Shown: positions 1 to 64,000 of the stretch, in pieces | Layout: each line of letters starts with the position of its first letter | How positions within the stretch are numbered: the first letter of the stretch is position 1 | NCBI RefSeq assembly: GCF_027924185.1 | Contig: NZ_BRVO01000003.1 | Location: forward strand, 271,968 to 335,967 | Source: Neptunitalea lumnitzerae | Lineage (GTDB): Bacteria; Bacteroidota; Bacteroidia; Flavobacteriales; Flavobacteriaceae | Direction: 5' to 3' | Length of the DNA: 64,000 nt | The notes under the pieces: model-generated | What the model was told of the DNA's origin: nothing | Databases searched by the model: none | What the model saw: the letters and a program-made list of their open reading frames with translations, nothing else | Position numbers and translations under genes: made by a program

Positions 1-126
1 TGCCGTTATTCTGTTTTCTACTAAAAAAAGAATTACGTTAGCTTAGTACACAGGTTTTAATAATTGGCATCATTTAGTAGTATTGTACAAATCAACTAAT
101 AAAACTTTAAGGATATATAGAAATAG

Positions 127-306
127 AGTTTTAGGGTTTATGATACGGCTATAACTAATTGTAGCACTACACCTACCGTACAAGATATTGGTGATTTATT
201 TATTGGAAAATTTAATGGAAAACTTGATGACATTGCAATTCTCAATACGGAACTTACTCAATCGGAGATCACTTTATTATATGAATCAGAACCATGTTGT
301 GAATAG
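127..306 (+). pseudogene. C-terminal remnant of a LamG/concanavalin-like domain protein (no start codon, open frame from an in-frame stop)
   Basis: Translation ...IGDLFIGKFNGKLDDIAILNTELTQSEITLLYESEPCCE* resembles the terminal G-x-lDDv-iyN-aLs--EI motif of LamG domains. There is no ATG and only 60 codons. Confidence 0.25.
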
Positions 307-336
307 CGTACTGTTTACACCCAAAGTAAGCTGTAT

Positions 337-1215
337 TTAGTATTCAGTACTATCATATTTTGCTCTAATTAATTTCCAATATTCTTTTTCTAGTTTATAG
401 GGTCTTAAACCTATTGCTGTTCTGGTTTGGTCAATTTTCTCAAAATTTTTGATTTTGGTACTATCTACATTTTGATAAGCACCATAGGTAAAGATACCAA
501 TACTTCTTTGTCGGCTGTCAATCATAGCGGCAAGTTCACTTGGTGATGCCACACCGTTTCTAATAGACTTCATCAATTTTTGCTTAAAGAATGTCGTATC
601 TTTAAAATGCATTAACAAGGCTTGAATATTTGTATCTTCCAAATATGTAGAATATCCAATTAGTTTGTAATGTGGATAACCAAACTCAATGAAAATTTCT
701 TTCATTCTATTTTCGTTAATGCTATCAACAGCTATTCTTTCTTGCACGCTAAAATTACCATTTCTAACATTTTGGTCGGCTCTTTTCATTTTTATAATTT
801 CATTTCTCAACTCTTTATTTATTGATTTTTGAAATTCACTCTCCAATTCAGGTGCATCTTCTTTTAATTGTACCCATTGCTTTTTTGATTTGAGCACATC
901 AAATTCAGGATTATTGTTTAGCATCTCAAAGGTTAACCCATCCTCAAGAAGTCTGTATAAGTAAGGAAATGCCTTGTTTTCTTGCTTCACACGAACATAC
1001 AGTTCTGCAACTATTAAGGGTTCGTAAGTGCCTATTCTGTTTAATAAACCACACTTTGCCTCTACTTTTTTGAATAAATCAAGTGCTTTTTGATTTTCAT
1101 TTTTTAAATAATGAATTTCTGCTTGATATACAGTTTGGTAGTAATCAGAAATATAATCACACTTTTCACCTTTAAAAGTGAAGATTATAATTCCCATTAA
1201 TAAATATTTAATCAT
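337..1215 (-). CDS. hypothetical protein (292 aa)
   Basis: Long ORF in the track with no recognisable motif. N-terminus is hydrophobic. Confidence 0.55.
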   Translation of the reverse strand: MIKYLLMGIIIFTFKGEKCDYISDYYQTVYQAEIHYLKNENQKALDLFKKVEAKCGLLNRIGTYEPLIVAELYVRVKQENKAFPYLYRLLEDGLTFEMLNNNPEFDVLKSKKQWVQLKEDAPELESEFQKSINKELRNEIIKMKRADQNVRNGNFSVQERIAVDSINENRMKEIFIEFGYPHYKLIGYSTYLEDTNIQALLMHFKDTTFFKQKLMKSIRNGVASPSELAAMIDSRQRSIGIFTYGAYQNVDSTKIKNFEKIDQTRTAIGLRPYKLEKEYWKLIRAKYDSTEY

Positions 1216-1268
1216 TTTTTGATGCTTAATATTGCCTACAACTCGGTTGTATGATTGGTTTTTTACGG

Positions 1269-1790
1269 TTATTTAGGAGTTGTGTTACGCTTATCATTGT
1301 TGGCAAGTAGCTTTTTTTCCATTTCAATTGTTACCCAATTTTCATTTCCAACCTTTACATGTTTTATTGGTTTGTCAGTTTTTAGAAACCCAACTTTTTC
1401 ATAACATTTAATTGCTCCTATATTCCAAGTATATACATTTAGTATAATTCTTTCTTTTTTTAGATTATTAAACCCATATTCAGTTAGTTTATGTATCAAC
1501 TCCGTTCCGATTCCCTTTCCACGTAATGATTTTTCCCCGATTAAAATCCGAGCTAATTTCGCAACATTATCCTCTGGAATACTAATTTCCGCAATTCCGA
1601 TTGTCTCATTATTCTCGTTTTCTATTTTAAATACAGTTCTATTTGGTTCTGATAAATATAACTCTACTTGTTTTTTGTCAATTGGGAAAGTAAAAATTTG
1701 TCCAGCGAATCGGACTAATTCAGATTCACTTGAAATCCATTTTTTAAGATAATTCCAATCATCTATTTTAAATGATTTTAACTTTATCAC
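1269..1790 (-). CDS. GNAT family N-acetyltransferase
   Basis: 173 aa. Motif R-G-x-G-I-G (LRGKGIGTELI) followed by an N...Y..GF acetyl-CoA binding core typical of GNAT. Confidence 0.75.
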   Translation of the reverse strand: MIKLKSFKIDDWNYLKKWISSESELVRFAGQIFTFPIDKKQVELYLSEPNRTVFKIENENNETIGIAEISIPEDNVAKLARILIGEKSLRGKGIGTELIHKLTEYGFNNLKKERIILNVYTWNIGAIKCYEKVGFLKTDKPIKHVKVGNENWVTIEMEKKLLANNDKRNTTPK

Positions 1791-1964
1791 GATTGTTTTT
1801 TTAGCTTGCTTCCAACGGTTTGGCTATGGTTTCGTTACGTGAAAATCAGCGAGGATTTTCTGCCGTAAACCGAAGATAACATATTTGAGAGGACTTTCCA
1901 CAAGGAAAGTCAGAAGCAATGAAGTATAGCTGGTGTAACCGTTTTTAGGTGCAGTTTTTTTTCG

Positions 1965-2837
1965 TTAAATTAAATCAACGTACATTCTTAAATTTCTACC
2001 TCCATAAGATTCAATATAAACTGGATAAGAGCCATCACCCATAAAAGTATTGAAGGCAACCGCTGCTCCTTCGTGACCTTTTTCGTGAGTTAAAGCTCCA
2101 AATCCTTCGTCACTTGAGGTAGCATAGCAAGCACCTGCATAAGAATATGAATATTCAGATTTTCTATCAATCTTAATTCGTTCAAATCTTCTGGATTCCA
2201 ATAATTCATTAACCGTTTGTTCAAAGCCTTTTATTCTTTCATCAAAATGGTTAAAGTCTTTCTTATACTGATAGGTTTTTCCAGTTTTTTTATCCTTGAA
2301 AAGTCTCAAATTTTCATAGGACCGTTTTTTCCATTGAGAATCAATGTATAATGGGTCGGTCAACATCAATCGTCCACTATCTACATCTACATATCCAGCT
2401 AAACTTGTTTCTAATTCTTTGTCTTTGTCTAAAAAATCTGCAAATTCTCCAAAATCCTCAATTAGTTGGGAAATAGTATTTTGTAGTTCTCCTGTTTTTT
2501 GTAATTCGCTTTTAAACAGGAGTAGTTCTTCATTCTTTTTTTGGATTTCGAATGCGTGATTTTCTTTATCAAAGTTTAGTCGTTCAATTTCCTCTTCTCT
2601 AATTTTTATTCTTTTGCTTAATGCATTTTCAATAAAATCAGGTGTTTTTCTTTCTAATTCCGACACTCTGTCTTTCCATAAATTGAGGTTTTTTTCTACA
2701 ACTTTTATTTGTTCATCTTTAGCTGTAACTGTTGCTTTTAAATTCTGAATATATGCTTTGTAAATCCAGCCAGCAGCTCCAAGAGCAAAAGCATTGATGA
2801 TAAGTTGAATCCATTTAATGAAATCTTCTGGGTTCAT
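1965..2837 (-). CDS. membrane-anchored coiled-coil protein, function unknown
   Basis: N-terminal hydrophobic helix (IQLIINAFALGAAGWIY), long K/E-rich heptad region, C-terminal globular part. Confidence 0.55.
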   Translation of the reverse strand: MNPEDFIKWIQLIINAFALGAAGWIYKAYIQNLKATVTAKDEQIKVVEKNLNLWKDRVSELERKTPDFIENALSKRIKIREEEIERLNFDKENHAFEIQKKNEELLLFKSELQKTGELQNTISQLIEDFGEFADFLDKDKELETSLAGYVDVDSGRLMLTDPLYIDSQWKKRSYENLRLFKDKKTGKTYQYKKDFNHFDERIKGFEQTVNELLESRRFERIKIDRKSEYSYSYAGACYATSSDEGFGALTHEKGHEGAAVAFNTFMGDGSYPVYIESYGGRNLRMYVDLI

Positions 2838-3144
2838 ATGTTTTTAAATTGCACCTAACTCCTTATATAAGGATAAACATACACAATATTCCGTGTTATT
2901 GGCCTAATAAGAGGAGCTCTTGTTTATTATTTGTATAACCCAAATATAACACTTTACGTATATATATTCACGGATACCCATAAAAAGTATAAAAACAACA
3001 AGCAGCAGCATGCCGTTGCACATGCTATTCGTATTTAGAATGTACTCAGAAACCAGTCTCTAAAATAAAACCCAACAATTAACCATACCCACCAAACAAA
3101 AAAATCCCTCTCTAAAATTAGAGAGGGATTTTCCCTTTTTCCGT

Positions 3145-3219
3145 CGGGGTGGCAGGATTCGAACCTGCGACCTCCTGCTCCCAAAGCAGGCGCGATAACC
3201 GGGCTACGCTACACCCCGA
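3145..3219 (-). tRNA. tRNA-Pro (anticodon TGG)
   Basis: Reverse complement CGGGGTG..TAGCCCGGTTA..CCTGC-TTTGGGA-GCAGG..GGTTCGAATCC..CACCCCG-A folds as a cloverleaf with a 7-bp acceptor stem and anticodon UGG. Confidence 0.8.
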
Positions 3220-3483
3220 AAGTGCAAATTTCCATTTGCGAGGGTGCAAATATAGTAATTCTATTTACGCCTACAACTATATTTTAAAAAATATTGCAAT
3301 CTTTTTAAAGCGCCCTGCTTCCCGCATCTCTTATACTAAAGTCAATCTGTTGGGTATGCCAAACATAATTATGTATATTACAATTACTTAAATTACACTT
3401 ATGAAAAAACTAGGCGCTTTTCTACTTCCTTTTTTTGGTAGCATGTAATTCAAATAAAAAACAGCATACCCAACTAATGCCAA

Positions 3484-3723
3484 GTGCACAGAAAGCACCT
3501 CCCCTCCCCTAAAGAAGAAAAAAGAACCGCCAGTATACAAGCTATAAAAGATGATTTAAAAGGTGAGATTATAGTCAACGGAAAAACCTACCTTAACATG
3601 ATGATGCCTATGGGATTATTAGATAAGGAAGTAGCCGATGTAATGAATTATATATCTAACAGCTGGAGCAATACAAACACGAATATGGTAACTGTAGATG
3701 ATGTAGTAAAGGTTATTAAATAA
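3484..3723 (+). pseudogene. cytochrome c-like C-terminal fragment (no CXXCH heme motif)
   Basis: 79 aa ORF ending ...MMMPMGLLDKEVADVMNYISNSWSN... resembles the distal part of class I c-type cytochrome domains but lacks the heme-binding CXXCH. Confidence 0.35.
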
Positions 3724-3846
3724 ACTATTTAGGTACTCTATTACAATCCTAATTGTACTTTAGAATCGATAAGGTTGTAGTATTAATTCTTAGTTAAACT
3801 CATTTACAAAATATGCCAAAAGGGCTTTTATTCGCACCTTTGCATA

Positions 3847-5073
3847 ATGTTAAAACGTATAGCCCAATCCCAACCCAAAATAACCACCGATAACCATGCG
3901 GTTATCTACTATGTACTTGGTACCCTTATAGCCTTAGGTCCGTTTTCTATAGACATGTACCTACAGGCATTTGAAAATATTGCAACAGATTTTCATACCA
4001 CCAAACACGCCGTAGAGTTATCTTTAACCAGTTATTTTATTGGTATATCGTTAGGGCAATTAGCCTATGGGCCTATCATGGATAAATATGGTAGGCGTAA
4101 CCCTCAGCTTATAGGTTTACTTATTTATATAATAGCGGCTTTTGCGTGTTACTTTGCTACTTCCCTTACTTGGTTAGTGATTGCACGATTCTTTTTAGCG
4201 GTGGGTGCTTCTGCAGGTATGGTAGCATCTAAAGCAGTGGTAAGAGATATTTTTAAAAACAATATGGACGTTGCCAGAGCCATGTCGTTCTTAATGCTAA
4301 TCATGGGGGCTGCTCCTATTTTGGCTCCATATGCCGGACAATTAGTTGTAAACCATTTTAATTGGGAATATATCTTCTTATTTTTAGGAGGTTTTTCTAT
4401 TCTAATGTTTTTCAATGTACTTTTTCTATTACCCGAAAGTTCAACACCCAACAAAAAGGTAAGCCTAAAACCATTAAGCATTTTAGATAAGTATATAGGT
4501 ATCCTTTCTAATCCTGAGTTTTTTACATTTTCTATAGCAGGGGGCTTTACCATTGGGGCTATGTTTGCTTACGTGAGTGATGCCGCAATACTGTTTCAGG
4601 ATGTTTACGGAATAGAAAACTTTGGGTTACTAGTAGGACTTAATGCACTTGGTTTAATTGCAGGTAGCCAAATTAACCGATACATTATTAAAAAAATTGG
4701 GGTACTACAACTTACGCTTAAAATAAGCATTATGCTTATTATTATAGCTGTACTGTTTTTAATTAACGTACTTACGTTTAACAACTTCTATGCATCGTTT
4801 GTGTTACTGTTTATCATGATGACGTTCTTAGGGTTTCAGAATCCTAATTGCACCTCATTATCATTAAACCCATTTGGTAAAAAAGCCGGGCGTGCTTCGG
4901 CATTGGTAGGTAGTATTAAAATGATTTTTGGGGCTATTACCTCCGGGGTATTAAGTGGTATTGGTATAAAATCTGCATTACCACTGGCAATAATTTCATT
5001 AGTTCTATATATACTTAGTGCTTTATTATTGTTTAGATACAACAAAAGAGTTAAACTCTATAGAAATAGATAA
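3847..5073 (+). CDS. bcr: MFS transporter, Bcr/CflA multidrug efflux family
   Basis: 408 aa, 12 predicted TM helices, MFS motif GPIMDKYGRR between TM2 and TM3. Confidence 0.85.
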   Translation: MLKRIAQSQPKITTDNHAVIYYVLGTLIALGPFSIDMYLQAFENIATDFHTTKHAVELSLTSYFIGISLGQLAYGPIMDKYGRRNPQLIGLLIYIIAAFACYFATSLTWLVIARFFLAVGASAGMVASKAVVRDIFKNNMDVARAMSFLMLIMGAAPILAPYAGQLVVNHFNWEYIFLFLGGFSILMFFNVLFLLPESSTPNKKVSLKPLSILDKYIGILSNPEFFTFSIAGGFTIGAMFAYVSDAAILFQDVYGIENFGLLVGLNALGLIAGSQINRYIIKKIGVLQLTLKISIMLIIIAVLFLINVLTFNNFYASFVLLFIMMTFLGFQNPNCTSLSLNPFGKKAGRASALVGSIKMIFGAITSGVLSGIGIKSALPLAIISLVLYILSALLLFRYNKRVKLYRNR

Positions 5074-5146
5074 AAAGTAAACGCAATTCTTTAAGTAAAC
5101 GTTCTTATTCCTATTTTTGCCGTATTAGAATTATTTTAGAATAGTT

Positions 5147-5755
5147 ATGCTTATTATAGGAATTGCCGGTGGAACCGGTTGTGGAAAAACTACAGTTGTC
5201 AATCAAATTATTAACGAACTACCCGATGCGGAAGTGGGCGTTATTTCTCAAGATTCTTATTATCAGGAGACATCGCACTTAAGCTACGAGGAACGTACCA
5301 AAATTAATTTTGATCACCCTAGGGCTATCGATTTTGATTTGATGAAAGAACATCTTTCTCAACTAAAGGCAGGGAAAAGTATAGACCAGCCTGTGTACTC
5401 ATTTGTAAAACACAACCGTACCAACGATACTATTTTAACCCACCCTAGAAAGGTGATGATTGTGGAGGGTATTTTAATTTTTACCCACCCTGATATTAGA
5501 GCACTATTTGATATTAAAATATTTGTTCATGCCGACTCTGATGAGCGTCTTATACGAAGACTTAAAAGAGATATAGCAGAACGTGGTAGAGATATAGACG
5601 AGGTTTTAAACCGTTACCAAAATACTTTAAAACCTATGCACCAACAATTTATTGAGCCTACTAAAGAGTATGCAGATATTATTATACCAAACAATAAATA
5701 CAATACCGTAGCGGTTAATATTGTACGTACCATTATTAACGAACGTCTACTGTAA
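5147..5755 (+). CDS. udk: uridine kinase
   Basis: P-loop GIAGGTGCGKTT at the N-terminus and uridine kinase core (DHPRAIDFDL, IVEGIL). Confidence 0.9.
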   Translation: MLIIGIAGGTGCGKTTVVNQIINELPDAEVGVISQDSYYQETSHLSYEERTKINFDHPRAIDFDLMKEHLSQLKAGKSIDQPVYSFVKHNRTNDTILTHPRKVMIVEGILIFTHPDIRALFDIKIFVHADSDERLIRRLKRDIAERGRDIDEVLNRYQNTLKPMHQQFIEPTKEYADIIIPNNKYNTVAVNIVRTIINERLL

Positions 5756-5759
5756 CAAA

Positions 5760-6089
5760 ATGATGAACAAACTAAAAGAGCTTTTAAATAATAAATGGTT
5801 CAAATTATTTAGCAACATTTACGTAATTGTAAGTGTGGCCTTTATTATTTGGATGCTCTTTTTTGATGCCAATTCTTGGTACTTTACGCATAGCGAATTA
5901 GACAAGGAAGTAATTAAGCTACGCGAACAACAAAAGCATTTGAGATTGGAAATTGAAAAAGATAAAGCACTGATAAAACAGCTGCAAGATTCTGCTACAC
6001 TAGAAAAATTTGCTCGTGAAAAATACTACTATAAAAAAGATAACGAGGAAATTTATATTATAGAAGATGCAGATACTCCTGAAGAGTAG
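5760..6089 (+). CDS. septum formation initiator (FtsB/DivIC-like) protein
   Basis: Single TM helix followed by a coiled coil (LREQQKHLRLEIEKDKALIKQLQD). Start moved to the ATG at 5760 just after the udk stop. This follows udk as in other Flavobacteriia. Confidence 0.7.
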   Translation: MMNKLKELLNNKWFKLFSNIYVIVSVAFIIWMLFFDANSWYFTHSELDKEVIKLREQQKHLRLEIEKDKALIKQLQDSATLEKFAREKYYYKKDNEEIYIIEDADTPEE

Positions 6090-6340
6090 CTATACCCTAT
6101 AATACTACCTGAAAGTGCCAGTTCTTATTTTGTATTAAAAAGTTAGATTTTTGCTCAAAACTAGTCAATCATAGCAATAAGCTACATTATTTTAGCGAAT
6201 ATACACAGCGAAAACCTTTTAGTAATCTATTGGAGTCATTGTGTTTACTAGGTAAATGACTAGTTCTTAAAACTGGCTCCATTTTTTTAAAGATCAAGTT
6301 TTTTTTACGAATTTTGAAAAGACAGTAGACGCCATACACT

Positions 6341-7723
6341 ATGAACAAGCAATTATTTGACGACTTTAGTGAGGTTTCCGCAAAACAGTGGAAGCAAAAA
6401 ATTCAGTTTGATCTAAAAGGAAAAGACTATAATGAAACCCTTATTTGGAAAACCACAGAGGGTATTGATGTTAAACCTTTTTATACAGATGAAGATACAC
6501 AAGACACTTTTAAAGCACCGGTTAATAATGAGCAATGGCTTATTAACCAAAAGGTTTACGCAGGCGATGAAAAAATAGCCGCTAAGCTTGCTTTAGATTA
6601 TATTGCCAGAGGTGCAGAAAGCATCCGATTTGAAATACCTTCTGATAGTACACATTTAGATGTTTTACTAAAAGACTTTCCATTTGAAACTACACCAGTA
6701 TACTTATACTTTCATTTTCTATCGCAACAATTTATAGAAGAAGCGCAAGCATTTTTAAGTGCCAAAAATGCTAAGGGGTACATGGTATTAGATATTATTG
6801 GTAACTTGGCAGAAACAGGTAATTGGTATCAAAGTTTAACAGAAGACCATGAGGTATTAGAAAATGCTTTGGCACACCAACAAAGTTTTCCGTTGGCTGT
6901 AGGTATAGATACTAGCATTTACCAAAATGCAGGTGCCAATTGCACCCAACAGTTAGCCTATGCCATGGGGCATGTAAATGAGTACCTTAACCATTTACAA
7001 AACAAACCGTATTTTAAAGAGTTAACCTTTGTATTTGATGTTGCAGTAGGTACTAATTACTTCTTTGAAATTAGCAAACTAAAAGCACTACGTACCTTAT
7101 GGAACACGTTGTCTGATGCATACGAGATAACCAACAACTGCTTTATTTACGCCACACCTACTAAACGTAACAAAACTATTTACGATTACAATGTAAATAT
7201 GCTGCGCACAACTACCGAGTGTATGAGTGCTATTTTAGGTGGTGCCGACGCAGTAGCTAATATGCCATACGATGGCTTGTTTCATAAAGAAAATGAGTTT
7301 GGTAACCGCATTGCTCGTAATCAACTGCTTATTTTAAAACATGAGAGCTACTTTAACTTGGTTAACAACCCAACGGAAGGTACATACTATATTGAAAGTA
7401 TTACCAAACAACTGGCAGAAAAAGCTTTAGCGGTTTTTAAAAGCATAGAAGCAGGTGGCGGATTTTTAGCGCAGCTAAAATCACATATTATTCAGAAAAA
7501 AATAAAAGAAAGTGCTGCAGAAGAGCAAGCCTTATTTGATGCTAATGAGTTGGTGGCTATTGGTACCAACAAGTACCCGAATCCGCAAGACGTAATGAAA
7601 AACGACTTGCAACTATATCCGTTTGTAAAAACCGATGTAAAGAAAACATTGATTGAGCCAATTTTTGGCAAACGCCTATCGGAAGCATTAGAAAAAGAAC
7701 GCTTAGCTGAGGAAAAGCAATAA
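6341..7723 (+). CDS. mutA: methylmalonyl-CoA mutase small (beta) subunit
   Basis: 460 aa mutase-like TIM-barrel sequence without a B12-binding motif, directly upstream of the large subunit. Confidence 0.8.
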
Positions 7724-7745
7724 ACGTAAACAAAAAACAAAACGT

Positions 7746-9869
7746 ATGAGCAGAAAAGACATACAGAGTTTAACGTTAAAAAGTGCAGTAGCCACACCTA
7801 CCACTGCAGCAGAAGGTTTTACCACTGCAGAAGGTATTACCGTTAAAAAAGAATACACTGAAACCGATATAGAAAACGCAGAACATTTACACTTTGCCGC
7901 TGGGATTGCTCCTAATCTTCGTGGGCCGTACAGTACAATGTATGTGATACGTCCGTGGACCATTAGACAATACGCAGGGTTTTCTACGGCAGAAGAAAGT
8001 AATGCCTTTTACAGACGTAATTTAGCTGCCGGACAAAAAGGACTTTCTGTAGCATTTGACTTAGCCACGCACCGAGGGTATGACAGTGACCATGAACGTG
8101 TAGTGGGCGATGTTGGTAAAGCAGGGGTTGCTATTGATTCTGTAGAAGATATGAAAATATTATTCGATCAGATTCCTTTAGATAAAATGTCGGTATCTAT
8201 GACTATGAACGGGGCCGTATTACCCATTATGGCCTTTTACATTGTAGCTGCGGAAGAACAAGGGGTAAGTCCTGACCTATTATCGGGTACCATACAAAAC
8301 GATATTTTAAAGGAATTTATGGTGCGTAATACATACATCTACCCACCTACTCCTTCCATGAAAATTATTGCTGATATTTTTGAATATACCAGCAAAAACA
8401 TGCCACGCTTTAACAGCATTAGTATTTCTGGTTATCACATGCAAGAGGCAGGTGCAACTGCCGATATTGAATTGGCTTATACCCTATCAGACGGTTTAGA
8501 ATACATACGTACAGGACTAAAAGCAGGAATGGATATTGATAGCTTTGCTCCACGTCTTTCATTTTTCTGGGCTATTGGTATGAATCATTTTATGGAAATA
8601 GCAAAAATGAGAGCTGGGCGTATGCTATGGGCAAAATTGGTTAATCAATTTAGTCCTAAAAATGCTAAATCATTGGCATTGCGTACACACTGCCAAACCA
8701 GCGGATGGAGTTTAACAGAACAAGACCCGTTTAACAATGTTGCACGTACGTGCATAGAAGCAGCAGCAGCAGCATTTGGAGGTACTCAAAGTTTACACAC
8801 CAATGCACTTGATGAAGCTATTGCCTTACCTACCGATTTTTCGGCGCGTATTGCACGTAACACACAGTTATATCTGCAACAAGAAACCCATATTACCAAA
8901 ACAGTAGACCCTTGGGCTGGTAGTTATTACATTGAAAATCTGACCAAAGAAATTGCAGATAAAGCCTGGAAACTTATTGAAGAAGTTGAAGAGTTAGGTG
9001 GAATGACCAAAGCTATTGAAGCAGGTATTCCTAAAATGCGCATTGAAGAAGCTGCAGCAAGAAAACAAGCACGTATAGATAGTGGACAAGATATTATTGT
9101 GGGGGTTAATAAATACCGCTTAAAACAAGAAGATCCGCTACAAATATTAGAGGTAGACAACCAAGAAGTACGCAGACAGCAAATTGCACGCTTGGAAAAA
9201 ATAAAAGCCACTAGAGACAACCAGGCAGTAACGGAGGCTTTAGCTAAAATAACCGAAGCAGCTAAAACCGGTAAAGATAATTTACTAGCGCTTGCAGTAG
9301 ATGCTGCCAGAAAAAGAGCTACCTTAGGAGAAATTAGTGACGCCATGGAGGCGGTATTTGGAAGATACAAAGCAAAAATTCAATCGTTTAACGGAGTGTA
9401 TAGTAAAGAAATTAAAGACGATGATAGTTTTGCAAAAGCAAAACAAATGGCAGATGCCTTTGCCGAAGCAGAAGGTAGACGCCCCCGTATTATGATTGCC
9501 AAAATGGGACAAGACGGGCACGACCGTGGGGCTAAAGTAGTAGCCACTGGCTACGCCGATGTGGGCTTTGATGTAGATATAGGTCCGTTATTTCAAACCC
9601 CGGCAGAAGCCGCCAAACAAGCTGTGGAAAATGATGTCCATATTTTAGGGGTATCATCCTTAGCAGCCGGACATAAAACTCTGGTTCCGCAAGTAATTGA
9701 AGAACTTAAAAAGTATGATAGAGAAGATATTATGGTTATTGTTGGTGGTGTAATACCGCAACAAGATTATGATTATCTGTTTAAATCTGGAGCAGTAGCC
9801 GTATTTGGTCCTGGTACTAAAATCAGTGACGCTGCTATTCAAATATTAGAAATTCTGAGCGAAGAGTAA
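7746..9869 (+). CDS. mutB: methylmalonyl-CoA mutase large (alpha) subunit, B12-dependent
   Basis: 707 aa. Mutase substrate barrel plus C-terminal cobalamin-binding domain with a D-x-H-x-x-G motif ([13 protein letters not shown]). Confidence 0.92.
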
Positions 9870-9914
9870 TTTCTAGTTACTCAGAAAACAAGTATATTTG
9901 CATCCCATTAATTA

Positions 9915-9988
9915 CGGGATGTAGCGCAGTCTGGTAGCGTACACGCATGGGGTGCGTGTGGTCGCTGGTTCGAATCCAGTCATCCCGA
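9915..9988 (+). tRNA. tRNA-Pro (anticodon GGG)
   Basis: CGGGATG-TA-GCGC-AGTCTGGTA-GCGT..CACGC-ATGGGGT-GCGTG..GCTGG-TTCGAAT-CCAGT-CATCCCG-A. Cloverleaf with anticodon GGG. Confidence 0.75.
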
Positions 9989-10000
9989 CGAAAAACAAAA

Positions 10001-10030
10001 AAGTCTTGAATCTTCAAGACTTTTTTATTT
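10001..10030 (+). terminator. Rho-independent terminator after the mutAB-tRNA unit
   Basis: Stem AAGTCTTGAA / TTCAAGACTT with a 2-nt loop, followed by TTTTTTATTT. Confidence 0.7.
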
Positions 10031-10233
10031 CTAGGAACATTTAATTTTAAGTTTTTTCTTCCTTTTAAGATCGGTTTAACATACAAAATACAATATATGC
10101 TATAGATTAACGTTTCTATGACATTTTTTTTAGCATAGAAAGAAGTATTTTATTTATTTTAGACCAAATTCCATTTCGTTCTATTAAAGGTTATGGTTTT
10201 TTGCCCCATTATAATAACTCTAATAACTATTAA

Positions 10234-11682
10234 ATGCTGTTCAATTCTATTGATTTTGCTATTTTTCTTCCAGTCGTGTTTTGTCTCTACTGGTTTGTAA
10301 CCAACAAAAACTTAAAACTTCAAAACTTATTAATAGCGCTTTCAAGCTATCTTTTTTATGGTTGGTGGGATTGGCGCTTTTTATCATTAATTCTTTTTAG
10401 TACTATAGTTGACTACTCCATTGGTTTAGGACTATTACACCAAAAGAAATCAAGTAAAAGAAAAACACTACTCTGGATTAGTATGTTAGTAAACTTAGGT
10501 TTTCTAGGTTTTTTTAAATACTTCAACTTTTTTGCAGAAAGTTTTGCTGATGCCTTTACTCTACTAGGGAACCCTATAGAACCTACACATTTAAACATAG
10601 TACTACCAGTGGGTATAAGCTTTTATACATTTCAAACAATGAGTTATACCATAGATGTGTACAAAGAAAAACTAGAACCGACCAAAGACTTTATTGCCTT
10701 TACTGCTTTTGTTAGTTTCTTTCCTCAATTAGTCGCTGGGCCCATTGAAAGAGCTACACATTTACTACCCCAATTTTATAAAAAACGAACGTTTAACTAT
10801 GCGCTTGCTGCAGACGGAATGCGACAAATTTTATGGGGACTGTTTAAAAAGGTGGTTATAGCAGATAATTGTGCGGAACTAGCCAATCAGATTTTTAATA
10901 ATCATACTGAAATGAGTGGTAGTACACTTGTTTTGGGCGCCATTCTCTTCACATTTCAAATTTATTGTGACTTCTCAGGATATTCAGATATTGCTATAGG
11001 AACATCTCGCTTATTTGGGTTTGATTTAATGCGTAATTTTGCATTCCCATACTTTTCAAGAGATATTGCTGAATTTTGGAGAAGATGGCATATTTCATTA
11101 TCTACATGGTTTAGAGATTATTTATATATACCCTTAGGTGGTAGTCGAGGAGGTACTTGGATGAAAGTTAGAAATACTTTCATTATATTTTTAGTGAGTG
11201 GTTTTTGGCATGGCGCTAATTGGACTTTTGTAATTTGGGGAGGTATTAATGCATTATATTTTCTCCCACTCCTACTTACTAATAAAAATAGAAACAACAT
11301 AGATGTGATAGCAAAAGATAAAATACTTCCTTCTTTTAAAGAGTTTTCACAAATACTAACCACTTTTTCCCTAACCGTTCTTGCTTGGATATTTTTTAGA
11401 GCTGAAAGCATTAGTCATGCAATAAGTTATATTTCAGGGATATTTTCTACATCACTTCTTAGTGTTCCTAAAATTCCAAATGCTAGTGGAGTAGCCACTA
11501 CCATCATTTTAACTATTATATTTGTTATGATTGAATGGGCTGGTAGAGATGGACAATACGCAATTGAAAAAATAGGCATTAGATGGAAAAAACCAGTTAG
11601 ATGGGCTATGTATTATGCTATTCTAATTGCTTTTTTATGGTTTGGTGGAAAACAACAAGAATTTATTTACTTTCAATTTTAG
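10234..11682 (+). CDS. MBOAT family membrane-bound O-acyltransferase (AlgI/DltB-like)
   Basis: 482 aa polytopic membrane protein with the MBOAT signature FWRRWHISLSTWFRDYLYIPLGG containing the conserved His. Confidence 0.85.
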   Translation: MLFNSIDFAIFLPVVFCLYWFVTNKNLKLQNLLIALSSYLFYGWWDWRFLSLILFSTIVDYSIGLGLLHQKKSSKRKTLLWISMLVNLGFLGFFKYFNFFAESFADAFTLLGNPIEPTHLNIVLPVGISFYTFQTMSYTIDVYKEKLEPTKDFIAFTAFVSFFPQLVAGPIERATHLLPQFYKKRTFNYALAADGMRQILWGLFKKVVIADNCAELANQIFNNHTEMSGSTLVLGAILFTFQIYCDFSGYSDIAIGTSRLFGFDLMRNFAFPYFSRDIAEFWRRWHISLSTWFRDYLYIPLGGSRGGTWMKVRNTFIIFLVSGFWHGANWTFVIWGGINALYFLPLLLTNKNRNNIDVIAKDKILPSFKEFSQILTTFSLTVLAWIFFRAESISHAISYISGIFSTSLLSVPKIPNASGVATTIILTIIFVMIEWAGRDGQYAIEKIGIRWKKPVRWAMYYAILIAFLWFGGKQQEFIYFQF

Positions 11683-11687
11683 TATTT

Positions 11688-12716
11688 ATGAAAAAATTCC
11701 TTTTAAAAACATTCATTTTTGGTGCTATATTTTTATTCCTTCTGATTATAAAAAAACATGTACTTCCCTATTATACTGGTGATGCTACTTTTATGACTAA
11801 ACTGGAAGATTTCGATTCAAAATCGAAAAAATTCAATACTGTTTTCTTTGGTTCAAGCAGAATTCACAGACATGTAAATACAACATTACTAGATTCGATT
11901 TTAAATGATTACAATATCTCCTCCTATAATCTTTCGGTTGCAGGCACTTACAACCCTGAATCTTATTATTTATACGAAAACTTTATAGATAATAAAACTA
12001 ATGGAGAAATAAAATTAGCATTTGTAGAATTACAAGCGCTATATCAATATTCCGAAAATAATTATGAAACTACTAAAGGTAGTTATTGGAATACCGAAAA
12101 GTATCTTGACTATTCTTTAAACTATATTGAAAACTCAAATTATACAGAAGAACAAAAAAAAGAAATGTCAGACTCATACTTTAAAAGTTATTTGTATGGT
12201 TATTATGATTTTTCAATATTTTCTAACATTACAAAAGTAGCTTTAAACCTTACTAAGGTTAGTAAAAATGGTTTTGATCCATTGGAAAGTAAAATGAGTA
12301 AAGGTAATAGTGCTTTAATGAAAAGATGGAATGATTTCAGAGCTGACACTTCAGCTCTAAATGACAGAATTAAAGCCACATTAACGCCTATAGCAGAAAG
12401 CAAGGAAAATACTTACCACTTAAACTTTTTAAAGAATCTTATCAACAAATCTAAAGCAAAAGGAATTCAATTGATTTATATTCTACCTCCTAGATTAACT
12501 TTAGAGCACTATAAAGAATTAGTACCTATTTGCAATAAACTACCTAGTAATAATATTATTAAGCTAAACGATTACAACAAGTATCGTGAGCTTTATGAAG
12601 TGAAGTATTCTTTTGACATTGGACATTTAAATAATGAAGGTGCAAACATTTTCACTACGTACTTAGCAGAAGAAATAACTTCTAAAATACACTCCTCAGA
12701 AACGGTGTCTAATTAA
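11688..12716 (+). CDS. MBOAT partner protein (AlgJ/DltD-like periplasmic), hypothetical
   Basis: ORF starting immediately after the MBOAT stop. N-terminal TM anchor then soluble domain, the usual MBOAT-plus-partner gene-pair arrangement. Start chosen at the ATG at 11688 (MKKFLLK). Confidence 0.5.
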   Translation: MKKFLLKTFIFGAIFLFLLIIKKHVLPYYTGDATFMTKLEDFDSKSKKFNTVFFGSSRIHRHVNTTLLDSILNDYNISSYNLSVAGTYNPESYYLYENFIDNKTNGEIKLAFVELQALYQYSENNYETTKGSYWNTEKYLDYSLNYIENSNYTEEQKKEMSDSYFKSYLYGYYDFSIFSNITKVALNLTKVSKNGFDPLESKMSKGNSALMKRWNDFRADTSALNDRIKATLTPIAESKENTYHLNFLKNLINKSKAKGIQLIYILPPRLTLEHYKELVPICNKLPSNNIIKLNDYNKYRELYEVKYSFDIGHLNNEGANIFTTYLAEEITSKIHSSETVSN

Positions 12717-12756
12717 ATAATATAAGCAAAACTGTTATATATATTTTTAACATAAG

Positions 12757-12812
12757 AGTTCACTTTTTTCGTCTGCGAAAATCATTTTTTTAAAAGACGA
12801 AGAAAGTGAACT
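12757..12812. terminator. bidirectional hairpin terminator between convergent genes
   Basis: 17-bp inverted repeat AGTTCACTTTTTTCGTC ... GACGAAGAAAGTGAACT (one mismatch) flanked by T-runs on both strands. Confidence 0.6.
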
Positions 12813-12849
12813 ATTTTTTATTTCCTCCATCAAATATTCCAAACTCCAC

Positions 12850-13242
12850 TTATCCTTTCCAATTTTTTAGAATTTCGTTTTTTCTATAACTTACCATTTG
12901 TTTGATAAGATCGGTTGGTAACGGTTTGTTGAATGGAAATTGAACAGAACCTTTTCCTTGTTTGTATTCCTTTAATTCTTCTGCAAAAGCCTCCATAGTT
13001 GTAGGAAACGGATAAAAACCTATAAACTTAGCATAGGCTGCCATCATAATCTGTTGGTCGCGCTTACCATTGGGTACCAAAGTAAAGGAAGGTACTTTAT
13101 AATTAAGCACCTCAACAGCATCAGGTGCTACTTCTTTTACCAATGCTCTAATCTCTTGTAACATGATTTGCGCTTCAGGGGGTTGATGATTGATATAATC
13201 ATCAATCGTTTTAAAAGTAGGCATAGGTCCTTTCTTGGCCAT
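12850..13242 (-). CDS. DUF1801 (YdhG-like) domain protein
   Basis: 130 aa. N-terminal pattern ...DDYINHQPPEAQIMLQEIRALVKEVAPDAVE... typical of the DUF1801 family. Confidence 0.65.
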   Translation of the reverse strand: MAKKGPMPTFKTIDDYINHQPPEAQIMLQEIRALVKEVAPDAVEVLNYKVPSFTLVPNGKRDQQIMMAAYAKFIGFYPFPTTMEAFAEELKEYKQGKGSVQFPFNKPLPTDLIKQMVSYRKNEILKNWKG

Positions 13243-13289
13243 CGTAATTAGTTTTTAGAACTACTAAAATAGCAATTATTGTAAACTAG

Positions 13290-14354
13290 CTACTCCAATG
13301 CTCCCATAAGTCCCCAACCATTGGCTTTATCTATTACAACACAACTAATGGTATTAGTACCTTTATGCAGTGGTATATATAAACTATTAGTGTACAAACT
13401 CAAATGCCCCATATACTGTACCCCTTTAGCTCTAAAAGCATTGGAACCACTAAACAACAGCACACCATTTACATACACCCTTATTTTATCACTATAATCA
13501 AACGAAAACTTTTTAAAGGTATCTTCATCTACTTCAACTTGAGTTGTAGCAATTGCAAAGGCTTCTCCGTTTTGCTCGAAATTACCTTTAGAAGATTTCT
13601 TTACATATTTTGATATAGGCAACAAACCCGTAGGCTCTGTAGGTACTATTTGTACTGTCTCATTAGCAAAAGTTGCTAACTGAAAAGTAGCCTCATTATA
13701 AGGCATAGCTTTAGTAACCTCCCACTTTTTAATAATGGCTTTATTTTGAGTAGGCTCTACTATTTTTTGAGGCTTTTGTTCGGGTACTTGCTTGCTATAC
13801 TTAAAATTAGCAAATCTGTTGCGAAACAATGCAAACAATCCGAATGCTCCGTTTTTCTGGTTGGTTCTTAAATTCTCAACACTTAACACATATTCATTAT
13901 TTACATACACCTCTGCACTATGGTCAAAAACATGTAAGGTTAAAGTATTCCATCCGGTATGCTTAAAAAATACCTGCGCTTGATATTCTGGGTACAATTG
14001 CCATGCTAATTCATCGTTAAACGTTGGTGTATATTGTACTGCATCTACTTGCCCAGATTTATGCATACGCATATACACCTCTTCGGCATTTGTATTTTGT
14101 TGTCTAAAAAACAAGCCTGCAAAACTTCGTTTGTTATTGGCATATACATCAACAGATAATATTCCTGTGGTAAAATCAAGATTCTTAACTTGTGCTTTTC
14201 CGTTTAGCACGAGTGTTTGTTTTCCCTGAAATGTTTCAAAAGTAGTCTCTTCATTAACCTTCCAATGAGCCTTATCAAAAGGTATCGCTATCAAATTTTG
14301 TGCATTACCATATACACAAAGTAGTAATGCAAAAAAGCTAAGTATTTTTATCAT
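13290..14354 (-). CDS. secreted concanavalin/DUF1080-like protein, hypothetical
   Basis: Signal peptide MIKILSFFALLLCVYGNAQ. Beta-rich sequence with the segment GILSVDVYANNKRSFAGLFFRQQ, interpreted as a concanavalin-like jelly roll. Confidence 0.45.
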   Translation of the reverse strand: MIKILSFFALLLCVYGNAQNLIAIPFDKAHWKVNEETTFETFQGKQTLVLNGKAQVKNLDFTTGILSVDVYANNKRSFAGLFFRQQNTNAEEVYMRMHKSGQVDAVQYTPTFNDELAWQLYPEYQAQVFFKHTGWNTLTLHVFDHSAEVYVNNEYVLSVENLRTNQKNGAFGLFALFRNRFANFKYSKQVPEQKPQKIVEPTQNKAIIKKWEVTKAMPYNEATFQLATFANETVQIVPTEPTGLLPISKYVKKSSKGNFEQNGEAFAIATTQVEVDEDTFKKFSFDYSDKIRVYVNGVLLFSGSNAFRAKGVQYMGHLSLYTNSLYIPLHKGTNTISCVVIDKANGWGLMGALE

Positions 14355-14371
14355 AAGTAGATTTTTAAAAT

Positions 14372-14659
14372 TTATTCAAAAAGTTTATCGGTGGCTTTAA
14401 TCAATTCAGCTTCAGGTAAAAAACGGTCGCCAATGGTTAAAATGGCATTCATATTATTACGTAGCTTATCTAAGCGAATTTCATCTGGGTATACAGCTGT
14501 TTGTAACAAATGCAACGCCATATCTGCCATAAGTAATCGTTGTTTATCTAACCAGTCTGCTTCACCCATCTTTGCAGGATGTGCTAAATAGGCTGCTTCA
14601 ACCTTTGCGTGAAGCTCCCAACTGGTTGCTATCATTTCTCTTTTCTCTTTTTCTGTCAT
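14372..14659 (-). CDS. small hypothetical protein
   Basis: ORF in the track. Start trimmed to the internal Met (MTEKEKREM) to avoid overlap with the upstream AraC gene. Confidence 0.4.
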   Translation of the reverse strand: MTEKEKREMIATSWELHAKVEAAYLAHPAKMGEADWLDKQRLLMADMALHLLQTAVYPDEIRLDKLRNNMNAILTIGDRFLPEAELIKATDKLFE

Positions 14660-14669
14660 AGTATATTTA

Positions 14670-15554
14670 TTATGTATATAAGGGTTTGGCAACACCTACA
14701 CTATCTCGGTAGGCCTGTGGAGACAAAGCTGCTTTCTTTTTAAAAAACCTGCTAAAGTAGTACTCATCATCATACCCTAAATCATAGGCTATTTCCTTTA
14801 CCGTTTTATTTGTTAAGTACAATTCTCTTTTAGCTTCAATAACAATACGATCTGTTATTAAATCGGTCATAGTTTTATTAAAATAAGTTTTCGTTAGCTT
14901 AGCTAGTGCTTTCTGACTCATGGTTAACATTTCTGCATACTCACTAGCCTTGTGTTTTGTTTTGTAATGAAGGTTGATAAAATCTTTCAGTTTTTGCAAT
15001 ACAAAAGGTTCTTCCTTTTCATTACTTATATGCTGTAACTGCGATTCTTGTTGTTGGGTTTTTAACCTAGAAGCGGTAATAAGAAATATTTTTAAGTAAG
15101 ACACTAATAGCTCGTACTGTGCTAAGCCTTGCTGCTGCATTTCATCTTTCATTTGGTCTATTAACAGATCCAATTTTAGACGGTCCCTCTCAGTAATGGT
15201 TAGCTGCGGCGATGTATAAATATTATTAAACAACACCCCATCACAAGCTACCTCTTTCTGATGCTTGTAAATACAAAAAAAGTCTGGGTGAAAATGAATT
15301 ACCAATGCTTCCAAATCTGTTACTGATGTTAACATAAAAGGTTGGTGAGGAGAAAAGCAAAACATAGCTCCCTCATTATAGGCATATTCAGAAAAATCTG
15401 CATTCACATGACCTTTTCCTTTTTTAATCCAAATTAGGGAATATTGATTTAGACGTTGCACCTGATTTAAAGAATCCTTTTCTATAGTACGAATTTGAAA
15501 AGCAAGATTTCCTGTTTTCGGATCTATTAACGTAAAACGCTCAGGTTGTGTCAT
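14670..15554 (-). CDS. AraC family transcriptional regulator
   Basis: C-terminal double HTH (KTVKEIAYDLGYDDEYYFSRFFKKK) and N-terminal cupin-like sensing domain. Confidence 0.8.
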   Translation of the reverse strand: MTQPERFTLIDPKTGNLAFQIRTIEKDSLNQVQRLNQYSLIWIKKGKGHVNADFSEYAYNEGAMFCFSPHQPFMLTSVTDLEALVIHFHPDFFCIYKHQKEVACDGVLFNNIYTSPQLTITERDRLKLDLLIDQMKDEMQQQGLAQYELLVSYLKIFLITASRLKTQQQESQLQHISNEKEEPFVLQKLKDFINLHYKTKHKASEYAEMLTMSQKALAKLTKTYFNKTMTDLITDRIVIEAKRELYLTNKTVKEIAYDLGYDDEYYFSRFFKKKAALSPQAYRDSVGVAKPLYT

Positions 15555-15739
15555 TATTTTGGTGTTTGAAGTTTAGTGAGTTTAAAAGTTAAGTCGTAAT
15601 AATACACCTAACGCTTACACATAATTTCACTTTTTTTTAAAAAATTCTTAATTATAGATATATTTGTATCTGTAACAAAAAACAGCCCTTTCCATATAGA
15701 TAAATGAGTTATGGGAAAGAGCTATTTTTAGGGATTGGC

Positions 15740-16285
15740 TTACAAACTAATTGCTTCAGGGAAGTCAACTGGTACCTTAGTAAGGTTGTGTAAATAGTTC
15801 ATAGCTGTTTTTTCACTTACTTGAAGAATCAAATCTACTAAATGCTCGTTGGTATACCCTACTTCTAAAAAGCGTTGTACATTTTCTGGTGCAGCAGTCC
15901 CTCTGTTTTTTGTAATATCAGCAGCTAAAATTACTAACGCTTCTAATTTAGGGGAATCACTTTCTGCTTTTCTTAAACCAATGATCTCTGCATCGGTAAA
16001 TCCATTCATTTTACCAACAACAGTATGTGCACTAAGACAATACACACAACCATTAACTTCACTTACTATTAAATTAATAGCTTCCTTTTCTTTGTTAGTA
16101 AAAGAGCTTTTTGCATTCTGATAATTTAAGAAACGTTCTAAACCGTTTGCAGAATACCCTATGGTAGCATACAAATTTGGCACAAAACCTAAGGCTTTAT
16201 TCAAATTATCAAAAATAGCTTGATTGGTTGTAGATACCTGGTCTTTTGTTGGTACTGCAAATTCTAAAGTTTTTACTTCTTCCAT
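15740..16285 (-). CDS. carboxymuconolactone decarboxylase / AhpD-like family protein
   Basis: 181 aa with the CxxC-type motif (EVNGCVYCLSAHT) characteristic of AhpD-like peroxidase-related proteins. Confidence 0.7.
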   Translation of the reverse strand: MEEVKTLEFAVPTKDQVSTTNQAIFDNLNKALGFVPNLYATIGYSANGLERFLNYQNAKSSFTNKEKEAINLIVSEVNGCVYCLSAHTVVGKMNGFTDAEIIGLRKAESDSPKLEALVILAADITKNRGTAAPENVQRFLEVGYTNEHLVDLILQVSEKTAMNYLHNLTKVPVDFPEAISL

Positions 16286-16392
16286 TTTTTTATGTTTTAA
16301 AGTTTAACATTACAAAGATGCTAACCAACGCGTTACCCTAAAATGGATAGTTGGCGCCAATGAATGGACAAAATTTCCTGGGTACTAAAACG

Positions 16393-17019
16393 CTAATTAG
16401 AAATACTAACCGACTTTTGAATGTATTGTTTACTTTGCAGTTGTGCTAACATAAAACTGGCTACATCTGCCTTACTAATTTTTAAGGTTAACTTTTTCTG
16501 ATCAGCTCCAAAACCGCGCTTGAACTGATTTGTTATACCTCCATCTGTTAGAGCACTTGGACGCACTAGCGTATAGGCTAAATTAGTATTAGCAATTAAT
16601 TGCTCTTGCTGCTTATGGTCTTCAAATGCCCTTTTTAAAAAGAAACCGAACATGAAATACTTCCAAAATGCATTTAAATTATGATAGCTATCCCCCATAC
16701 CCAACGTAGTCTGACAAATAAAGCGTTGCACATGTAATTGTTCCATAGCAACGATTATATTTCGGGTTCCTGTGGTACGAATGATTCCTTTCCTCCCATC
16801 ACCCAAAGCACACAACACAGCATCATGCCCATTTATTGCTTTTTCTACATCTTCTTTTTGAGCAGCATCGCCTAGTTCTATTCTAAGATTCTTATGATGT
16901 AAAGCCCCTAACTTTTCAGCTGATCTTACAAATGCAGTTACTATATAGCCAAGCTCTAGTGCCTGTTTTACAATTTCGCTACCTACGGCACCATTGGCAC
17001 CAAATACAATAATTTTCAT
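16393..17019 (-). CDS. NAD(P)H-binding protein (NmrA/atypical SDR family)
   Basis: N-terminal Rossmann motif MKIIVFGANGAVGSEIV, 208 aa. Confidence 0.75.
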   Translation of the reverse strand: MKIIVFGANGAVGSEIVKQALELGYIVTAFVRSAEKLGALHHKNLRIELGDAAQKEDVEKAINGHDAVLCALGDGRKGIIRTTGTRNIIVAMEQLHVQRFICQTTLGMGDSYHNLNAFWKYFMFGFFLKRAFEDHKQQEQLIANTNLAYTLVRPSALTDGGITNQFKRGFGADQKKLTLKISKADVASFMLAQLQSKQYIQKSVSISN

Positions 17020-17091
17020 TTTCTTATTTTTTAATTACGGTACAAAATTGAACGATACTGTAAAAAGAAAATAGAATAAAAGCGACACTGC

Positions 17092-17862
17092 TTATAATGT
17101 AAATTTTTTAGGTGTACTACCTGTAAAAGCTTTAAAAACACGAATAAAATGAGATTGATCTGAAAATCCGTTTTCAAATACCACATCACTTAGTGAGCTA
17201 TAATCTTTAGAGGTAAGATGTACTAATGAGGTTTGAAATTGTATAACTTTAGCAAATTGCTTAGGTGATAATCCTGTTTCTAACAAAAAGCGACGTTCTA
17301 AAGTTCTTCTGTTTATACCTAACGAATTTACAATTGACTGTACTGTTTGTTGTCCCTTTGAAGCAAAAATCAAATCGATTGCTTGATACACATCAAAATC
17401 TAACTGTTGCTTTTTCTTTTCAAAATAAAACAATAACAACTCCGTAATAGTTTGTACACAAGTATCAATATCTTGTTTTTTAAGCTTCTCCACCAATTCA
17501 CCTAGCAAAAATTCTTTTTCGTCATCCAAATAGTAACAATCATCATTAATGCTTTTAGGAGCTACCTCAAAAAAGGAGCGAAGTACAAAAGGATATAACT
17601 GAAAAATAACAATGACATAAGTACCATCTAACTCTAATGTAATAGGCTGTATGGTTTGCCCATATAAAAATATAGGTGGCATTTGTTTGTTATGTGGTGC
17701 TACCACCAAACCTTTTGGTGCATTGTAATACATTAACCCCGGACATCCATCGGCAAAAAACGGAATAGAATTTTTCTTAGAAGCATCTAAGTTTTCTAAA
17801 ATCACAATGTTTTTTACAAAGAGTGAGATTGATTCTGCTGGTTTAATATAGTACTGAGTCAC
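17092..17862 (-). CDS. AraC family transcriptional regulator
   Basis: C-terminal HTH pair (RRTLERRFLLETGLSPKQF ... SDQSHFIRVFKAFTGSTPKKF). Confidence 0.8.
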   Translation of the reverse strand: MTQYYIKPAESISLFVKNIVILENLDASKKNSIPFFADGCPGLMYYNAPKGLVVAPHNKQMPPIFLYGQTIQPITLELDGTYVIVIFQLYPFVLRSFFEVAPKSINDDCYYLDDEKEFLLGELVEKLKKQDIDTCVQTITELLLFYFEKKKQQLDFDVYQAIDLIFASKGQQTVQSIVNSLGINRRTLERRFLLETGLSPKQFAKVIQFQTSLVHLTSKDYSSLSDVVFENGFSDQSHFIRVFKAFTGSTPKKFTL

Positions 17863-18071
17863 TGATTACGGCTATAGATGCAAATGTATAAAAGATATTA
17901 CAATAGCTAAAAACACATTGTTACACATAACAGTTACAAACCAAATAATCTCTTGCAAATTTAATCTTTAAAAAGCGACAAAAAATCGTTCAATAACACT
18001 TTCGTTATAAAGCATAAAAACACGACGAAAGCCTTTATTAACAAGTAGTTAAGTTTAGGTAAATTGTTATT

Positions 18072-18109
18072 TTTGACCCGATTTTAAGTTATCAAATTAC
18101 CTACATTTG
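18072..18109 (+). promoter_or_regulatory. candidate Bacteroidota sigmaA promoter (-33 TTTG, -7 TAcaTTTG) for the large T9SS gene
   Basis: TTTG at 18072-18075 and TACATTTG at 18102-18109, about 70 nt upstream of the ATG. Spacing is slightly long. Confidence 0.4.
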
Positions 18110-18178
18110 AACGCTCCAAAAAAATAACCTTAGAACTTACATGTTCACAAACACTAAAATGAAATAATTAATTTTACT

Positions 18179-21100
18179 ATGAAAAAACAATTACTTTTAA
18201 CCAAGTGGTTACTTGTTTTATGTATTTCCTTATTTTTTGGTTTTACGCAATTGCAGGCTCAAACCCTTTCTCCAGGTGATATTGCTATTATCGGAGTTGG
18301 AGTAGATTCAGAAGACGTTTACCTTGTTGCATTAAAAGACATAAATGCAGGCGAGATTATTTTCATTACAGATGAAGAAGCTTCTACCTCTGGATCTTTT
18401 AACTCTGGAGAAGGTTTTTTCAGTTTTACTACTCCAAACATAACTGCAGGAGATGTTTTTATGTTTAAAACAAGTGGAGTAACAGATATTGAAGGATCTG
18501 GAACTATTTCTGTAACCGGACATTCAGGTGCTTTTACTTTAAGCAATAGTGGTGATGGAGTTTACATATACCAATCTGCTAGTAACACCTATAACGGTAA
18601 TGATTATACCTTTTTAGGCTTTGCTGGAGAAGATTCAGGTGATGGTTCTATAGCCCCTGGATTAACAGAAGGCACTACTGCTATATATTTTGGTGGAGAT
18701 AACGGTAGATATGACGGCACAAGAACTGGTCTGGATCAAGCAGGTTTTTTAGCTGAAATTTATAATCCTACTAACTGGTCTACTTCTGGTTCTACAATGA
18801 CTTACGACACTACTGATTTTAGTTTTACTCCATCAGCATGCGCATTTTCATTCGGAGAAGCAACGTATACTTGTAACAGTAATACTTTAGGTAATAATAA
18901 TGATACTGTTCTAATTAGCATTCCTTACACAGGAAGCAGCTCTAACATAACTTCTGTTACAACTTCTAGTGCTGGTGTAATTGGCGGTGATGACCCTACT
19001 ACTGTTGCAGATGGAACAATAACAATTTCAGGATTATCTGAAGGTGACGCTTGGGATATTATAATAAACGGAGGAGATTGTGATGGTCTTGCAATAATTG
19101 AAACTGTTGGTGCTGCCATTTGTGACCCAGCCCCTACTACTTGTTTTGATTTAAGCACAGGTGCCGAGCTTTTTGAATTGGTTCCTGTAACTATGAACAC
19201 GCAAGGTGACGAGTGGACATACAGCTCAGGAAGTTATAGCATGAATGGATATTGTGGATCTGGATGTACTGAGGAATCTGATACGTGGTTAGTTTTTGGA
19301 CCATTAGACACTACTGGTGTTACTAACTTATCTTTATTATTTGAAAGCTCTGAAAGCTATTCTGGAACAGATTTATTAGTACAATATACTACTGCTTACT
19401 CTGGTTGCCCTACAAGTACTTCTTGGAACACCCTTGCTACTATAGCAAATGATGGTGACCAAAATATTGATTTATCGTCTGTTTCTGGTACCGATATTTT
19501 TATTGCTATTCAATACTACGATAACGACGGAACATATTCTTCATGGTCTCTTTATAACGTGGAATTAGAATCTTATGGTAGTTGCCCAGTATTGGGTACA
19601 AGACCTACTTCTAACTGTGCTATATGTGATATAGCTTTAGGAGAAGCTTCTTACGAATGTGATGCTATTACCAACGGTGCAGATACTGTTACCATTAGTA
19701 TCCCATATACAGGTATTGAGAATACAATTACCTCTTTAAGTACTACAGCTACTGGGGCTATTATTGGTGGTGATGACCCTGCTTTGGTTGCAGATGGTAC
19801 CATTATTATTACTGGTTTAGCAGAAGGAGATGCTTGGGACTTAACCATTAACGGAGGAGAATGTGACGGTAACACACTTTCAGGAACTATTTCTGATGTT
19901 ATTTGTTTACCTTGCCCTGCTACAGAAGGTGATTTAATTATTACTGAAATTATGCAAAACCCTAATATTGTTTCAGATGACAATGGAGAATATTTTGAAG
20001 TATACAATACTACAGGGGCGGCAATTGATATGCTTGGTCTTGTTATAGGATCTAATAACGCATCGGAAGAATTTACAGTAGATACTTCTGTTATTGTACC
20101 AGCTGGTGGATATGTGATTTTTGGAAAAAGTGCTGATACAGCTATTAATGGTGGTGTTGAAGTAGACTATGAATACCACAGTTCATTCTACTTAGGTAAC
20201 GGAGCAGACCAAGTAACCATATCTTGCCCAGGTTCTGGAAATGTTATTGATGAAGTGGTATATGACGGTGGTACGGCTTTCCCTGACCCTACTGGATCAG
20301 CTATGGAACTAAGCTTTGCTAGTTATAACAGTACAGATAATGACAATGGAGCTAATTGGTTTGAATCTCTAATTCCGTTTGGTGACGGTGACTACGGCAC
20401 ACCAAGATACAAAGGAAATTATTGGACAGGTGCTACAAGTACAGCTTGGACAGATGCTTCTAACTGGGAAGATACTCAAGTACCTATTACAGAAGATGCT
20501 GTTGCTATACCAGTATTATCTGGTTTAACTAACGAACCTACTATTACAAGTGGTGTTACAATAAGCAACCTAACTATTGGTTCTGGTGCTACACTTACAG
20601 TTGCATCAGGTGCAGCTATTGTAGTAACAGGAATTTCAGAAGGTACTGTTACAGTTGAAAGAGACTTAACAAATGCATGGCATTTAGTTTCTTCTCCGGT
20701 AGCCAATTTTACTCTAGAAGATTTTATTGCTGATAATTCATTAGCTACTGGTACTGGTAGTAATATAGGTTTAGCATCGTATGATACTGCTACCGATAGT
20801 TGGTTATATTCAACAGCAGCTACTACAGGCAACTGGACATCTGGTAACGGTTATACAACCTTATTATCTGGAGCTTCTACGGTAAGCTTTACAGGTACTA
20901 TACCAACTACAGATATAACCACAACTATTACTTCAGGTGGTACCTACGATTTTGGTTTGGTAGGTAACCCTTATCCTGCTTATATAACTATTGACGACTT
21001 ATTTTCTGCTAACAGTGCAGTGTTAAATGAAAATACAGTTTGGATGTGGGATGGTACACAATATGTTACTTTAAACACATTAAACGCTGGTTACATTGCT

Positions 21101-21919
21101 CCGTCACAAGGATTCTTTGTTAGTGGTGCTGGTGCTGTTAGTTTTACAAAAGATATGCAAACAACCAACACAGCAACTTTCTACAAAACTACAAGTGACG
21201 ATACGCATACATTAGAAAATGTAAACCAGGAAGAAATTGGAATGTTCAGACTTGCACTAACCAACAACGTTCAAAACGTTAGTACAGATATTTATTTTGT
21301 ACCAGGTGCAACACCAGGATTTGATAATGGCTATGATAGTTCTATGTTCTCTAGCGCTAACCCTGCTTTAGCCGTTTATACAACTACTGCTGCTAACGAT
21401 GTTACTAATAAATTGGCTATTCAAGCTATACCAACATCAGGCTATGCACAAATGTCAGTTCCTGTAGGTGTTATATCTTCAAATGGTGGTTCTGTAACCT
21501 TCAGTTTATCTCAAATGGTAGACTTACCAGTTGGGGTTCACATATATTTACAAGATAACTTAAATGGTACCACTACACAATTAGATACTTTTGGAGCTTA
21601 TTATGAAGTAGCCATACCAGCAGGTTATAACGGAACTGGAGATTTCTTTTTAAACATTACTAACGATGCTTTAGCCACAGATAACGTTTCTCTTACTACA
21701 GCAGAATTAATTACAAAAGGAAATGTAGTTACAATTTTAAATCTTGAACAAGATGCAACCTTAAATGTTTACAACATGTTAGGACAAAAAGTTCAAACAA
21801 CTAACCTGCAAGGTGCAAATAATCAATCAATCCAAGTATCAGTAACAACAGGAACCTACATTGTTTCTTTAGAAACTGAGAATGCTCAAATTACTAAGAA
21901 AATTATTATCAGAAATTAA
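18179..21919 (+). CDS. large secreted protein with lamin-tail domain and C-terminal T9SS sorting domain
   Basis: 1246 aa. Signal peptide. Internally duplicated module (..TYTCNSNTLGNNNDTVLISIPYTG..DAWDIIINGGDCDG and ..YECDAITNGADTVTISIPYTG..DAWDLTINGGECDG). LTD motif GDLIITEIMQNP..GEYFEVYNTT. C-terminal Por_Secre_tail-like ending ..TGTYIVSLETENAQITKKIIIRN. Confidence 0.8.
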   Translation: MKKQLLLTKWLLVLCISLFFGFTQLQAQTLSPGDIAIIGVGVDSEDVYLVALKDINAGEIIFITDEEASTSGSFNSGEGFFSFTTPNITAGDVFMFKTSGVTDIEGSGTISVTGHSGAFTLSNSGDGVYIYQSASNTYNGNDYTFLGFAGEDSGDGSIAPGLTEGTTAIYFGGDNGRYDGTRTGLDQAGFLAEIYNPTNWSTSGSTMTYDTTDFSFTPSACAFSFGEATYTCNSNTLGNNNDTVLISIPYTGSSSNITSVTTSSAGVIGGDDPTTVADGTITISGLSEGDAWDIIINGGDCDGLAIIETVGAAICDPAPTTCFDLSTGAELFELVPVTMNTQGDEWTYSSGSYSMNGYCGSGCTEESDTWLVFGPLDTTGVTNLSLLFESSESYSGTDLLVQYTTAYSGCPTSTSWNTLATIANDGDQNIDLSSVSGTDIFIAIQYYDNDGTYSSWSLYNVELESYGSCPVLGTRPTSNCAICDIALGEASYECDAITNGADTVTISIPYTGIENTITSLSTTATGAIIGGDDPALVADGTIIITGLAEGDAWDLTINGGECDGNTLSGTISDVICLPCPATEGDLIITEIMQNPNIVSDDNGEYFEVYNTTGAAIDMLGLVIGSNNASEEFTVDTSVIVPAGGYVIFGKSADTAINGGVEVDYEYHSSFYLGNGADQVTISCPGSGNVIDEVVYDGGTAFPDPTGSAMELSFASYNSTDNDNGANWFESLIPFGDGDYGTPRYKGNYWTGATSTAWTDASNWEDTQVPITEDAVAIPVLSGLTNEPTITSGVTISNLTIGSGATLTVASGAAIVVTGISEGTVTVERDLTNAWHLVSSPVANFTLEDFIADNSLATGTGSNIGLASYDTATDSWLYSTAATTGNWTSGNGYTTLLSGASTVSFTGTIPTTDITTTITSGGTYDFGLVGNPYPAYITIDDLFSANSAVLNENTVWMWDGTQYVTLNTLNAGYIAPSQGFFVSGAGAVSFTKDMQTTNTATFYKTTSDDTHTLENVNQEEIGMFRLALTNNVQNVSTDIYFVPGATPGFDNGYDSSMFSSANPALAVYTTTAANDVTNKLAIQAIPTSGYAQMSVPVGVISSNGGSVTFSLSQMVDLPVGVHIYLQDNLNGTTTQLDTFGAYYEVAIPAGYNGTGDFFLNITNDALATDNVSLTTAELITKGNVVTILNLEQDATLNVYNMLGQKVQTTNLQGANNQSIQVSVTTGTYIVSLETENAQITKKIIIRN

Positions 21920-21995
21920 ATTAAGACCAACAACTTAGAAGAATTTATAGAAGGTTCTTCTAAGTTGTATATCAATACATAAACCTATTAGTATT

Positions 21996-22205
21996 ATGGC
22001 TACTAAAAAAGAAAATCAACAAGAAGAGCTTATCACGAGAAAAGAAGCTCTTAAAAAAATCGGAACTTACAGTAAGTATGCAGCAGTAACAGCTTTAGGA
22101 ACTTACATTATGCTAAACCCTAAAAAATCTCAAGCCCAAAGTCCTGCTACACCAGGAACTGGATTTAGAGAGGCAGTTCTTTTTGACGAACTGAACAAAA
22201 ACTAA
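21996..22205 (+). CDS. small conserved peptide (69 aa) with conserved N-terminal 50 aa and variable C-terminal tail; putative exported/precursor peptide
   Basis: MATKKENQQEELITRKEALKKIGTYSKYAAVTALGTYIMLNPKKSQAQSP|ATPGTGFREAVLFDELNKN. Paralog at 25877. Own terminator downstream. Confidence 0.55.
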   Translation: MATKKENQQEELITRKEALKKIGTYSKYAAVTALGTYIMLNPKKSQAQSPATPGTGFREAVLFDELNKN

Positions 22206-22236
22206 ACTAACATTTTGCATAGTAAACACTTTGAAA

Positions 22237-22266
22237 AAGGAGCGATTTTAATCGCTCCTTTTTTTC
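22237..22266 (+). terminator. Rho-independent terminator after small peptide gene 1
   Basis: AAGGAGCGATT-TTA-AATCGCTCCTT followed by TTTTTT. Confidence 0.75.
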
Positions 22267-22799
22267 GTTTAAAACATTAAAAAACAGCACTTTAACACAT
22301 ATCTACTTTTGATATTAATTTTTTAAGACAATTCCTGTTAAAAAAACAAAACCTAAGGTAAAAGATACAGCTAAAAGCCACAAAAAACCTAATTAAATTA
22401 CTAATAAACAGAAAGTTAATGCTAAAAAATTATATCTTTAAAATATAAAACAAACATTGCAAAATACCCTCTAAACATTCCATTTTCACGATTTAATCAT
22501 TTTATCATAAATTAACAAAAACAAAATAAAACATATTCATAATTGTTTAATCTTCATAATAATCAGCCTTTAATTAAATTATTATAACAAAAAATCATTT
22601 CTAATAGAAATATCAAAAACAAATAATTAAATAAAATACTGATTAACAACACATTACAAACAAAAACTCTCAACACCTCAACAATCACTTTTATACATAA
22701 AAACTACTTTATTTACTCCAACTGATTATGCTTCAATATATTTAACAAAGTATTTTTATACTGTAAAGTAATTTTAACATCAAATCAAAACGTTTTTCT

Positions 22800-22807
22800 T
22801 ACATTTG
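22800..22807 (+). promoter_or_regulatory. candidate -7 element TAcaTTTG for the second T9SS gene
   Basis: TACATTTG 46 nt upstream of the ATG at 22854. Identical octamer to the one upstream of the paralog at 18179. Confidence 0.4.
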
Positions 22808-22853
22808 TTCCTGAAAAGCTGCTTTGTTAAAGCACTAAAAATTAATAGAAATT

Positions 22854-25814
22854 ATGGCGATCAAATTACCCAGGACTTTATTGTCCCTTTACTTAACCAT
22901 GGCTTTTTCCCTAGCTCTTACTTGCTCATGGGGACAAACCTTAACAGCAGGTGATTTTGCCATTGTTGGTTTTAATGCCAACGATGAGTATGTTACCATT
23001 GCTGCCTTATCAGACATTCCTTCTGGAGAAACGGTTTTCTTTACAGACGAAGAATGGAATGGAGCAACCTTTAATACAGGAGAAGGCTTCTTAGAATGGA
23101 TTACACCAACCATTTCGGCTGGTGATGTATTTACCCTAACCACTAGTGGTATGAGTGGTATTACCGGAGCAGATCAAGGTACCCTTTCAGCCCTTACTGG
23201 AAGTTTTGTACTCGGAAATGCTGGTGATGGTGTTTTCATTTATCAAACGGATGACAACACTTACAACAGTACCAACGTTAACTTTTTAAGTTTTGCTGGT
23301 GAAGATGCTACCTCAGCAGGAACACTTACTGGCACTAATTTAACCCTTGGTTATACTGCAATTTATATGGGTGCAGTAAATGGTGAATATGTTGAGACTA
23401 GAAATGACCAAGATAAAGATGGCTTTCTTTATTTAATCAATGACAACTCTAACTGGATTACCTACGGAAATGCTTCTTCATTAGTATTTGATGATACTGA
23501 TTTTACCTTTACCCCTGGAAGTGTTTGTAATATTACTTTTGCCACCCCAACTTACACTTGTACCTCTGAAACTTTAGGAGCTAACAATGATCAAGTAATC
23601 GTTTCAATTCCTTTTACCGATGCAAACCCGACAATTGAATCTGTAACAACCTCAACTGTTGGTACAATTGGTGGTGATAATCCTACAACGGTTACTAATG
23701 GTATTATAACCATTTCTGGTTTAACTGAAGGTGACTACTGGGATATTGTAATAAACGGTGGTAGCTGTGATGGAATTACTTTATCTGATACTATATCAGA
23801 TGTTATTTGTGATCCTTGCCCTAACGAAGGAGATCTTATTATTACAGAAATAATGCAAAACCCAAGCGCAGTAGATGATGCGTATGGTGAGTATTTTGAA
23901 GTATATAACACTACTGATCATGACATTGACATGATAGGACTTACAATTGGTTCTAACTATGCTCCAGAAGAATTTACAATAACTACTTCTTTGGTAGTTG
24001 CACCAGGAGCGTTTGTAGTATTTGGTAAAAATTCAGACACTGCTGCTAATGGAGGTGTTACACTAGATTATACCTACCCTACTACATTTAATTTAGGAAA
24101 CAGTTCAGATCGTATTACTATTTCATGTAACGACGACTTAATTGATAGAGTGGCGTACGATGATGGAGCTACATTCCCAGACCCAATTGGGGCATCTATG
24201 GAACTAAATTCAGAACACTACAACAGTACCGATAATGATTTAGGAAGTAACTGGTACACCGCTACTGTTGAATACGGTAATGGTGACTACGGTACTCCTG
24301 GATATCGTGTGAATGAATGGACCGGCGCTGTTGATACAGACTGGTTTAATACCGCAAACTGGTCTAACAATACGGTACCTAATAGTTCTGATGCTGTTTA
24401 CATTCCAACTGCTGCATCATTAACAAACCAGCCAACTGCTGCAACAGGTTCTATTACAATAAATAGTTTATTAATTGGTAATGGTTCAGAACTTACTATT
24501 GGTTCTGGTGTTCCAATTGTAGTTACTGATGCTGCTGAAGGTATTATTACGGTAGAAAGAGACCTTACAAATACATGGCATTACATATCTACTCCAGTAG
24601 TTGAAGCTTCTTTAGAAGATTACATTTCTTCTGCTCCTTTAGCTAGTGGTACTGGTAGTAACTTAGGATTGGCTTCTTATACTACCTCAAGTGATAGTTA
24701 TGTTTACGCAACTAACGCAACAAATGGTACATGGTTTTCTGGTACAGGATATTCTACGTTACTTTCAAGTAATGCAACAGTAAGTTTAACTGGTGAGTTT
24801 CCTACTAACAATATTGCGGTAACCTTAGCTGCTGGTGGTGTTAGAGATTTTAACTTAATAGGTAACCCTTACCCATCATATGTAACGGTTGCAGATTTAT
24901 TAGACCAAAATTCAGGTGTTTTAAATGAAAACACTTTATGGTTTTGGGAGAATAATCAATTTGTAACTATTAATGTTTTAAATGGTACTAATATTGCACC
25001 AATGCAAGGATTTATAGTTAGTGGTAGTGGTAACTTCTCTTTTACAACTGACATGCAAACTGTAGAAACAAGTACTTTTTACAAAACTACCAATAGCTAT
25101 ACACATGCTAATGTTCAGCCAGAAACTTTAAGTATGTTTAAATTACAAGTAGCCAACAGTGTTAACGCTATTTCTGCTACCGATATTTATTTAGTATCTG
25201 ATGCTACAACTAGCTTTGATAACGGTTATGATAGTTCAATGTTTTCTGGTACAGCTTCAAACTTTGGTGTATATACCACTTCTGTAGCTAACGATGTAAA
25301 CAACAAGCTTGCTATACAAGCCTTACCTACTACAGGATTTAATCAAATGCTAATTCCAGTTGGAGTTATTGCTAACAATGGAGGTACAGTAACTTTTAGT
25401 TTATCGCAAATTGAAAATTTACCAGCAGGAGTTCATGTATATTTACAAGACAACTTAAATGGTACAACTACGCAATTAGATACTTTTGGCGCTGATTACC
25501 AAGTTACCTTACCTACTGGATACAACGGAACAGGAGATTTCTTCATTAGCCTAACAAATGAAGCTCTTGCAACAGATAGTATTACAACAAATAATACACA
25601 AATAATTGCTAGCGGTGCTACTGTTACTGTAGTTAATTTAGAAGAAGATGCTACCTTACATTTATTCAACATGCTTGGACAACAAGTTACTAGCAAGAAA
25701 ATACTTGCTGCTAACAGCCAAGATGTTTCTTTTGATGTAACACCAGGTACATATATCTTATCTTTAGAGGCTAGCACTTTTAAAGAAAACAAGAAAATCA
25801 TACTTAAAAAATAA
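22854..25814 (+). CDS. large secreted lamin-tail-domain protein with C-terminal T9SS sorting domain (paralog of 18179..21919)
   Basis: 986 aa. N-terminal region collinear with the paralog (GDFAIVGFNANDEYVTIAALSDIPSGETVFFTDEE..). LTD motif GDLIITEIMQNPSAVDDAYGEYFEVYNTT. C-terminal Por_Secre_tail-like domain. Confidence 0.8.
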   Translation: MAIKLPRTLLSLYLTMAFSLALTCSWGQTLTAGDFAIVGFNANDEYVTIAALSDIPSGETVFFTDEEWNGATFNTGEGFLEWITPTISAGDVFTLTTSGMSGITGADQGTLSALTGSFVLGNAGDGVFIYQTDDNTYNSTNVNFLSFAGEDATSAGTLTGTNLTLGYTAIYMGAVNGEYVETRNDQDKDGFLYLINDNSNWITYGNASSLVFDDTDFTFTPGSVCNITFATPTYTCTSETLGANNDQVIVSIPFTDANPTIESVTTSTVGTIGGDNPTTVTNGIITISGLTEGDYWDIVINGGSCDGITLSDTISDVICDPCPNEGDLIITEIMQNPSAVDDAYGEYFEVYNTTDHDIDMIGLTIGSNYAPEEFTITTSLVVAPGAFVVFGKNSDTAANGGVTLDYTYPTTFNLGNSSDRITISCNDDLIDRVAYDDGATFPDPIGASMELNSEHYNSTDNDLGSNWYTATVEYGNGDYGTPGYRVNEWTGAVDTDWFNTANWSNNTVPNSSDAVYIPTAASLTNQPTAATGSITINSLLIGNGSELTIGSGVPIVVTDAAEGIITVERDLTNTWHYISTPVVEASLEDYISSAPLASGTGSNLGLASYTTSSDSYVYATNATNGTWFSGTGYSTLLSSNATVSLTGEFPTNNIAVTLAAGGVRDFNLIGNPYPSYVTVADLLDQNSGVLNENTLWFWENNQFVTINVLNGTNIAPMQGFIVSGSGNFSFTTDMQTVETSTFYKTTNSYTHANVQPETLSMFKLQVANSVNAISATDIYLVSDATTSFDNGYDSSMFSGTASNFGVYTTSVANDVNNKLAIQALPTTGFNQMLIPVGVIANNGGTVTFSLSQIENLPAGVHVYLQDNLNGTTTQLDTFGADYQVTLPTGYNGTGDFFISLTNEALATDSITTNNTQIIASGATVTVVNLEEDATLHLFNMLGQQVTSKKILAANSQDVSFDVTPGTYILSLEASTFKENKKIILKK

Positions 25815-25876
25815 ATCTTTTGGATTAATGGCTGTGTAATTTTTATGCAGCCACTAACACCCCAATACGCATAAAT

Positions 25877-26077
25877 ATGAAAACGAACTCAAACGAAAAT
25901 CAAGAATTAATGACTCGTAAAGAGGCATTAAAGAAAATGGGAAAATTTGGTAAGTATGCTGCTGTAACAGCACTAGGAACTTATATTATGCTTAGTCCTA
26001 AAAAATCTCAGGCTCAAAGTCCAACTGAACCTGGTGAAGGATTTAAAGCACCTTTGCTTTTCCCCCCAGAAAAGTAA
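25877..26077 (+). CDS. small conserved peptide (66 aa), paralog of 21996..22205; putative exported/precursor peptide
   Basis: MKTNSNENQELMTRKEALKKMGKFGKYAAVTALGTYIMLSPKKSQAQSP|TEPGEGFKAPLLFPPEK. N-terminal 50 aa nearly identical to the paralog, C-terminal ~20 aa diverged. Confidence 0.55.
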   Translation: MKTNSNENQELMTRKEALKKMGKFGKYAAVTALGTYIMLSPKKSQAQSPTEPGEGFKAPLLFPPEK

Positions 26078-26096
26078 AATAATCACATTACAAAAT

Positions 26097-26130
26097 AAAA
26101 AGTCTTAGCCCTGCTAAGACTTTTTATTTT
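26097..26130 (+). terminator. Rho-independent terminator after small peptide gene 2
   Basis: AAAAGTCTTAGC-CCT-GCTAAGACTTTT followed by TATTTT. Confidence 0.7.
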
Positions 26131-26161
26131 ATATGTACCTTAGTAATTAAAAGCAGACCCC

Positions 26162-27283
26162 ATGAAAAAGAACTCCGTACTAATAAAACCTATAGAAGAT
26201 AAAGCTTTTGTATGGTTTAAAAATAGTAATCAGTATAGTATTTTTGATCCATTTCTTGCCGACATTATTGAACATATAGATCAAGATACACCATTAGAGA
26301 TTGTTACACAACACATACAAAATGAAACTGGTTTATCAGTAGAAAAAGTACATGAAGTAATTGACGAACTTACACAACTAATAACTACTACCCTCCCTGT
26401 GGACGATCATTCTCAAAGTACTTTTGAAATACCTGAAGCTACCTTTTACAAAACGTATTACTACACTATTAACAATGCAACCTTTTGCTTTCATTATGGA
26501 AGTGAATATGTAATGAATGAAATACACCTTAAGTTTGCACATTTAGTTACAAAAAAGGTTAAAGAACCCAACCATACAATTACCATTCTTGAGTCTGACA
26601 ATACATTTTCACTACAAGTAGATGAAATATTTAATAACAATTATACGGAAGATAATTTTCATTACTTACAAGGTAAATTATCTATGTATATAATGATGTT
26701 AGCATATAAAAAACCAGAGAGAGAATGGCTAGGTGTTTTTCACGCCTCGGCTATATCATACAATGGTAAAAGCGCTATGTTATTAGGAGATTCTGGCAAC
26801 GGTAAAAGCACTGCCCTAGCCATTGCTCATGCCAACGGATTTAATTGTATTGCAGACGATTTTGTACCTATGGGCTCTGCACTACAAAACATCTACCCTT
26901 TTCCGGCCGCCATATCTGTTAAAGAAAAAAGCTTACCTGTTTTAGCTAATTACTATCCTGATATAATGGAAAAGCCAAGTTTTAAAAACAGATTAGGCAA
27001 AACGGTAACTTTTATTCCAACTGACTCACATATTACTATTACTTACCCTTGCCATAACCTTATATTTATTAAATACAAAGCAGGCTCTAATTTACAAGTA
27101 GCACCAATAACAAAAACAGATGCTTTTCAGCAATTGGTACCAGACTCTTGGTTATCTCCGGAGCCAGAAAATGCAGAAATATTTTTAAATTGGTTTAACA
27201 CTGTTAAGACCTATCAGCTAACCTACTCCAAAACAGAAGATTTATTAGCTACTCTAAAAGATATACTGGATGGTAACCATTAA
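26162..27283 (+). CDS. PqqD-like (RRE) domain fused to HPr-kinase-related P-loop domain protein
   Basis: N-terminal ~70 aa (VLIKPIEDKAFVWFKNSNQYSIFDPFLADIIEHIDQDTPLEIVTQHIQNETGLSVEKVHEVIDELTQL) fits the PqqD/RRE pattern. The central LLGDSGNGKSTALAIAHANGF matches the HPr kinase/phosphorylase Walker A (GDSGvGKSe). Confidence 0.6.
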   Translation: MKKNSVLIKPIEDKAFVWFKNSNQYSIFDPFLADIIEHIDQDTPLEIVTQHIQNETGLSVEKVHEVIDELTQLITTTLPVDDHSQSTFEIPEATFYKTYYYTINNATFCFHYGSEYVMNEIHLKFAHLVTKKVKEPNHTITILESDNTFSLQVDEIFNNNYTEDNFHYLQGKLSMYIMMLAYKKPEREWLGVFHASAISYNGKSAMLLGDSGNGKSTALAIAHANGFNCIADDFVPMGSALQNIYPFPAAISVKEKSLPVLANYYPDIMEKPSFKNRLGKTVTFIPTDSHITITYPCHNLIFIKYKAGSNLQVAPITKTDAFQQLVPDSWLSPEPENAEIFLNWFNTVKTYQLTYSKTEDLLATLKDILDGNH

Positions 27284-28319
27284 AAACAACATATTATTTA
27301 TAGGCAAGTGCCTAACACTTAAAAAGGAAACTACCCATAGAGCATATATTGAACAAAAAATAAAATCTAAGGAAATAGATTGGGAGTTAATTGTACAAAT
27401 AAGTACAGCTTACTATGTTTTTCCTGCCTTATATGTAAATTTTAAAGCTGTAAATTTTTTAAAGCTTTTACCAGAAGATCTGGTTGCTTTTATGGAGCAT
27501 ATTTATGGTTTAAATAAAGAAAGAAATGAGCAAATTTTAGCTGAAGTTGAATCTTTGAATACCCTTTTAGTAGCTCACAATATTACTCCTATTTTTTTAA
27601 AAGGTACCGCATGTTTAGTAGATGGACTCTACGAAGATATTGGAGAGCGCATGATTGGAGATATAGACCTTATCATTGAAAAAAAAGAAACCGACCCGAT
27701 TATTAAAGTACTAACTAGTAACGGTTATACTTCTGACACCGACATTTTAAACAAAACCTTTTATAGTAAGCACTTACCTCGTTTTGTGCATGAAGAAAAA
27801 ATAGCTGCCTTAGAAATACACTTTAAAATTTTACAAAAAGACTCTTTAGATTACACATTTGCTAAAAGTAATATACAAGTTACTAAATCTGGCTTCTCTA
27901 TAATGCAATACCCCGCACTTTTATGGCATAGTGTAGCCTCCAACTACGTAGAAGATTACGGATATCAAGTATACTCGGTACCACTTAGAAATTTTTACGA
28001 CGTTTATTTATTATCATATAAGACACCATCAACAAGTGCATTTTCTGTAGCACCAAAATATCAGAAAATTGTAAATGCTTTTTTAGTCACCTGCCAGTAT
28101 ATTTTAGATAGTAATCAAATAGTATATGCTAAAAATAACGATACAGAAAGTTACTTACAGAACGTTTTGATACATATAGAAAACCCTGAAGACAAAGCTA
28201 AAAAAGTAGAAGAGCTAAAAGAGACCTATCTAAAAAAAGGTAGAATCAAACGCTATTTTAAAACCTTTTATAATATTCATATCTTTAAATATTACCTCCG
28301 TAAAATTTTTAAAAAGTAG
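27270..28319 (+). CDS. uncharacterised nucleotidyltransferase family protein (PF14907-like)
   Basis: 349 aa. Candidate NTase motif G-x...DIDLII (YEDIGERMIGDIDLIIEKKE). 14-nt overlap with the upstream kinase-like gene suggests translational coupling. Confidence 0.5.
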   Translation: MVTIKNNILFIGKCLTLKKETTHRAYIEQKIKSKEIDWELIVQISTAYYVFPALYVNFKAVNFLKLLPEDLVAFMEHIYGLNKERNEQILAEVESLNTLLVAHNITPIFLKGTACLVDGLYEDIGERMIGDIDLIIEKKETDPIIKVLTSNGYTSDTDILNKTFYSKHLPRFVHEEKIAALEIHFKILQKDSLDYTFAKSNIQVTKSGFSIMQYPALLWHSVASNYVEDYGYQVYSVPLRNFYDVYLLSYKTPSTSAFSVAPKYQKIVNAFLVTCQYILDSNQIVYAKNNDTESYLQNVLIHIENPEDKAKKVEELKETYLKKGRIKRYFKTFYNIHIFKYYLRKIFKK

Positions 28320-28323
28320 TTTT

Positions 28324-28710
28324 ATGGCTAAGTTCAATAAATTAAAATATGTGATTTTTTTAGGGGCATTAATTTTCGTTATAGGTGCTTGTAGTGAAGA
28401 GGCTACTGAAAAAGAAACTAATATGATGCATACTACTAATTTTAATGGTAGCAAGTGGAAGGAAAAACATGGTAACAACTACACCTACCGCCCAATTATG
28501 GTAGATAGCGTATTGCACAATGATAGCATACGACATTTAACTAAATCTGAAATTTTACAAACATTAGGTACTCCAGATAGGGAAAATAACAATTACTTTT
28601 ATTACTTAATTGAACAAAACAAACTTGGTTTTGTTACCCTACACACCAAAAATTTGGTCATTAAATTTGCTACCAATGACAGTATCGAGTGGATAAAACT
28701 ACACGAATAA
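28324..28710 (+). CDS. small lipoprotein, hypothetical
   Basis: Signal peptide with lipobox (LIFVIGAC|SEE), 128 aa. Confidence 0.5.
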   Translation: MAKFNKLKYVIFLGALIFVIGACSEEATEKETNMMHTTNFNGSKWKEKHGNNYTYRPIMVDSVLHNDSIRHLTKSEILQTLGTPDRENNNYFYYLIEQNKLGFVTLHTKNLVIKFATNDSIEWIKLHE

Positions 28711-28812
28711 AACCCTCCATCTATTAACATTTTTTAAAACGGCTACGTTAAAAATTACTAATCAAGTCCAGTAGAATCATTTTCATAAGTAAATTGAAAA
28801 TAAAAAGAGCTT

Positions 28813-29625
28813 ATGAATTTGAATATTGAAAACAAAACTGCTGTTATTACTGGTGGTGACTCTGGTATAGGACTAGAAACTGCAAAAATTTTAACTAGTG
28901 AAGGGGTCAAAGTAATTCTTACTGATATTAATGAAGAAGATTTAAAAGAGGCAAAATCAAAAATCAAAAATCACAATAGCGACGCTGTGGTTTATTCAAA
29001 GGCTTGTGATTTAACCAATTTTAAAGCTGTAGATGCCTTTGCTGAGATGGTAAAAAAAGAATATGGCGGTGCCGATATTCTAGTAAATTGTGCTGGAGCC
29101 AGAGGGGCTGCAGGGGATTTTTTAGAACTTACAGATGAAGATTGGCAAAAAACAATTGACATTGATTTAATGGGAGCCGTACGTATATGCCGTGCCTTTA
29201 TACCTCAAATGAGAGAAAAAAAATGGGGTAGAATTATATTAATTGCCTCTGAAAATGCTTTTCAACCCTATGTAGATGAGAGTCCATACAATGCTTGTAA
29301 AGCAGGGGTTATTAATTTAAGTAAATGCCTATCTAGAAGCTACGGTAAAGAAGGTATTTTGGTAAATACTGTATCACCGGCATTTATTGAAACCCCAATG
29401 ACCGATGCCATGATGGAGCAACTAGCGGAAGAAAGAGATACTAGTATGGAGGAAGCCGTAGAATACTTTTTAGAAAATGACAGACCACATCTAACAGCAG
29501 GACGTAGAGGAAAACCAGAAGAAGTTGCAGCTGTTATCAGTTTCTTATGTTCTGAACAGGCAAGCTATGTAAATGGTAGTAATTACCGTGTAGACTCTGG
29601 TGCAGTAGAGTCTGCCTTTGGATAA
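28813..29625 (+). CDS. SDR family oxidoreductase
   Basis: TGGDSGIGLETAK Rossmann motif, NCAG, and the YNACK catalytic Y-x-x-x-K. Confidence 0.85.
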   Translation: MNLNIENKTAVITGGDSGIGLETAKILTSEGVKVILTDINEEDLKEAKSKIKNHNSDAVVYSKACDLTNFKAVDAFAEMVKKEYGGADILVNCAGARGAAGDFLELTDEDWQKTIDIDLMGAVRICRAFIPQMREKKWGRIILIASENAFQPYVDESPYNACKAGVINLSKCLSRSYGKEGILVNTVSPAFIETPMTDAMMEQLAEERDTSMEEAVEYFLENDRPHLTAGRRGKPEEVAAVISFLCSEQASYVNGSNYRVDSGAVESAFG

Positions 29626-29755
29626 AATTATACTCTATTAGTAGGTTATTTTGGGGGTTAACCCAAATACTATTAAAAATTAAAACATCACTAATTGAGC
29701 AAAAAGATTTGGGTATTAGCATAGTGCTAATACCCTTTTTAAAACCTTAATCATA

Positions 29756-30766
29756 ATGCAAAATTGTCCTGAAAATTTAATTTATGTTTCTGATACCGAA
29801 CCTGGTTACACACGCATTAAAAGCGGGAAAAAATTCATCTATTTAGATCCGCAGGAAAAGACCGTAACCGCACAGAACACACTAAGACGTATACAGTCAC
29901 TTACCATACCTCCCATGTGGGAGAAAACATGGATATGTACCCATGAAAACGGACATATACAGGCTACTGGTAACGACCAACGCAAGCGTAAACAATATAT
30001 TTACCATGTAGATTGGGTTACATACAGACAGCAATGCAAGTTTGATAAGGTGTATGACTTTGGTAACTCCATTGATAAAATGCGTAGAGCCATAAACAAA
30101 GACCTTAAACTACCCGATTTTAGTTATAAAAAAACATTGGCTCTAGCTGTAAAATTAATGGATTGCAGCTACCTAAGAATTGGTAACGACTTTTACTTAA
30201 ATGAAAATGAAACCTATGGACTAACTACTATCAGAAGAAAACATTTAGATATTACCCCCAACAAATTACATATTGAATACAAAGCTAAAAGTAATAAATA
30301 CCGTAAAATAGATATTACTAACAAACGGTTGATTTCCCTTCTGAAAGAAATAAATGAATTACCTGGCTACGAAGTTTTTAGATACAAAGAAGGTGGTAAA
30401 ACGCACAGAATTTGCTCTGAAGATGTAAACAGTTACATAAAAGATATTAGCGGCCAAGATTTCTCTGCCAAAGATTTTAGAACGTGGGGTGGCACGATAT
30501 CAGCCATTGATGAATACCAAAATGCGGTTGACTTTTGTAATAAAGGCAAAAACCGAAAATTAGAAACCGCAATTGTTAGAAATGTAGCAAAAGTACTAGG
30601 TAATACAGTGGCTACTGCTAGAGCTTATTACATTCACCCACAGGTATTAGATAATTTAGTTACACAAGGTATAGCACCCTACGAAGCAAAAACTCCTGCA
30701 AAAAAATATACCAACACCTACCTAAAAAAACATGAGGCTATTGCTTTAACTATATTAGAAAATTAA
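29756..30766 (+). CDS. DNA topoisomerase IB (poxvirus/eukaryotic-like type I topoisomerase catalytic core)
   Basis: 336 aa. Architecture and C-terminal ..FRTWGGTISAIDEY.. / ..TVATARAYYIHPQV.. (S-K-x-x-Y-like active-site tyrosine region) match bacterial TopIB proteins. Confidence 0.65.
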   Translation: MQNCPENLIYVSDTEPGYTRIKSGKKFIYLDPQEKTVTAQNTLRRIQSLTIPPMWEKTWICTHENGHIQATGNDQRKRKQYIYHVDWVTYRQQCKFDKVYDFGNSIDKMRRAINKDLKLPDFSYKKTLALAVKLMDCSYLRIGNDFYLNENETYGLTTIRRKHLDITPNKLHIEYKAKSNKYRKIDITNKRLISLLKEINELPGYEVFRYKEGGKTHRICSEDVNSYIKDISGQDFSAKDFRTWGGTISAIDEYQNAVDFCNKGKNRKLETAIVRNVAKVLGNTVATARAYYIHPQVLDNLVTQGIAPYEAKTPAKKYTNTYLKKHEAIALTILEN

Positions 30767-30794
30767 AATAAGTATCTTTAAGAAAAAACTATTT

Positions 30795-31415
30795 ATGAGA
30801 TATTTCTTTTGGTTTTTGTTTATAAGTATAGGCAGTAGTTTTTCACTAAATGCTCAAAATATAAGATATGGACTTAAAGCAGGAGCTAACATTTCGCAAT
30901 TTAAGGTGGATAACTATTCTCGCATGGCAGATAATGGAGATTATCCTATAGATTTTTCTTCAAAGCCAGGTTTTTACTTGGGAGTATTTGTTTCCTTTCC
31001 TATTTCAGAAAAGTTTCAATTTCAGCCAGAGGTTCTCTATTCTAACAGAAATATGGATATGGAAAGTATTTATGACATTACCTATATCACAAATAACGGA
31101 AACACTGTAACTACTTCTATCAACCAACAATTAATTACCATTCCGTTGGTGTTACAATATGAATTTTTAGAAAAATTAGCCGTTTTAGCAGGCCCCCAAC
31201 CGGGTTTTGTAATAAGCAGTGATCACTTTATCCCAAATACCAATAGTAGCAATACAAACACATCGTATGATACTTTTGAAATGGCTGGTGTTTTTGGTTT
31301 GGCCTATACCCTATCAGAAAAGCTAATTTTAGAAGGTAGGTTTGGGTACGGTTTTATAGAACGTAATGAAGGATTTAGTAATGTATATCAAATAGGTGTT
31401 AATTATAAATTGTAA
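30795..31415 (+). CDS. outer-membrane beta-barrel protein (porin-family small OMP)
   Basis: Signal peptide ending NAQ, alternating amphipathic beta-strands, C-terminal ..QIGVNYKL. Confidence 0.65.
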   Translation: MRYFFWFLFISIGSSFSLNAQNIRYGLKAGANISQFKVDNYSRMADNGDYPIDFSSKPGFYLGVFVSFPISEKFQFQPEVLYSNRNMDMESIYDITYITNNGNTVTTSINQQLITIPLVLQYEFLEKLAVLAGPQPGFVISSDHFIPNTNSSNTNTSYDTFEMAGVFGLAYTLSEKLILEGRFGYGFIERNEGFSNVYQIGVNYKL

Positions 31416-31448
31416 AAGCACCTGAAGATTTATCTCCGGTGCCTTTAC

Positions 31449-32552
31449 CTATTTACCATGCACAGAAAAAACATCCATCAACTGTTTAGCAATACTTCCA
31501 TTACCAGAAACAGTAATTTCTCCAATTTTTTCTGCAATTTTCTCTACAAACTCCATTTCCTTAAGTTTGAAAAGCATCTCATTCTCTTCCATTAGTTTAG
31601 CTGTGTTCAGCAAACTTCTGGTAGATGCCGTCTCTTCTCTACGAGTAATTACATTGGCCTGTGCTTGCTTTTGCGCAATAAGCACTTGGTTCATAATATC
31701 TTTCATTTCTCCCGTAAGAATTACGTCTCTAATACCACAACTTAAAATTTCTATTCCAAGTTTAGTACCTACGGGTTTAATCTCTGCAAAAACTGCATCT
31801 GCAATACCCTCTTTTTGCTCTAGCAACTCATCTAATGTATAAGCACCTATGTATGCTCTTAAAGCCAATTGCATAGCAATGTAAGCCTGCTTTTCAAAGT
31901 CCTTATTTTCTAGTAAAGCGGTTTCTATGTTCACTACCTTATATTGCGCAAAGAAGTTCACACGAATAGCGGCTTTATCTTTGGTCAACAATTCTTGGCC
32001 AGCAATTTCCATTTGTTGCACACGCATATCAGTTTTCACTATTTTAATGGTAGTATCGTTCTTCCAAAAACGGTACGTACCAGCGCCTAACGTTTTTACG
32101 TAAACATCATCTACAATCATTACTGCCTTTTCAGTTGCTCCAACTTCAAAAACTCTTACATGCTGAGATAGCTCGTATCTACTAAACAACATTTTATCTA
32201 TTTGCTCAGTAATGTAAATTTTACTTTTATCCACTGTTAAAAAGGTAAACTCTTTAAGGGTATTCCAGTAGTAATGAATACCGGTAATTAATACCCCACG
32301 GTATCTACCGTTTTCATACAACAATACAATCTCATTATCCTTTACATCTACCACATGCAACATACTTGCCAGTTGTTTATCTTGTAGCAAAATTTCAGGT
32401 GCTTTGGTAGGCTTAAAAGGGAATCGTTCATCTGCTATGGTTACACTTTCTGCAAAACCAAGCCAGTGTATACCTGCTGTAAGTACACGTTGGTAATCTC
32501 CCTTTTTAAATACCAAACCTACGTTTCCTTTGTTAATTCTAATTCGTTTCAT
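31449..32552 (-). CDS. SPFH/band-7 domain protein
   Basis: 367 aa. Central PHB-like region (..AAIRVNFFAQYKVVNIETA..IAMQLALRAYIGAYTLDELL..) and C-terminal coiled coil. Confidence 0.65.
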   Translation of the reverse strand: MKRIRINKGNVGLVFKKGDYQRVLTAGIHWLGFAESVTIADERFPFKPTKAPEILLQDKQLASMLHVVDVKDNEIVLLYENGRYRGVLITGIHYYWNTLKEFTFLTVDKSKIYITEQIDKMLFSRYELSQHVRVFEVGATEKAVMIVDDVYVKTLGAGTYRFWKNDTTIKIVKTDMRVQQMEIAGQELLTKDKAAIRVNFFAQYKVVNIETALLENKDFEKQAYIAMQLALRAYIGAYTLDELLEQKEGIADAVFAEIKPVGTKLGIEILSCGIRDVILTGEMKDIMNQVLIAQKQAQANVITRREETASTRSLLNTAKLMEENEMLFKLKEMEFVEKIAEKIGEITVSGNGSIAKQLMDVFSVHGK

Positions 32553-33210
32553 GGTTCATTTTTTTGGTTACACATTTTATTTACAACTATCCCGGGTTTT
32601 CTTTAATCATCAAATTATAACAATAATTATCTCTGATTTTCTATATTTATTTGAATAGATATTCTACCAATTCATTCTCTCAATAATCTTGACAAATTTG
32701 GTCTACCTATAAAAATCTTGAAAATCAAGGCAGCAGCGTTGGATTTAGATAAAATACTGTTTGAGCGATAGCGAGTTGTATTTTATCTGTGGCTGGTAAT
32801 GCCGTAGTACTTTCTTAGGTTTTTATAGTAAACCTTGACTTTTTGGTTCGTTTTAGCTCGTACATTCTTATTGTTTTAAGATCTCGTGAATCTTCGATTT
32901 GTGTCAAGACAAAATGAACAAATACATGCTTTTCTTTAACTCTAATAGAAAGTAATGCTCCTAAACTTATCCAAATCATACGGAAAACAAACATTTACTA
33001 TTGGTTGCACGCTTTTGTTACAAATGAACATCTTACTAAAACATAAGACCGTTGATTTTAAACAGCCACATGCGCAGAATACTAAATCGTTCTGTTCTCT
33101 GGTATGCCCCGAACTGTTTTTTAACTAATTGGTTAGGTGGTTAAAAAACCAAGTTCAGAAACATTACTTTTCCTTTCATGGTAATCAGTTTTACAAGATA
33201 ATTAGCTTGA

Positions 33211-33395
33211 GTTAACCTACATCCAACGTGTAGTGCTCTAACCGCTGAGCTACGTATCCAAATAATACGATGGGAGTCGAACCCATGCAAAAAAATCTAT
33301 TGTTCTACCAATTGAACTACGTATTTCAATAATACGACGGGATTTGAACCCGCAACACATAGAGGAGCTATTGATATGGTAATAGCGTACCTTCA
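33211..33395 (-). pseudogene. three tandem degenerate tRNA-like units (tRNA remnants)
   Basis: Minus-strand units at ~33211-33259, 33262-33326 and 33331-33395. The first has acceptor 5' half, D-arm and a 5-bp anticodon stem but no T-arm. The second has acceptor, D-arm (GTTC-AATTGGTA-GAAC) and T-arm (ATGGG-TTCGACT-CCCAT) with the anticodon arm collapsed. The third has a T-arm (GCGGG-TTCAAAT-CCCGT) and poor 5' parts. Confidence 0.4.
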
Positions 33396-34221
33396 AAACC
33401 AGACTGCATATAAAATCATCATACGTCTCCGCAACGTTTTATACAATGGTGCTATTAGAAACACGCAACAAGGTCTGCATTGAAATCTTTAATATCTTAC
33501 TCGATAATCGAGATTGGACACTCCGAGAACCAGCCTCGAAGTAGTTTATGATTGTGTTTTAATTACAATTCAAATATCTATACCATCAGCGCAGTTATTC
33601 TGCGTAGTTGTTTCGAATTATAAATTTTATAGAGAGGATATAAAAAATCCGAAACATTTTGGTTATTAGCTCCGGATTTCTCATTTGATACGTTGTTATG
33701 AAAAGATCCGAAGCCAATAAAACCTTCCTAGTATATGTTGTAATAAACTCTTATATGGATTGCTAAACATCGCTTCTTGTTATTAATTGCTATTTCTGTT
33801 TTTTTGACAGGGCAAAGATGTAAACTATTTTTTAATTACACAAGAAAAATATTTATTTAAAACACTGGTTATCAGTTATTTAAATTTAAAATAGGCAATA
33901 GATTTCCTGTCCGCATATCAGCAGATTAGTATACAATTTAAAATGAGATAGTTACTTAAAAAGTATATTTTCAACAGCTATGTATTTTTTTTGCATAAAT
34001 ATTTTTCATTCCTTCAAAAACATAAAAAAAGCGCTCAATTTTCATTGAGCGCTTTGTTATAAATTAGATGTACTTATATCATTTATCTATTTAAAATCTT
34101 ACAACAAGAACCAAAACGCCCATTCGGATATGCTTTATACCCTGCTAATAGAAATGCCTGTGGCATTGAAAAACTAGTATGTTTACGTATTGTTCTCATT
34201 ATAATGCAAATATATAATTTA

Positions 34222-34857
34222 TTAATTTAATAAAAATAAAACTCCAATATCAAAAGAACCTCTGTCATTTTGAGTAGAAAAACCTGAAGAGGAACCATCG
34301 GCGAAAACATCTGTAAAACCGTATTGCTCATCATAAGCAAAGTAGATACTCGTTTTACTATTAAGTCTAACTTTATACCCTATCCCCACAGCTAAACCAA
34401 CATCCGTAGCATTTAAGGCATCTTTAATATCATTTCCATGTTCATCATCTTCTGCACTAAGCAAAAATCCTGTATACAATCCAAAATTCAAATACCAATT
34501 TCTCCTTCTTCCAAAGTGCCAGTTAGCCATTACCGGAATAGTTACATAGTTTAAACTAAAATCGGTGTAATACATTTCTCCAGTGTCTATGTTTTGCACA
34601 TATCCATTACCCCAACCTTTGGCATCGTATAATAGCTTTGCTTTAAGCCCCCATCTATCTGAAAAATAATACTCTCCTGTAGCTCCAAAGTTAATACCAA
34701 AAGTACCCTCTGTACCACCATTAAGATCTGAGGAATAAATAACAATGGCTCTACCAAAACCAAGGTTAGCTCCTACTTCAAAATCGCCTTGGTCTTGAGC
34801 ATTAGACACTGAAAAGAACCCGGCTACTGCCAGTAAGCTTAAAAAAAGATTTTTCAT
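34222..34857 (-). CDS. outer-membrane beta-barrel protein (porin family)
   Basis: Signal peptide ..SVSNAQ, amphipathic beta-strands, ends ..DIGVLFLLN. Confidence 0.65.
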   Translation of the reverse strand: MKNLFLSLLAVAGFFSVSNAQDQGDFEVGANLGFGRAIVIYSSDLNGGTEGTFGINFGATGEYYFSDRWGLKAKLLYDAKGWGNGYVQNIDTGEMYYTDFSLNYVTIPVMANWHFGRRRNWYLNFGLYTGFLLSAEDDEHGNDIKDALNATDVGLAVGIGYKVRLNSKTSIYFAYDEQYGFTDVFADGSSSGFSTQNDRGSFDIGVLFLLN

Positions 34858-35110
34858 TATTTATTTATTTATTGGTTACAATTCTTAAAGTTATTGCAAG
34901 AAATATGCCACTTAATAATATTCATTCATAATTATTATACCTCATCAAATTATCGCAACGCTATTAAAATAATTAATCAATGCTGTTGTTTGTAATGACA
35001 GTTCTGGAAAGAACTTTTTTCCATTAAAGGTAAGATGCAGTATGATTAATTATTGGTTTTATTTATACAAAAATGGTTATAAAAAATAATATGCACAACT
35101 GATTTTTATG

Positions 35111-35749
35111 CTATTTCAAAACTCCTAATAGTACTAATTTATCATTGGCTGCCATTCCATTAGGGTTGCAACCAGGTTTACCCTCGGGAATGGGGATACC
35201 TAGTTCTTGATAAAAATCTATCCAACCCTGATGAAATTCACCAGTTTTTGGATTTTTAAATGTCATTGGGTTTAACTTAAAAATGGAATCCTTTTGAAAA
35301 GAGCGGTATACAAAATCTGAACAATAGTAACTACTATCATTCATAACGTAAGAGTAATTATAAGGCTTTCCCATCATGGTTTTAGCCTTTTCAATAGCAC
35401 TAGGTATAAACTTTTGATAAGGTTGTTTTAGTCTATATGCAGTAACTCTTCGGTACAACTTTATACTATCTTCTTTAGGGTGCATAAACTCCTCTAAAGG
35501 TACTCTGGCAGAACCACATTCTGGCGCTGCGTGTAGTACATAAATACTATCGCCCACCACCTCTGCAATACCCATGTGTGAATAGTGAGTTTCTTTACCT
35601 GTTTGTGTAACGTTATCTATGGCTTCAGATAAACTACTTGTAGAACTCTCTCTAAACAAAATATCGCCGGTTTTAACAGCTACATTTTGGGCTAAAACCA
35701 GTATTGGACAACACATATATAACACGTACAAAAGAAACTTCTTTCTCAT
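35111..35749 (-). CDS. YiiX-like permuted papain-fold (NlpC/P60 superfamily) protein
   Basis: Signal peptide. His (YSHMGIAEV) precedes Cys (YYCSDFVYRSF) in the sequence, the order expected for the permuted papain arrangement. Confidence 0.45.
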   Translation of the reverse strand: MRKKFLLYVLYMCCPILVLAQNVAVKTGDILFRESSTSSLSEAIDNVTQTGKETHYSHMGIAEVVGDSIYVLHAAPECGSARVPLEEFMHPKEDSIKLYRRVTAYRLKQPYQKFIPSAIEKAKTMMGKPYNYSYVMNDSSYYCSDFVYRSFQKDSIFKLNPMTFKNPKTGEFHQGWIDFYQELGIPIPEGKPGCNPNGMAANDKLVLLGVLK

Positions 35750-35924
35750 AGAAATAAAATCTAAAAGACAAATGTACTAAACAAGTATGGCTAAATGGTT
35801 TTCTTTCAGAAAAAACGAAAAAGGATCACATAAAAAAAATCCTCCCAAAGGCACACGGGAGGATTTTTGGTGTTAGTAATTAATACTAATCTAAAAACAA
35901 ATATTAAACTATATGATGTGGTAG

Positions 35925-36983
35925 TTAGTTAGTTTTCTGTTTGTAATGCACTTCTGAAAGCTCTCTTAACATAGCAGCACTTTTTTCTGGTGAAATATCA
36001 CGTTGTGCTTCTGCCATCATTTCGTACCCAACCATAAACTTCTTCACAGTAGCACTGCGTAATAATGGTGGATAAAAATGCATATGGAAATGCCATTCAG
36101 GATGCTCTTCTCCATCTGTTGGGGTTTGGTGTATACCCGATGAATATGGAAAAGATGTTTCAAATAAGTTATCGTATTTTACTGTTGTAGCCTTGATAAT
36201 TGCAGCATAAGCCTTTCTTTCTTCAGCAGTCATTTCAGTTATATTTCCAAAATGTCTTTTGCTAATGATTAAAATTTCAAACGGCCATATTGCCCAAAAT
36301 GGTACTAAAGCAACAAAGTGTTCATTTTCTACAACAATACGTTCTTTACGTTCTAATTCAGACTTTACATAATCTTCTAAAAGACTTGTTCCGTTTTTAG
36401 CGTAATACGCTTTAAGGTTTGCCTGGGTTTTAGCCACTAATGTAGGTATAGATGATTGCGACCAAATTTGTCCGTGTGGGTGCGGGTTAGAACATCCCAT
36501 TACAGCACCTTTATTCTCAAAAATCTGAACATGGTTGATAAACTCACGTCCTCCTAAATCTATGTATTGTTCTTTCCAAGCATCTACAACTCTTTCAATT
36601 GCTTCAACCTCCATTTCTGGTAAGGTTAAATCGTGTCTAGGGGAAAAGCATATAACTCGGTTAATTCCTTTCTGTGGTTCAATTTGAAACAACGGATTAT
36701 TTTCTTCCGGCATTTCTACATCTACTTGTAACAACGATGGAAAATCGTTATCAAAAACATAAACGTCTGTATATTGTTCGTTTACCGCTCCACTGGTACG
36801 CTCATTACCGGCACATAAGTAACAAGAAGGATCGTACTGAAGTTTTTCTACCTCAGCAGCACTCTCTTTTTGTCCTTGCCATGGTCGTTTAGCTCTGTGT
36901 GGCGATACTAAAACCCACTCCCCAATTAATGGGTTAAATCTACGGTGTGGGTGTTCGTTATAATCAAATGCTTGCGTGCTCAT
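35925..36983 (-). CDS. galT: galactose-1-phosphate uridylyltransferase
   Basis: His-Pro-His active site (GCSNPHPHGQIW) and Zn-binding Cys/His residues near the N-terminus. Confidence 0.9.
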   Translation of the reverse strand: MSTQAFDYNEHPHRRFNPLIGEWVLVSPHRAKRPWQGQKESAAEVEKLQYDPSCYLCAGNERTSGAVNEQYTDVYVFDNDFPSLLQVDVEMPEENNPLFQIEPQKGINRVICFSPRHDLTLPEMEVEAIERVVDAWKEQYIDLGGREFINHVQIFENKGAVMGCSNPHPHGQIWSQSSIPTLVAKTQANLKAYYAKNGTSLLEDYVKSELERKERIVVENEHFVALVPFWAIWPFEILIISKRHFGNITEMTAEERKAYAAIIKATTVKYDNLFETSFPYSSGIHQTPTDGEEHPEWHFHMHFYPPLLRSATVKKFMVGYEMMAEAQRDISPEKSAAMLRELSEVHYKQKTN

Positions 36984-38148
36984 CTTTGTAAATTGTTGTT
37001 CCTTGAGATATGGCTATTTTATAAGCCTCTAGGTCTATATTAAACTTCTCTTTATACAGTTTACTAGCTTTTTCAATAATTCCGTCAACAGCTTCTTTCT
37101 TCACTAAGTTGATAGAACAGCCTCCAAAGCCACCACCCATCATACGAGAACCTATTACATTCTCATCATTTTCAACTAAACTTACCAAGTAATCTATCTC
37201 TTCACAGCTTACTTCATAATTTTCAGATAACCCGTGGTGTGTTTCAAACATTAAAGCACCTAATTTTTTAAAATCGTGTGCCTCAATAGCATCAACTGCA
37301 TCTTTTACACGTTTTATTTCTTTTACCACAAACAAACAACGTTTGTAGTTAACAGCACCTAACTCTTCTTTTACTGCATTTACCATATACTCGGTTACAT
37401 CTCTAAAAGAAGTAATTGCCGGATACTCTTTTTTAAGTACAGCATACCCTTCTTCTACCTCTCTTCTTCTGTCGTTATAACCAGAAGTTAAGTGCGTATG
37501 TTTTACTTTACTATCTAAAAGTAATATGCTATAATCTTTAAAATCTGCTTTATGGTACTCATGCTCCATAGTGTTACAATCTAGCAGAATCACATGATCT
37601 TCTTTCCCAAATACACTAGCAAACTGATCCATAATACCACAATTAACACCTACAAAAGTATGCTCTGCTTTTTGCCCTATTAAGGCAATATCTGTTTTAG
37701 TAAGTCCTAAATCATAAAGCTCATTTAAGGCATAAGCAAATCCGCATTCTAATGCTGCAGAAGAAGACAACCCTGCACCCATTGGTACATTGCTACTAAA
37801 CACAATGTTAAAACCAGATAATGGTGCTTTTTCTTTAATTTGTGCTAAAACCCCATAAAAGAAGTTTACCCACATTTTATCAGATGGTGTTACCTCATCT
37901 TCTATATTAAACGTAAGCTTATCATCTAGGTCTAGCGCAATAATATTGCATTCTGTAGAGGTATTGGTAGTAATTGCAAAGCAAACATATTTATCAATAG
38001 CTGCCGGCAATACAAATCCATCATTATAATCTACGTGCTCACCAATAATGTTGATACGTCCTGGTGATAAGAAAATATGTTCAGGAGCTGCTTTAAACTG
38101 CTCCTCATAACTTTTGGAAACTGATTGTATAAGACTGTTTTTATCCAT
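36964..38148 (-). CDS. galK: galactokinase
   Basis: GHMP kinase signatures GRINIIGEHVDYNDGFVLPAAID and PMGAGLSSSAALE. Confidence 0.9.
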   Translation of the reverse strand: MDKNSLIQSVSKSYEEQFKAAPEHIFLSPGRINIIGEHVDYNDGFVLPAAIDKYVCFAITTNTSTECNIIALDLDDKLTFNIEDEVTPSDKMWVNFFYGVLAQIKEKAPLSGFNIVFSSNVPMGAGLSSSAALECGFAYALNELYDLGLTKTDIALIGQKAEHTFVGVNCGIMDQFASVFGKEDHVILLDCNTMEHEYHKADFKDYSILLLDSKVKHTHLTSGYNDRRREVEEGYAVLKKEYPAITSFRDVTEYMVNAVKEELGAVNYKRCLFVVKEIKRVKDAVDAIEAHDFKKLGALMFETHHGLSENYEVSCEEIDYLVSLVENDENVIGSRMMGGGFGGCSINLVKKEAVDGIIEKASKLYKEKFNIDLEAYKIAISQGTTIYKDEHASI

Positions 38149-38372
38149 CTTCTTTTCTTTCTATTATTTCTACAAGGGTATTGTAAAAATTAATAATTTC
38201 ATCAATTCAAATTAACACATCATCAAAAACACCTAGAATACAAAAACACATTCTTATATTAAAACCGTGTTTTTTAATGATTACATAGCAAATATAAAAT
38301 ATTAACAAAAAACACCACACCAGTACCTACTAGTTTTACTAAATTAGCTACCAGTTTAAAATTTACCCTGTT

Positions 38373-39371
38373 ATGAAGCTTATCAATGTTATTGAAAACT
38401 CAGACATACCTAAGTACAAGCAAATTATATATTCTGTAGAAACGGCTATTGCTGAAAAACGATTGAAGCGAAAAGACAAACTGCCTTCTATTAATAAAAT
38501 AGCTTTGGAGTTTTCATTATCTAGAGATACTGTTTTACAAGCCTATAATGATTTAAAAAAACGAGGCATTATTTCCGCCATGCCAGGAAAAGGATATTAT
38601 ATTAAAAGTGAAGAGTTTACTACCGAGCAACGCATCTTTCTTTTATTTGATGAACTGAACTCTTTTAAAGAAGACTTATACAACTCTTTTAAAGAAACTA
38701 TGGGCAACTTTGCTAATATTGACATTTTCTTTCATTACTTTAATATTGAGGTTTTTAAAAAGTTGATTGACGAGAATAATGGTGATTATAATAAGTATGT
38801 TATAATGCCTACCATTTTAAAAGATGCACACATTCATATTAAAAAGCTTCCTAAAAACAACGTTTATATTTTAGACCAAACCAATGAACAACTGCAGGAA
38901 TACCCGTCTGTTCATCAAAATTTTGTAGAGGATATTTACAATGCTTTACTTACTGGTAAAGATGCCTTAAAGAAGTACCAAAAACTCATTTTTATATTTC
39001 CCGACTTTAAGCAGCCTACAGGTATGAAAATTGGGTTTCTAAAGTTTTGCAAGGATCATCAATTTAAAGCTGAAATTATTTCTGATATAAAACAATATGA
39101 ACTTTCACCTGGAGAAGTTTTTATTATACCAGACGATAGAGATTTGGTAAAAGCCATTGAAAAGATAAAAGAAAAAGGCTTAGAAATAGGAAAAGAAATT
39201 GGCATTATATCCTACAATGATACTCCTTTGAAAAAAGTTGTAGCTAATGGTATAACCACCATTTCAACCGATTTTAATTCTATGGGAAGTATTATGGCTG
39301 AAATGGTGGTAGGGCAAAAAAAAGATGTTATTGAAAACAAAAGTAGCCTTATCATAAGAGGCTCTTTATAA
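38373..39371 (+). CDS. GntR-type HTH regulator with sugar-binding (LacI-like periplasmic-binding-fold) effector domain
   Basis: N-terminal winged-helix (KLPSINKIALEFSLSRDTVLQAYNDLKKRGII) plus ~250 aa C-terminal domain. Divergent from uxuA. Confidence 0.65.
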   Translation: MKLINVIENSDIPKYKQIIYSVETAIAEKRLKRKDKLPSINKIALEFSLSRDTVLQAYNDLKKRGIISAMPGKGYYIKSEEFTTEQRIFLLFDELNSFKEDLYNSFKETMGNFANIDIFFHYFNIEVFKKLIDENNGDYNKYVIMPTILKDAHIHIKKLPKNNVYILDQTNEQLQEYPSVHQNFVEDIYNALLTGKDALKKYQKLIFIFPDFKQPTGMKIGFLKFCKDHQFKAEIISDIKQYELSPGEVFIIPDDRDLVKAIEKIKEKGLEIGKEIGIISYNDTPLKKVVANGITTISTDFNSMGSIMAEMVVGQKKDVIENKSSLIIRGSL

Positions 39372-39377
39372 TTTTTT

Positions 39378-40592
39378 TTATTTTGCCTTAAGCAATGCTA
39401 TTTCTAACCCTCTTAACTCTGCCAAACCTCGTAAACGACCAATAGCAGAGTATCCTGGGTTGGTATGTTTTTCTAAATCATCTAACATTTGATGTCCATG
39501 GTCTGGGCGCATAGGTAAACGTACATCTGTTCTGCCCTCACTTATACGGCGCTGTTGCTCTTCTAACAGAGCCTTCATAACCGCATACATATCTACATCT
39601 CCCTCTAAATGATTAGCTTCAAAAAAGTTACCTTCTTCATCTCTTTTGGTAGCCCTTAAATGCACAAAGTTAATTCTGTGCCCTAATCGTTGTACCATAC
39701 CCTCCAAATCATTATCAGGTCTTACACCATAAGAACCAGTACAAAAACAAAGTCCGTTATACTTTGAATCTACAGCCTCTAGCAATTCAGTAGCATCTGC
39801 TTCTGTACTTACCACTCTAGGCAATCCCAGAATAGGAAACGGAGGATCATCTGGATGAATAGCCATGAGCACCCCTACCTCTTCAGCAACCGGAATAATT
39901 TCTTTTAAAAAAGCATATAAATTAGCTTTTAATACTTCTTCATCTATACCCTTATAGCTATCTAAAACTTCCTGAAACTTATCTAGCGTATATCCTTCTT
40001 CAGCACCTGGTAAACCCGCTATAATATTGTTTATTAATAACGTCTTTTTCTTGGTATTCATACCATGATACCTCACTGCAGCCTTTTCTAATTCTTCTTG
40101 TGAATACGCTTCAGCAGCGGCAGGTCTCTTTAATAAAAAGAGTTCAAAAGCAGCAAAATCAATTTTATCAAATCGCAAGGCTTTAGAACCATCTGGCATT
40201 TCAAAACTTAAGTCAGTACGTGTCCAATCTAGTACTGGCATAAAATTATAGCATACCGTATCTATACCACAAGCAGCTAAATTTTTAATACTCTGCTTAT
40301 AATTTTCAATATACAGTTTATAATCTCCTGTACGCCTTTTAATATCCTCGTGAACTGGTATACTTTCCACTACCGACCATGTGAGTCCGCTACTTTCTAT
40401 AACCGTTTTACGCTTCTGTATTTCTGCTACCGACCAAACTGTTCCATTAGGTATATGATGCAATGCATTTACAATACCAGTGGCACCGGCCATTTTTATA
40501 TGAGATAAAGGCACTGAGTCGTTAGGCCCATACCATCTCCATGTTTGCTCTAATGCCATACTAAACTCCGTTAAATGCTGTAAAACCTCCAT
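39378..40592 (-). CDS. uxuA: mannonate dehydratase
   Basis: [16 protein letters not shown].. N-terminus and xylose-isomerase-like TIM barrel typical of UxuA. Confidence 0.9.
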
Positions 40593-41391
40593 CTACAGGT
40601 ACTGTAATCCCTGTCACAAACTTAGATGCAGGATTACATAACCATAACACCGTACTCACTAAATCTTCAGGTTCTCCAAAGTGCCCCATAGGCGTCTGCG
40701 ATAAAATCTTTTCTCCTCTAGAAGTTAAGCTACCGTCTTCATTAGTTAATAAGGTACGGTTCTGTTCTGTTAAGAAAAATCCAGGTACCAAGGCATTCAC
40801 ACGTATACCTTCTTTAGCAAAATATACTGCTAACCAGTGTGTAAAATTACTAATAGCGGCTTTTGCTGCGCTATAAGCCGGCACTTTAGTTAATGGCAAC
40901 CCCGCACTAACAGATGATATATTTAAAACACTACACTCTTTTCTACCTACCATATCTTTGGCAAACACTTGTGTTGGTATAAAAGTACCCATGTAGTTTA
41001 GATTGTACACATGTTCTACTCCGCCCAATCCTAATTTAAAGAAATCTTGAAAATCATCATCTTTTGGGGTTGTATTATCATAAAACTCATCTTTGGTAAC
41101 TCCATCAGGATGATTACCACCTGCGCCATTTAACAAAATATCAACCAATCCTAATTTCTCATTTATTGTTTTATGTGCAGCTTCTATGGTAGCTTTATCA
41201 CAAACATCTACACTAAGCGCTAAAGCTGTACCACCGGTAGCTTTAATTTCTGCCGCTAACTTTTCTCCTTTTTCCAGACTTCTACCCAAAATAGCAACTT
41301 TAGCACCTTCGGCTGCTATTGCTTTTGTTAGGGCACTCCCTAAAACTCCGGTACCTCCGGTTATTACAGCAACTTTATTTTGTAGTAACAT
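40561..41391 (-). CDS. uxuB: SDR-type D-mannonate oxidoreductase
   Basis: [15 protein letters not shown] Rossmann motif. Co-operonic with uxuA, as for the Bacteroidota SDR-type UxuB. Confidence 0.7.
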
Positions 41392-42592
41392 TCTTTTTTC
41401 TAGTATTTACAATTAATGGATTTTCTATAATTTGTTTTTGTCTCTGTAGTAAAGCATCCCAATCTGCTACCGATTTCACCTGGCCACTTTTTTCCCAAGC
41501 AAAACCTGCATAATATTCTAAGGTAGTTGTTGGCTTTGCTACTATAAGTAAATTACTTTGATCTTTAACTTTAGTAACTCTAGCAAAAGCACTATCAATT
41601 TCTTTCGGATTCATAACAATACCTTCACCTACATGAGCATCATCAATTTGCTCCCAATTACGTATCCATCCTTTTTTGGCTTGTAACTTGTACTCACCTA
41701 CATTTTCATGAGTAGTAATACCTATAGCATAATTTGGCACTTCTTTTTCTGCTTTTAAGCTAATTTGAAACTTAGAAAAGTTGCTTCCTAAATCTAACGA
41801 TATACGTTTGGTCTCTTGAATATTATACGGACTCCAAGGAGCATAACTCAATTCAAAAACGGTACGTAAAGGTCCAGAAGCGATGGTTTTATAGGAAATG
41901 AAATTTTTAGATACATATAAGGTATCATTTTCCCACACACCAATTCCTCCATCGCCTCTACTCGCACCCACATGGTAGGGGTCATATCCTTCTCCTCTAT
42001 CATGATGATAATACATAGGGTCTGTTTGATACCCTTTATACCAACTATCTATTACAGATTTATCAGTTCGTTTCAACCATAAATCTATACCACTAGAAAG
42101 GGTTCCGTTTTCTCTACCTTCCTCTACTCTTAACTGAGCATCTGGTCCGTAAGTTCTAAAGGCAACCTTATCATTTTCCCACGTATAATCATCTGTACGC
42201 TCTGGCACAAAACGAGAATAGGCTACTACATCACTTTTTGGTGTGGTAACAGTACTATCCATAACAATGGTATAATACACACTTTCTTCTGCCTTTACAG
42301 TTGCTTGAAACAAAAGCACATCATTACTACCATCTTGGTCATTATCTAGCCATTGGGTAGTTAAAAAGTTATCAGTTCCTTGTTTTTTAACTCTAATTGC
42401 ATCTTCATTAAAAGAAGAAAATTGCTTTTGAAGTTCTTCTATGGAAACAGAAACAATTTCAGTTCTGTTAAAATGTAGTTCGTTAATTACCTCAACAGTT
42501 ACTGCATCTGCTTCCTTTTTTGTAGCAGTGCAACCGATTACACTAACTAAACATAGTAATGCAATCGGCTTTATATAATATTTTAAAAACAT
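41375..42592 (-). CDS. DUF4861-like lipoprotein
   Basis: Lipoprotein signal (..VSVIGC|TATKK). Beta-rich 405 aa protein in the same gene run as uxuAB and the glycoside hydrolases. Confidence 0.5.
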   Translation of the reverse strand: MFLKYYIKPIALLCLVSVIGCTATKKEADAVTVEVINELHFNRTEIVSVSIEELQKQFSSFNEDAIRVKKQGTDNFLTTQWLDNDQDGSNDVLLFQATVKAEESVYYTIVMDSTVTTPKSDVVAYSRFVPERTDDYTWENDKVAFRTYGPDAQLRVEEGRENGTLSSGIDLWLKRTDKSVIDSWYKGYQTDPMYYHHDRGEGYDPYHVGASRGDGGIGVWENDTLYVSKNFISYKTIASGPLRTVFELSYAPWSPYNIQETKRISLDLGSNFSKFQISLKAEKEVPNYAIGITTHENVGEYKLQAKKGWIRNWEQIDDAHVGEGIVMNPKEIDSAFARVTKVKDQSNLLIVAKPTTTLEYYAGFAWEKSGQVKSVADWDALLQRQKQIIENPLIVNTRKKNVTTK

Positions 42593-42598
42593 TGGAGA

Positions 42599-44770
42599 TT
42601 ATTTTTTAATTCCCTCTAAGGTAGGAATAACTTCAATGATATAACCATTTTCATCAAACTTTAACGTGTCTATACACACTTCTCTATGAAAACCAGCTCT
42701 GCTCCCCATCTCTTCACCTTTTGGGTAGTTAAACCTGTGATACACCAAAAACCACTCATCTGTATCATGTTTTTGAATGGCAGAATTATGTCCGGTAGCT
42801 AAAATTTGTGCTTCTTCATTTCGCTGAATCACAATATTGTTTTCTGGTATATGTAAGGGTCCTAATGGCCCATCTGCAATTGCGTAACGCACTTTGTAAT
42901 TAGGACTTCTGGTATCATCTTCAGACCACATAAAATAGTATTTACCATTTCTGTAAATCACATAAGTACCTTCTCTAAATGTAGTATCGGGAGTAAGATT
43001 TTTTAAGGTATTCTTCTTAATAGATACCATATCATCATTTAACTCTACAGCAGCTAAATAACCATTACCCCAATATAAATATGATTTTCCTGTTTTCGGA
43101 TCCATAAACACATCTGGGTCAATTTCTTGTCCGCCTTTAACTCCTTCAGGTCTAAAATCAATTAGTGCTTTACCACTATCTACAAAAGGCCCTGTAGGGT
43201 CATCTGCCACTGCTACACCTATATTTTGCGCTGCGGTGAAATAGTAGTAATATTTATAAGCGCCGTCCACTTTCTTTTCTATAATACACGGAGCCCAAGC
43301 ATTTCTGTCTGCCCAACTTACATCTTTGTGCAAATCTAAAATTACACCTTCATCTTTCCAGCTTACTAAATCTTCAGAAGAAAAAGTTTTAAAATAGGTA
43401 CCCGACCAGTTATGGAAACCATCTGACGTTGGATAAATATAGTATTTACCTGTTTTTTCTGCATACAACACATCAGGGTCTGCATAATACCCCTCTAATA
43501 CCGGGTTATGATCTTCCGATGCTGTTACGTTAAAAGTTTTACTTTCTTTACCTTCAATGGTAACCGTATAAGCTACTGCTCCTTTTGAGAAATCTTGCGG
43601 ACCTTCAGGTGTTATCGTTACGCCTTCAAAGGTTGAAAACTTAGGGTCCAAACTGGTTAAATCTACACCTATTTTTACTGGTAAATGAATGGTCTTGGCT
43701 GGTCCGTTTACATCTACATTGATGGTTTTTAATTTTTCAGAATTCGCATCAATTAACGGATCATCATATGATGTGTAATTTGCCATTAATCTTTTTAACT
43801 CTTCATCTGTAATTGGCATTACCGTACCATGACGTGGATGAAAGTTCATACTTATAGACTCATCAATTACTTTAAAGTTTTTTAAATCTGTACTCTTTGT
43901 AAATTGATATCCCCCTTGCGTATATAAATCGTACATTAGAATATACTCTCCTGTTTCATTTAATTGGAAAATTCCGCTTCCTTCCACCGGATTGGTTTCT
44001 GCATCTACACGCTCATTACTCACTAATTCATATCCTTCAGTCAGCTTATCTGAAATTGCTAATTTAATACCAGGCTTACCATCTTCTGCCTTATGGAATA
44101 AATAAAACTTACCATCTTTTTTAATGATATCTCCGTCTATACAAGCCTTATTATTGCTATTAGCAGGCGGATAATACAGTTGTTTTGGTGCTGCTTCTAA
44201 TGCAGTAAAATCTTCATTAGCATATGCATAGTAAATTTTATCAGGGTCGTCTCCTTGTTTCATGGAAAAATACACCATGTATTTACCCGTAGCATCGTCA
44301 TAAATAGTTTGCGGTGCCCATACTCTATACACATCTCCGTATTCATTAGGAAATGATTCAGGAATATTAATTACTGAAGAGGTCCAGTTAATTAAATCGG
44401 TAGATTTCATAAGTACCATAGCATAGTTTTTCCAACCCATTTCTGGTACATATAAATCGGTTACTACCATATAGAAAGTTTTACCATCGGCACCTCTTAA
44501 AATATGCGGATCTCTTACTCCGCCAGTAGTACTAATATCATCATTAGAAACAATCGGTTGGTTTCCGTTTAATGCTTTATAATTGTAGCCATCGGTGCTT
44601 ACTGCATAGCGAATGGATTCTTCGCCTGGTCCGTTTCCTATAAAGTAGGTAAATAAATAAGCGGTATAATCATCCGCTTTACTTTTTGGCTCTCCACAGG
44701 AAAAAGCCATTCCAGAAATTAATACTACAAGTAGTATATACTTAAATTTACATAACAAGTTACTGGTCAT
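42599..44770 (-). CDS. glycoside hydrolase family 43 protein with two beta-propeller catalytic-like domains
   Basis: Two GH43-like N-terminal motifs (..GGVRDPHILRG.. and ..YYADPDVLYAEKTGKYYIY..) about 400 aa apart. Confidence 0.75.
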   Translation of the reverse strand: MTSNLLCKFKYILLVVLISGMAFSCGEPKSKADDYTAYLFTYFIGNGPGEESIRYAVSTDGYNYKALNGNQPIVSNDDISTTGGVRDPHILRGADGKTFYMVVTDLYVPEMGWKNYAMVLMKSTDLINWTSSVINIPESFPNEYGDVYRVWAPQTIYDDATGKYMVYFSMKQGDDPDKIYYAYANEDFTALEAAPKQLYYPPANSNNKACIDGDIIKKDGKFYLFHKAEDGKPGIKLAISDKLTEGYELVSNERVDAETNPVEGSGIFQLNETGEYILMYDLYTQGGYQFTKSTDLKNFKVIDESISMNFHPRHGTVMPITDEELKRLMANYTSYDDPLIDANSEKLKTINVDVNGPAKTIHLPVKIGVDLTSLDPKFSTFEGVTITPEGPQDFSKGAVAYTVTIEGKESKTFNVTASEDHNPVLEGYYADPDVLYAEKTGKYYIYPTSDGFHNWSGTYFKTFSSEDLVSWKDEGVILDLHKDVSWADRNAWAPCIIEKKVDGAYKYYYYFTAAQNIGVAVADDPTGPFVDSGKALIDFRPEGVKGGQEIDPDVFMDPKTGKSYLYWGNGYLAAVELNDDMVSIKKNTLKNLTPDTTFREGTYVIYRNGKYYFMWSEDDTRSPNYKVRYAIADGPLGPLHIPENNIVIQRNEEAQILATGHNSAIQKHDTDEWFLVYHRFNYPKGEEMGSRAGFHREVCIDTLKFDENGYIIEVIPTLEGIKK

Positions 44771-44795
44771 ATCTTAAATTGTTTACTTCCAAAAA

Positions 44796-47393
44796 TTACT
44801 GTTGTGTTTGCACACGTATTACTGTAAAAGAATAAGGTGGCAACGTATACTCAAATTCTTTTCCTATTTTAAAATCTTCTGTTGTCGGTATAACGTCAAT
44901 TGCATCAGGTGCACCCGCAAATACTGTTAATGTGGCATTACTATTCATTACAAATTGGGTATGGTCTAAATTAGCCGTTACTGGCACAGGTAACATACTT
45001 ACTAGTTTTATAATCATATCTCCGCTTTCCTCGTCTTGTACTACAGATACCCCTACTCTGTTGGTAATGTCTTCATTAGCAAAAGGTATACTTACATCTG
45101 TATCATAATAAATAGTTCCAGCATTTTGTCCGTATAATTTTTGTACATAATAATCGGTAGTTGGTTTAACTTCCAAATTATTGAAATAGATCAAATCTGG
45201 TTTCCATTGGGTATGGTTCTCCTTAGCCAACAAAGGTGCATACGATGTCATTTTTACCACATCGCCATTTCTTTCTACAGCTGTTAAGTATAGTGCCTCA
45301 GAAAGTGCTGTTTCCATATTACTGGGTCTACCTGGTAAGTGCGATGCATATTCTCCTAAATATACTTTCGCATTATTTCGGTCGTATGCATCATAGTAAT
45401 CTTGATTATGAATCAACCACCCTAGTGGCACATAATAATGCTCATCTACCATAGGTACTTCTAACTTATTTGCTAGTTCCCAACCTTCATCATAGTCGGT
45501 TCCTTCATAAAAAGGCCCTACGGTACCTATTACTACAATTTCAGGATATGCTTTCTGAATAGCATTAAATATTTGAGTAAAACGCTCTTCAAAAACATCG
45601 GTAATTAAATCTTCATTTCCTATACCTAGGTATTTTAAGTTGAAAGGCTCTGGGTGACCAGCTGCTGCACGTTTGCTTCCCCATTCTGAATTTTTATCTC
45701 CATTAGCCCATTCAATTAAATCTAAAATATCTTGAATATAAGCTACCATTTCTTCCTCTGGAATACCGCATTGCTGACCTGCTCCGCCTGTACTAGAATT
45801 TTGACAAGGTACACCTGCTGCAATTACCGGTAGTGGTGTTGCATTAATATCTTCACAAAATTGAAAATACTCAAAATATCCAAGTCCCATCGATTGGTGA
45901 TAATTCCAAATATTACGTTGTGGCTTTCTGGTTTCTAAAGGCCCAATGGTATTTTTCCATCTGTAAATATTATCGAGTCCATCGCCATGTGCCACACATC
46001 CTCCAGGGAAACGAACAAACTTTGGGTTTATATCTGCAATGGTTTGAGCCAAATCTGCACGTAATCCATTTTTATGTTGTTTAAACGTTTCAGCAGGAAA
46101 TAAAGAAATAAAATCTAAGCCTACCTTTTGATTACTCATAGGTTCTATAACCAATTGTGTATATCTAGCCGACTCCTTTACTTTTAGTGTAGTCTGATAC
46201 TTTTTCCAGTTTTTACTGGTTGCATTTATTGTTTTGGTGGTATATACCTTACCTAAAGTATCTACCAAACTAATTTTTAATTTAGTAGCCCCTTCAAAAG
46301 TTTTGGCAAACAACGAAAAATAATATTTTTCGTTCGCTTTTAAAGGTATCCCATCAAAACCTTCATTTACCAACTTACCAAGTTCATCATTTCGCTTTAT
46401 AGTAACATAGTGTAGGTTATTTTCATGTATAGGGCTTATACTATCTATAGTAACCTCTATACCTTCCGATTTCCATGCTTTTAAACTATTCCATGTATAG
46501 TCTCTAAACTTTGTATCTGCTGGGGTATATTCAAAATCTCTATTCTGAATTAATTCAGCATACAAACCACCATCGGCAGCATAGTTAATATCTTCAAAAA
46601 AGATCCCCATTAATAATGGACTAATTGCCTTTTTTCTATCCTTATGAATTGTTATCTGGGCAGTTACATTAGCTAAGCCGTCAAACCTTTTAGTATCCTG
46701 TTGAGTAGTTTCACTATAACGTTTGCTTTTATAGACCGATAAATCTTTTGCATCTATCAATGTTTGCACTTCGCTCCATTCTACTTCAGTAATTACTCCT
46801 TCAAAAGACATACCATCTACCACAACCTCGCTTTTAAGCGTAGTGTCGTAGCTAGCTTTTTCAATTTTGCTGTATTCTTTAAAATCTCTAGTAGTTACCT
46901 TATGGTAGGTTACCTCAGCACCTACCTTACTTTTCCACTGAACTTCATACAAACTACCCGTAAATTTAATTTGAGGCGCTAGAATATTTTTTTCTGTGTT
47001 TAATGGAGGGTACGACTGTCTTTTCCAATGTACCAAGTCTTCAGAAGCTGCATGTGCAAAAGTAAAATCGGTAGTATTCACGCTCCATATGCAATGCCAC
47101 AGGTTTTCTTGATCTTTAAACAAAAACGGACTAACCATTTTTTTCTGAGAACCCCATGCACCATAATCTGATTGTAAAAAAGGATGTTCTGGTCCAATAG
47201 CATGCCAGTTTACTTTGTCTGTACTCCAAGCAAAATATAAGCCATTTCTACTTCTATCTTCATGGTTGGTATAGGAGAATAGATATACCTTACCAGGATT
47301 ATCTTCAACCTTCTCTGCCTTTACAGGTACTACTGCCAACAGCAGTAGCACCATAAAATAAAAGCTAAATTTGTTTATATTGATTTTCTTCAT
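44796..47393 (-). CDS. abfA: alpha-L-arabinofuranosidase, GH51, with N-terminal extra beta-sandwich/propeller domain
   Basis: GH51 core (..NPKFVRFPGGCVAHGDGLDNIYRWKNTIGP.., ..YLGIGNEDL.. catalytic acid/base NE) plus signal peptide. 865 aa. Confidence 0.8.
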   Translation of the reverse strand: MKKININKFSFYFMVLLLLAVVPVKAEKVEDNPGKVYLFSYTNHEDRSRNGLYFAWSTDKVNWHAIGPEHPFLQSDYGAWGSQKKMVSPFLFKDQENLWHCIWSVNTTDFTFAHAASEDLVHWKRQSYPPLNTEKNILAPQIKFTGSLYEVQWKSKVGAEVTYHKVTTRDFKEYSKIEKASYDTTLKSEVVVDGMSFEGVITEVEWSEVQTLIDAKDLSVYKSKRYSETTQQDTKRFDGLANVTAQITIHKDRKKAISPLLMGIFFEDINYAADGGLYAELIQNRDFEYTPADTKFRDYTWNSLKAWKSEGIEVTIDSISPIHENNLHYVTIKRNDELGKLVNEGFDGIPLKANEKYYFSLFAKTFEGATKLKISLVDTLGKVYTTKTINATSKNWKKYQTTLKVKESARYTQLVIEPMSNQKVGLDFISLFPAETFKQHKNGLRADLAQTIADINPKFVRFPGGCVAHGDGLDNIYRWKNTIGPLETRKPQRNIWNYHQSMGLGYFEYFQFCEDINATPLPVIAAGVPCQNSSTGGAGQQCGIPEEEMVAYIQDILDLIEWANGDKNSEWGSKRAAAGHPEPFNLKYLGIGNEDLITDVFEERFTQIFNAIQKAYPEIVVIGTVGPFYEGTDYDEGWELANKLEVPMVDEHYYVPLGWLIHNQDYYDAYDRNNAKVYLGEYASHLPGRPSNMETALSEALYLTAVERNGDVVKMTSYAPLLAKENHTQWKPDLIYFNNLEVKPTTDYYVQKLYGQNAGTIYYDTDVSIPFANEDITNRVGVSVVQDEESGDMIIKLVSMLPVPVTANLDHTQFVMNSNATLTVFAGAPDAIDVIPTTEDFKIGKEFEYTLPPYSFTVIRVQTQQ

Positions 47394-47412
47394 TCTAGTT
47401 ATTTATTGGTAC

Positions 47413-48393
47413 CTAAGGCTTGTATTGCTTTCCTACTTTTATAGTATCTCCTGAAAGGTCTACCTCAAACAAATGCGGCACGCGTATATATCTACCATTT
47501 TCACTTCGGTGACTATGTACAGACATTAACAGCTTCCCATCTAAGGTTTTAAACAACATTCCATGTCCGAAGTTTGGCGGTGTAATAGGTTCTTTTCCAT
47601 GAATCCACGGCCCCTCTAAGGTTCCACTTTCAGAATAAGCTACTCCTTGTGTATATACATCATGTATCCAACTCGTCCAAATCATTCCCAATCTTCCTGT
47701 TTCGGTGGTAAATAAATACGGTCCATCAGTAACTTTACTAGGTACTAATTTACCTTCTTCATTATACTCTTCGCTCCACGGACTATCGCTAGCCTTAAAC
47801 ATTAATTCCCCTTCACCAACAGAACCACTAAGGTCGGACTTTAATTCAATTTTTTCCATAGTACCCTGCCAGTTTTGCAACCATTCATAACAGTATATCA
47901 TATAAGGCTTCCCATTTTTGTCTACCCAAAAGGTACCGTCTAAGGTTGGCTTATTTGCAGGCAGGTAGGTTTTGTCTTTCATCGGCACGTATGGCCCATC
48001 TGCAGTATCACTCACCAAAATATGACTGGCACGTCTTGGAATCTCTCTTCCTTTAACGGTATCTATAATGATGTTTTCATTAGTAAAAGTGCCAAAGTAA
48101 TAATACTTACCTTGGTACTTATGTAACTCAGCAGCCCATATCATTGGGTTAGGTCCCATCCATGAGGTAGAATCTGTTTTAGCTATATTAAAAGGCCCTT
48201 CCCAATATTTTAAATCTTTACTCTTCCATAATTTCCCTCCAGTACCTGTCATATAGTACATTTGGGTTTTCTGATCGGCAAGAATACACGGATCACTCAG
48301 CACTATCTCATCTAAAGCACGCACTTGCTGAGCAGCCCCTCTAGCAATAAGCGCTATACTTATAACACCTAATAAAAATAAACAACGTTTCAT
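47413..48393 (-). CDS. glycoside hydrolase family 43 protein
   Basis: Signal peptide and five-bladed-propeller-type sequence with an N-terminal catalytic Asp context (LSDPCIL). Confidence 0.7.
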   Translation of the reverse strand: MKRCLFLLGVISIALIARGAAQQVRALDEIVLSDPCILADQKTQMYYMTGTGGKLWKSKDLKYWEGPFNIAKTDSTSWMGPNPMIWAAELHKYQGKYYYFGTFTNENIIIDTVKGREIPRRASHILVSDTADGPYVPMKDKTYLPANKPTLDGTFWVDKNGKPYMIYCYEWLQNWQGTMEKIELKSDLSGSVGEGELMFKASDSPWSEEYNEEGKLVPSKVTDGPYLFTTETGRLGMIWTSWIHDVYTQGVAYSESGTLEGPWIHGKEPITPPNFGHGMLFKTLDGKLLMSVHSHRSENGRYIRVPHLFEVDLSGDTIKVGKQYKP

Positions 48394-48397
48394 ACAC

Positions 48398-50260
48398 TTA
48401 TTTTTTTGAAGCCTTCTCTTTTTCCTCTATTTCCTTGTAATACTTTTGCAACTCATAAAAAGCAAGCTTTTTGTTTCCATTCTCATCAATTAACCCTTTT
48501 CTATTAAACCCTTCTTGATAAACAGGATTGTTACGTTTAGGAGACCTAAAGTCTATCAAAATCCAAGGAGCTAAACCTTTATAATTCTCTGGAAAACGAG
48601 TTTTAAACATTTGTATTTGCTCTTCATAATACCATTTTTGGTACTCTTCACTAAAACGCATTTCCTTTTCATCATGAAATCCTCCTTTAGCTCCGGCACC
48701 AGTTTCACTAATAAAAAATGGTTTATTGTATTTAGTTTCCCAATTAGCTGTTCTACATGCATCAGGTAAGCCGCCATACCAACCTAGGTACTCGTTTAAC
48801 GAAACAATATCGGTATACGCTCCTAACGGGTCATCTACAAAATTGGTACCTGCATTGTAATGCACTTCTAAAGCCGCAGAAATTAATCTACTATCATCTA
48901 ATTTTTTAGCTCTTTTAGCCAATGTACTCATAAAGGTATTACGGGCATCGCTACGTGGCGTTTCGTTACCCACAGACCAAATAATTACAGAAGCTCTATT
49001 TCTATCTCTAGCAACCATTTCTTCTAATTGATTGGTTGCTTTTTCTAGCACCTCATCATTTTCAAAATCAATAGTCCAATACACAGGTATTTCTGTCCAT
49101 ACCAAAATTCCTAAAGAGTCTGCTGTTCTAGGCATGTACTCGTTATGAGGGTAATGCGCTAACCTTACCATATTAGCATGTAAATCTTTCACATACCCAA
49201 ATATTTGCTCAGCATCTTTTTTACTAGTTGCACGTCTGGCATCTTGTGGTATTTCTTCATGAATACAAATACCTCTCAAGAAAACTTCATCACCATTTAA
49301 AAGAATCTTATCTCCTTCTACCTCTATTTTTCTAAACCCAATTTTATCTGTTATCGCTTTTTCGTCATTAACAGCCAAAGAAACGTTGTAAAGTTTAGGT
49401 GTTTCAGTATCCCACAACTGCATTTTTTTCACTTCAAAAGCTATCTTCACAGAATCTCCTGTAACTTCAAATTCTTTATCTACTTTTAATTCAGGAATCT
49501 CAACATGCACTTTTCCAGAAGCCATTACTTCATTCAGCTTAACCCAACCCGATACCTGAAAACGTTTTTTCTTTTTGGCTTTCACTATATCTTGTTGCTG
49601 ATCTAGTTGAATATGGTATTGTTTTATAAAATACTCGGGCATCACAAGCAATTTTACATCTCGTGTAATCCCTCCATAATTGCACCAATCCGTGTTTACT
49701 GTAGGTACCTCATCTTTGTGACGTCTATTATCTACACGAACCACCAAGTAATTATCTGTATCTTGTAATAAATCAGCCGGAATTTTAAAATTAAACGGAG
49801 TAAATCCTCCTTTATGCATTCCTAACTTTTTACCATTTAAATACACATGAGCTTCATAGTTTACAGCACCAAAATACAAGTACACTTGTTCATTAGCAGC
49901 TATAGCAGGCTTATCAAAGGTACGTTGATACCAAACAGCCCCTTCGTAATACGTAAAAATAGGATCTTGAGAATTCCAGTCACCAGGAACTTCTAATGTA
50001 TATGTATCATTATATCCGTGCTCTGTCCAGTCAGTTTTCTTTTTAAGCACGGGTTTATTCCAATACGCTCCAAGATCATCCTCACTACGTTCGTTAAATC
50101 TATAATCATAAAAACCGGTATCATACGGGTCTATAATATAACTCCACGTTCCGTTTAAGGAAACCGAGTTTCTTCCCTCGGTATTAATGATTAAATTTTC
50201 TTGTGCCTGTAGTGTTAATCTGCCCAACACACAAGCTATTAGCAAAAAGTAATATTTCAT
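48398..50260 (-). CDS. glycoside hydrolase family 2 (beta-glucuronidase/beta-galactosidase-like)
   Basis: GH2 sugar-binding, Ig-like and TIM-barrel domains. ..ANMVRLAHYPHNE.. and ..IIWSVGNETP.. (acid/base Glu). Confidence 0.8.
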   Translation of the reverse strand: MKYYFLLIACVLGRLTLQAQENLIINTEGRNSVSLNGTWSYIIDPYDTGFYDYRFNERSEDDLGAYWNKPVLKKKTDWTEHGYNDTYTLEVPGDWNSQDPIFTYYEGAVWYQRTFDKPAIAANEQVYLYFGAVNYEAHVYLNGKKLGMHKGGFTPFNFKIPADLLQDTDNYLVVRVDNRRHKDEVPTVNTDWCNYGGITRDVKLLVMPEYFIKQYHIQLDQQQDIVKAKKKKRFQVSGWVKLNEVMASGKVHVEIPELKVDKEFEVTGDSVKIAFEVKKMQLWDTETPKLYNVSLAVNDEKAITDKIGFRKIEVEGDKILLNGDEVFLRGICIHEEIPQDARRATSKKDAEQIFGYVKDLHANMVRLAHYPHNEYMPRTADSLGILVWTEIPVYWTIDFENDEVLEKATNQLEEMVARDRNRASVIIWSVGNETPRSDARNTFMSTLAKRAKKLDDSRLISAALEVHYNAGTNFVDDPLGAYTDIVSLNEYLGWYGGLPDACRTANWETKYNKPFFISETGAGAKGGFHDEKEMRFSEEYQKWYYEEQIQMFKTRFPENYKGLAPWILIDFRSPKRNNPVYQEGFNRKGLIDENGNKKLAFYELQKYYKEIEEKEKASKK

Positions 50261-51493
50261 TTATTTAGTAGTATTTAGTTTTTTGTAGCGCAACAAGGCT
50301 TCCACCAAGTAATAATCGCCATAAGTTAATGGTGTATCTATCTCTGTATAATTAGGCATATTCCCCACTCCATGTTTTAAGATAAACCCTCCATTTTCAC
50401 CCAAAGTAGCAAAATATTCAGGAGACAATAGTGTTTCTAACATAGTTGTAGCACTTGCTAAATATTCATCTTTTTGAGCTCCTTCTGTATAGGTACTTAG
50501 TTCTAATAATGCCGAAGCCATAACGGCAGCTGCAGAAGAATCTCTTAAAGCATTTGGTATGTTTGGAGCATTAAAATCCCAATACGGAACTTTATCTGCT
50601 GGCATGTTTGGATGCTGTAAAATAAAATCTGCTATATGGGTAGCCATTTTTAAATAGGCTTCGTCTTTAGTAGCTCTATACATTACCGTATAGCCGTACA
50701 AACCCCAAGCTTGACCTCTAGCCCAAGCAGATGCATCTGCCGCTCCTTGGTTGGTCAAATGTGCTTTAGCCTTTCCTGTATGTTCATCATAAATCACCTC
50801 ATGGTATGAGCTATAATCCGGTCTAAAATGATTGTTCATAGTGGTATTCGCATGATTCATCGCTATGTTGTAATAAGTACTATCCTTACTATGCTCAGTA
50901 GCCCAAAACAATAATTCTAGATTCATCATATTATCTATAATGACTACTAGATCATCTTCCCCGGCTTTGTTCCAAGGAGCACTATCCCAAGAGCGGATAG
51001 CCTTCACCGTATCGTTATATCTACTAGCTAATGACTTTGCACTGTTCATTAAAACAGTTTCGTAGCTTTCATTTGGTTGAATGCGTTCTGCATTCCCGTA
51101 GCTACAAAACATCATAAAACCTAAATCGTGCGTAGTGGTATTAAATTGCTCTCTTTGTAAATCCGTTAAAAATGCTTTTGTTTCTGCACCTAATTTTTCC
51201 GATTGGTTTTCTTCCATTAAGTACAGCATGGTACCGGGATAGAACCCGCTACACCACCAACCAGAATCACTTATTTCAAGCGTATCTTTATCCTTATGAT
51301 ACGTTTTTGGATATTGACCTGGTTTTACCTGCTCCGCTAAAAACTCATACTGTTTGGTTGCTTGCAACAAGGCAGTATCTATTTTTTGTAACAACATATC
51401 TGTATCGGTTGCTTTGGCAGTCTTATCCGTTGTTTTTTTATCACACGACATAAAAACTGCAACCATACATATACCTAGAAAGAGTTTTTTCAT
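50261..51493 (-). CDS. unsaturated glucuronyl hydrolase-like (GH88/GH105 superfamily) lipoprotein
   Basis: Lipoprotein signal (FMSC). (alpha/alpha)6-type sequence with ..WCSGFYPGTMLYL.. and ..ARGQAWGLYGY.. motifs. Confidence 0.6.
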   Translation of the reverse strand: MKKLFLGICMVAVFMSCDKKTTDKTAKATDTDMLLQKIDTALLQATKQYEFLAEQVKPGQYPKTYHKDKDTLEISDSGWWCSGFYPGTMLYLMEENQSEKLGAETKAFLTDLQREQFNTTTHDLGFMMFCSYGNAERIQPNESYETVLMNSAKSLASRYNDTVKAIRSWDSAPWNKAGEDDLVVIIDNMMNLELLFWATEHSKDSTYYNIAMNHANTTMNNHFRPDYSSYHEVIYDEHTGKAKAHLTNQGAADASAWARGQAWGLYGYTVMYRATKDEAYLKMATHIADFILQHPNMPADKVPYWDFNAPNIPNALRDSSAAAVMASALLELSTYTEGAQKDEYLASATTMLETLLSPEYFATLGENGGFILKHGVGNMPNYTEIDTPLTYGDYYLVEALLRYKKLNTTK

Positions 51494-51515
51494 TCGATGG
51501 TTATTTTTATTTCAT

Positions 51516-52817
51516 TTATAATTTTACTTCAATCACTTCAACAGGTTGCGGAGCTATTTCTGTTAATCCTTCTCCATCTACCTGAATTACTTTTTGAGAA
51601 AACACATGTAATTCACGCTTCGTTTTCCATAATTCTTCATCATAATTAGGTTCCCATTGCCCAACACCGTTTTTACTAATTTCAACAATCTCCCAGTTGG
51701 TTGTATCCTGTGGTGTATGTGCAAGCTGAATTTTGTTTCCTTTTTCTTCATCTCTAAAAAGAAGGTATATATTGGTATCATCAACACCTATTTTTGGCCT
51801 GGCAATAGGTATACTTTTCGTACCACCTCCTCCCAGATAGAAAGGCTCTTTATGAAAATCAGTATCTAGCAGCTTCCAATCACTATTTCTTCTATATACA
51901 ATTTTGTATTGTGGTACTCCATCAGTTTCCCAATAAGTAGCTATGTAAGGATTCCCTTGAGTATCTACCGTCATGGAAGTTTGATTAATAAGACTACTAT
52001 TTTGAGGTATTTGCCATGCAATTTCAGCAGTCGATTTGGTTATAGGTAAATGATAGCTTTCTCCTTTAGAATTCTGCCAATGTTTACCGCCATCATAAGA
52101 AACCGCATAACACATATCATGGTTGGTGCTTACATCCCAGGTTTCTCTCCATACCCATGAAAGGTGAATCGCCCCATCTTCTCCAATAGCCATTTGCCAG
52201 TAAGCACTACGCTGTTCTTCTCCATTTAACAAATTATCTTGTAATTGTTTCCATACTTCATCAACTACATCGTATTCGTTAATTACCATATTACCTCTAC
52301 CAGATTCCCCTGAACGGTAACAAAACAATAATTTACCATTTGGTAAATTATGAAACTCTGGGTAAGTAACACTCATTTCTTGTAGTCCTGTCATAGATAA
52401 CTCTTCTGTTAGTTGCAGTCCTAAAGGGGTTACACTTTTAGCATACCTAAGTTTGGTGTTGTGGTGATCCCAACTAACATGCAAATATCCGCTAGCATCT
52501 ACCGCTATACTAATGGTATTATGGGCATCTTTTACATTTCCACTATATTTAGTGGTGTATACTTCCCATTCTTTACTTTGTAATTTTCGCTTTGCTAATA
52601 CAAGTTTCCCCTCAGGGTTATAATAGGCAGTAAACTGATACTTCTTATAGGTAGTTAAAGCACTATTTCTAAACACCACTGTATTAACTGAGTTATTACT
52701 CCACCCCAAACCTATGGGTACCGTAGTGGTTTTATTGCTTCCGCAGCTAGTAAAAAGCAGTAAGCTTAAGGCCAAGCCCCCTAATATTTTGAGACTTATT
52801 AGTTTGGTTAAGTTCAT
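51516..52817 (-). CDS. BNR/sialidase-like beta-propeller lipoprotein, hypothetical
   Basis: Lipoprotein signal (LFTSC). Repeated S-x-D-x-G-x-x-W-like segments (SYDGGKHW, SWDHHNTKL). Confidence 0.45.
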   Translation of the reverse strand: MNLTKLISLKILGGLALSLLLFTSCGSNKTTTVPIGLGWSNNSVNTVVFRNSALTTYKKYQFTAYYNPEGKLVLAKRKLQSKEWEVYTTKYSGNVKDAHNTISIAVDASGYLHVSWDHHNTKLRYAKSVTPLGLQLTEELSMTGLQEMSVTYPEFHNLPNGKLLFCYRSGESGRGNMVINEYDVVDEVWKQLQDNLLNGEEQRSAYWQMAIGEDGAIHLSWVWRETWDVSTNHDMCYAVSYDGGKHWQNSKGESYHLPITKSTAEIAWQIPQNSSLINQTSMTVDTQGNPYIATYWETDGVPQYKIVYRRNSDWKLLDTDFHKEPFYLGGGGTKSIPIARPKIGVDDTNIYLLFRDEEKGNKIQLAHTPQDTTNWEIVEISKNGVGQWEPNYDEELWKTKRELHVFSQKVIQVDGEGLTEIAPQPVEVIEVKL

Positions 52818-53191
52818 TATTCTTAAATTATATACAATCTTAAAATAAGAATCTACTATTTATTAAGATTCAAGCCTTGTAAAATTAGTGTAAATTTTAC
52901 ATTTTTAAAATTATTGATAAAATATCTTGTAAAAAAATAACATTTACACAATCAAGAAACATATATTTTGTTAATATTTCATTTTAACCTAATTACACCT
53001 TCTACAGCGCCAGCCCTTGTAAACACAAGGCACACAAGTTTTAAGCACCTAAAAACAAGCCGTTATTTACAATATTTATAAGCTTCAACATTATAAACCA
53101 ATCAATTTAATTATTAAATTTCAGACACAACTGTAAAAGAAGCACCTATAATTTATACTAATACACAGCTTCTTTCTAAAATTGCAACAAC

Positions 53192-54073
53192 ATGAATTAC
53201 AAAGAAAAGATGCTTCCGGCAGAAGCATTATCAGGCAAAAATATTATTGTTACCGGTGGTGGTAGCGGACTAGGAAAAGCTATGACAGCTTACTTTTTAG
53301 AACTTGGTGCCAATGTAATTATTACTTCCAGAAACCTTGATAAATTAACCGCTACAGCAGTAGCATTAACAGAAAACACCAATGCGCAGTGCATTCCCAT
53401 AGCGTGCGATGTTAGAAATTATGAGGAAGTAGAAGCTATGGTAGCGAAAACTATAGAAGTCGTAGGCTCGGTAGACATTTTAGTAAACAATGCCGCAGGT
53501 AACTTTATCTCTCCTACTGAACGACTTTCAGCAAACGCTTTTGATACTATTATAGACATTGTTTTAAAAGGCAGCAAAAACTGTACTTTGGCAGCTGGTA
53601 AACAATGGATTAATAATAAAAAACCAGGTACCATACTCAATATAGTTACCACCTACGCTTGGACAGGTTCTGCCTATGTGGTACCCAGTGCCACCGCTAA
53701 AGCCGGAGTACTTGCCATGACGCGTAGTTTGGCAGTAGAATGGGCTAAGTATGGTATTCGTAGTAATGCTATTGCTCCTGGCCCCTTCCCTACCAAAGGT
53801 GCGTGGGACCGATTATTACCAGGTGATTTAAAAGATAAATTTGATTTAGCCAAAAAAGTACCCCTAAAACGTGTAGGAGAACACCAAGAGCTGGCCAACT
53901 TAGCTGCATATATGGTTTCCGATTTCTCAGCATATATTAATGGAGAAGTAATTACCATTGATGGTGGAGAATGGCTACAAGGTGCAGGTCAGTTTAATTT
54001 ATTAGAAGCCATCCCAGAAGAAATGTGGGATCAGTTAGAGCAAATGATACGTGCTAAAAAAAGCAATTCTTAA
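53192..54073 (+). CDS. SDR family oxidoreductase (2,4-dienoyl-CoA reductase-like)
   Basis: VTGGGSGLGKAM Rossmann motif, NNAAGNF, and a catalytic Ser/Tyr/Lys region. Confidence 0.85.
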   Translation: MNYKEKMLPAEALSGKNIIVTGGGSGLGKAMTAYFLELGANVIITSRNLDKLTATAVALTENTNAQCIPIACDVRNYEEVEAMVAKTIEVVGSVDILVNNAAGNFISPTERLSANAFDTIIDIVLKGSKNCTLAAGKQWINNKKPGTILNIVTTYAWTGSAYVVPSATAKAGVLAMTRSLAVEWAKYGIRSNAIAPGPFPTKGAWDRLLPGDLKDKFDLAKKVPLKRVGEHQELANLAAYMVSDFSAYINGEVITIDGGEWLQGAGQFNLLEAIPEEMWDQLEQMIRAKKSNS

Positions 54074-54177
54074 GGATATCTCAGTAATTGGTAAAATAAA
54101 TATATTCTTGTTAATAATTTTCATTTTTAAAAACACCAAATAATTGTATTTTTACCTTTTAAAACCTCTTAACCAAA

Positions 54178-54951
54178 ATGGGTAAAATAATTGCAATTGC
54201 CAATCAAAAAGGAGGAGTAGGTAAAACTACCACCTCAGTAAATTTAGCAGCCTCTTTAGGAGTACTAGAAAAAAAGGTATTACTAATTGACGCTGACCCA
54301 CAGGCTAATGCTACTTCAGGACTTGGAGTAGATGTTGAATCTATTGAACTAGGTACTTATCAACTTTTAGAGCATACGCACAATATTGAAGAACTTATTG
54401 TTCAAACAGATTCTCCAAACCTAGACCTGATTCCGGCGCATATTGATTTAGTAGCTATTGAGATTGAATTGGTAGACAAAGATCAAAGAGAATATATGCT
54501 AAAACAAAGTTTGGATGCTATTGCAGACAAGTACGACTATATTCTTATTGATTGTGCTCCATCTTTAGGGCTATTAACATTAAATGCGTTAACAGCATCT
54601 AATTCGGTAATTATTCCTATTCAATGTGAATACTTTGCCCTTGAAGGTTTAGGAAAACTTTTAAACACTATTAAAAGTGTTCAAAAAATTCACAATCCTG
54701 ATTTAGATATTGAAGGTTTATTACTAACCATGTACGATGCTCGTTTACGCTTATCTAACCAGGTTGTAGAAGAAGTTCAGAAGCATTTTAGTGAAATGGT
54801 TTTTGAAACCATTATTCAACGAAATGTACGTTTAAGCGAAGCTCCTAGTTTTGGTGAAACCATTATTAACTACGACGCTACCAGTAAAGGAGCTACAAAT
54901 TATTTAAATTTGGCTCACGAAATAATTAAGAAAAATAAAGAAAAGGTATAA
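54178..54951 (+). CDS. parA: chromosome partitioning ATPase ParA/Soj
   Basis: Deviant Walker A KGGVGKTT. 257 aa. Confidence 0.9.
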   Translation: MGKIIAIANQKGGVGKTTTSVNLAASLGVLEKKVLLIDADPQANATSGLGVDVESIELGTYQLLEHTHNIEELIVQTDSPNLDLIPAHIDLVAIEIELVDKDQREYMLKQSLDAIADKYDYILIDCAPSLGLLTLNALTASNSVIIPIQCEYFALEGLGKLLNTIKSVQKIHNPDLDIEGLLLTMYDARLRLSNQVVEEVQKHFSEMVFETIIQRNVRLSEAPSFGETIINYDATSKGATNYLNLAHEIIKKNKEKV

Positions 54952-55863
54952 ATGGCAAAAGCAGTAAAGAAGCAAGCTTTAGGTAGAGGATTATCGGCAT
55001 TATTAAAAGATCCTGAAAACGATATCAAATCGGCTTCAGATAAAAATGCAGATAAGGTGTTAGGCAATATTATTGAGCTTGATATTGAGTCAATTGAAAT
55101 AAACCCTTTTCAGCCGAGAACTAATTTCAACGAAGAAACCTTAACAGAATTATCTATCTCCATTAAAGAGTTAGGAGTAATTCAACCTATTACGGTTCGT
55201 AAAACTGATTTTAATAAGTTTCAATTAATCTCAGGGGAACGTCGTTTAAGAGCTTCTAAATTAGCCGGCTTAACTACCGTCCCTGCTTTTATACGTATTG
55301 CAAATGATCAGGAATCGTTGGCTATGGCACTGGTTGAAAACATTCAACGTCATGACCTTGACCCTATTGAAATTGCATTGTCTTACCAACGTCTTATTGA
55401 CGAAATTAACTTAACACAAGAACAATTAAGTGACCGTGTTGGTAAAAAACGTTCTACCATTACCAATTACTTACGTTTACTAAAACTAGACCCTATCATA
55501 CAAACTGGTATGAGAGATGGTTTTGTAAGCATGGGACACGGTAGAGCCCTTATAAACATTGAAAATAAAAAAGCACAGTTAAGCATTTACGAAAAAATTA
55601 TTGCAGAATCACTTTCTGTAAGAGCTACTGAAGCTTTAGTAAAAGACTACCAACTGGGTAAAAGCGGACAAAAACCTGCTTCTAAACCAGTTGCTGCACC
55701 GGTACCTGAGTTTGTAGAAAACAGTATTCCGAAATTTACTGAATACTTTTCTGCAAAAGTTGACGTTAAAGTGGATAAGAATGGAAAAGGTAAATTAATT
55801 ATTCCTTTTACCTCTAATGATGATTTTGAACGCATTAAAAAACTAATATCAGGTGAATTGTAA
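54952..55863 (+). CDS. parB: chromosome partitioning protein ParB/Spo0J
   Basis: ParB box (GERRLRASKLAG) and HTH. 303 aa. Immediately after parA. Confidence 0.9.
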   Translation: MAKAVKKQALGRGLSALLKDPENDIKSASDKNADKVLGNIIELDIESIEINPFQPRTNFNEETLTELSISIKELGVIQPITVRKTDFNKFQLISGERRLRASKLAGLTTVPAFIRIANDQESLAMALVENIQRHDLDPIEIALSYQRLIDEINLTQEQLSDRVGKKRSTITNYLRLLKLDPIIQTGMRDGFVSMGHGRALINIENKKAQLSIYEKIIAESLSVRATEALVKDYQLGKSGQKPASKPVAAPVPEFVENSIPKFTEYFSAKVDVKVDKNGKGKLIIPFTSNDDFERIKKLISGEL

Positions 55864-56455
55864 ATTTTTTATTTCACTGCTTTTTATTTTTATCACGTTT
55901 ACCACCTTTGCACAAAAGAAGAACGAAAAAGATCCAGACACATTACAAACTGGACCTTTCGTAGAAATTAAAAGTAAACGACCTTACGATCCGTTAGCTC
56001 CATCAAGAGCAGCTTTTTATTCAGCTGTTTTACCAGGGCTAGGACAAATATACAACCGTAGTTACTGGAAACTTCCTTTAGTATATGGGGGGTTAGGTGC
56101 CGCAGGATATTTTTATGTTACCAACAATAAAGAATATCACAACTACCGTGATGCTTTTAAAAGAAGACGTGCCGGATATACTGACGACCCTTACTACGAC
56201 TTAAACGGCGATGGTGAAGGACCCGATGTTACTAACAACGGCCTAGAAAACGGACAAGATTACTACCAAGGAAACCGAGATCTTTCCTTATTAATATTTA
56301 TTGGTGTATATGCACTTCAGATTATAGACGCCAACGTAGATGCACATTTAAAACAATTTAATATAAATAAAGACTTAACTTTGAACCCCTATATGGAGCA
56401 GTCTACCTTTTATGGCACTCCAGATGTGGGCTTATCGTTAACTTTACAATTCTAA
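55853..56455 (+). CDS. DUF5683-like protein downstream of parB
   Basis: Signal peptide. Conserved SAVLPGLGQIYNRSYWK motif (small secreted protein). Confidence 0.6.
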   Translation: MNCKFFISLLFIFITFTTFAQKKNEKDPDTLQTGPFVEIKSKRPYDPLAPSRAAFYSAVLPGLGQIYNRSYWKLPLVYGGLGAAGYFYVTNNKEYHNYRDAFKRRRAGYTDDPYYDLNGDGEGPDVTNNGLENGQDYYQGNRDLSLLIFIGVYALQIIDANVDAHLKQFNINKDLTLNPYMEQSTFYGTPDVGLSLTLQF

Positions 56456-56457
56456 CC

Positions 56458-57162
56458 ATGAATATAGCTTTACTGGGATACGGAAAAATGGGAAAAGCAA
56501 TTGAAAAAATTGCTGTAGATAGAGAACATGAAATCACTTTAAAAGTTGATAGTAAAACCACCTCTTTTGAGCTTGATAATGTAGATGTTGCTATAGACTT
56601 TAGTATTCCAACCACTGCCTTAGACAATATTACCCAATGTATAAACAACAACGTACCCGTTATTAGTGGTACTACAGGTTGGTTACAAGACTATGATAAA
56701 GTTGTTGCCCTGTGTAAAGAAAAAGATGGTGCCTTTATTTATGGTTCTAATTTTAGTATTGGAGTAAATATCTTTTTTGAATTAAATGCACATTTAGCTA
56801 AGCTAATGAATGGGCTTTCTAGCTACAATGTAAGCATGGAAGAAATTCATCATACCCAAAAGTTAGATGCGCCTAGTGGTACAGCAATCTCTTTGGCTGA
56901 AGGAATTATAAAAAACTACGACAGCAAAAACAATTGGACCTTAGAAAATCCTGCTGATACTGATATTGAGATTACAGCAAAACGAATTGAAGATGTGCCA
57001 GGCACACATATCATTAATTATACTTCTGAAATAGACACCATTACCATTAGTCATGAAGCTCACAACAGACAAGGTTTTGCCCTTGGCGCTGTATTAGCTT
57101 CAGAATGGATAGTTGGCAAAACAGGAGTTTTTACCATGAAAGATGTTTTAAACATCAAATAA
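56458..57162 (+). CDS. dapB: 4-hydroxy-tetrahydrodipicolinate reductase
   Basis: N-terminal GYGKMGKAI Rossmann motif. DapB C-terminal domain (..EEIHHTQKLDAPSGTA..). Confidence 0.88.
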   Translation: MNIALLGYGKMGKAIEKIAVDREHEITLKVDSKTTSFELDNVDVAIDFSIPTTALDNITQCINNNVPVISGTTGWLQDYDKVVALCKEKDGAFIYGSNFSIGVNIFFELNAHLAKLMNGLSSYNVSMEEIHHTQKLDAPSGTAISLAEGIIKNYDSKNNWTLENPADTDIEITAKRIEDVPGTHIINYTSEIDTITISHEAHNRQGFALGAVLASEWIVGKTGVFTMKDVLNIK

Positions 57163-57191
57163 TAAACACATTACCTTAAAAGAAAATAAAG

Positions 57192-58742
57192 ATGACACTA
57201 TATCAATGGTTTGTAACATTTTTAATTATTCAAGTAATCCATTTTTTAGGTACTTGGAAATTATATGTAAAGGCAGGTAGAAAATCTTGGGAAGCAGCTG
57301 TTCCTGTATACAATGCCATTATTTTAATGAAAATCATTAACAGACCATGGTGGTGGGTATTACTTTTATTCATTCCTATTATTAATATTATTATTCTACC
57401 GGTTATTTGGGTAGAAACTATTAGAAGCTTTGGTAAAAATACCCCAAAAGATACCGCATTAGTATTGGTAACCTTAGGCTTTTACATTTTTTATGTAAAC
57501 TACGCGTTAGATGTCACCCATATTGAGGATAGAAGCACTAAACCACGTACCGTTGCAGGAGAATGGACCAGCTCTATAATTTTTGCAGTTATAGCGGCTA
57601 CATTTGTACACACCTATTTTATGCAGCCTTTTGTGATACCTACTTCTTCGTTAGAAAAAACATTATTAGTAGGCGATTTTCTTTTTGTTAGTAAATTTCA
57701 TTACGGAGCAAGACTCCCTATGACTTCAGTTGCTGCACCAATGGTACATGATACCATTCCTGGGCTAAAAGTACGTTCGTATTTAAAAGAACCTCAATAC
57801 CCTTATTTTAGACTACCAGGTATTCAAGATGTTAAACGCAACGAGATAGTAGTATTCAACTGGCCAGTAGATACGGTTCGTTTTTTTAGAGATCCTTCGC
57901 AGATCCATGTAGACAAACCATTAGACAAGAAATCAAACTACGTTAAAAGATGTGTTGGTTTACCAGGTGATGAATTAGAAATTAAAGATGGCTACATCTA
58001 TATAAATGGTACAAGAACCAAATTAGGAGAACGTGCTAAACCACAATACTCGTATACTGTATACACAAAAGAAGGTGTACGCCTTTCCCCTGACCTTATG
58101 TACCAACGTTACAACGTAACAGACCCAATGGGACAAATTGGGGCTAGAGCTTATGTTTTTAAATCGCTTACAGAAGAGGTAGCCAACACATTAAGCCAAA
58201 ACAGCGGTATTGATAGTGTTGTAAGACAAATTGAACCTAAAGGCAAATACAATCCGTTTGTTTTTCCACACACGCCAACAATGCCTTGGAACGAAGATAA
58301 CTTCGGCCCCATTACATTACCTAAAGAAGGTGAAACTATTACCTTAACTACAGATAATTTACCTCTTTACGAGTATCTTATTAAAGAATATGAAGGGCAT
58401 GAACTAACTGTTAATGGTAACACTATTTCAATAGACAACAAAGAAACCAATACTTATACCTTTGGTCAAGATTATTACTGGATGATGGGTGACAACCGCC
58501 ATAACTCTGAAGATAGTAGATTCTGGGGCTTTGTTCCTTTTGATCATATTTTAGGTAAACCTGTATTTGTATGGTTCAGTTACGACAGCGCTGGTGGAAA
58601 AGTACGTTGGGATAGATTGTTTACTACCGTAGATGGTGGCGGAGATAGCCAACCAGTATCTTATTTAAAATACTTTTTAGCTTTAGTAGTGGCTTGGTTT
58701 GCATTTGACTTTTTTAGAAAAAAGAAAAAAAAGAAAGCATAA
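57192..58742 (+). CDS. lepB: signal peptidase I (long Bacteroidota form)
   Basis: Catalytic Ser region (..IPTSSLEKTLLVGDFLFVSK..) and Lys box (..YVKRCVGLPGDELEI..). Box E (GDNRHNSEDSRFWGFVP). Confidence 0.85.
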   Translation: MTLYQWFVTFLIIQVIHFLGTWKLYVKAGRKSWEAAVPVYNAIILMKIINRPWWWVLLLFIPIINIIILPVIWVETIRSFGKNTPKDTALVLVTLGFYIFYVNYALDVTHIEDRSTKPRTVAGEWTSSIIFAVIAATFVHTYFMQPFVIPTSSLEKTLLVGDFLFVSKFHYGARLPMTSVAAPMVHDTIPGLKVRSYLKEPQYPYFRLPGIQDVKRNEIVVFNWPVDTVRFFRDPSQIHVDKPLDKKSNYVKRCVGLPGDELEIKDGYIYINGTRTKLGERAKPQYSYTVYTKEGVRLSPDLMYQRYNVTDPMGQIGARAYVFKSLTEEVANTLSQNSGIDSVVRQIEPKGKYNPFVFPHTPTMPWNEDNFGPITLPKEGETITLTTDNLPLYEYLIKEYEGHELTVNGNTISIDNKETNTYTFGQDYYWMMGDNRHNSEDSRFWGFVPFDHILGKPVFVWFSYDSAGGKVRWDRLFTTVDGGGDSQPVSYLKYFLALVVAWFAFDFFRKKKKKKA

Positions 58743-58751
58743 ATTAAATAC

Positions 58752-59375
58752 ATGAAAGTTCTTTTACATCCTTCATATTTTCCATCTATATCTCAGTTCG
58801 TGCTGCTAGCAAAAGCTACGGAAACCGTATTTGAGAAAGGTGACAACTACCAAAAACAAACTTACCGTAACCGCATGTATATTTATGGTGCCAACGGTAA
58901 GCAATTGTTAAGTATTCCTATAAAACATTTAGGAAATAATGGTAGACAATTATATAAGGATGTAAAAATTGAGAACGATTTTCAATGGCAAAAACAGCAC
59001 TGGAAAAGCATTGAAAGTGCTTACAGAACCTCTCCTTTCTTTGAATTTTATGAAGATGAATTTGCGCATCTGTTTGAAAAAAAACAAGAGTTTTTGTTTG
59101 ACTTCAATTTAAAAACTACCGAAATTATTATGGACTGTCTTCAGCTTGAAGCTGACTTTCAATTTACGGAAGAATATTTTGCAACACCTAAAGACCAACA
59201 AGACTTTAGACCCTTGGTAAACGCTAAAAGTAAAATAGGACAAGATATTACACCTTACACTCAAGTATTTGAAGAAAAACATGGTTTTATACCTAACTTA
59301 AGCACGTTAGATTTACTATTTAACGAAGGTACCAACGCACTCACTTACCTTGAAGAACAAAACATAGCACTATAA
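58752..59375 (+). CDS. WbqC family protein
   Basis: 207 aa. Typical WbqC N-terminus MKVLLHPSYFPSISQF and its conserved position after lepB. Confidence 0.7.
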   Translation: MKVLLHPSYFPSISQFVLLAKATETVFEKGDNYQKQTYRNRMYIYGANGKQLLSIPIKHLGNNGRQLYKDVKIENDFQWQKQHWKSIESAYRTSPFFEFYEDEFAHLFEKKQEFLFDFNLKTTEIIMDCLQLEADFQFTEEYFATPKDQQDFRPLVNAKSKIGQDITPYTQVFEEKHGFIPNLSTLDLLFNEGTNALTYLEEQNIAL

Positions 59376-59377
59376 TA

Positions 59378-59686
59378 ATGCTTAGGAGCATTATACATTA
59401 CGGAATCCATTTTGTAGTGCCTATTTTAATAGCATACCTTTTTTACAAAAAAGACTTTAAAAAGGCTACTGTTATTTTACTAGGCGCTATCATAATTGAT
59501 TTAGACCACTTATTAGCAACCCCTGTATTTGACCCTAACAGATGTAGTATTGGCTTTCACCCGCTACACTCTTATATAGCCATAGCTTGCTACATTACTC
59601 TTTTTATCTATAAAAAAACACGCATTTTTGGCCTAGCGCTTTTACTGCATATGCTGGCAGATGCCACAGACTGTTTATTAATGTAG
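59378..59686 (+). CDS. small integral membrane protein, hypothetical
   Basis: 102 aa, three hydrophobic helices. Confidence 0.5.
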   Translation: MLRSIIHYGIHFVVPILIAYLFYKKDFKKATVILLGAIIIDLDHLLATPVFDPNRCSIGFHPLHSYIAIACYITLFIYKKTRIFGLALLLHMLADATDCLLM

Positions 59687-59694
59687 AAAAACCA

Positions 59695-60738
59695 TTAGTC
59701 TGCCACAGGAGCATCTAACCCAAAAGTTACTTTTACCGGATAATGATCTGAATAGTACTGATCATAGTTTTTATGAGCTTTTACTTCTAAACTCTTATCT
59801 GAAAGTACAAAATCTATACGTAAAGGAAAATATTTAAAACCATACGTATTCCCAAAACTACTCCCTTTTACCTCAAAACTATCCTGCAGATCATACTCCG
59901 TTTTAAGCTCATTATAAATGTAAGAATAGGCAGTATTATTAAAGTCGCCCGCAATCACCACTTTACCTTTATACTCTTTAAGCTGCGCTATTAAAGCATC
60001 TATTTGTTGTTGCTGAATTTTAAATGAGTTAGAAAGCGTATACGCCATTTTACTCTTATCTGCCTCCATCAATCCTCCTTCAATATCATTGGTGACTCTA
60101 TTCGTTTCTAAATGCACATTATAAAACCGCACTGTATCGGCATGAATTAAAATATCAGCATAAATAATATTATTCCTAGACTCCTTAAAATTAAACTCAC
60201 CTGTATCAACTATCTTATAGTTAGAAAAAATAGCTTGTCCGTTTTGCCCACTTCTAAATACTGCTGTTTTGTGCAGAAACATTTTATCATACACATTAAA
60301 CACAGGCTTATGAAATTCCTGAAACATAACTACATCTGGGTTTTCAGTTGCAACCAACTTAGCTATACTATCACTAATCCCCTCTTGCTTACTCCATTTG
60401 GTATAATTAAACCCCCTTACATTATAGGTCATCATTGTAAAATCATTTGCGGTTGCAGGTTCCTGTTTATGCCCAAATGCAAAAGTAGATTTCACATAAC
60501 CAAACCCTAACAACAATACAAATACAGACAGCAACATTTGCCTCTTAAACCTAAGTAACCAGTACACAAAAAATAAAAAATTCGCCAAGATGAGCACAGG
60601 TAACACCAAACTCAAAACAGAAACCACACCAAAGCTTTTAGGCGGCAAATACGGCAATAAATAAGATATCAATGTAGCAGCAGCTACCAAGCTATTTATA
60701 AAGAAAATAAACTTATCAAAGAGGGAGAGTTTTTTCAA
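59695..60738 (-). CDS. endonuclease/exonuclease/phosphatase (EEP) family membrane protein
   Basis: N-terminal TM helices. EEP motifs (..MTYNVRGF.., ..IAGDFNNTAYS.., ..SDHYPV..). Confidence 0.7.
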   Translation of the reverse strand: MKKLSLFDKFIFFINSLVAAATLISYLLPYLPPKSFGVVSVLSLVLPVLILANFLFFVYWLLRFKRQMLLSVFVLLLGFGYVKSTFAFGHKQEPATANDFTMMTYNVRGFNYTKWSKQEGISDSIAKLVATENPDVVMFQEFHKPVFNVYDKMFLHKTAVFRSGQNGQAIFSNYKIVDTGEFNFKESRNNIIYADILIHADTVRFYNVHLETNRVTNDIEGGLMEADKSKMAYTLSNSFKIQQQQIDALIAQLKEYKGKVVIAGDFNNTAYSYIYNELKTEYDLQDSFEVKGSSFGNTYGFKYFPLRIDFVLSDKSLEVKAHKNYDQYYSDHYPVKVTFGLDAPVAD

Positions 60739-60750
60739 GAGTATGTACTA

Positions 60751-61656
60751 TTAATTATTTTTACCAGCTCTGAACAAATAGTCCTTTTCTTCTTTGGTAA
60801 GACTATCATAACCACTTTTACTAATCTTGTCTAAGATAGCGTCTATTTTTTTCTGATGTATATTTTTATCGTTATTAAAAACCTTAGCATCCTTACTAGA
60901 CTGATTTCCTTTATTACGATATACTTTTTTAAACTTAGCCTTTTTACCTCCGTTACCAGAAGTACCTTTAAAAAGATTCGCTATACCATCCATTAAATTA
61001 GAAAACCACGCCCCTATATCTGTACCCTGCTGTAATTGTTTCGCATAAATAAAACCAAACAACGCACCACCTAAGTGCGCTATATGTCCGCCTGGGTTAG
61101 AAACACTTACCGACAATAAATCCATTACTACCAAGAAAGCACCAATATACCAAAGCTTTAAAGTAAACATACCAAAAAGGCGAACCTCTAGATTAGGAGT
61201 ATAGGTACATACAAAAATTAAAATAGCCATTACCGATGCCGAGGCACCTACTAACGGAATATTCTTTCCTGAAAAAACAGGAAATAAATTATAGCTTAAC
61301 ACATAGAGTAAACCACCTGCTAAAGCACCCAATAAATACACATTATAAAACTGCTTACCGTTAAATAAATTCAAGAAAATATTACCTGTAAAATACAACA
61401 CCAGCATATTTCCTAGCAAATGCATTATAGACCCATGTAAAAATGAATAGGTTAGCAAAGACCAAGGTCTGGTAAGCACTACCATAGGATTTGAAAACAA
61501 GCCCAACCATCTTTCAAAAACATTATACGTTCCCGGCACTTCTAATTGAAACAAGAACACCGCCAACGACATAACAATAAAGACCGCTACATTTATAACA
61601 ATCATTTTTCCCGAAGGAGCAAGCATACTATATTTATATCCTAAACTATTCTGCAT
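60751..61656 (-). CDS. rhomboid family intramembrane serine protease
   Basis: Six TM helices. Active-site motifs GASASV (Ser) and AHLGGALFG (His). Confidence 0.75.
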   Translation of the reverse strand: MQNSLGYKYSMLAPSGKMIVINVAVFIVMSLAVFLFQLEVPGTYNVFERWLGLFSNPMVVLTRPWSLLTYSFLHGSIMHLLGNMLVLYFTGNIFLNLFNGKQFYNVYLLGALAGGLLYVLSYNLFPVFSGKNIPLVGASASVMAILIFVCTYTPNLEVRLFGMFTLKLWYIGAFLVVMDLLSVSVSNPGGHIAHLGGALFGFIYAKQLQQGTDIGAWFSNLMDGIANLFKGTSGNGGKKAKFKKVYRNKGNQSSKDAKVFNNDKNIHQKKIDAILDKISKSGYDSLTKEEKDYLFRAGKNN

Positions 61657-61659
61657 GTT

Positions 61660-62400
61660 TTAATTCCACCTATTATTATCAAATTGATTTCTTCTCCAAT
61701 ACCACATCATCACAAACCCTATAATGGCGCCACCCACGTGTGCAAAATGCGCTACCGGCCCCATTGAATAACTTGTTAAACCAAAAAACAAGTCCATAAC
61801 TATAATACCAGGTACAAAGTACTTAGCCTTTATAGGAATTGGTAAAAATATCATCATTAATCTAGCATCAGGAAAACTCATAGCAAATGCTACCAAAACA
61901 CCATAAATAGCACCCGATGCACCTACTGCAGGGCTAGCCACCGCAGCAATAAAATTATCCAAAGTATTTGGCGACATGTATTGCCCCCAATCAGTATCAT
62001 ACTTACCTTCAGAAAGTATTCTCAATACCTCTACCTTATCGTAACCATTGGTAATGAGCGCAGACATTCCCTCATTATAAAAATAATAATTAGCTGCCGT
62101 ATAAATAAGCGCGGCACCAATACCCGCAGACAAATAGAAAAACAAAAACTTGTTTTTACCCCACATCATCTCTAACGGAGACCCAAAGGCAAACAAAGCA
62201 TACATATTAAACAAAATATGCATAAGACCACCATGCATAAACATATGTGTTACTATTTGCCAAATTTTAAAATTAGAGTTTTCTGGAAACCACAACGCTA
62301 AATAGACATCTAAATGCCAATTCTTCATAACGAAGGTTACCACAAAAAACAACACATTTATTATAATAAGGTGCTTTACCACCTCTGTCATTCTTCCCAT
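61660..62400 (-). CDS. rhomboid family intramembrane serine protease
   Basis: Motifs GASGAIYGVL and AHVGGAIIGF. 246 aa. Confidence 0.8.
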   Translation of the reverse strand: MGRMTEVVKHLIIINVLFFVVTFVMKNWHLDVYLALWFPENSNFKIWQIVTHMFMHGGLMHILFNMYALFAFGSPLEMMWGKNKFLFFYLSAGIGAALIYTAANYYFYNEGMSALITNGYDKVEVLRILSEGKYDTDWGQYMSPNTLDNFIAAVASPAVGASGAIYGVLVAFAMSFPDARLMMIFLPIPIKAKYFVPGIIVMDLFFGLTSYSMGPVAHFAHVGGAIIGFVMMWYWRRNQFDNNRWN

Positions 62401-62410
62401 AAAATTTAAT

Positions 62411-64000
62411 TTACATAAACTTTTTCTCTATATCACCCGCACTCATGGTTATAAACGCAGGCTTGTTAAATGGTGAAACTGTTGGCTCTGTACAAGCAAA
62501 TAAATTATTCACCAAGTTCTCTTGCTCTACATTAGTTAAGGTTTCCCCGCCACGTACAGCCAATGTTTTGCATAATGTTTTTGCTAACATATCGGTTTGG
62601 GTAAACCCACTATCTGGTATATCATCACCAAAATCGGTTATTAGCTGCTCTAATATAATAGGCACTTCGCTTTCAGTAACGTGTAATGGAATACCATTAA
62701 TAACCACCACATCATCTTCCATTTTCTCAAAAGCAAAACCAGTACCTTCTAAACGCTCTTTTAGGGTTTGTAGTAATGAAATTTCTACCTTCCCAAAATG
62801 TAACTCTAAAGGAAATATCAATTGCTGACTTACCCCTTCGTTAATGGTTATTTCTTTTAAGTATTGCTCATACAATACTCTTTGGTGTGCTCTGGTTTGA
62901 TCTATAATTACCATACCAGATTTTATAGTGGTTACAACATATTTCTTTTGTAACTGAAACGTGGTAGCTTTACTACTAGTCAACTCACTATCATCAAACA
63001 ATTTACCAGTCACTTCTTCCGACTCAAATTGAACAGATGAAAACCGTTCTGACTCTATGGTAACACTTTCCCCTTCATCATCATCTTTTAAGCCAACATA
63101 CAAACTCTCCCAACTTGGCTGTGCATCTCTTTTAAAAGAATGCCCGCCACTACCAGAACTAAACGAAGATGACTTCTTAGATGTAACCGCTGAATTAGTA
63201 TCATTAGAAACCTCCTCTTTAAACGGATTAAAATTAGCATCTACCTCTATGGTTGGCATGCTTATTTTTTTATCCTTGTAGCCATAAGGCGTATCTAAAT
63301 TAGGGTCGCTATCAAAATCTAATACGGGCGCCACATTAAATTGCCCTAAACTATGTTTAACAGCCGACCGTAAAATAGCATACAAGGTATGCTCATCATC
63401 AAACTTAATTTCAGTTTTTGTAGGGTGTATATTAATATCAATAGTTTGCGGGTCTACTGTTAAAAACAAAAAGTACCCAGGTTGCAAACCATCTTTTAAC
63501 AACCCTTCAAAAGCCGAATTAATTGCGTGATGCAAATACGGACTTTTAATATATCTATCATTCACAAAGAAAAACTGCTCTCCTCTACTCTTCTTTGCAA
63601 ACTCAGGTTTTCTAATAAACCCTGAAATAGTTACAACTTCGGTAACTTCATTTACAGGCACCAACTTCTCGTTGGTTTTACCACCAAAAATATTTACAAT
63701 ACGCTGACGCTGATTTGATGGAGGTAAATTAAAAAGTTCTGCATTGTTAGAGTAAAAATCAAAACGAATATCAGGGTGTGCTAGTGCTACTCTGTGAAAT
63801 TCATCTATAATATGGCGTAACTCTACCGCATCCGACTTTAAAAAATTGCGCCTTGCCGGAATGTTATAAAACAAATTTTTCACCAACAAACTAGTACCCT
63901 TAGGTGCCACAGAAGGCTCTTGAGATACCACCTTACTTCCTTCAATTTTTATCTGACAGCCAACTTCTTCTTGTTCTTGTCTCGTATTTAACTCCACATG
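62411..64000 (-). CDS. mutL: DNA mismatch repair protein MutL (C-terminal and middle parts; N-terminus beyond window)
   Basis: ..NLFYNIPARRNFLKS.. transducer-domain motif and C-terminal dimerisation domain. The ORF runs to the window edge without a start. Confidence 0.88.
   Translation of the reverse strand, partial: HVELNTRQEQEEVGCQIKIEGSKVVSQEPSVAPKGTSLLVKNLFYNIPARRNFLKSDAVELRHIIDEFHRVALAHPDIRFDFYSNNAELFNLPPSNQRQRIVNIFGGKTNEKLVPVNEVTEVVTISGFIRKPEFAKKSRGEQFFFVNDRYIKSPYLHHAINSAFEGLLKDGLQPGYFLFLTVDPQTIDINIHPTKTEIKFDDEHTLYAILRSAVKHSLGQFNVAPVLDFDSDPNLDTPYGYKDKKISMPTIEVDANFNPFKEEVSNDTNSAVTSKKSSSFSSGSGGHSFKRDAQPSWESLYVGLKDDDEGESVTIESERFSSVQFESEEVTGKLFDDSELTSSKATTFQLQKKYVVTTIKSGMVIIDQTRAHQRVLYEQYLKEITINEGVSQQLIFPLELHFGKVEISLLQTLKERLEGTGFAFEKMEDDVVVINGIPLHVTESEVPIILEQLITDFGDDIPDSGFTQTDMLAKTLCKTLAVRGGETLTNVEQENLVNNLFACTEPTVSPFNKPAFITMSAGDIEKKFM

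Follow-up and report, generated by a model that had tools for sequence, protein, structure and literature searches.

The HPr-rel-A system (NCBIfam/TIGRFAMs, TIGR04352) has links to a nucleotidyltransferase and to a chaperone of the PqqD family. Popov et al. (Nat Commun 2026, PMC13381572) described the linear polyphosphorylated peptides (LPPs) of Bacillota. In LPPs, the kinase LppK phosphorylates core Ser3 beside a signal-peptidase-type cleavage site, and the peptides were described as restricted to Bacillota (PMC13381572). HprK and nucleotidyltransferase enzymes also tailor Ser in the lasso peptides paeninodin and pseudomycoidin (PMC8498205). In type IX secretion (T9SS), a dedicated partner gene is known from SprB-SprF, a pairing of type B CTD cargo with PorP/SprF (PMC10202324).

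We analyzed a locus in which 2 tandem T9SS cargo/peptide units are followed by an HPr-kinase-like gene and a nucleotidyltransferase gene. The window, meaning the whole stretch of DNA analyzed, is 64 kb long. With a probability of about 0.6, we regard this locus as a Bacteroidota counterpart of the LPPs, in which RiPP-like precursors would be co-expressed stoichiometrically with T9SS cargo.

Comparison with described systems

As in LPPs, an HprK-like kinase and an uncharacterized NTP transferase, here with a predicted RiPP recognition element (RRE), would work on a ribosomally made precursor whose leader is conserved and whose core is variable. The HprK-like kinase is encoded with the precursor, and the NTP transferase belongs here to PF14907. 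The candidate Ser likewise lies 2-3 residues past a predicted cleavage site of the signal-peptidase type, a macrolactam cyclase is lacking, and the genes are tied to cell-surface loci. The host, however, belongs to the Bacteroidota, the RRE is fused to the kinase whereas LppB is a discrete protein, and the precursor genes, instead of clustering with the enzymes, are scattered one per cargo 3' of T9SS genes. No archaeal-type (SipW-like) signal peptidase I was found at the locus or in related loci, and no MsbA-like or other ABC transporter in the window or in related kinase-nucleotidyltransferase loci. The LPP leader motif YxxPxVLxHQxIxFETxxS is absent, as is the [Y/W]xxP motif of lasso and LPP leaders; the leader here, I(T/S)RKEA(L/I)KKIGxYGKYAALTALGTYxILNPxKAQA, is Tat/Sec-like and has no YxxP.

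The proposed chemistry is that of paeninodin and pseudomycoidin: an HPr-kinase homologue phosphorylates a precursor Ser, whose phosphate then receives sugars through a nucleotidyltransferase. In contrast to those lasso peptides, the target Ser would lie close to the N-terminal end of the core, not at the C-terminus, and positions 7-9 of the core offer no Asp/Glu through which a ring could close. Neither a lasso cyclase (asparagine-synthetase-like) nor a transglutaminase-like B protease (B2) was found in the 64-kb window when 41 of its 53 ORFs of at least 120 aa were scanned against Pfam; the other 12 mostly overlap larger genes. The locus resembles SprB-SprF in that a dedicated partner gene regularly follows the T9SS cargo gene and duplicates with it, but the CTD of this cargo is of type A, and the partner is a 55-aa peptide, unlike the outer-membrane beta-barrel PorP/SprF. 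Finally, the HPr-rel-A system has the same trio of functions, and among sequence families its HprK-related kinase A (TIGR04352) lies closest to the kinase (E 7e-17), at 61.4 bits, far under the curated cutoff of 200; here, however, the RRE is fused and a substrate peptide family is evident.

Organization of the two units

Unit 1 (18179-22205) and unit 2 (22854-26077) lie in tandem. Each runs from a T9SS lamin-tail-domain (LTD) protein through a hairpin and a small ORF (69 and 66 aa) to a strong terminator (Table 1). The first-pass annotation had called a tandem duplicated cassette at this position, and the call holds, with all 4 ORFs present where they had been placed. The LTD (PF00932) was detected in bigA and bigB with E values of 3.7e-12 and 3.6e-14. 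Both proteins combine an N-terminal Sec signal peptide with a sorting domain (TIGR04183/PF18962), as T9SS type A cargo does, and scored 39 and 30.7 bits against the TIGR04183 cutoff of 23. The paralogues bigA and bigB are 57% identical in their C-terminal 770 aa and 49% in their N-terminal 320 aa; pepA and pepB are 72% identical. PADLOC anti-phage defence models gave no match for the kinase, the nucleotidyltransferase, pepA, pepB, bigB, or a 128-aa ORF.

Table 1. Features of the two units and of the adjoining enzyme genes (positions in the window)
Feature	Position	Strand	Description
-7-like element 5' of bigA	18102..18109	+	TACATTTG, Bacteroidetes -7-like promoter element (putative); 69 nt ahead of ATG
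bigA	18179-21919	+	1246 aa; T9SS cargo with signal peptide, N-terminal homology region, duplicated Cys-flanked module
bigA domains	LTD 19919-20263; mid module ~20414-21670; type A sorting domain ~21698-21916	+	
Inter-cistronic hairpin 1	21930..21968	+	17-bp stem; -21.2 kcal/mol; z -5.25; no U-tract
pepA	21996-22205	+	69-aa precursor; leader residues 1-47 (nt 21996-22136); core Q48-N69
pepA Ser49	22140-22142	+	Invariant Ser; predicted cleavage after S-Q-A47
Intrinsic terminator, end of unit 1	22233..22270	+	z -4.74
-7-like element 5' of bigB	22800..22807	+	TACATTTG
bigB	22854-25814	+	986-aa T9SS cargo
bigB domains	LTD 23823-24158; mid module ~24309-25565; type A sorting domain ~25593-25811	+	
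Inter-cistronic hairpin 2	25829..25853	+	11-bp stem; z -2.75
pepB	25877-26077	+	66-aa precursor; leader residues 1-46 (nt 25877-26014); core Q47-K66
pepB Ser48	26018-26020	+	Invariant Ser; predicted cleavage after S-Q-A46
Intrinsic terminator, end of unit 2	26092..26135	+	Between pepB and kinase gene; z -9.43
RRE-fused HPr-kinase-like enzyme	26162..27283	+	373 aa; predicted RRE at residues 1-75 (nt 26162-26386)
P-loop kinase domain	~residues 95-373	+	GDSGNGKST; part of HPr-kinase-like enzyme
Nucleotidyltransferase	27270..28319	+	PF14907 (NTP_transf_5); 349 aa; E 1.1e-33; 14-nt overlap with kinase stop

Coding status and anatomy of the small peptides

Among 95 homologues of the peptide ORFs, differences at codon positions 1, 2, and 3 numbered 24495, 6879, and 70946, and 71% of differing codons were synonymous. 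This pattern indicates strong purifying selection on the small ORFs. They had been thought to be of a kind commonly missed by annotation; many are in fact called in public assemblies and deposited as "hypothetical protein."

Precursors are 50-90 aa long and share a very conserved leader with the consensus I(T/S)RKEA(L/I)KKxGxY..AALTAxGT(Y/F)xxLNPxKAQA. Positions -3, -2, and -1 are A/S, Q, and A (98%, 100%, and 100%), position +1 is variable, and +2 is Ser in 99%. A short or hypervariable core follows, and the usual mature part would be about 10 residues. The leader appears to be built like a Tat/Sec-type signal peptide, with a predicted A-x-A signal-peptidase site at its end. An exported peptide had been suggested at first pass; its anatomy is present in the signal-peptide-like leader and the A-Q-A motif, from which we infer export. 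In place of the 2 arginines of the Tat motif S/T-R-R-x-F-L-K, the leader has R-K (R 99%, K 96%), and it does not match the Tat-signal model TIGR01409. It matches TIGR02811, a small Tat-target family, weakly (E 0.035), and it shares other traits with Tat leaders, namely weak hydrophobicity (1.7 compared to 2.8 for bigA), Lys at -4, and A-x-A.

Conservation of the pairing across genomes

The pairing was sampled from both sides. Among 79 Flavobacteriaceae genome loci with 91 evaluable peptide genes, a T9SS gene with the mid module and CTD lay directly 5' of the peptide gene, about 24 nt away, in 88 of the 91. A second sample of 80 metagenome loci was picked by the large protein alone, independent of the peptide; a peptide gene was found 3' of the mid-module gene in 60 of these, and a quarter had no peptide. 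The pairing is far above chance, and it was retained in 4 of 5 very divergent peptide subfamilies with unrelated cargo domains. The proposal that the large protein and small peptide form a conserved functional unit is thereby borne out in both directions of ascertainment.

At least 452 genomic matches to the peptide were found, and the wider family forms 314 clusters at 50% identity, with the leader conserved and the core hypervariable. The small ORFs could be non-functional by-products, paired with the large genes through recent duplication of a single cassette, and the 2 units in the window are clearly duplicates of each other. These match and cluster counts, the purifying selection seen in the codon positions, and the persistence of the arrangement across genera with partners only about 40% identical already refute that account, and we give it practically no chance.

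What is conserved in the large partner differs from what had been expected. Neither the lamin-tail domain nor the N-terminal homology is the constant part; this is an all-beta mid module of about 420 aa at the C-terminal end, together with the T9SS sorting domain. Different cargo domains occupy the N-terminal part (LTD, CBM4_9, GH16, VCBS, PKD, Laminin_G_3, DUF285), and the lamin-tail domain is only one of these interchangeable domains. A fold search with the mid module returned no informative match. The module was undescribed and unnamed until now, and in nearly all cases a precursor peptide gene is inherited with it.

Peptides were 82% identical between genomes, compared to 41% for their partners; within one genome, peptides were up to 98-100% identical and partners 39-42%. 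Peptides and partners do not co-diversify, which argues against a partner-specific lock-and-key pairing. We counted the identity pattern in favor of a common, conserved interaction partner. Because 25% of mid-module genes have no peptide and 2 peptide-kinase loci, L165 and L174, have no T9SS partner, the T9SS gene, the peptide, and the kinase are separable parts.

Kinase and nucleotidyltransferase genes

The span considered by the first-pass annotation ended at 26130 and so missed the enzyme pair. An AF2 model of the kinase has 3 strands followed by 3 helices at residues 1-75, and we take this N-terminus as a predicted RRE that would bind the leader. Of 26 loci with a kinase gene, 24 have it beside the last peptide gene, and in most related loci the nucleotidyltransferase gene comes after it; a kinase adjoins only about a third of sampled peptide loci. 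Among 5 distinct contexts ascertained from the kinase, 3 had the order T9SS gene, peptide, kinase, nucleotidyltransferase, and 1 had the last 3 genes without a T9SS gene; for the fifth, the kinase of the window itself (P0137), the look-up returned no record. A stand-alone trio of peptide, kinase, and nucleotidyltransferase also occurs in L174, a locus found by way of its peptide. The locus analyzed showed neither a dedicated leader peptidase nor an exporter; the window has a single S26 peptidase gene, which is of LepB type and lies next to dapB at a distance of 31 kb.

With an RRE-kinase and a nucleotidyltransferase next door, the peptide is recast as a RiPP-like modification substrate. A reading closer to that of the first-pass annotation is an unmodified partner, exported or membrane-anchored, that serves its neighboring T9SS protein as chaperone, tether, or secretion cofactor in the manner of PorP/SprF, in which case the enzymes would be unrelated neighbors. 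The pairing statistics, the signal-peptide-like anatomy, the T9SS precedent of cargo-specific partner genes (PMC10202324), and the two-thirds of sampled peptide loci with no kinase nearby all suit such a partner. However, the kinase carries a predicted leader-binding RRE, it lies directly 3' of a peptide gene in 24 of 26 loci, it stays with the peptide even where the T9SS gene is absent, a mature part of some 10 residues could hardly be large enough to work as a chaperone or tether, and the invariant Ser beside the cleavage site mirrors the LPP phosphosite. We therefore hold an unmodified partner to be quite improbable.

Alternatively, the kinase and nucleotidyltransferase could produce a free-standing secreted RiPP (a signal, antimicrobial, or matrix component) whose genes ride the strong promoters of T9SS cargo, so that the coupling is one of regulation or dosage and the peptide does not interact with the surface protein, either physically or functionally. 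The trios without a T9SS partner in L174 and L165, the missing co-diversification, the quarter of mid-module genes without a peptide, and Bacillota LPPs, which have no secretion-cargo partner (PMC13381572), are consistent with this. Promoter hitch-hiking, however, would not pick out one module, and the mid-module gene is the 5' neighbor whichever cargo domain it carries. The pairing also survives across subfamilies with unrelated cores, and the tight gap, with near-identical peptide genes duplicated beside each new cargo gene, suggests a stoichiometric need. On this evidence, a free-standing product is unlikely.

Proposed pathway and its meaning

In the LPP-like pathway that we prefer, the first gene of each unit supplies a T9SS-secreted surface protein composed of exchangeable N-terminal cargo, mid module, and type A sorting domain. 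The second supplies a precursor peptide with leader, A-x-A site, Ser+2, and core. The predicted cytoplasmic enzymes are encoded at the 3' end of the array, behind a terminator. The RRE would bind the leader in the cytoplasm, the kinase would (poly)phosphorylate Ser+2, and the nucleotidyltransferase may then decorate the phosphate, by analogy with pseudomycoidin and LPPs. Ser+2 is a candidate phosphosite by its 99% conservation and its likeness to LPPs. The peptide would next be exported and its leader cut off at A-Q-A, and the modified peptide would act stoichiometrically with the co-translated T9SS protein; the mid module may bind it, or may carry or attach it en route to the cell surface.

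The nucleophiles accepted by PorU include A-LPS, amino acids, and short peptides. The modified peptide might be a dedicated, genetically supplied acceptor or anchor that, after export and leader removal, travels with the mid module and is ligated by a PorU-type sortase to the new C-terminus of the cargo once the sorting domain has been cut. We rate this version as very unlikely. If true, it would give a surface protein with a phospho- or glyco-peptide tail replacing the anionic-LPS anchor of Porphyromonas, the first RiPP serving to modify a secreted protein in trans, and a new mode of T9SS surface attachment.

A link of putative phosphorylated-peptide precursors made one-for-one with T9SS cargo has not been described before. 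It would extend phospho-RiPP kinase/nucleotidyltransferase chemistry from Bacillota to marine Bacteroidota in a different architecture (fused RRE-kinase, signal-peptide-like leader) and would give an enzyme pair that is otherwise orphan a likely substrate. In the abundant flavobacteria of algal blooms (Polaribacter, Tenacibaculum), some T9SS surface proteins, glycan-binding and -degrading ones included, may accordingly need or carry a small modified peptide. Retention or release of T9SS cargo at the surface outside Porphyromonas, and the purpose of LPP-type peptides, become directly testable.

Promoter element, hairpins, and terminators

The element TACATTTG occurs 6 times in the window compared to 5.1 expected by chance, which is no excess; only its placement 5' of gene starts is suggestive of a promoter role. 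Hairpin 1 exists as had been reported, with a stem of 17 bp rather than 13 bp. The gap between the large gene and the peptide gene is usually about 24 nt (median) in relatives, and the window is an outlier at 76 and 62 nt. Because the usual gap is too short for a hairpin, the inter-cistronic hairpins are specific to the window and not conserved, and the idea that they set differential expression between the 2 genes does not extend to a general device. Terminator-like sites were found about 20 nt 3' of the peptide gene in 76 of 94 homologues compared to 31 of 300 random windows, and 18 of 22 related loci have one between the peptide and kinase genes. Each unit is best explained as a bicistronic operon ending at an intrinsic terminator.

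Organization of the locus

Two tandem genes for large proteins carrying type IX secretion system (T9SS) sorting domains, bigA and bigB, are each followed by a small peptide gene (pepA and pepB). Sequence comparison identified bigA and bigB as paralogues, and pepA and pepB were 72% identical. Both inter-cistronic hairpins and both terminators folded far more strongly than shuffled sequence; an Rfam scan of the region returned no RNA family. Each open reading frame, lamin-tail domain (LTD), sorting domain, hairpin and terminator listed in the first-pass annotation was found in the window.

Features of the locus, in window coordinates
Feature	Coordinates	Strand	Product length	Remarks
AraC-type regulator gene	17092-17862	minus		5' of bigA
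bigA	18179-21919		1246 aa	LTD and type A T9SS sorting domain
pepA	21996-22205		69 aa	after bigA, before terminator
bigB	22854-25814		986 aa	LTD and type A T9SS sorting domain
pepB	25877-26077		66 aa	after bigB, before terminator
Kinase-like gene	26162-27283		373 aa	3' of second terminator
PF14907 nucleotidyltransferase gene	27270-28319		349 aa	overlaps kinase gene
Lipoprotein-like ORF	28324-28710		128 aa	after transferase; unrelated genes beyond

The motif TACATTTG lies 69 nt 5' of bigA and 46 nt 5' of bigB. Its count in the window was at, not above, chance expectation, so that position alone carries weight. The octamer also occurs at 17881-17888 (minus strand), just 5' of the divergent AraC-type regulator gene, and at 35769-35776 (minus strand), just 5' of a C92 amidase gene; 4 of its 6 occurrences in the window are promoter-proximal despite the chance-level total. 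A motif scan found no TAnnTTTG 5' of pepA, pepB or the kinase gene, and an internal promoter for peptide or kinase was therefore rejected. For large genes in other loci the scan was not informative (TAnnTTTG preceded 14 of 74), probably owing to crude start calls.

The bigA product contains two copies of a Cys-flanked module of about 100 aa (residues ~222-319 and ~481-580; ISIPYTG…GGDDP…DGTI.ISGL.EGDAWD..INGG.CDG) separated by an insert of about 160 aa. The bigB product has a single copy, and the second copy plus the insert account for the 260-aa difference in length.

Pairing of the peptide genes with T9SS genes

A protein search recovered 52 relatives of the peptides in Polaribacter and Tenacibaculum. 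Many were already deposited as hypothetical proteins, so the expectation that automated annotation misses such small ORFs was not borne out for them. We then scanned one genome per species, which gave at least 452 matching stretches; 79 genome loci were kept in addition to the window itself, and a hidden Markov model located 95 peptide genes in them. Differences among these genes at codon positions 1, 2 and 3 numbered 24495, 6879 and 70946, respectively, and 71% of differing codons were synonymous. The third-position excess and the synonymous share indicate that the reading frame is under strong purifying selection. An artefact or a recent duplication was excluded by this codon-position pattern, the size of the family and its conservation across genera.

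For 91 peptide genes the upstream sequence was long enough to evaluate, and 88 of them directly followed a gene related to bigA and bigB over the C-terminal ~500 aa, with a median gap of about 24 nt. A terminator-like hairpin lay no more than about 20 nt past 76 of 94 peptide genes, compared to 10% of random windows. For the reverse test, 80 metagenome loci were fetched by the C-terminal module of the large protein only, and a peptide gene was immediately 3' in 60 of 80 evaluable genes. Pairing in both directions, together with the terminators, establishes T9SS gene, peptide gene and terminator as a conserved bicistronic operon. That the large gene and the peptide gene form a real conserved unit is thus close to certain, and the central inference of the first-pass annotation, a conserved pairing of large protein and small peptide, was upheld. 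Stop-codon read-through that would fuse peptide and large protein was rejected, since only about 40% of loci had an in-frame gap, near the 33% expected.

Two other proposed features of the unit proved incidental. The window itself, with gaps of 76 and 62 nt, was an outlier among loci whose gaps centred on 24 nt, and a conserved regulatory role for the inter-cistronic hairpin was consequently rejected. In homologues of bigB residues 470-986, the N-terminus carried an LTD, CBM4_9, GH16, VCBS, PKD, Laminin_G_3, or DUF285 with Gly-rich repeats; because this cargo domain varies, the LTD is not the conserved feature. Common to the homologues were the sorting domain (CTD) and, before it, a region of about 420 aa (hereafter the mid module) that has no Pfam model. 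Its motifs include WTG..DW..A.NW, GNPYPS and NGYDSS, and its AlphaFold model (pLDDT 89) comprised several beta-rich domains.

Anatomy of the peptide

Among 140 distinct peptide sequences, the residues before the core were A or S (98%), Q (100%) and A (100%). Core position +1 varied (Q, A, S, M, T and others), and 99% of the sequences had Ser at +2, after which P-x-x-P-G-x-G-F and the stop were usual. Exactly 10 residues followed A-Q-A in 102 of the 140; pepA and pepB are atypical in having 9-12 additional C-terminal residues. The leader begins with a polar region containing an invariant (T/S)-R-K-E-A-L-K-K, continues with a weakly hydrophobic Ala/Thr/Gly-rich stretch (11-residue hydropathy 1.7, versus 2.8 for the bigA Sec signal), and ends with Lys at -4 and an A-x-A site. 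It resembles a Tat signal in sequence except for the second arginine. Models of Tat signals did not match the peptides, and NCBIfam gave a weak Tat-target match only; we therefore term the leader signal-peptide-like and assign no export route. Pfam and PADLOC scans of the peptides gave no match.

Searched with a profile, 1.84 billion representative proteins yielded 314 clusters (135 at E <= 1e-10) having in common the leader and the A-Q-A-x-S junction. Their cores were hypervariable, ranging from Pro/Gly-rich to Cys-rich of about 90 residues. The combination of a conserved leader and a variable core is characteristic of precursors of ribosomally synthesized and modified peptides (RiPPs). Five divergent members were traced to their contigs. 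Four followed a gene with mid module and CTD bearing other cargo domains, and 2 of these 4 had the kinase and/or the transferase adjacent. The fifth (L174:8001-10569) was a peptide, kinase and transferase trio without a T9SS partner, beside a polysaccharide-synthesis locus. That polysaccharide locus includes a NusG/UpxY-like gene and echoes the capsule association of the linear polyphosphorylated peptides (LPPs) of Bacillota.

One precursor subfamily (P0325 at L166:1788-2219, and the related P0317, P0329 and P0331) combines the usual leader with cores that are rich in Cys and about 90 residues long (…CCPTCYDGDPSTPCP…). Its genes still lie 3' of a mid-module and CTD gene and adjoin the transferase gene. 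These cores may undergo additional modification or give disulfide-rich products.

The kinase and the transferase

A conserved peptide gene lies directly 5' of the kinase gene in the window. The kinase matched HprK-related kinase A weakly (E 7e-17, far under the cutoff), and a sequence search against the PDB returned only noise, so that a fold search was needed. By fold, the product is a kinase with a built-in RiPP recognition element (RRE), a putative leader-peptide-binding domain. It is 100% identical to a deposited Neptunitalea lumnitzerae protein, whose record names it 'phosphoenolpyruvate carboxykinase (ATP)'; this name is misleading, as the relation to that enzyme is at fold level only and an RRE is present.

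Of the 79 genome loci, 25 contained the kinase, as did the window. In all 26 it stood at the array's 3' end, directly after a peptide gene in 24 and after a mid-module gene without peptide in the other 2. A terminator-like site occupied the gap between peptide and kinase in 18 of 22 cases, which suits low expression of the enzyme relative to its substrate. Among contigs fetched by the kinase alone, the order T9SS gene, peptide, kinase, transferase was found in Polaribacter MED152, Tenacibaculum mesophilum and a third contig. The first two share their flanks (TrkA/TrkH upstream; Mur-ligase and alpha-2-macroglobulin genes downstream), and the locus therefore looks ancestral. The fourth (L165:9627-12134) held a divergent peptide, kinase and transferase trio and no T9SS gene; repeats, a transposase and TraO were also present in that region. 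In Polaribacter sp. R77954 (L026:10259-12751) and in locus L025, the kinase followed the peptide, no transferase was present, and a Mur-ligase gene came directly next. The transferase is thus dispensable in some genomes, and the R77954 arrangement marks the kinase as the core enzyme.

We consider it likely that the peptide is a substrate of the RRE-kinase. An alternative in line with the first-pass annotation, a partner protein acting unmodified, is weakened by the adjacency of the RRE-kinase, the mature part of 10 residues and the invariant Ser. A lasso-peptide cluster was excluded, since domain scans of 41 of the 53 window ORFs of at least 120 aa found neither cyclase nor protease, and a defence system was excluded for want of a PADLOC match to the kinase, the transferase, either peptide, bigB or the 128-aa ORF.

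The 128-aa ORF starts 4 nt past the transferase stop and has a lipoprotein signal (…VIGAC) and a BamE-like match that is weak only. No such ORF occupied the corresponding place in the Polaribacter or Tenacibaculum loci, and it may therefore have joined the operon in this lineage only.

Proposed mechanism and link to the cargo

The closest described system is that of the LPPs, in which a kinase adds up to several phosphates to core Ser3 and cleavage requires prior modification; LPP loci adjoin capsule genes, and the family was described as restricted to Bacillota (PMC13381572). In lasso precursors, Ser is phosphorylated and then glycosylated by HPr-kinase homologues and nucleotidyltransferases (PMC8498205). 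By analogy with both, the fused RRE would bind the leader in the cytoplasm, Ser+2 would be phosphorylated and possibly decorated further, the peptide would be exported, and a general signal peptidase would remove the leader at A-Q-A. A domain scan of window ORFs found no dedicated peptidase or exporter in the locus. The sole S26 peptidase in the window is a signal peptidase I with an N-terminal DUF5684 domain, encoded after parA-parB and dapB (54178-58742), and is a candidate for leader cleavage.

Peptide and T9SS cargo are linked genetically. Each new cargo gene comes with a duplicate of a near-identical peptide gene, and peptide identity was 82% between genomes (up to 98-100% within one) versus about 41% for the partners. 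This pattern fits a peptide serving shared conserved machinery, needed in proportion to cargo, and does not fit a lock-and-key partner co-evolving with each protein. Folding of T9SS cargo in the periplasm precedes its transport. For ligation to the cargo C-terminus, the PorU sortase can use A-LPS, amino acids or short peptides (PMC10202324). It is thus mechanistically conceivable that the mid module carries the peptide or that the peptide is ligated to the cargo, although physical action with the cargo is a tentative proposal. Alternatively, the coupling could be regulatory only, with a free RiPP borrowing the promoter of the cargo gene. Trios standing without a T9SS gene agree with this, as does the lack of a peptide at 25% of mid-module genes; nevertheless, we regard it as unlikely, as it leaves unexplained why the gene upstream is near-constantly a mid-module gene regardless of cargo. 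Taken together, we assign a probability of roughly 60% to the combined explanation, a conserved unit whose peptide is an RRE-kinase substrate and acts with the cargo.

Our literature search found no report of the peptide family, the mid module or any link between RiPPs and T9SS. The chemistry is LPP-like and the architecture is new; genetic coupling of this kind, one peptide gene for each secretion-system cargo gene, is without precedent.

Other features of the window

Two tRNA calls on the minus strand, one from Rfam (33262-33326, 42.9 bits) and one from ARAGORN (33329-33413, an 85-nt tRNA-Asn with anticodon ATT), do not overlap and fall within an ORF-poor stretch (32552-34222). A polysaccharide-utilisation-type cluster (39378-52817, minus strand) encodes two GH43 proteins, an alpha-L-arabinofuranosidase, GH2, a BNR_4 protein, DUF4861, mannonate dehydratase and SDR, and is adjoined by a GntR/periplasmic-binding-type regulator (38373-39371, plus strand).

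Follow-up and report, generated by a model that had tools for sequence, protein, structure and literature searches.

A short signal-like peptide, an RRE-fused HprK/PEPCK-fold kinase and a PF14907 enzyme form a candidate RiPP-like module linked to T9SS cargo genes in marine Bacteroidota

A gene trio encoding a short signal-like peptide, a P-loop kinase fused to an RRE (PqqD-like) domain, and a PF14907 (NTP_transf_5) nucleotidyltransferase-fold enzyme is widespread in marine Bacteroidota, and in marine Flavobacteriaceae it terminates an array of paired T9SS cargo and peptide genes. No published description of the trio was found. We put at about even the chance that it is a stand-alone RiPP-like module, in which a precursor, an RRE-HprK-type serine kinase and a PF14907 transferase would yield a short modified secreted peptide. 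The case is built on architecture, folds and synteny, from which we infer all of the chemical steps, and the best reading by analogy is that the module is related to the lasso-peptide tailoring pair PsmK/PsmN. The tightest genomic partner of the peptide is the upstream T9SS cargo gene, which the preliminary description of this DNA had overlooked.

Organization of the locus

The window analyzed is a stretch of 64,000 nt from Neptunitalea lumnitzerae, in which two tandem cargo-peptide units precede the enzymes, all on the forward strand. The first unit opens with a large T9SS cargo gene (18179..21919), whose 1246-aa product carries a lamin-tail domain (Pfam LTD, E 4e-12) and a type-A C-terminal sorting domain (Por_Secre_tail, E 4e-8; TIGR04183, E 6e-10). 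It is followed by a 69-aa peptide gene (21996..22205; peptide-family HMM E 1e-33 and family alignment) and by a terminator-like hairpin with a subsequent U-run at 22233..22264 (RNA fold −20.3 kcal/mol, z −5.1; 0/200 shuffles were as stable). The paralogous cargo gene of the second unit (22854..25814; 986 aa, LTD E 4e-14, type-A sorting domain by TIGR04183 with E 2e-7) lies directly upstream of a 66-aa candidate precursor peptide gene (25877..26077), and both cargo products score above the 23-bit cutoff of TIGR04183.

The kinase gene (26162..27283, 373 aa) and the nucleotidyltransferase (NTase) gene (27270..28319, 349 aa) overlap by 14 nt, in line with the translational coupling described previously; all three ORFs of the trio are present as reported, together with every motif that had been quoted from them. 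A second terminator-like hairpin (26092..26130; RNA fold −21.8 kcal/mol, z −5.7) separates the peptide and kinase genes, so that each peptide gene is indeed followed by an intrinsic-terminator-like structure of its own. The peptide-kinase terminator is not family-wide, as in many loci just 2–40 nt lie between the two genes.

The peptide family

The 66-aa peptide begins with a K/N-rich N-terminus and continues through the invariant motif T-R-K-E-A-L-K-K, the h-region YAAVTALGTYIML and the c-region SPKKSQA to a predicted SPase I site at A46|Q47. The core extends from Q47 to F56 (Q-SPTEPGEGF), includes the invariant Ser48 (nt 26018–26020), and is followed by the lineage-specific tail KAPLLFPPEK. 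Its paralog in the window is real and is organized likewise, with a signal-like leader, the decapeptide QSPATPGTGF and a 13-aa tail; the first ~56 residues are common to both peptides. The 66-aa peptide matched no Pfam or NCBIfam family in profile searches. Pairwise diversity at codon positions 1/2/3 of 99 distinct peptide genes amounts to 0.18/0.06/0.49, a sequence pattern by which 25877–26077 is judged to be a real coding gene under protein-level purifying selection. The family comprises at least 470 genes among GTDB species representatives, most of them absent from reference annotations.

A core logo of 104 family members revealed the consensus [KQ]KAQA followed by x-S-P-E-x-P-G-x-G-F. The c-region reads [KQ]KAQA in 91 of these peptides, Ser at +2 is invariant in 104/104, the most divergent member carrying Thr, and the core Phe is the last residue in 80. 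The preliminary description had proposed a conserved leader with a hypervariable core, on the grounds that the last ~20 residues of the two window peptides diverge; this does not hold for the family, in which the core itself is a conserved decapeptide. Divergence starts after x-S-P-x-x-P-G-x-G-F, where most members stop, and the variable tails, found in a minority, are lineage-specific extras in the window peptides. Two kinase clades differ in the core and leader of their peptides (SPExPGxGF versus SPPDPGGNPFD).

The leader contains 10 invariant columns in the family alignment, a conservation far above that of ordinary signal peptides. By inspection, it displays the elements of a Sec-type (SPase I) signal, i.e., a positive n-region, a hydrophobic h-region of 12–15 residues, a helix breaker and A-x-A at −3/−1 (RKEALKK / YAALTALGTYxIL / NP-KK-A-Q-A). 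A long-n-region Sec signal with an A-x-A site, which had been offered earlier as the alternative to a RiPP leader, also fits the family, and the two readings do not exclude each other. We also considered a twin-arginine (Tat) reading of the leader, in which the peptide would travel as a substrate or escort of the Tat pathway and the RRE would work like a Tat proofreading chaperone: [ST]-R-[KR]-E-A-L-K-K is reminiscent of S/T-R-R-x-F-L-K, basic residues (PKK) occur in the c-region, faint matches to TIGR02811 (E 0.035) and TIGR01409 (E 0.048) were obtained, and a few members (P0150, P0151, L086) possess a true RR. However, most members have K at the second position, others S, Q, G, E or N, so that no twin arginine characterizes the family; the invariant residues are R-x-E-A rather than the Tat consensus, and every Tat-family match lies far under threshold, which makes a Tat role very improbable.

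The RRE-kinase fusion

Residues 1–76 of the kinase (26162..26389) were predicted by AF2 to adopt a β3-α3 winged-helix topology (pLDDT 86). The best PDB matches of this model in Foldseek are the leader-bound lasso RRE TbiB1 structures 5V1V/5V1U (TM 0.65, rmsd 2.5 Å, prob 1.0), and further matches include lasso B1 6JX3, ThcOx, CteB, TruD, McbB and PqqD 5SXY; the domain is therefore superimposable on known RREs. The residues W18, N23 and Y25 are invariant and all located on β2/β3, the edge at which leaders dock onto known RREs, and may have a leader-binding role. The PqqD/RRE assignment made earlier from the sequence pattern is thus upheld by fold and by the profiles of homologs, of which 16/34 N-domains match PF05402 (best E 1.5e-5) and up to 25/34 match NCBIfam PqqD-family models (NF050069, best E 1e-4), the closest of the latter being WgkC-type and lasso-type; the window protein alone falls below every PqqD model, with no match at E<=10 in Pfam or NCBIfam.

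The kinase body (residues ~96–373; 26447..27283) contains the P-loop GDSGNGKST (G209–T217, nt 26786–26812) and an ADD motif (D232–D233, nt 26855–26860); neither the P-loop nor the DD varies among 59 close and 40 distant kinase homologs. Foldseek matched it to ATP-PEPCK (E 2e-7) and HprK/P 1KKL (E 2.5e-4). A PEPCK-like fold, a Walker-A GxxGxGKS/T and a metal-binding DD are all present, placing the protein in the HprK/PEPCK-fold superfamily. The best NCBIfam match is TIGR04352 HprK_rel_A (E 7e-17, residues 192–367), but at 61.4 bits, short of the curated cutoff (200), the window kinase ranks as a distant relative rather than a member, and PF07475 (HPr kinase C-terminal domain) reaches 12.8 bits against a cutoff of 33.3. 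The HprK likeness claimed previously is consequently borne out by fold, intact catalytic motifs and the TIGR04352 E-value, and falls short in the scores of both families. A search with the kinase profile among representatives at 50% identity yielded 375 clusters at E<=1e-30.

The direct fusion of the RRE to the kinase is also what would be expected if the peptide were a ligand rather than a substrate, with unexported precursor building up in the cytoplasm, binding the RRE, turning the kinase on or off toward another target and so reporting export load during production of large cargo. The export-signal-like and unusually conserved leader and the co-transcription of peptide genes with very large secreted proteins fit such a sensor; yet the invariant Ser and the conserved decapeptide past the cleavage site would remain unexplained by it, as would the tightly coupled NTase. 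We know of no precedent for this arrangement and regard it as quite unlikely.

The nucleotidyltransferase

The earlier PF14907 assignment of the 27270..28319 product was confirmed (117.3 bits against a cutoff of 31.2, E 1e-33, residues 35–252). The D131-x-D133 motif, D131-I-D133 in the window, is encoded at nt 27660–27668. The protein also has an aminoglycoside-2''-adenylyltransferase match, which is weak and is shared with PsmN (Phyre2).

Synteny of the trio

Of 32 loci, 29 have the peptide gene directly before the kinase and 30 have the NTase directly after it; in a second set, the NTase directly follows the kinase in 41 of 50. When loci were selected by the kinase, the peptide was present at 10/11 and 44/60, and roughly one kinase in four lacks a neighboring peptide gene (e.g., L063, L072, L083, L138, L150, L154). 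The order peptide, kinase, NTase is kept down to 25–30% kinase identity, including in Prolixibacteraceae, and two loci retain the trio without any cargo gene (L081 and L086). The peptide is accordingly a short ORF co-conserved with the enzymes beside it, as expected of a RiPP precursor, and the earlier proposal that it belongs with the kinase/NTase pair is supported. In L085, the peptide is nearly unchanged beside a kinase 26% identical to that of the window, so a factor besides the kinase may also constrain it.

Neither the window neighbors nor the called genes of the kinase-selected loci include a lasso cyclase (Asn-synthetase-like), a protease (transglutaminase-like) or an ABC exporter, in agreement with the preliminary description. 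This bears on the idea that the trio is a remnant or variant of a paeninodin/pseudomycoidin-type lasso-peptide cluster, which would account for the combination of an HprK-type kinase, a nucleotidyltransferase and a PqqD-like domain, the accessory set of Firmicutes lasso clusters. Against it stand these missing genes, a core without a conserved Asp/Glu at 7–9 paired with a free N-terminal Gly/Ala/Ser/Cys in lasso register, and the signal-like leader; together they leave a lasso remnant barely credible.

Association with T9SS cargo genes

An ORF of at least 250 aa ends at most 200 nt upstream of 94/105 peptide genes, with a median cargo-to-peptide gap of ~22 nt; the remaining 11 are mostly preceded by contig ends or fragmented cargo ORFs. 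Four peptide genes have no cargo directly upstream: those of L081 and L086 and, in both L027 and L062, the gene that comes second in a tandem peptide pair. The upstream cargo includes unrelated families. The peptide family is multi-copy per genome, with four loci in Polaribacter Hel1_85, and only 23 of 99 copies, approximately a quarter, are located next to a kinase while almost all are found behind T9SS cargo, so the primary partner of the peptide could be the cargo.

These numbers fit a scenario in which the peptide is mainly an accessory of T9SS cargo, small, unmodified, secreted or membrane-associated and produced alongside each large surface protein, while the kinase and NTase act elsewhere, on an envelope glycan or another protein, and are merely parked at the end of the array. 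Nearly every peptide gene follows a T9SS-CTD gene regardless of cargo family, most copies lie far from any kinase, some kinases are found directly behind cargo without a peptide (L063, L072, L150, L154), and polysaccharide genes adjoin two kinase loci (L088 and the P0311 locus). Still, the kinase has an RRE, and such domains are so far known as binders of RiPP precursors; the trio persists in the two cargo-free loci, and near-identical peptides argue against cargo-specific recognition. Moreover, a CTD HMM detected 131 CTD ORFs in peptide loci, of which 37 are without a peptide, indicating that cargo does not need the peptide in cis. On balance, we consider the accessory role fairly unlikely.

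A further, rather far-fetched extension of the RiPP-like module is that the modified decapeptide serves as a stoichiometric partner of T9SS cargo, e.g., as the acceptor or linker to which the T9SS sortase PorU would join the new C-terminus of the cargo, bearing a phosphate-linked glycan or anchor that the kinase and NTase would install. It would explain why each of many unrelated cargo genes is co-transcribed with one near-identical peptide gene, how one enzyme pair could serve all peptide copies, and why the enzymes sometimes occur in polysaccharide clusters. If true, this would be a peptide-based counterpart of the A-LPS linkage, which is known from Porphyromonas. Whatever the chemistry, a near-invariant mini-gene is paired one-to-one with large type-A T9SS cargo genes in Tenacibaculum and Polaribacter, and T9SS matters for fish pathogens and marine polysaccharide degraders.

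Proposed mechanism and significance

For the preferred RiPP-like module, we propose that the N-terminal RRE of the cytoplasmic kinase would bind the conserved N-part of the pre-peptide (R-x-E-A-[LI]-K-K ... K-Y-A-A-x-T-A), and that the kinase domain would phosphorylate the invariant Ser48, in S-P, two residues past the A-x-A site. The coupled PF14907 enzyme might then place a nucleotide- or sugar-derived group on the phosphate, by analogy with PsmK/PsmN and the lasso peptide pseudomycoidin; in L088, the NTase is embedded in a cluster for polysaccharide biosynthesis, a location compatible with sugar chemistry. The same leader would serve as a Sec-type signal peptide, and signal peptidase I cleavage after A-Q-A would deliver a ~10-residue product, x-S(P-X)-P-E-x-P-G-x-G-F, to the periplasm or beyond. 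Peptide copies behind T9SS cargo elsewhere in the genome, alike in leader and core, would receive their modification in trans.

Several of these steps have precedents. HprK homologs phosphorylate lasso precursors (PMC8498205); a nucleotidyltransferase-like enzyme attaches a hexose to a lasso-peptide phosphate, and the D-x-D motif essential in PsmN is also found in the window NTase (PMC6993621). Bufferins demonstrate that a Sec signal peptide can serve RiPP precursors (PMC11626156). Two further points count against the module: lasso kinases are reported to recognize a Ser at the C-terminus and to depend little on the remaining peptide sequence (PMC8498205), whereas the conserved Ser here is internal, and a bulky substituent only two residues away from where cleavage is predicted might hinder Sec transport or signal peptidase.

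Should the model be true, the trio would define a large undescribed RiPP-like family and a second example of RiPP precursors on a general signal peptide. It would also take the HprK-kinase/PF14907 pair beyond the lasso-peptide context and give it a defined, easily synthesized substrate, namely a core of 10 residues that includes a single invariant Ser.

Comparison with known systems

PsmK/PsmN resembles the window pair in combining a P-loop kinase of the HprK superfamily, whose DD is essential, with an uncharacterized NTase-fold D-x-D partner, and in acting on a ribosomal peptide, with the kinase working on the linear precursor (PMC8498205, PMC6993621), as we propose here. In contrast to PsmK/PsmN, the window module is devoid of a lasso cyclase, protease and ABC exporter, its kinase has its own fused RRE, its leader is Sec-signal-like, and it occurs in Bacteroidota, in association with T9SS cargo genes. 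The conserved Ser lies within the chain, at +2 of the predicted mature peptide, unlike the C-terminal Ser of PsmK/PsmN and paeninodin-type substrates. The TIGR04352 'HprK-related kinase A' family, which we take to have PqqD-family and nucleotidyltransferase neighbors, presumably shares the same three functional parts; there the PqqD-like domain is a separate protein, and here it is fused to the kinase.

Compared with known RREs (TbiB1 5V1V/5V1U, PqqD 5SXY), the window domain has the same β3-α3 fold (TM 0.65, rmsd 2.5–2.8 Å over 72–76 residues) but only 12–16% sequence identity, is fused to a kinase and has a predicted ligand. As in bufferins, the precursor bears a Sec-type signal instead of a classical leader, implying general export and signal peptidase, in a cluster without a dedicated protease or exporter (PMC11626156). 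The enzymes and chemistry of the MNIO-modified bufferins are unrelated, their cores are Cys-rich mini-proteins of 60–70 residues versus ~10 residues here, and their signal peptide is dispensable for modification, whereas the leader of the window peptide is its most conserved part.

Finally, PorP/SprF-like genes, which encode outer-membrane β-barrels specific to type-B CTDs, adjoin type-B CTD cargo in Flavobacterium. They provide another case of a small or accessory gene repeated beside many individual T9SS cargo genes; in contrast to them, the repeated gene described here encodes a signal-like peptide of 55–60 aa, accompanies type-A CTD cargo and is near-identical from one cargo gene to the next.

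Organization of the Locus

The window is part of the genome of Neptunitalea lumnitzerae (Flavobacteriaceae). ORF mapping and profile matches placed two large genes in it, encoding proteins of 1246 aa (18179–21919) and 986 aa (22854–25814), each with a lamin-tail domain (LTD) and a type-A C-terminal sorting domain (CTD) of the type IX secretion system (T9SS). The first is followed by a gene for a 69-aa peptide (21996–22205) and the second by a gene for its 66-aa paralog (25877–26077). Behind the latter lie the genes for a 373-aa RRE-kinase (26162–27283) and a 349-aa PF14907 nucleotidyltransferase (NTase, 27270–28319), which overlap by 14 nt. RNA folding revealed a strong terminator-like hairpin after each window peptide gene (z −5.7 and −5.1). 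In the segment 18179–25814, the LTD/T9SS cargo gene is thus present as two paralogs in tandem, and a peptide gene with a terminator follows either copy. What is duplicated is the cargo–peptide pair rather than the peptide gene by itself. Similar arrays of two to three units occur at other loci (L004, L019, L022, L030, L057, L063, L072, L073 and L082).

The surrounding window genes (SDR, topoisomerase IB, OMP, Band-7 and AraC regulators) are unrelated to the module, and no lasso cyclase, leader protease or ABC exporter was found among them, in agreement with the preliminary description. PADLOC gave no match for the window module, and an anti-phage defence role was dropped. A gene for a predicted 128-aa lipoprotein (28324–28710, …VIGAC…), starting 4 nt past the end of the NTase gene and with a weak BamE-like match (E 0.02), was considered as a fourth component and rejected, being without a homolog in ~165 other loci.

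The Kinase and Its Fused RRE

The 373-aa product is 100% identical to an N. lumnitzerae protein named ‘phosphoenolpyruvate carboxykinase (ATP)’ at NCBI. This name looks like a misannotation, probably made because PEPCK and HprK share a fold; the product has 373 aa with an RRE, compared with ~530 aa for PEPCK. It scored 61 bits (E 7e-17) against TIGR04352, ‘HprK-related kinase A’, whose cutoff is 200, and is therefore a distant relative rather than a member. The AlphaFold2 model, built on 59 homologs (pLDDT 92), has three parts: an N-terminal β3-α3 domain (residues 1–76), a low-confidence linker and a body, for which a fold search with the model returned ATP-dependent PEPCK and HprK/P as the best PDB matches. 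The Walker-A loop GDSGNGKST and an ADD motif are invariant among close homologs, and the core G-x-G-K-x-T and DD are invariant also in 40 homologs of 20–35% identity.

PqqD models gave no match from the window kinase sequence alone, and sequence-profile comparison of the RRE with the PDB returned insignificant or spurious matches only (ACP, E 0.007; MarR, 0.11), so a fold search was needed. Modelled alone (pLDDT 86), the N-domain matched best the leader-bound lasso RREs TbiB1 (5V1V/5V1U; TM 0.65, rmsd 2.5–2.8 Å) and 6JX3, followed by the RREs of ThcOx, CteB, TruD and McbB and then by PqqD itself. Among homologous N-domains, 16 of 34 matched PF05402 and up to 25 of 34 matched NCBIfam PqqD-family models. 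The earlier reading of this protein as a PqqD(RRE)-fused HPr-kinase-related protein was thus correct. The kinase profile retrieved 5962 cluster representatives at E ≤ 1e-3 and 375 at E ≤ 1e-30, and nearly all of the best 150 matches are full length, RRE included.

A Conserved Family of Small Peptides

A protein search recovered relatives of the peptide in 42 clusters, and a DNA-level scan confirmed at least 470 copies in GTDB species genomes; its best 80 matches all belong to Tenacibaculum, Polaribacter and related Flavobacteriaceae, often with several per genome. The family is absent from Pfam and NCBIfam, and raw assemblies, not NCBI, supplied most known members. A collection of 5.8 billion proteins contains no sequence identical to either window peptide, so both genes probably lack annotation in the source genome. 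The best matches to the 25877–26077 peptide (98% and 74%) are solely from Logan read assemblies; the neighbouring kinase is matched at 100% from NCBI. Across 99 distinct peptide genes, pairwise diversity at codon positions 1/2/3 was 0.18/0.06/0.49, which identifies the ORF as a translated gene under purifying selection and excludes a non-coding or DNA-level element.

The family consensus reads M-K-(K/N-rich)-I-T-R-K-E-A-L-K-K-I-G-x-Y-G-K-Y-A-A-L-T-A-L-G-T-Y-x-I-L-N-P-K-K-A-Q-A-Q-S-P-E-x-P-G-x-G-F. Judged by sequence, the N-terminal part is laid out like a Sec signal peptide, with a basic n-region, a 13-residue h-region, a Pro helix breaker and A-x-A; the n-region is unusually long and holds an invariant R-x-E-A motif. 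Its likeness to a Tat signal appears only superficial: the second ‘arginine’ position may be K, R, S, Q, G, E or N, the invariant residues are those of R-x-E-A, and Tat-model matches were insignificant.

In the segment after [KQ]KAQA, counted over 104 peptide sequences, position +1 is Q, A or S and +2 is Ser throughout (104/104), followed by Pro at +3 (99/104) and +6 (98/104), Gly at +7 (97/104) and +9 (87/104), and Phe at +10 (93/104), where 80 of the 104 peptides end exactly. The diverged last 20 residues of the window peptides, initially taken for a hypervariable core, therefore represent an extension specific to Neptunitalea that follows a conserved decapeptide. Inspection of 99 sequences revealed no obvious difference between kinase-adjacent and non-adjacent copies.

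Several variants were observed. The second kinase clade (clade B) has its own peptide variant, ...KKMGKYAALTAVGTFVILNPLKAQSSSPPDPGGNPFD, and in L113, L135 and L145 clade-B peptides carry long low-complexity G/N/K/S/Y-rich tails of up to ~60 residues past the core. A subfamily in L016, L027, L043, L047 and L062 (peptide at ~10001–10252) has a conserved 27-residue extension past GF, RVNSGALEKIIDQQNEDxYEGIGDMYD; L027 and L062 encode a second, different peptide (…SPGANGFFD) between the extended peptide and the kinase.

Association with T9SS Cargo

Across 80 loci and the window, 86 of 99 peptide genes are preceded, at a distance of ≤150 nt, by a gene paralogous to those of the window’s large proteins. 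Most of the remainder also stand behind very large T9SS-CTD proteins, of other families; this does not hold for fragments at contig ends, nor for the second peptides of the tandem pairs in L027 and L062. When a CTD model was used, an ORF of ≥250 aa was found ending ≤200 nt upstream of 94 of 105 peptide genes (median gap 22 nt). Of the other 11, seven are located at the end of a contig or are preceded by cargo ORFs that are fragmented, and four have no cargo directly upstream, namely the second peptides of L027 and L062 and those of L081 and L086. Conversely, 37 of 131 CTD proteins in peptide loci have no peptide; nothing obvious sets CTDs apart according to whether a peptide gene follows the cargo. 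Cargo–peptide pairs repeatedly have as neighbours large TPR-like proteins with a C-terminal LuxR/GerE-type HTH (L010 13778–15421, L054 10573–12204, L059 13292–16141, L066 2693–4549), which may be regulators.

A kinase follows only 23 of the 99 peptide genes. The strongest point against the peptide being the enzymes’ substrate is that it is linked more tightly to T9SS cargo genes than to the kinase. It also varies hardly at all next to kinases that have diverged strongly (L085). The enzymes could act on something else, and the peptide could accompany the cargo without being modified. The pre-peptide could also serve as a regulatory ligand.

Conservation of the Kinase Neighbourhood

The data show two distinct associations, that of the peptide behind T9SS cargo and that of the kinase with peptide and NTase. 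In 32 distinct kinase loci, most of them chosen via the peptide, the peptide is immediately upstream in 29, the NTase immediately downstream in 30 and CTD cargo upstream in 28; the corresponding counts in 11 kinase-selected loci are 10, 10 and 8. The arrangement is kept with kinases merely 25–30% identical to the window’s: cargo–peptide–kinase–NTase in L084, L085 and also L089 (Prolixibacteraceae), and peptide–kinase–NTase without a cargo gene in L081 and L086/87. An independent metagenome sample of the second kinase clade, scanned with a single-clade kinase alignment, had the peptide upstream in 44/60, the NTase downstream in 41/50 and cargo upstream in 30/44. For about a quarter of kinases an adjacent peptide is truly absent.

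In L001, L082, L083, L148 and L149, spanning several genera, the cassette occupies one chromosomal site, flanked by trkA/trkH on one side and a Mur-ligase gene on the other; all that is left there in L083 is the kinase, without peptide, NTase or cargo. Upstream of the cargo-less trio of L081 (6300–9500) lie two copies of a ~1.6-kb repeat, each containing shared small ORFs and a gene for a coiled-coil-like protein of ~320 aa, which suggests that the cargo gene was lost through a rearrangement.

The Nucleotidyltransferase

The 349-aa protein clearly belongs to PF14907 (E 1e-33) and carries a D131-x-D133 motif; a sequence search of the PDB gave no match. In the 2.8-Mb genome of L088, the NTase gene is separate from the kinase and lies within a polysaccharide-biosynthesis cluster (1–16500; GT4, CapK_C, DegT aminotransferase, Polysacc_synt_2, Bac_transf, Glycos_transf_4). 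At the P0311 locus, Wza/Wzz/RmlA-type genes come after those for the kinase and the NTase. These neighbourhoods represent a possible link to glycan chemistry. That two kinase loci adjoin polysaccharide genes fits either a glycan target of the enzymes or sugar chemistry on the peptide.

Proposed Model

The short ORF beside the kinase has an extraordinarily conserved N-terminal region with an invariant Ser just downstream, and the NTase is translationally coupled; together with the kinase-fused RRE, these features fit a RiPP-like logic, with the peptide as substrate. We propose that the leader would be bound in the cytoplasm by the kinase RRE, that Ser48, the invariant core Ser, would be phosphorylated, and that the NTase would elaborate the phosphate. 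Sec and signal peptidase I could then release a modified peptide of ~10 residues, and the enzymes would act in trans on the remaining peptide copies. Folds, motifs and gene order are observations, whereas leader binding, the site of phosphorylation, the chemistry of the NTase, export and cleavage are inferred. More speculatively, a unifying idea would be that cargo uses up the modified peptide in stoichiometric amounts, e.g., as an acceptor for the T9SS sortase, which would explain the one-peptide-per-cargo layout.

Comparison with Known Systems

Our literature searches, which covered the trio, PF14907, and T9SS together with small peptides, found no description of the module, the peptide family, or a small gene paired with T9SS cargo. 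A lasso cluster was rejected, its defining enzymes being absent at every locus inspected. Among characterised systems, the closest is the pair of tailoring enzymes found with Firmicutes lasso peptides, in which an HprK homolog phosphorylates the C-terminal Ser of the linear precursor (PMC8498205); in pseudomycoidin, the phosphate receives one or two hexoses from PsmN, an uncharacterised NTase-like enzyme whose D-x-D is essential (PMC6993621). Unlike that pair, the window module has no lasso machinery, its RRE is fused to the kinase, its Ser lies within the peptide rather than at the C-terminus, and the leader resembles a general export signal, as is likewise the case for bufferins (PMC11626156). 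That an HprK/NTase pair phosphorylates a peptide and then elaborates it is of a known kind, and the window module would be a variant of this, with a concrete candidate substrate, cheap to test, and a link to type IX secretion.

Follow-up and report, generated by a model that had tools for sequence, protein, structure and literature searches.

Between the gene for a slipin (an SPFH/Band_7 protein) and a gene for an outer-membrane beta-barrel protein (OMP, 34222-34857), the window, that is, the whole 64,000-nucleotide stretch of Neptunitalea lumnitzerae DNA analysed here, has a gap (32553-34221) in which tRNA-like pieces lie on the minus strand. The question is whether these pieces are what is left of a tRNA array, as an earlier note made from the letters alone had suggested, or belong to an intact RNA. 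As that note stated, no open reading frame of at least 60 aa occurs in the gap (the largest have 59 and 57 aa). The 59-aa frame, at 32815-32994 (-), was rejected as a gene, being not conserved in relatives and random-looking in translation. OMP barrels had been placed on both flanks, which holds for the right side; the left neighbour is the slipin gene. An exact-protein look-up of its product gave no record, and a search matched it with 100% identity to 'slipin family protein [Neptunitalea lumnitzerae]'.

We find that the minus strand of the window encodes a single structured non-coding RNA of about 300 nt (Table 1). The coordinates given for it are those of a conserved core. Two models were built with the window left out, R1 for the 5' domain, from 43 relatives, and R2 for the module. 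On its 5' side the core reaches about 125 nt beyond the feature first described (to about 33484), and at its other end it takes in the 3' hairpin; a tRNA-derived structured RNA, the last of the options offered earlier, is the correct description.

Table 1. Features of the RNA locus, with positions in the window
Feature	Position	Strand	Sequence or remark	Basis
Whole conserved non-coding RNA core	33182..33484	(-)	5' domain, two permuted tRNA-like modules, 3' hairpin	matched by models built without the window
5' domain	33363..33488	(-)	P1-P4 and probable pseudoknot	model R1; RNAalifold predicts the same helices
P1, long-range helix	33484-33480 and 33477-33473 with 33404-33400 and 33396-33392	(-)	UUCAA and CAGAC with GUCUG and UUGAA	
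P2, hairpin	33464-33449	(-)		
P3, long hairpin	33445-33405	(-)		
P4, hairpin	33386-33367	(-)		
Module 1	33296..33363	(-)	permuted tRNA mimic of YrlA type, with its opening in the anticodon loop	model R2; Rfam YrlA
Module 1, closing stem	33363-33359 / 33300-33296	(-)	UCUAU / AUAGA	
Module 1, variable loop		(-)	GUGUU, 5 nt	
Module 1, T-arm	33353-33337	(-)	canonical, GCGGG-UUCAAAU-CCCGU	
Module 1, capped acceptor hairpin	33336-33320	(-)	CGUAUU-AUUGA-AAUACG, then UA	
Module 1, D-arm	33317-33302	(-)	GUUC-AAUUGGUA-GAAC	
Module 2	33217..33286	(-)	permuted tRNA mimic with its opening in the variable loop	model R2; Rfam YrlA
Module 2, T-arm	33286-33270	(-)	canonical, AUGGG-UUCGACU-CCCAU	
Module 2, capped acceptor hairpin	33269-33253	(-)	CGUAUU-AUUUG-GAUACG, then UA	
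Module 2, D-arm	33250-33235	(-)	GCUC-AGCGGUUA-GAGC	
Module 2, anticodon-like arm	33233-33217	(-)	CUACA-CGUUGGA-UGUAG, perfect 5-bp stem	
3' hairpin	33204-33182	(-)	UAAUUA-UCUUGUAAAAC-UGAUUA, conserved loop motif YUUKUAAAAC	
Spacer/leader, RNA 3' hairpin to slipin start codon	32553..33181	(-)	629 nt	
Slipin (SPFH/Band_7) gene	31449..32552	(-)	367 aa; downstream partner of the RNA	Pfam Band_7, E=9e-29
Strong intrinsic terminator	34028..34055	(-)	12-bp stem and U run; ends the upstream OMP gene	

The pieces named in the earlier note are real: two canonical T-arms and two D-arms at about 33217-33363, near-identical acceptor halves (CGUAUU, AAUACG and GAUACG) and the perfect 5-bp anticodon-like stem CUACA/UGUAG. 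They also far exceed chance, with 42.9 bits against the Rfam tRNA model and 59.2 and 46.1 bits against R2. They had been read as three decayed linear units and instead form two complete, circularly permuted modules without free ends, in which the acceptor strand on the 3' side of a T-arm is base-paired to the 5' acceptor strand of the D-arm that follows, giving a capped hairpin. What had seemed an anticodon arm too short for its unit is the 3' half of the module 1 closing stem, followed by a linker. In each module the T-arm stacks on the loop-closed acceptor stem, and the D-arm with the closing stem (or the anticodon arm) completes the L-shape. R2 matches module 1 over its full length (E=5.5e-17) and module 2 over model positions 13-66 (E=1.3e-12), and gives real tRNA-Pro genes 16.6 and 13.7 bits only. 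Folded alone, the window sequence is no more stable than its shuffles (z = -0.25). The window copy has an atypical anticodon-like loop and lacks the extra hairpin and the CAGCCUGUCACGCUG motif found in many relatives.

Measured against a tRNA, both modules have the T-arm (G53, UUCRA, C61), the D-arm (A14, R15, G18 G19, A21), U8 and the R15-Y48 Levitt pair, which is A15-U48 in module 1 and G15-C48 in module 2. In neither is the acceptor stem made by pairing the 5' end of the unit with its 3' end and leaving the latter free; the strands form capped hairpins. An anticodon arm (5-bp stem, 7-nt loop, U33) is absent from module 1, where the closing stem takes its place; module 2 has the 5-bp stem, and its loop carries G at 33. 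ARAGORN reported no credible tRNA, only an aberrant 85-nt 'tRNA-Asn(att)' spanning P4 and the first T-arm.

An array of tRNA genes decayed to pseudogenes, or duplicated scars of integrative elements at attachment sites in a rearrangement hotspot, would account for part of this. The repeated T-arm, acceptor and D-arm stand at tRNA-like spacing, as in tandem (dimeric) tRNA genes and arrays, and the modules are 76% identical over 54 nt. The two acceptor hairpins of the window have the same sequence, so that a 'linear' middle unit can be drawn, and it is this unit that scores 42.9 bits (E=4e-7) with Rfam tRNA (RF00005, gathering score 29). Moreover, the cap loops of several relatives start with ACCA or ACC, as would an encoded 3' end, which points to tandem tRNA genes as the ancient source of the RNA. 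Unlike tandem tRNA genes, however, the RNA pairs its acceptor strands across unit boundaries and not within units, and its module 1 lacks the anticodon arm of the units of an array. All helices are intact, and their order, including a conserved 5' domain that is not tRNA, recurs in 58 other loci at a fixed place upstream of slipin. As for scars or a hotspot, the gap holds no integrase, and a search in it for relics of RtcB, PrfH, TPR and WYL genes gave noise only. Viral contigs contained no match either to the strict acceptor-sequence pattern or to the 5' motif, and blastn of the RNA against plasmids and phages gave none, so that there is no sign of a mobile-element origin.

The relatives decide between the permuted and the linear parse. 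The module 1 alignment (A1) is paired in 97.7% of its cells; 15 of its 19 pairs show compensatory changes across genera, none of 500 shuffles did as well, and slid controls reached 37-52%. The acceptor hairpins comprise 31 and 34 distinct arm pairs, 92-95% paired with the own partner versus 47-56% with a foreign one; for the hairpin of the last module, with 34 distinct arm pairs, the figures are 91.7% and 46.6%. This diversity excludes very recent common descent without independent substitutions. The two acceptor hairpins differ in sequence in relatives and the within-unit pairing of the linear parse therefore fails; the Levitt pair agrees with the permuted parse in 79 of 85 cases and with the linear one in 19 of 43. 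The earlier note had set against an array the conservation of the region as it stands in relatives, without tRNA homology. The conservation is there, whereas the homology is retained. We consider decay or scarring highly improbable.

The 5' domain separates this RNA further from tRNA. R1 matches the window over model positions 1-128, its full length, with 87.2 bits (E=5.3e-18), and this is its sole match in the 64 kb. Among relatives, pairing holds in 95.3% of cells and compensatory change is seen in 19 of 39 pairs, which 0 of 500 shuffles equalled; invariant G-U pairs fix the transcribed strand. GGU (33391-33389) pairs with ACC in the P4 loop, probably as a pseudoknot, and this GGY/RCC pairing covaries (U-A in 22, C-G in 6). 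A pairing of AAGGU with ACCUU of the 3' hairpin loop was dropped, the pseudoknot with the P4 loop covarying instead. The 3' hairpin itself aligns with GAUCAUC-UUUUAAAACU-GAUGAUC and its variants in relatives.

The family set of 58 loci was assembled from 54 metagenome loci, found by a scan with the 5'-domain motif, and 4 loci from slipin homologues; in the 54, conservation of that motif is thus given by construction. T-loops follow the motif at fixed offsets of about +150 and +220. A third and a fourth module also occur in relatives, where the anticodon loops are Lys-UUU-, Met-CAU- and Leu-UAG-like; the RNA measures about 300-450 nt across the family. The window RNA has the features of the family, namely P1-P4, at least two capped permuted modules, a 3' hairpin with the UUKUAAAAC loop and a slipin gene downstream. 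The family is conserved across Flavobacteriaceae, with a more divergent form in other Bacteroidota. A gene for a 366-aa slipin follows the RNA on its own strand in all 39 loci for which 1.2 kb or more of downstream sequence was available; the 5' motif of the RNA lies 570-940 nt upstream of the slipin start. Upstream, 24 of the 29 loci with at least 3 kb of sequence carry RtcB/PrfH/TPR genes (PrfH and RtcB identities were confirmed with NCBIfam), often with tRNA arrays as well. The RNA directly abuts upstream tRNAs in many loci and is probably co-transcribed with them. No RtcB, PrfH, TPR, WYL or Ro60 gene was found within the 64-kb window, and the RNA and slipin are the only members of the repair cluster at this locus; a repair role is therefore not readable from the window locus itself.

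The constant order of RNA and slipin on one strand is also what a cis-acting 5' leader of the slipin mRNA would show, in which the tRNA mimics are sensed by RNase P/Z, anticodon nucleases or tRNA-binding factors to control slipin, and the RNA does not act in trans. Neither the window nor loci L108-L110 have a consistent intrinsic terminator between RNA and slipin, so that the RNA may be part of the slipin transcript; scans for sigma-70 promoters and terminators in this interval gave no consistent signal. In the window the spacer holds a weak terminator-like hairpin (33067-33047) and the 11-bp perfect inverted repeat of the earlier note, which exists with its first arm displaced by one position (32747-32757 / 32778-32788). 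Recognition by such an enzyme has a precedent: in Mycobacterium smegmatis, RNase P cleaves YrlA at its 7-bp acceptor hairpin, both in vivo and in vitro (PMC4201824). The 250-600 nt from the 3' hairpin to the start codon, however, vary in length and are poorly conserved (the spacer of the window is only weakly conserved against other genera), which is unusual for the expression platform of a riboregulator, and a short conserved A/T-rich motif just before the start codon is a possible slipin promoter. The probable co-transcription with upstream tRNAs and the existence of YrlA-type modules elsewhere as free RNAs also speak against a leader. Upstream, the terminator of the OMP gene sets the limit for a promoter of the RNA's own; no Bacteroidetes-type promoter (TAnnTTTG) was found from 33487 to 34028. 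Overall, a leader seems to us an unlikely, if credible, explanation.

Our preferred reading is that the non-coding RNA has the slipin gene as its dedicated partner and probably forms with slipin a ribonucleoprotein that is active in RNA repair or translation stress. The RNA would serve as cofactor, subunit or scaffold of this particle, and we infer that it physically binds slipin and has a role in repair. In most relatives the RNA and slipin sit together with RtcB ligase, the PrfH release factor, a TPR protein and tRNA arrays, an arrangement analogous to YrlA with its Ro60 ring. Ribosomes and RNA are repaired by a PrfH-RtcB system that includes a TPR accessory gene (PMC6514570), and translation stress in Anabaena jointly de-represses a tRNA array, rtcB and a slipin (PMC10272220). 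More speculatively, and with a good deal less confidence, a soluble, MVP-like slipin ring or cage could carry a string of end-less tRNA mimics as a vault- or Ro-like particle. The anticodon loops might then be decoys or sensors for tRNA-cutting toxins, or the string might recruit RNase P, RtcB or PrfH-bound ribosomes; this would be a second class of YrlA-type partner, with the 5' domain replacing the Ro60-binding stem.

Loci of this kind pass for pseudo-tRNAs or false tRNA calls, here the 'tRNA-Asn(att)' of ARAGORN. No Rfam family covers the slipin-linked RNA, which is therefore unannotated in hundreds of Bacteroidota genomes. It adds a second family with a Y RNA-type tRNA-like module, here multiplied, fused to another protein-binding domain and tied to SPFH instead of Ro60; sharing of the module by two families with different ring- or cage-forming proteins argues that the tRNA mimic is the effector part. 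Culturable marine flavobacteria would offer a tractable comparison system for the still-open function of the tRNA-like domain of Y RNAs, and tRNA arrays, RtcB and slipin, the set co-regulated in Anabaena, are joined by this RNA family in one physical locus.

Among known RNAs, the closest in architecture is YrlA (RF02553; PMC4201824). Module 1 has its order of variable loop, T-arm, capped acceptor stem-loop and D-arm, closed by a stem that stands in for the anticodon stem, and is architecturally indistinguishable from it; the identity nucleotides of the T- and D-loops and the Levitt pair are kept in both, and both RNA families are linked in the genome to RNA-repair genes (RtcB). That the RNA simply is a canonical Y RNA, binding a Ro60/Rsr protein encoded elsewhere in the genome, would fit this order, the partial Rfam matches and the full-length matches of R2 to Ro60-linked YrlA loci (40-70 bits). 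Rfam YrlA, however, gives module 1 40.2 bits over model positions 23-88, leaving 1-22 and 89-114 unmatched, module 2 30.6 bits and relatives 31-40 bits, all below the gathering score of 69. The Ro60-binding motif GNCGAAN0-1G is absent from 33150-33500 (-) and from all 45 family members. A tblastn search with a confirmed TROVE protein (E<=0.01) found no rsr gene (Ro60/TROVE) in the 64-kb window, the 58 family loci are likewise free of TROVE genes, and R1 found nothing in Ro60-linked loci. A pattern of T-loop, capped acceptor hairpin and D-arm retrieved 106 loci from Bacteroidota, Myxococcota, Acidobacteriota and Firmicutes, of which 55 had Ro60, 12 had slipin and none had both. We therefore hold it extremely doubtful that this is a canonical YrlA. 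Unlike YrlA, the window RNA carries a 5' domain of about 125 nt, conserved and pseudoknotted, and a second module, open in the variable loop, in which the anticodon arm is kept; its partner gene is slipin, and it has neither a Ro60-binding stem nor an rsr gene nearby. Dimeric tRNAs can mimic YrlA in searches, as Chen et al. warned (2014; PMC4201824).

The predicted fold of the slipin has three N-terminal beta repeats, an SPFH 'shoulder' and long helices, and in Foldseek it aligns with the major vault protein over more than 400 columns. The vault ribonucleoprotein consists of the major vault protein and vault RNA, and its component TEP1 carries a TROVE domain. The likeness would be that an SPFH-type cage-forming protein, the cage here being a prediction, is paired with a small structured RNA. 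Unlike the vault protein, the slipin has no sequence-level vault repeat and only three repeats, and the RNA is unrelated to vault RNA; we offer the comparison as an analogy and make no claim of membership.

Finally, a 'band-7-associated tRNA' adjoining RtcB was predicted by Burroughs and Aravind (2016), as summarised second-hand in a preprint (bioRxiv 10.1101/312249) according to which YrlA, too, occasionally adjoins Band-7. The summary describes a predicted tRNA-like RNA beside Band-7/SPFH and RtcB; the proposal was that a scaffold protein acting in RNA repair has it as its cognate RNA. Adjacency to Band-7/SPFH is found in the window, where the slipin gene, on the strand of the RNA, starts 629 nt beyond the 3' hairpin; an RtcB neighbourhood is missing from the 64 kb and present in most relatives. 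Unlike the RNA of the summary, ours is a multi-domain RNA (about 300-450 nt) whose units are permuted and capped and whose first domain is not tRNA-like; authentic tRNAs and tRNA arrays are separate from it, lying upstream in relatives and absent in the window. To the extent that the second-hand summary allows, the slipin-linked RNA and the 'band-7-associated tRNA' are very probably the same biological association, for which the RNA described here would give the first concrete sequence and structure model with which to test the 2016 prediction.

The tRNA-like sequences on the minus strand of the window belong to an intact member of a conserved, uncurated family of structured RNAs. An earlier note had read them as a decayed tRNA array or integration scar, which is wrong, while the option it also offered, a tRNA-derived structured RNA, is right. 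The interval has no open reading frame of at least 60 aa, as that note had said (the largest are 59 and 57 aa), and the tRNA-like pieces are real and non-random, comprising two canonical T-arms, two D-arms, three near-identical acceptor half-sequences and a perfect 5-bp anticodon-like stem. Rfam gave one tRNA match and two partial YrlA (Y RNA-like) matches of 40.2 and 30.6 bits, neither of which attains the YrlA gathering score (69) or extends beyond the tRNA-like core of the model. ARAGORN reported in this interval only an odd 85-nt 'tRNA-Asn(att)', a false call that joins the P4 hairpin, the closing stem and T-arm 1 of the RNA described below. Dimeric tRNAs are able to imitate YrlA (Chen et al. 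2014, PMC4201824), and comparative data were therefore needed to separate the dimer and YrlA readings.

A search of one genome per species for the pattern T-loop, capped acceptor hairpin and D-arm returned 106 loci, most of them Ro60-linked YrlA RNAs; 55 contain a TROVE/Ro60 gene and several reach the YrlA gathering score. Slipin takes the place of Ro60 in 12 of the 106, and the two never occur together. The module lies just 5' of a ~367-aa slipin gene in the Bacteroidia loci L010, L012, L020 and L058, and the 8-kb locus L033 stops before any slipin could be visible; in these five loci the module often follows a large tRNA array. Further T-arm modules follow the first in L012, L020, L033 and L058, a chained layout as in the window, and these loci share an upstream sequence block with it. 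Neighbourhoods of four flavobacterial slipin homologues were also fetched, with the gene orders RtcB, PrfH, TPR, one tRNA, a ~1-kb gene-free gap and slipin (L110), RtcB, a small unassigned gene, TPR, seven tRNAs, gap and slipin (L107), RtcB, 13 tRNAs, gap and slipin (L109), and TPR, one tRNA, gap and slipin (L108). All four gaps hold an RNA obviously homologous to the window element. A motif taken from this shared block was used to scan metagenome contigs and yielded 54 more loci; the same scan of viral contigs yielded 0 matches.

The layout of the RNA was derived from alignment and RNAalifold. A long-range helix, P1, in which UUCAA and CAGAC of the window pair with GUCUG and UUGAA, encloses an invariant hairpin, P2, and a long hairpin, P3. 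In hairpin P4 the loop RCC pairs with GGY just upstream, probably as an H-type pseudoknot. Module 1 runs from closing stem through a 5-nt variable loop, T-arm, capped acceptor hairpin and UA to the D-arm; this is precisely the design of YrlA, that of a tRNA with its opening in the anticodon loop. A short linker leads to module 2, which consists of T-arm, capped acceptor hairpin, UA, D-arm and anticodon-like arm and has the opening in the variable loop of the tRNA instead. One more anticodon-like hairpin often follows, which the window lacks, and the 3' end is a hairpin with a conserved UUKUAAAAC loop. T-loops occur at ~+150 and ~+220 from the 5' motif in all members, two per RNA in 38, three in 5 and four in 1. 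The three linear units of the earlier note resolve into this two-module layout: its unit 3 is T-arm 1, its unit 2 combines D-arm 1, the 3' half of the closing stem, the linker and T-arm 2, and its unit 1 is D-arm 2 with the anticodon-like arm.

Covariation supports the fold. In the module 1 alignment (39 sequences, window included) 97.7% of cells are paired and 15 of 19 pairs show compensatory change, values reached by 0 of 500 shuffles; slid controls were only 37-52% paired. For the 5' domain, aligned from 43 relatives with the window left out, 95.3% of cells are paired and 19 of 39 pairs are compensatory, again matched by 0 of 500 shuffles, and pseudoknot pair 105-119 alternates between U-A (22 sequences) and C-G (6). 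Acceptor hairpins 1 and 2 have 31 and 34 distinct arm pairs, whose arms are 92-95% paired with their own partner versus 47-56% with a partner from another sequence. The tertiary Levitt pair, D-loop position 15 against the nucleotide just 5' of the T-stem in the same permuted module, tells the permuted from the linear parse: under the permuted parse 79 of 85 modules have G-C or A-U here (in the window, A-U for module 1 and G-C for module 2), and under the linear-tRNA parse only 19 of 43 fit. A linear middle 'tRNA' can be drawn in the window because its acceptor hairpins happen to share one sequence; it cannot be drawn in the relatives. Invariant G-U pairs identify the transcribed strand as that of slipin.

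Models built without the window recognize the copy in it. The 5'-domain model matched at full length and at one place in the 64 kb, and the module model gave 59.2 bits, full length, for module 1 and 46.1 bits for module 2, as against only 16.6 and 13.7 bits for the window's two genuine tRNA-Pro genes. Every helix of the window copy is fully paired.

Beyond the 3' hairpin many relatives have a CAGCCUGUCACGCUG motif, absent from the window copy; several other members also lack this motif and the optional extra hairpin. Many carry a conserved CAGCCUGUCACGCUGUAAAAUUGACAAAA block (a hairpin and possible pseudoknot) right after the 3' hairpin and, beyond it, a further hairpin and a ACCUUGAAAU motif, all three missing from the window and a Tenacibaculum-like subgroup. 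The anticodon-like loops of the last module vary across L107-L164: CUUUUAA (Lys-UUU-like) occurs seven times, CUCAUAA (Met-CAU-like) five times, and UUUAGGU with its variants (Leu-UAG-like, with a class II D-arm) several times, and the window loop, CGUUGGA, is atypical. These Lys, Met and Leu identities overlap known anticodon-nuclease targets.

Coordinates of features in the window and in related loci
Feature	Locus	Position	Strand	Remark
ORF-free interval	window	32553-34221		
Structured RNA	window	~33484-33182	-	
tRNA-like pieces	window	33363-33217	-	
5'-domain model match	window	33363-33488	-	87.2 bits, E=5.3e-18
Rfam tRNA match	window	33262-33326		42.9 bits
ARAGORN tRNA-Asn(att)	window	33329-33413	-	false call
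Inverted repeat, 11 bp	window	32747-32757 / 32778-32788		20-nt spacer
Slipin gene	window	31449-32552	-	
Slipin beta repeats	window	residues 1-41, 65-108, 132-175		AlphaFold model
Rfam bxd_1 match	window	32345-32424	+	27.1 bits, E=0.0038
Type IB topoisomerase gene	window	29756-30766	+	Topoisom_I + Top1B_N_bact
tRNA array	L109	1872-3114		
tRNA array	L107	3017-3963		
tRNA array	L012	3576-4375		
tRNA array	L033	5784-7433		
tRNA array	L058	2755-4531		
WYL-WCX gene	L010	588-1682		unfused
WYL-WCX gene	L012	1715-3451		PhyH fusion
WYL-WCX gene	L033	3872-5605		PhyH fusion
WYL-WCX gene	L058	4685-6451		PhyH fusion
Block after 3' hairpin	L107	4618-4660		
Block after 3' hairpin	L108	4462-4500		
Block after 3' hairpin	L109	4476-4510		

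All 39 loci with sufficient sequence have slipin 3' of the RNA and on its strand, and TPR, PrfH or RtcB lies upstream in 24 of 29, the PrfH and RtcB identities being confirmed. The RNA-slipin core stands alone in five loci, as in the window, whose 64 kb contain no RtcB, PrfH, TPR, WYL or Ro60 gene and whose gap shows no relics of any of these. In many relatives tRNA arrays of 7 to >20 genes lie directly 5' of the RNA. In roughly a dozen of the loci its first base (AUCAAG...) abuts a tRNA 3' end; this implies that the two are co-transcribed and that tRNA processing generates the 5' end of the RNA. No tRNA adjoins the window copy. A divergent WYL-WCX gene lies upstream in four Bacteroidia loci, and its product, often with a PhyH dioxygenase domain, also flanks the clusters in L115, L130, L148, L156 and L163; it is a candidate ligand-sensing regulator of the RtcB, tRNA array, RNA and slipin island. 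Capped permuted tRNA modules also precede slipin genes (30-36% identity), again on one strand with them, in loci from beyond Bacteroidota, namely L054 (Eubacterium), L056 and L097 (Thermoanaerobaculia), L008, L028, L057 and L060 (Myxococcota) and L087, so that the association spans phyla. The module-slipin distance is 1.5 kb in L057, 3.6 kb in L008 and 340-920 nt in the other six, and L054 may keep a P2-like GUGUUUC hairpin.

The left neighbour, previously taken for an outer-membrane barrel, is slipin: its protein is 100% identical to the 'slipin family protein' of Neptunitalea lumnitzerae (Flavobacteriaceae), the source of the window, and no hydrophobic membrane segment was apparent in its sequence. 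In the AlphaFold model (pLDDT 78.9), three beta repeats of five strands each make up the N-terminal part and are followed by an SPFH domain and long helices. Foldseek ranked stomatin and HflK first (~217-250 columns), and major vault protein chains aligned over 411-473 columns (E 1e-10 to 1e-8, query TM-score 0.38-0.48), which suggests that slipin may be a soluble, vault-like ring or cage former. This likeness, an analogy from predicted structure, would fit a multivalent RNA partner.

The 11-bp inverted repeat that had been noted is real and perfect. It is situated in the RNA-slipin spacer, ~195-235 nt ahead of the slipin start codon, with a chance expectation for the region of roughly 0.07; no U run follows it and no conservation is visible in other genera. 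The match to 'bxd_1', a Drosophila lncRNA model without a structure component, falls within the coding sequence of slipin and is almost certainly a chance match. The gene for a bacterial type IB topoisomerase, two genes away from the RNA, is, as far as can be told, unrelated to it.

PrfH-RtcB, accompanied by a TPR accessory gene, has an established role in the repair of ribosomes and RNA (PMC9304027; PMC6514570), and translation stress in Anabaena jointly de-represses a tRNA array, rtcB and a slipin (PMC10272220). Burroughs and Aravind (2016), as summarized in bioRxiv 10.1101/312249, predicted that Band-7 proteins of RtcB systems have a 'band-7-associated tRNA' as their cognate RNA, and also noted YrlA adjoining Band-7; the summary presents the prediction as unvalidated. 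The comparative data show the structure of our RNA and its genetic linkage to slipin and to repair genes; from these and this literature we read the element as the slipin-partner RNA of such a system, for which we infer both binding and mechanism. The main rival is that the RNA is a cis-acting leader of slipin, since no consistent terminator separates the two. As a slipin partner, the RNA would belong among the tRNA-mimicking RNAs of RNA-repair scaffolds, with a degree of novelty that depends on how much of it the 2016 prediction covered.

YrlA and the slipin-linked RNA have the tRNA-mimic module in common, but the rest of the RNA differs. The module model matches nearly all Ro60-linked YrlA loci at full length with 40-70 bits, and the module is thus the same device. 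The 5'-domain model has no match in Ro60-linked loci, and among the slipin-linked Bacteroidia loci it matches only weakly, in L058, L010 and L033. The Ro60-binding motif GNCGAAN0-1G is absent from the window and from 45 of 45 family members, and a TROVE gene from the window and every family locus. Rfam found in the relatives only sub-threshold YrlA (31-40 bits) or partial tRNA matches, and nothing covering the 5' domain. Tandem sets of 2-5 YrlA-type modules spanning no more than 1 kb occur in many Ro60-linked loci (L086, L095, L075, L048, L025, L060 and others), and the slipin-linked RNA is thus not alone in having a multiplied tRNA mimic. The family joins a dedicated 5' domain to two permuted tRNA mimics, one of them of YrlA type, and is tied genetically to slipin and usually also to RtcB/PrfH repair genes.
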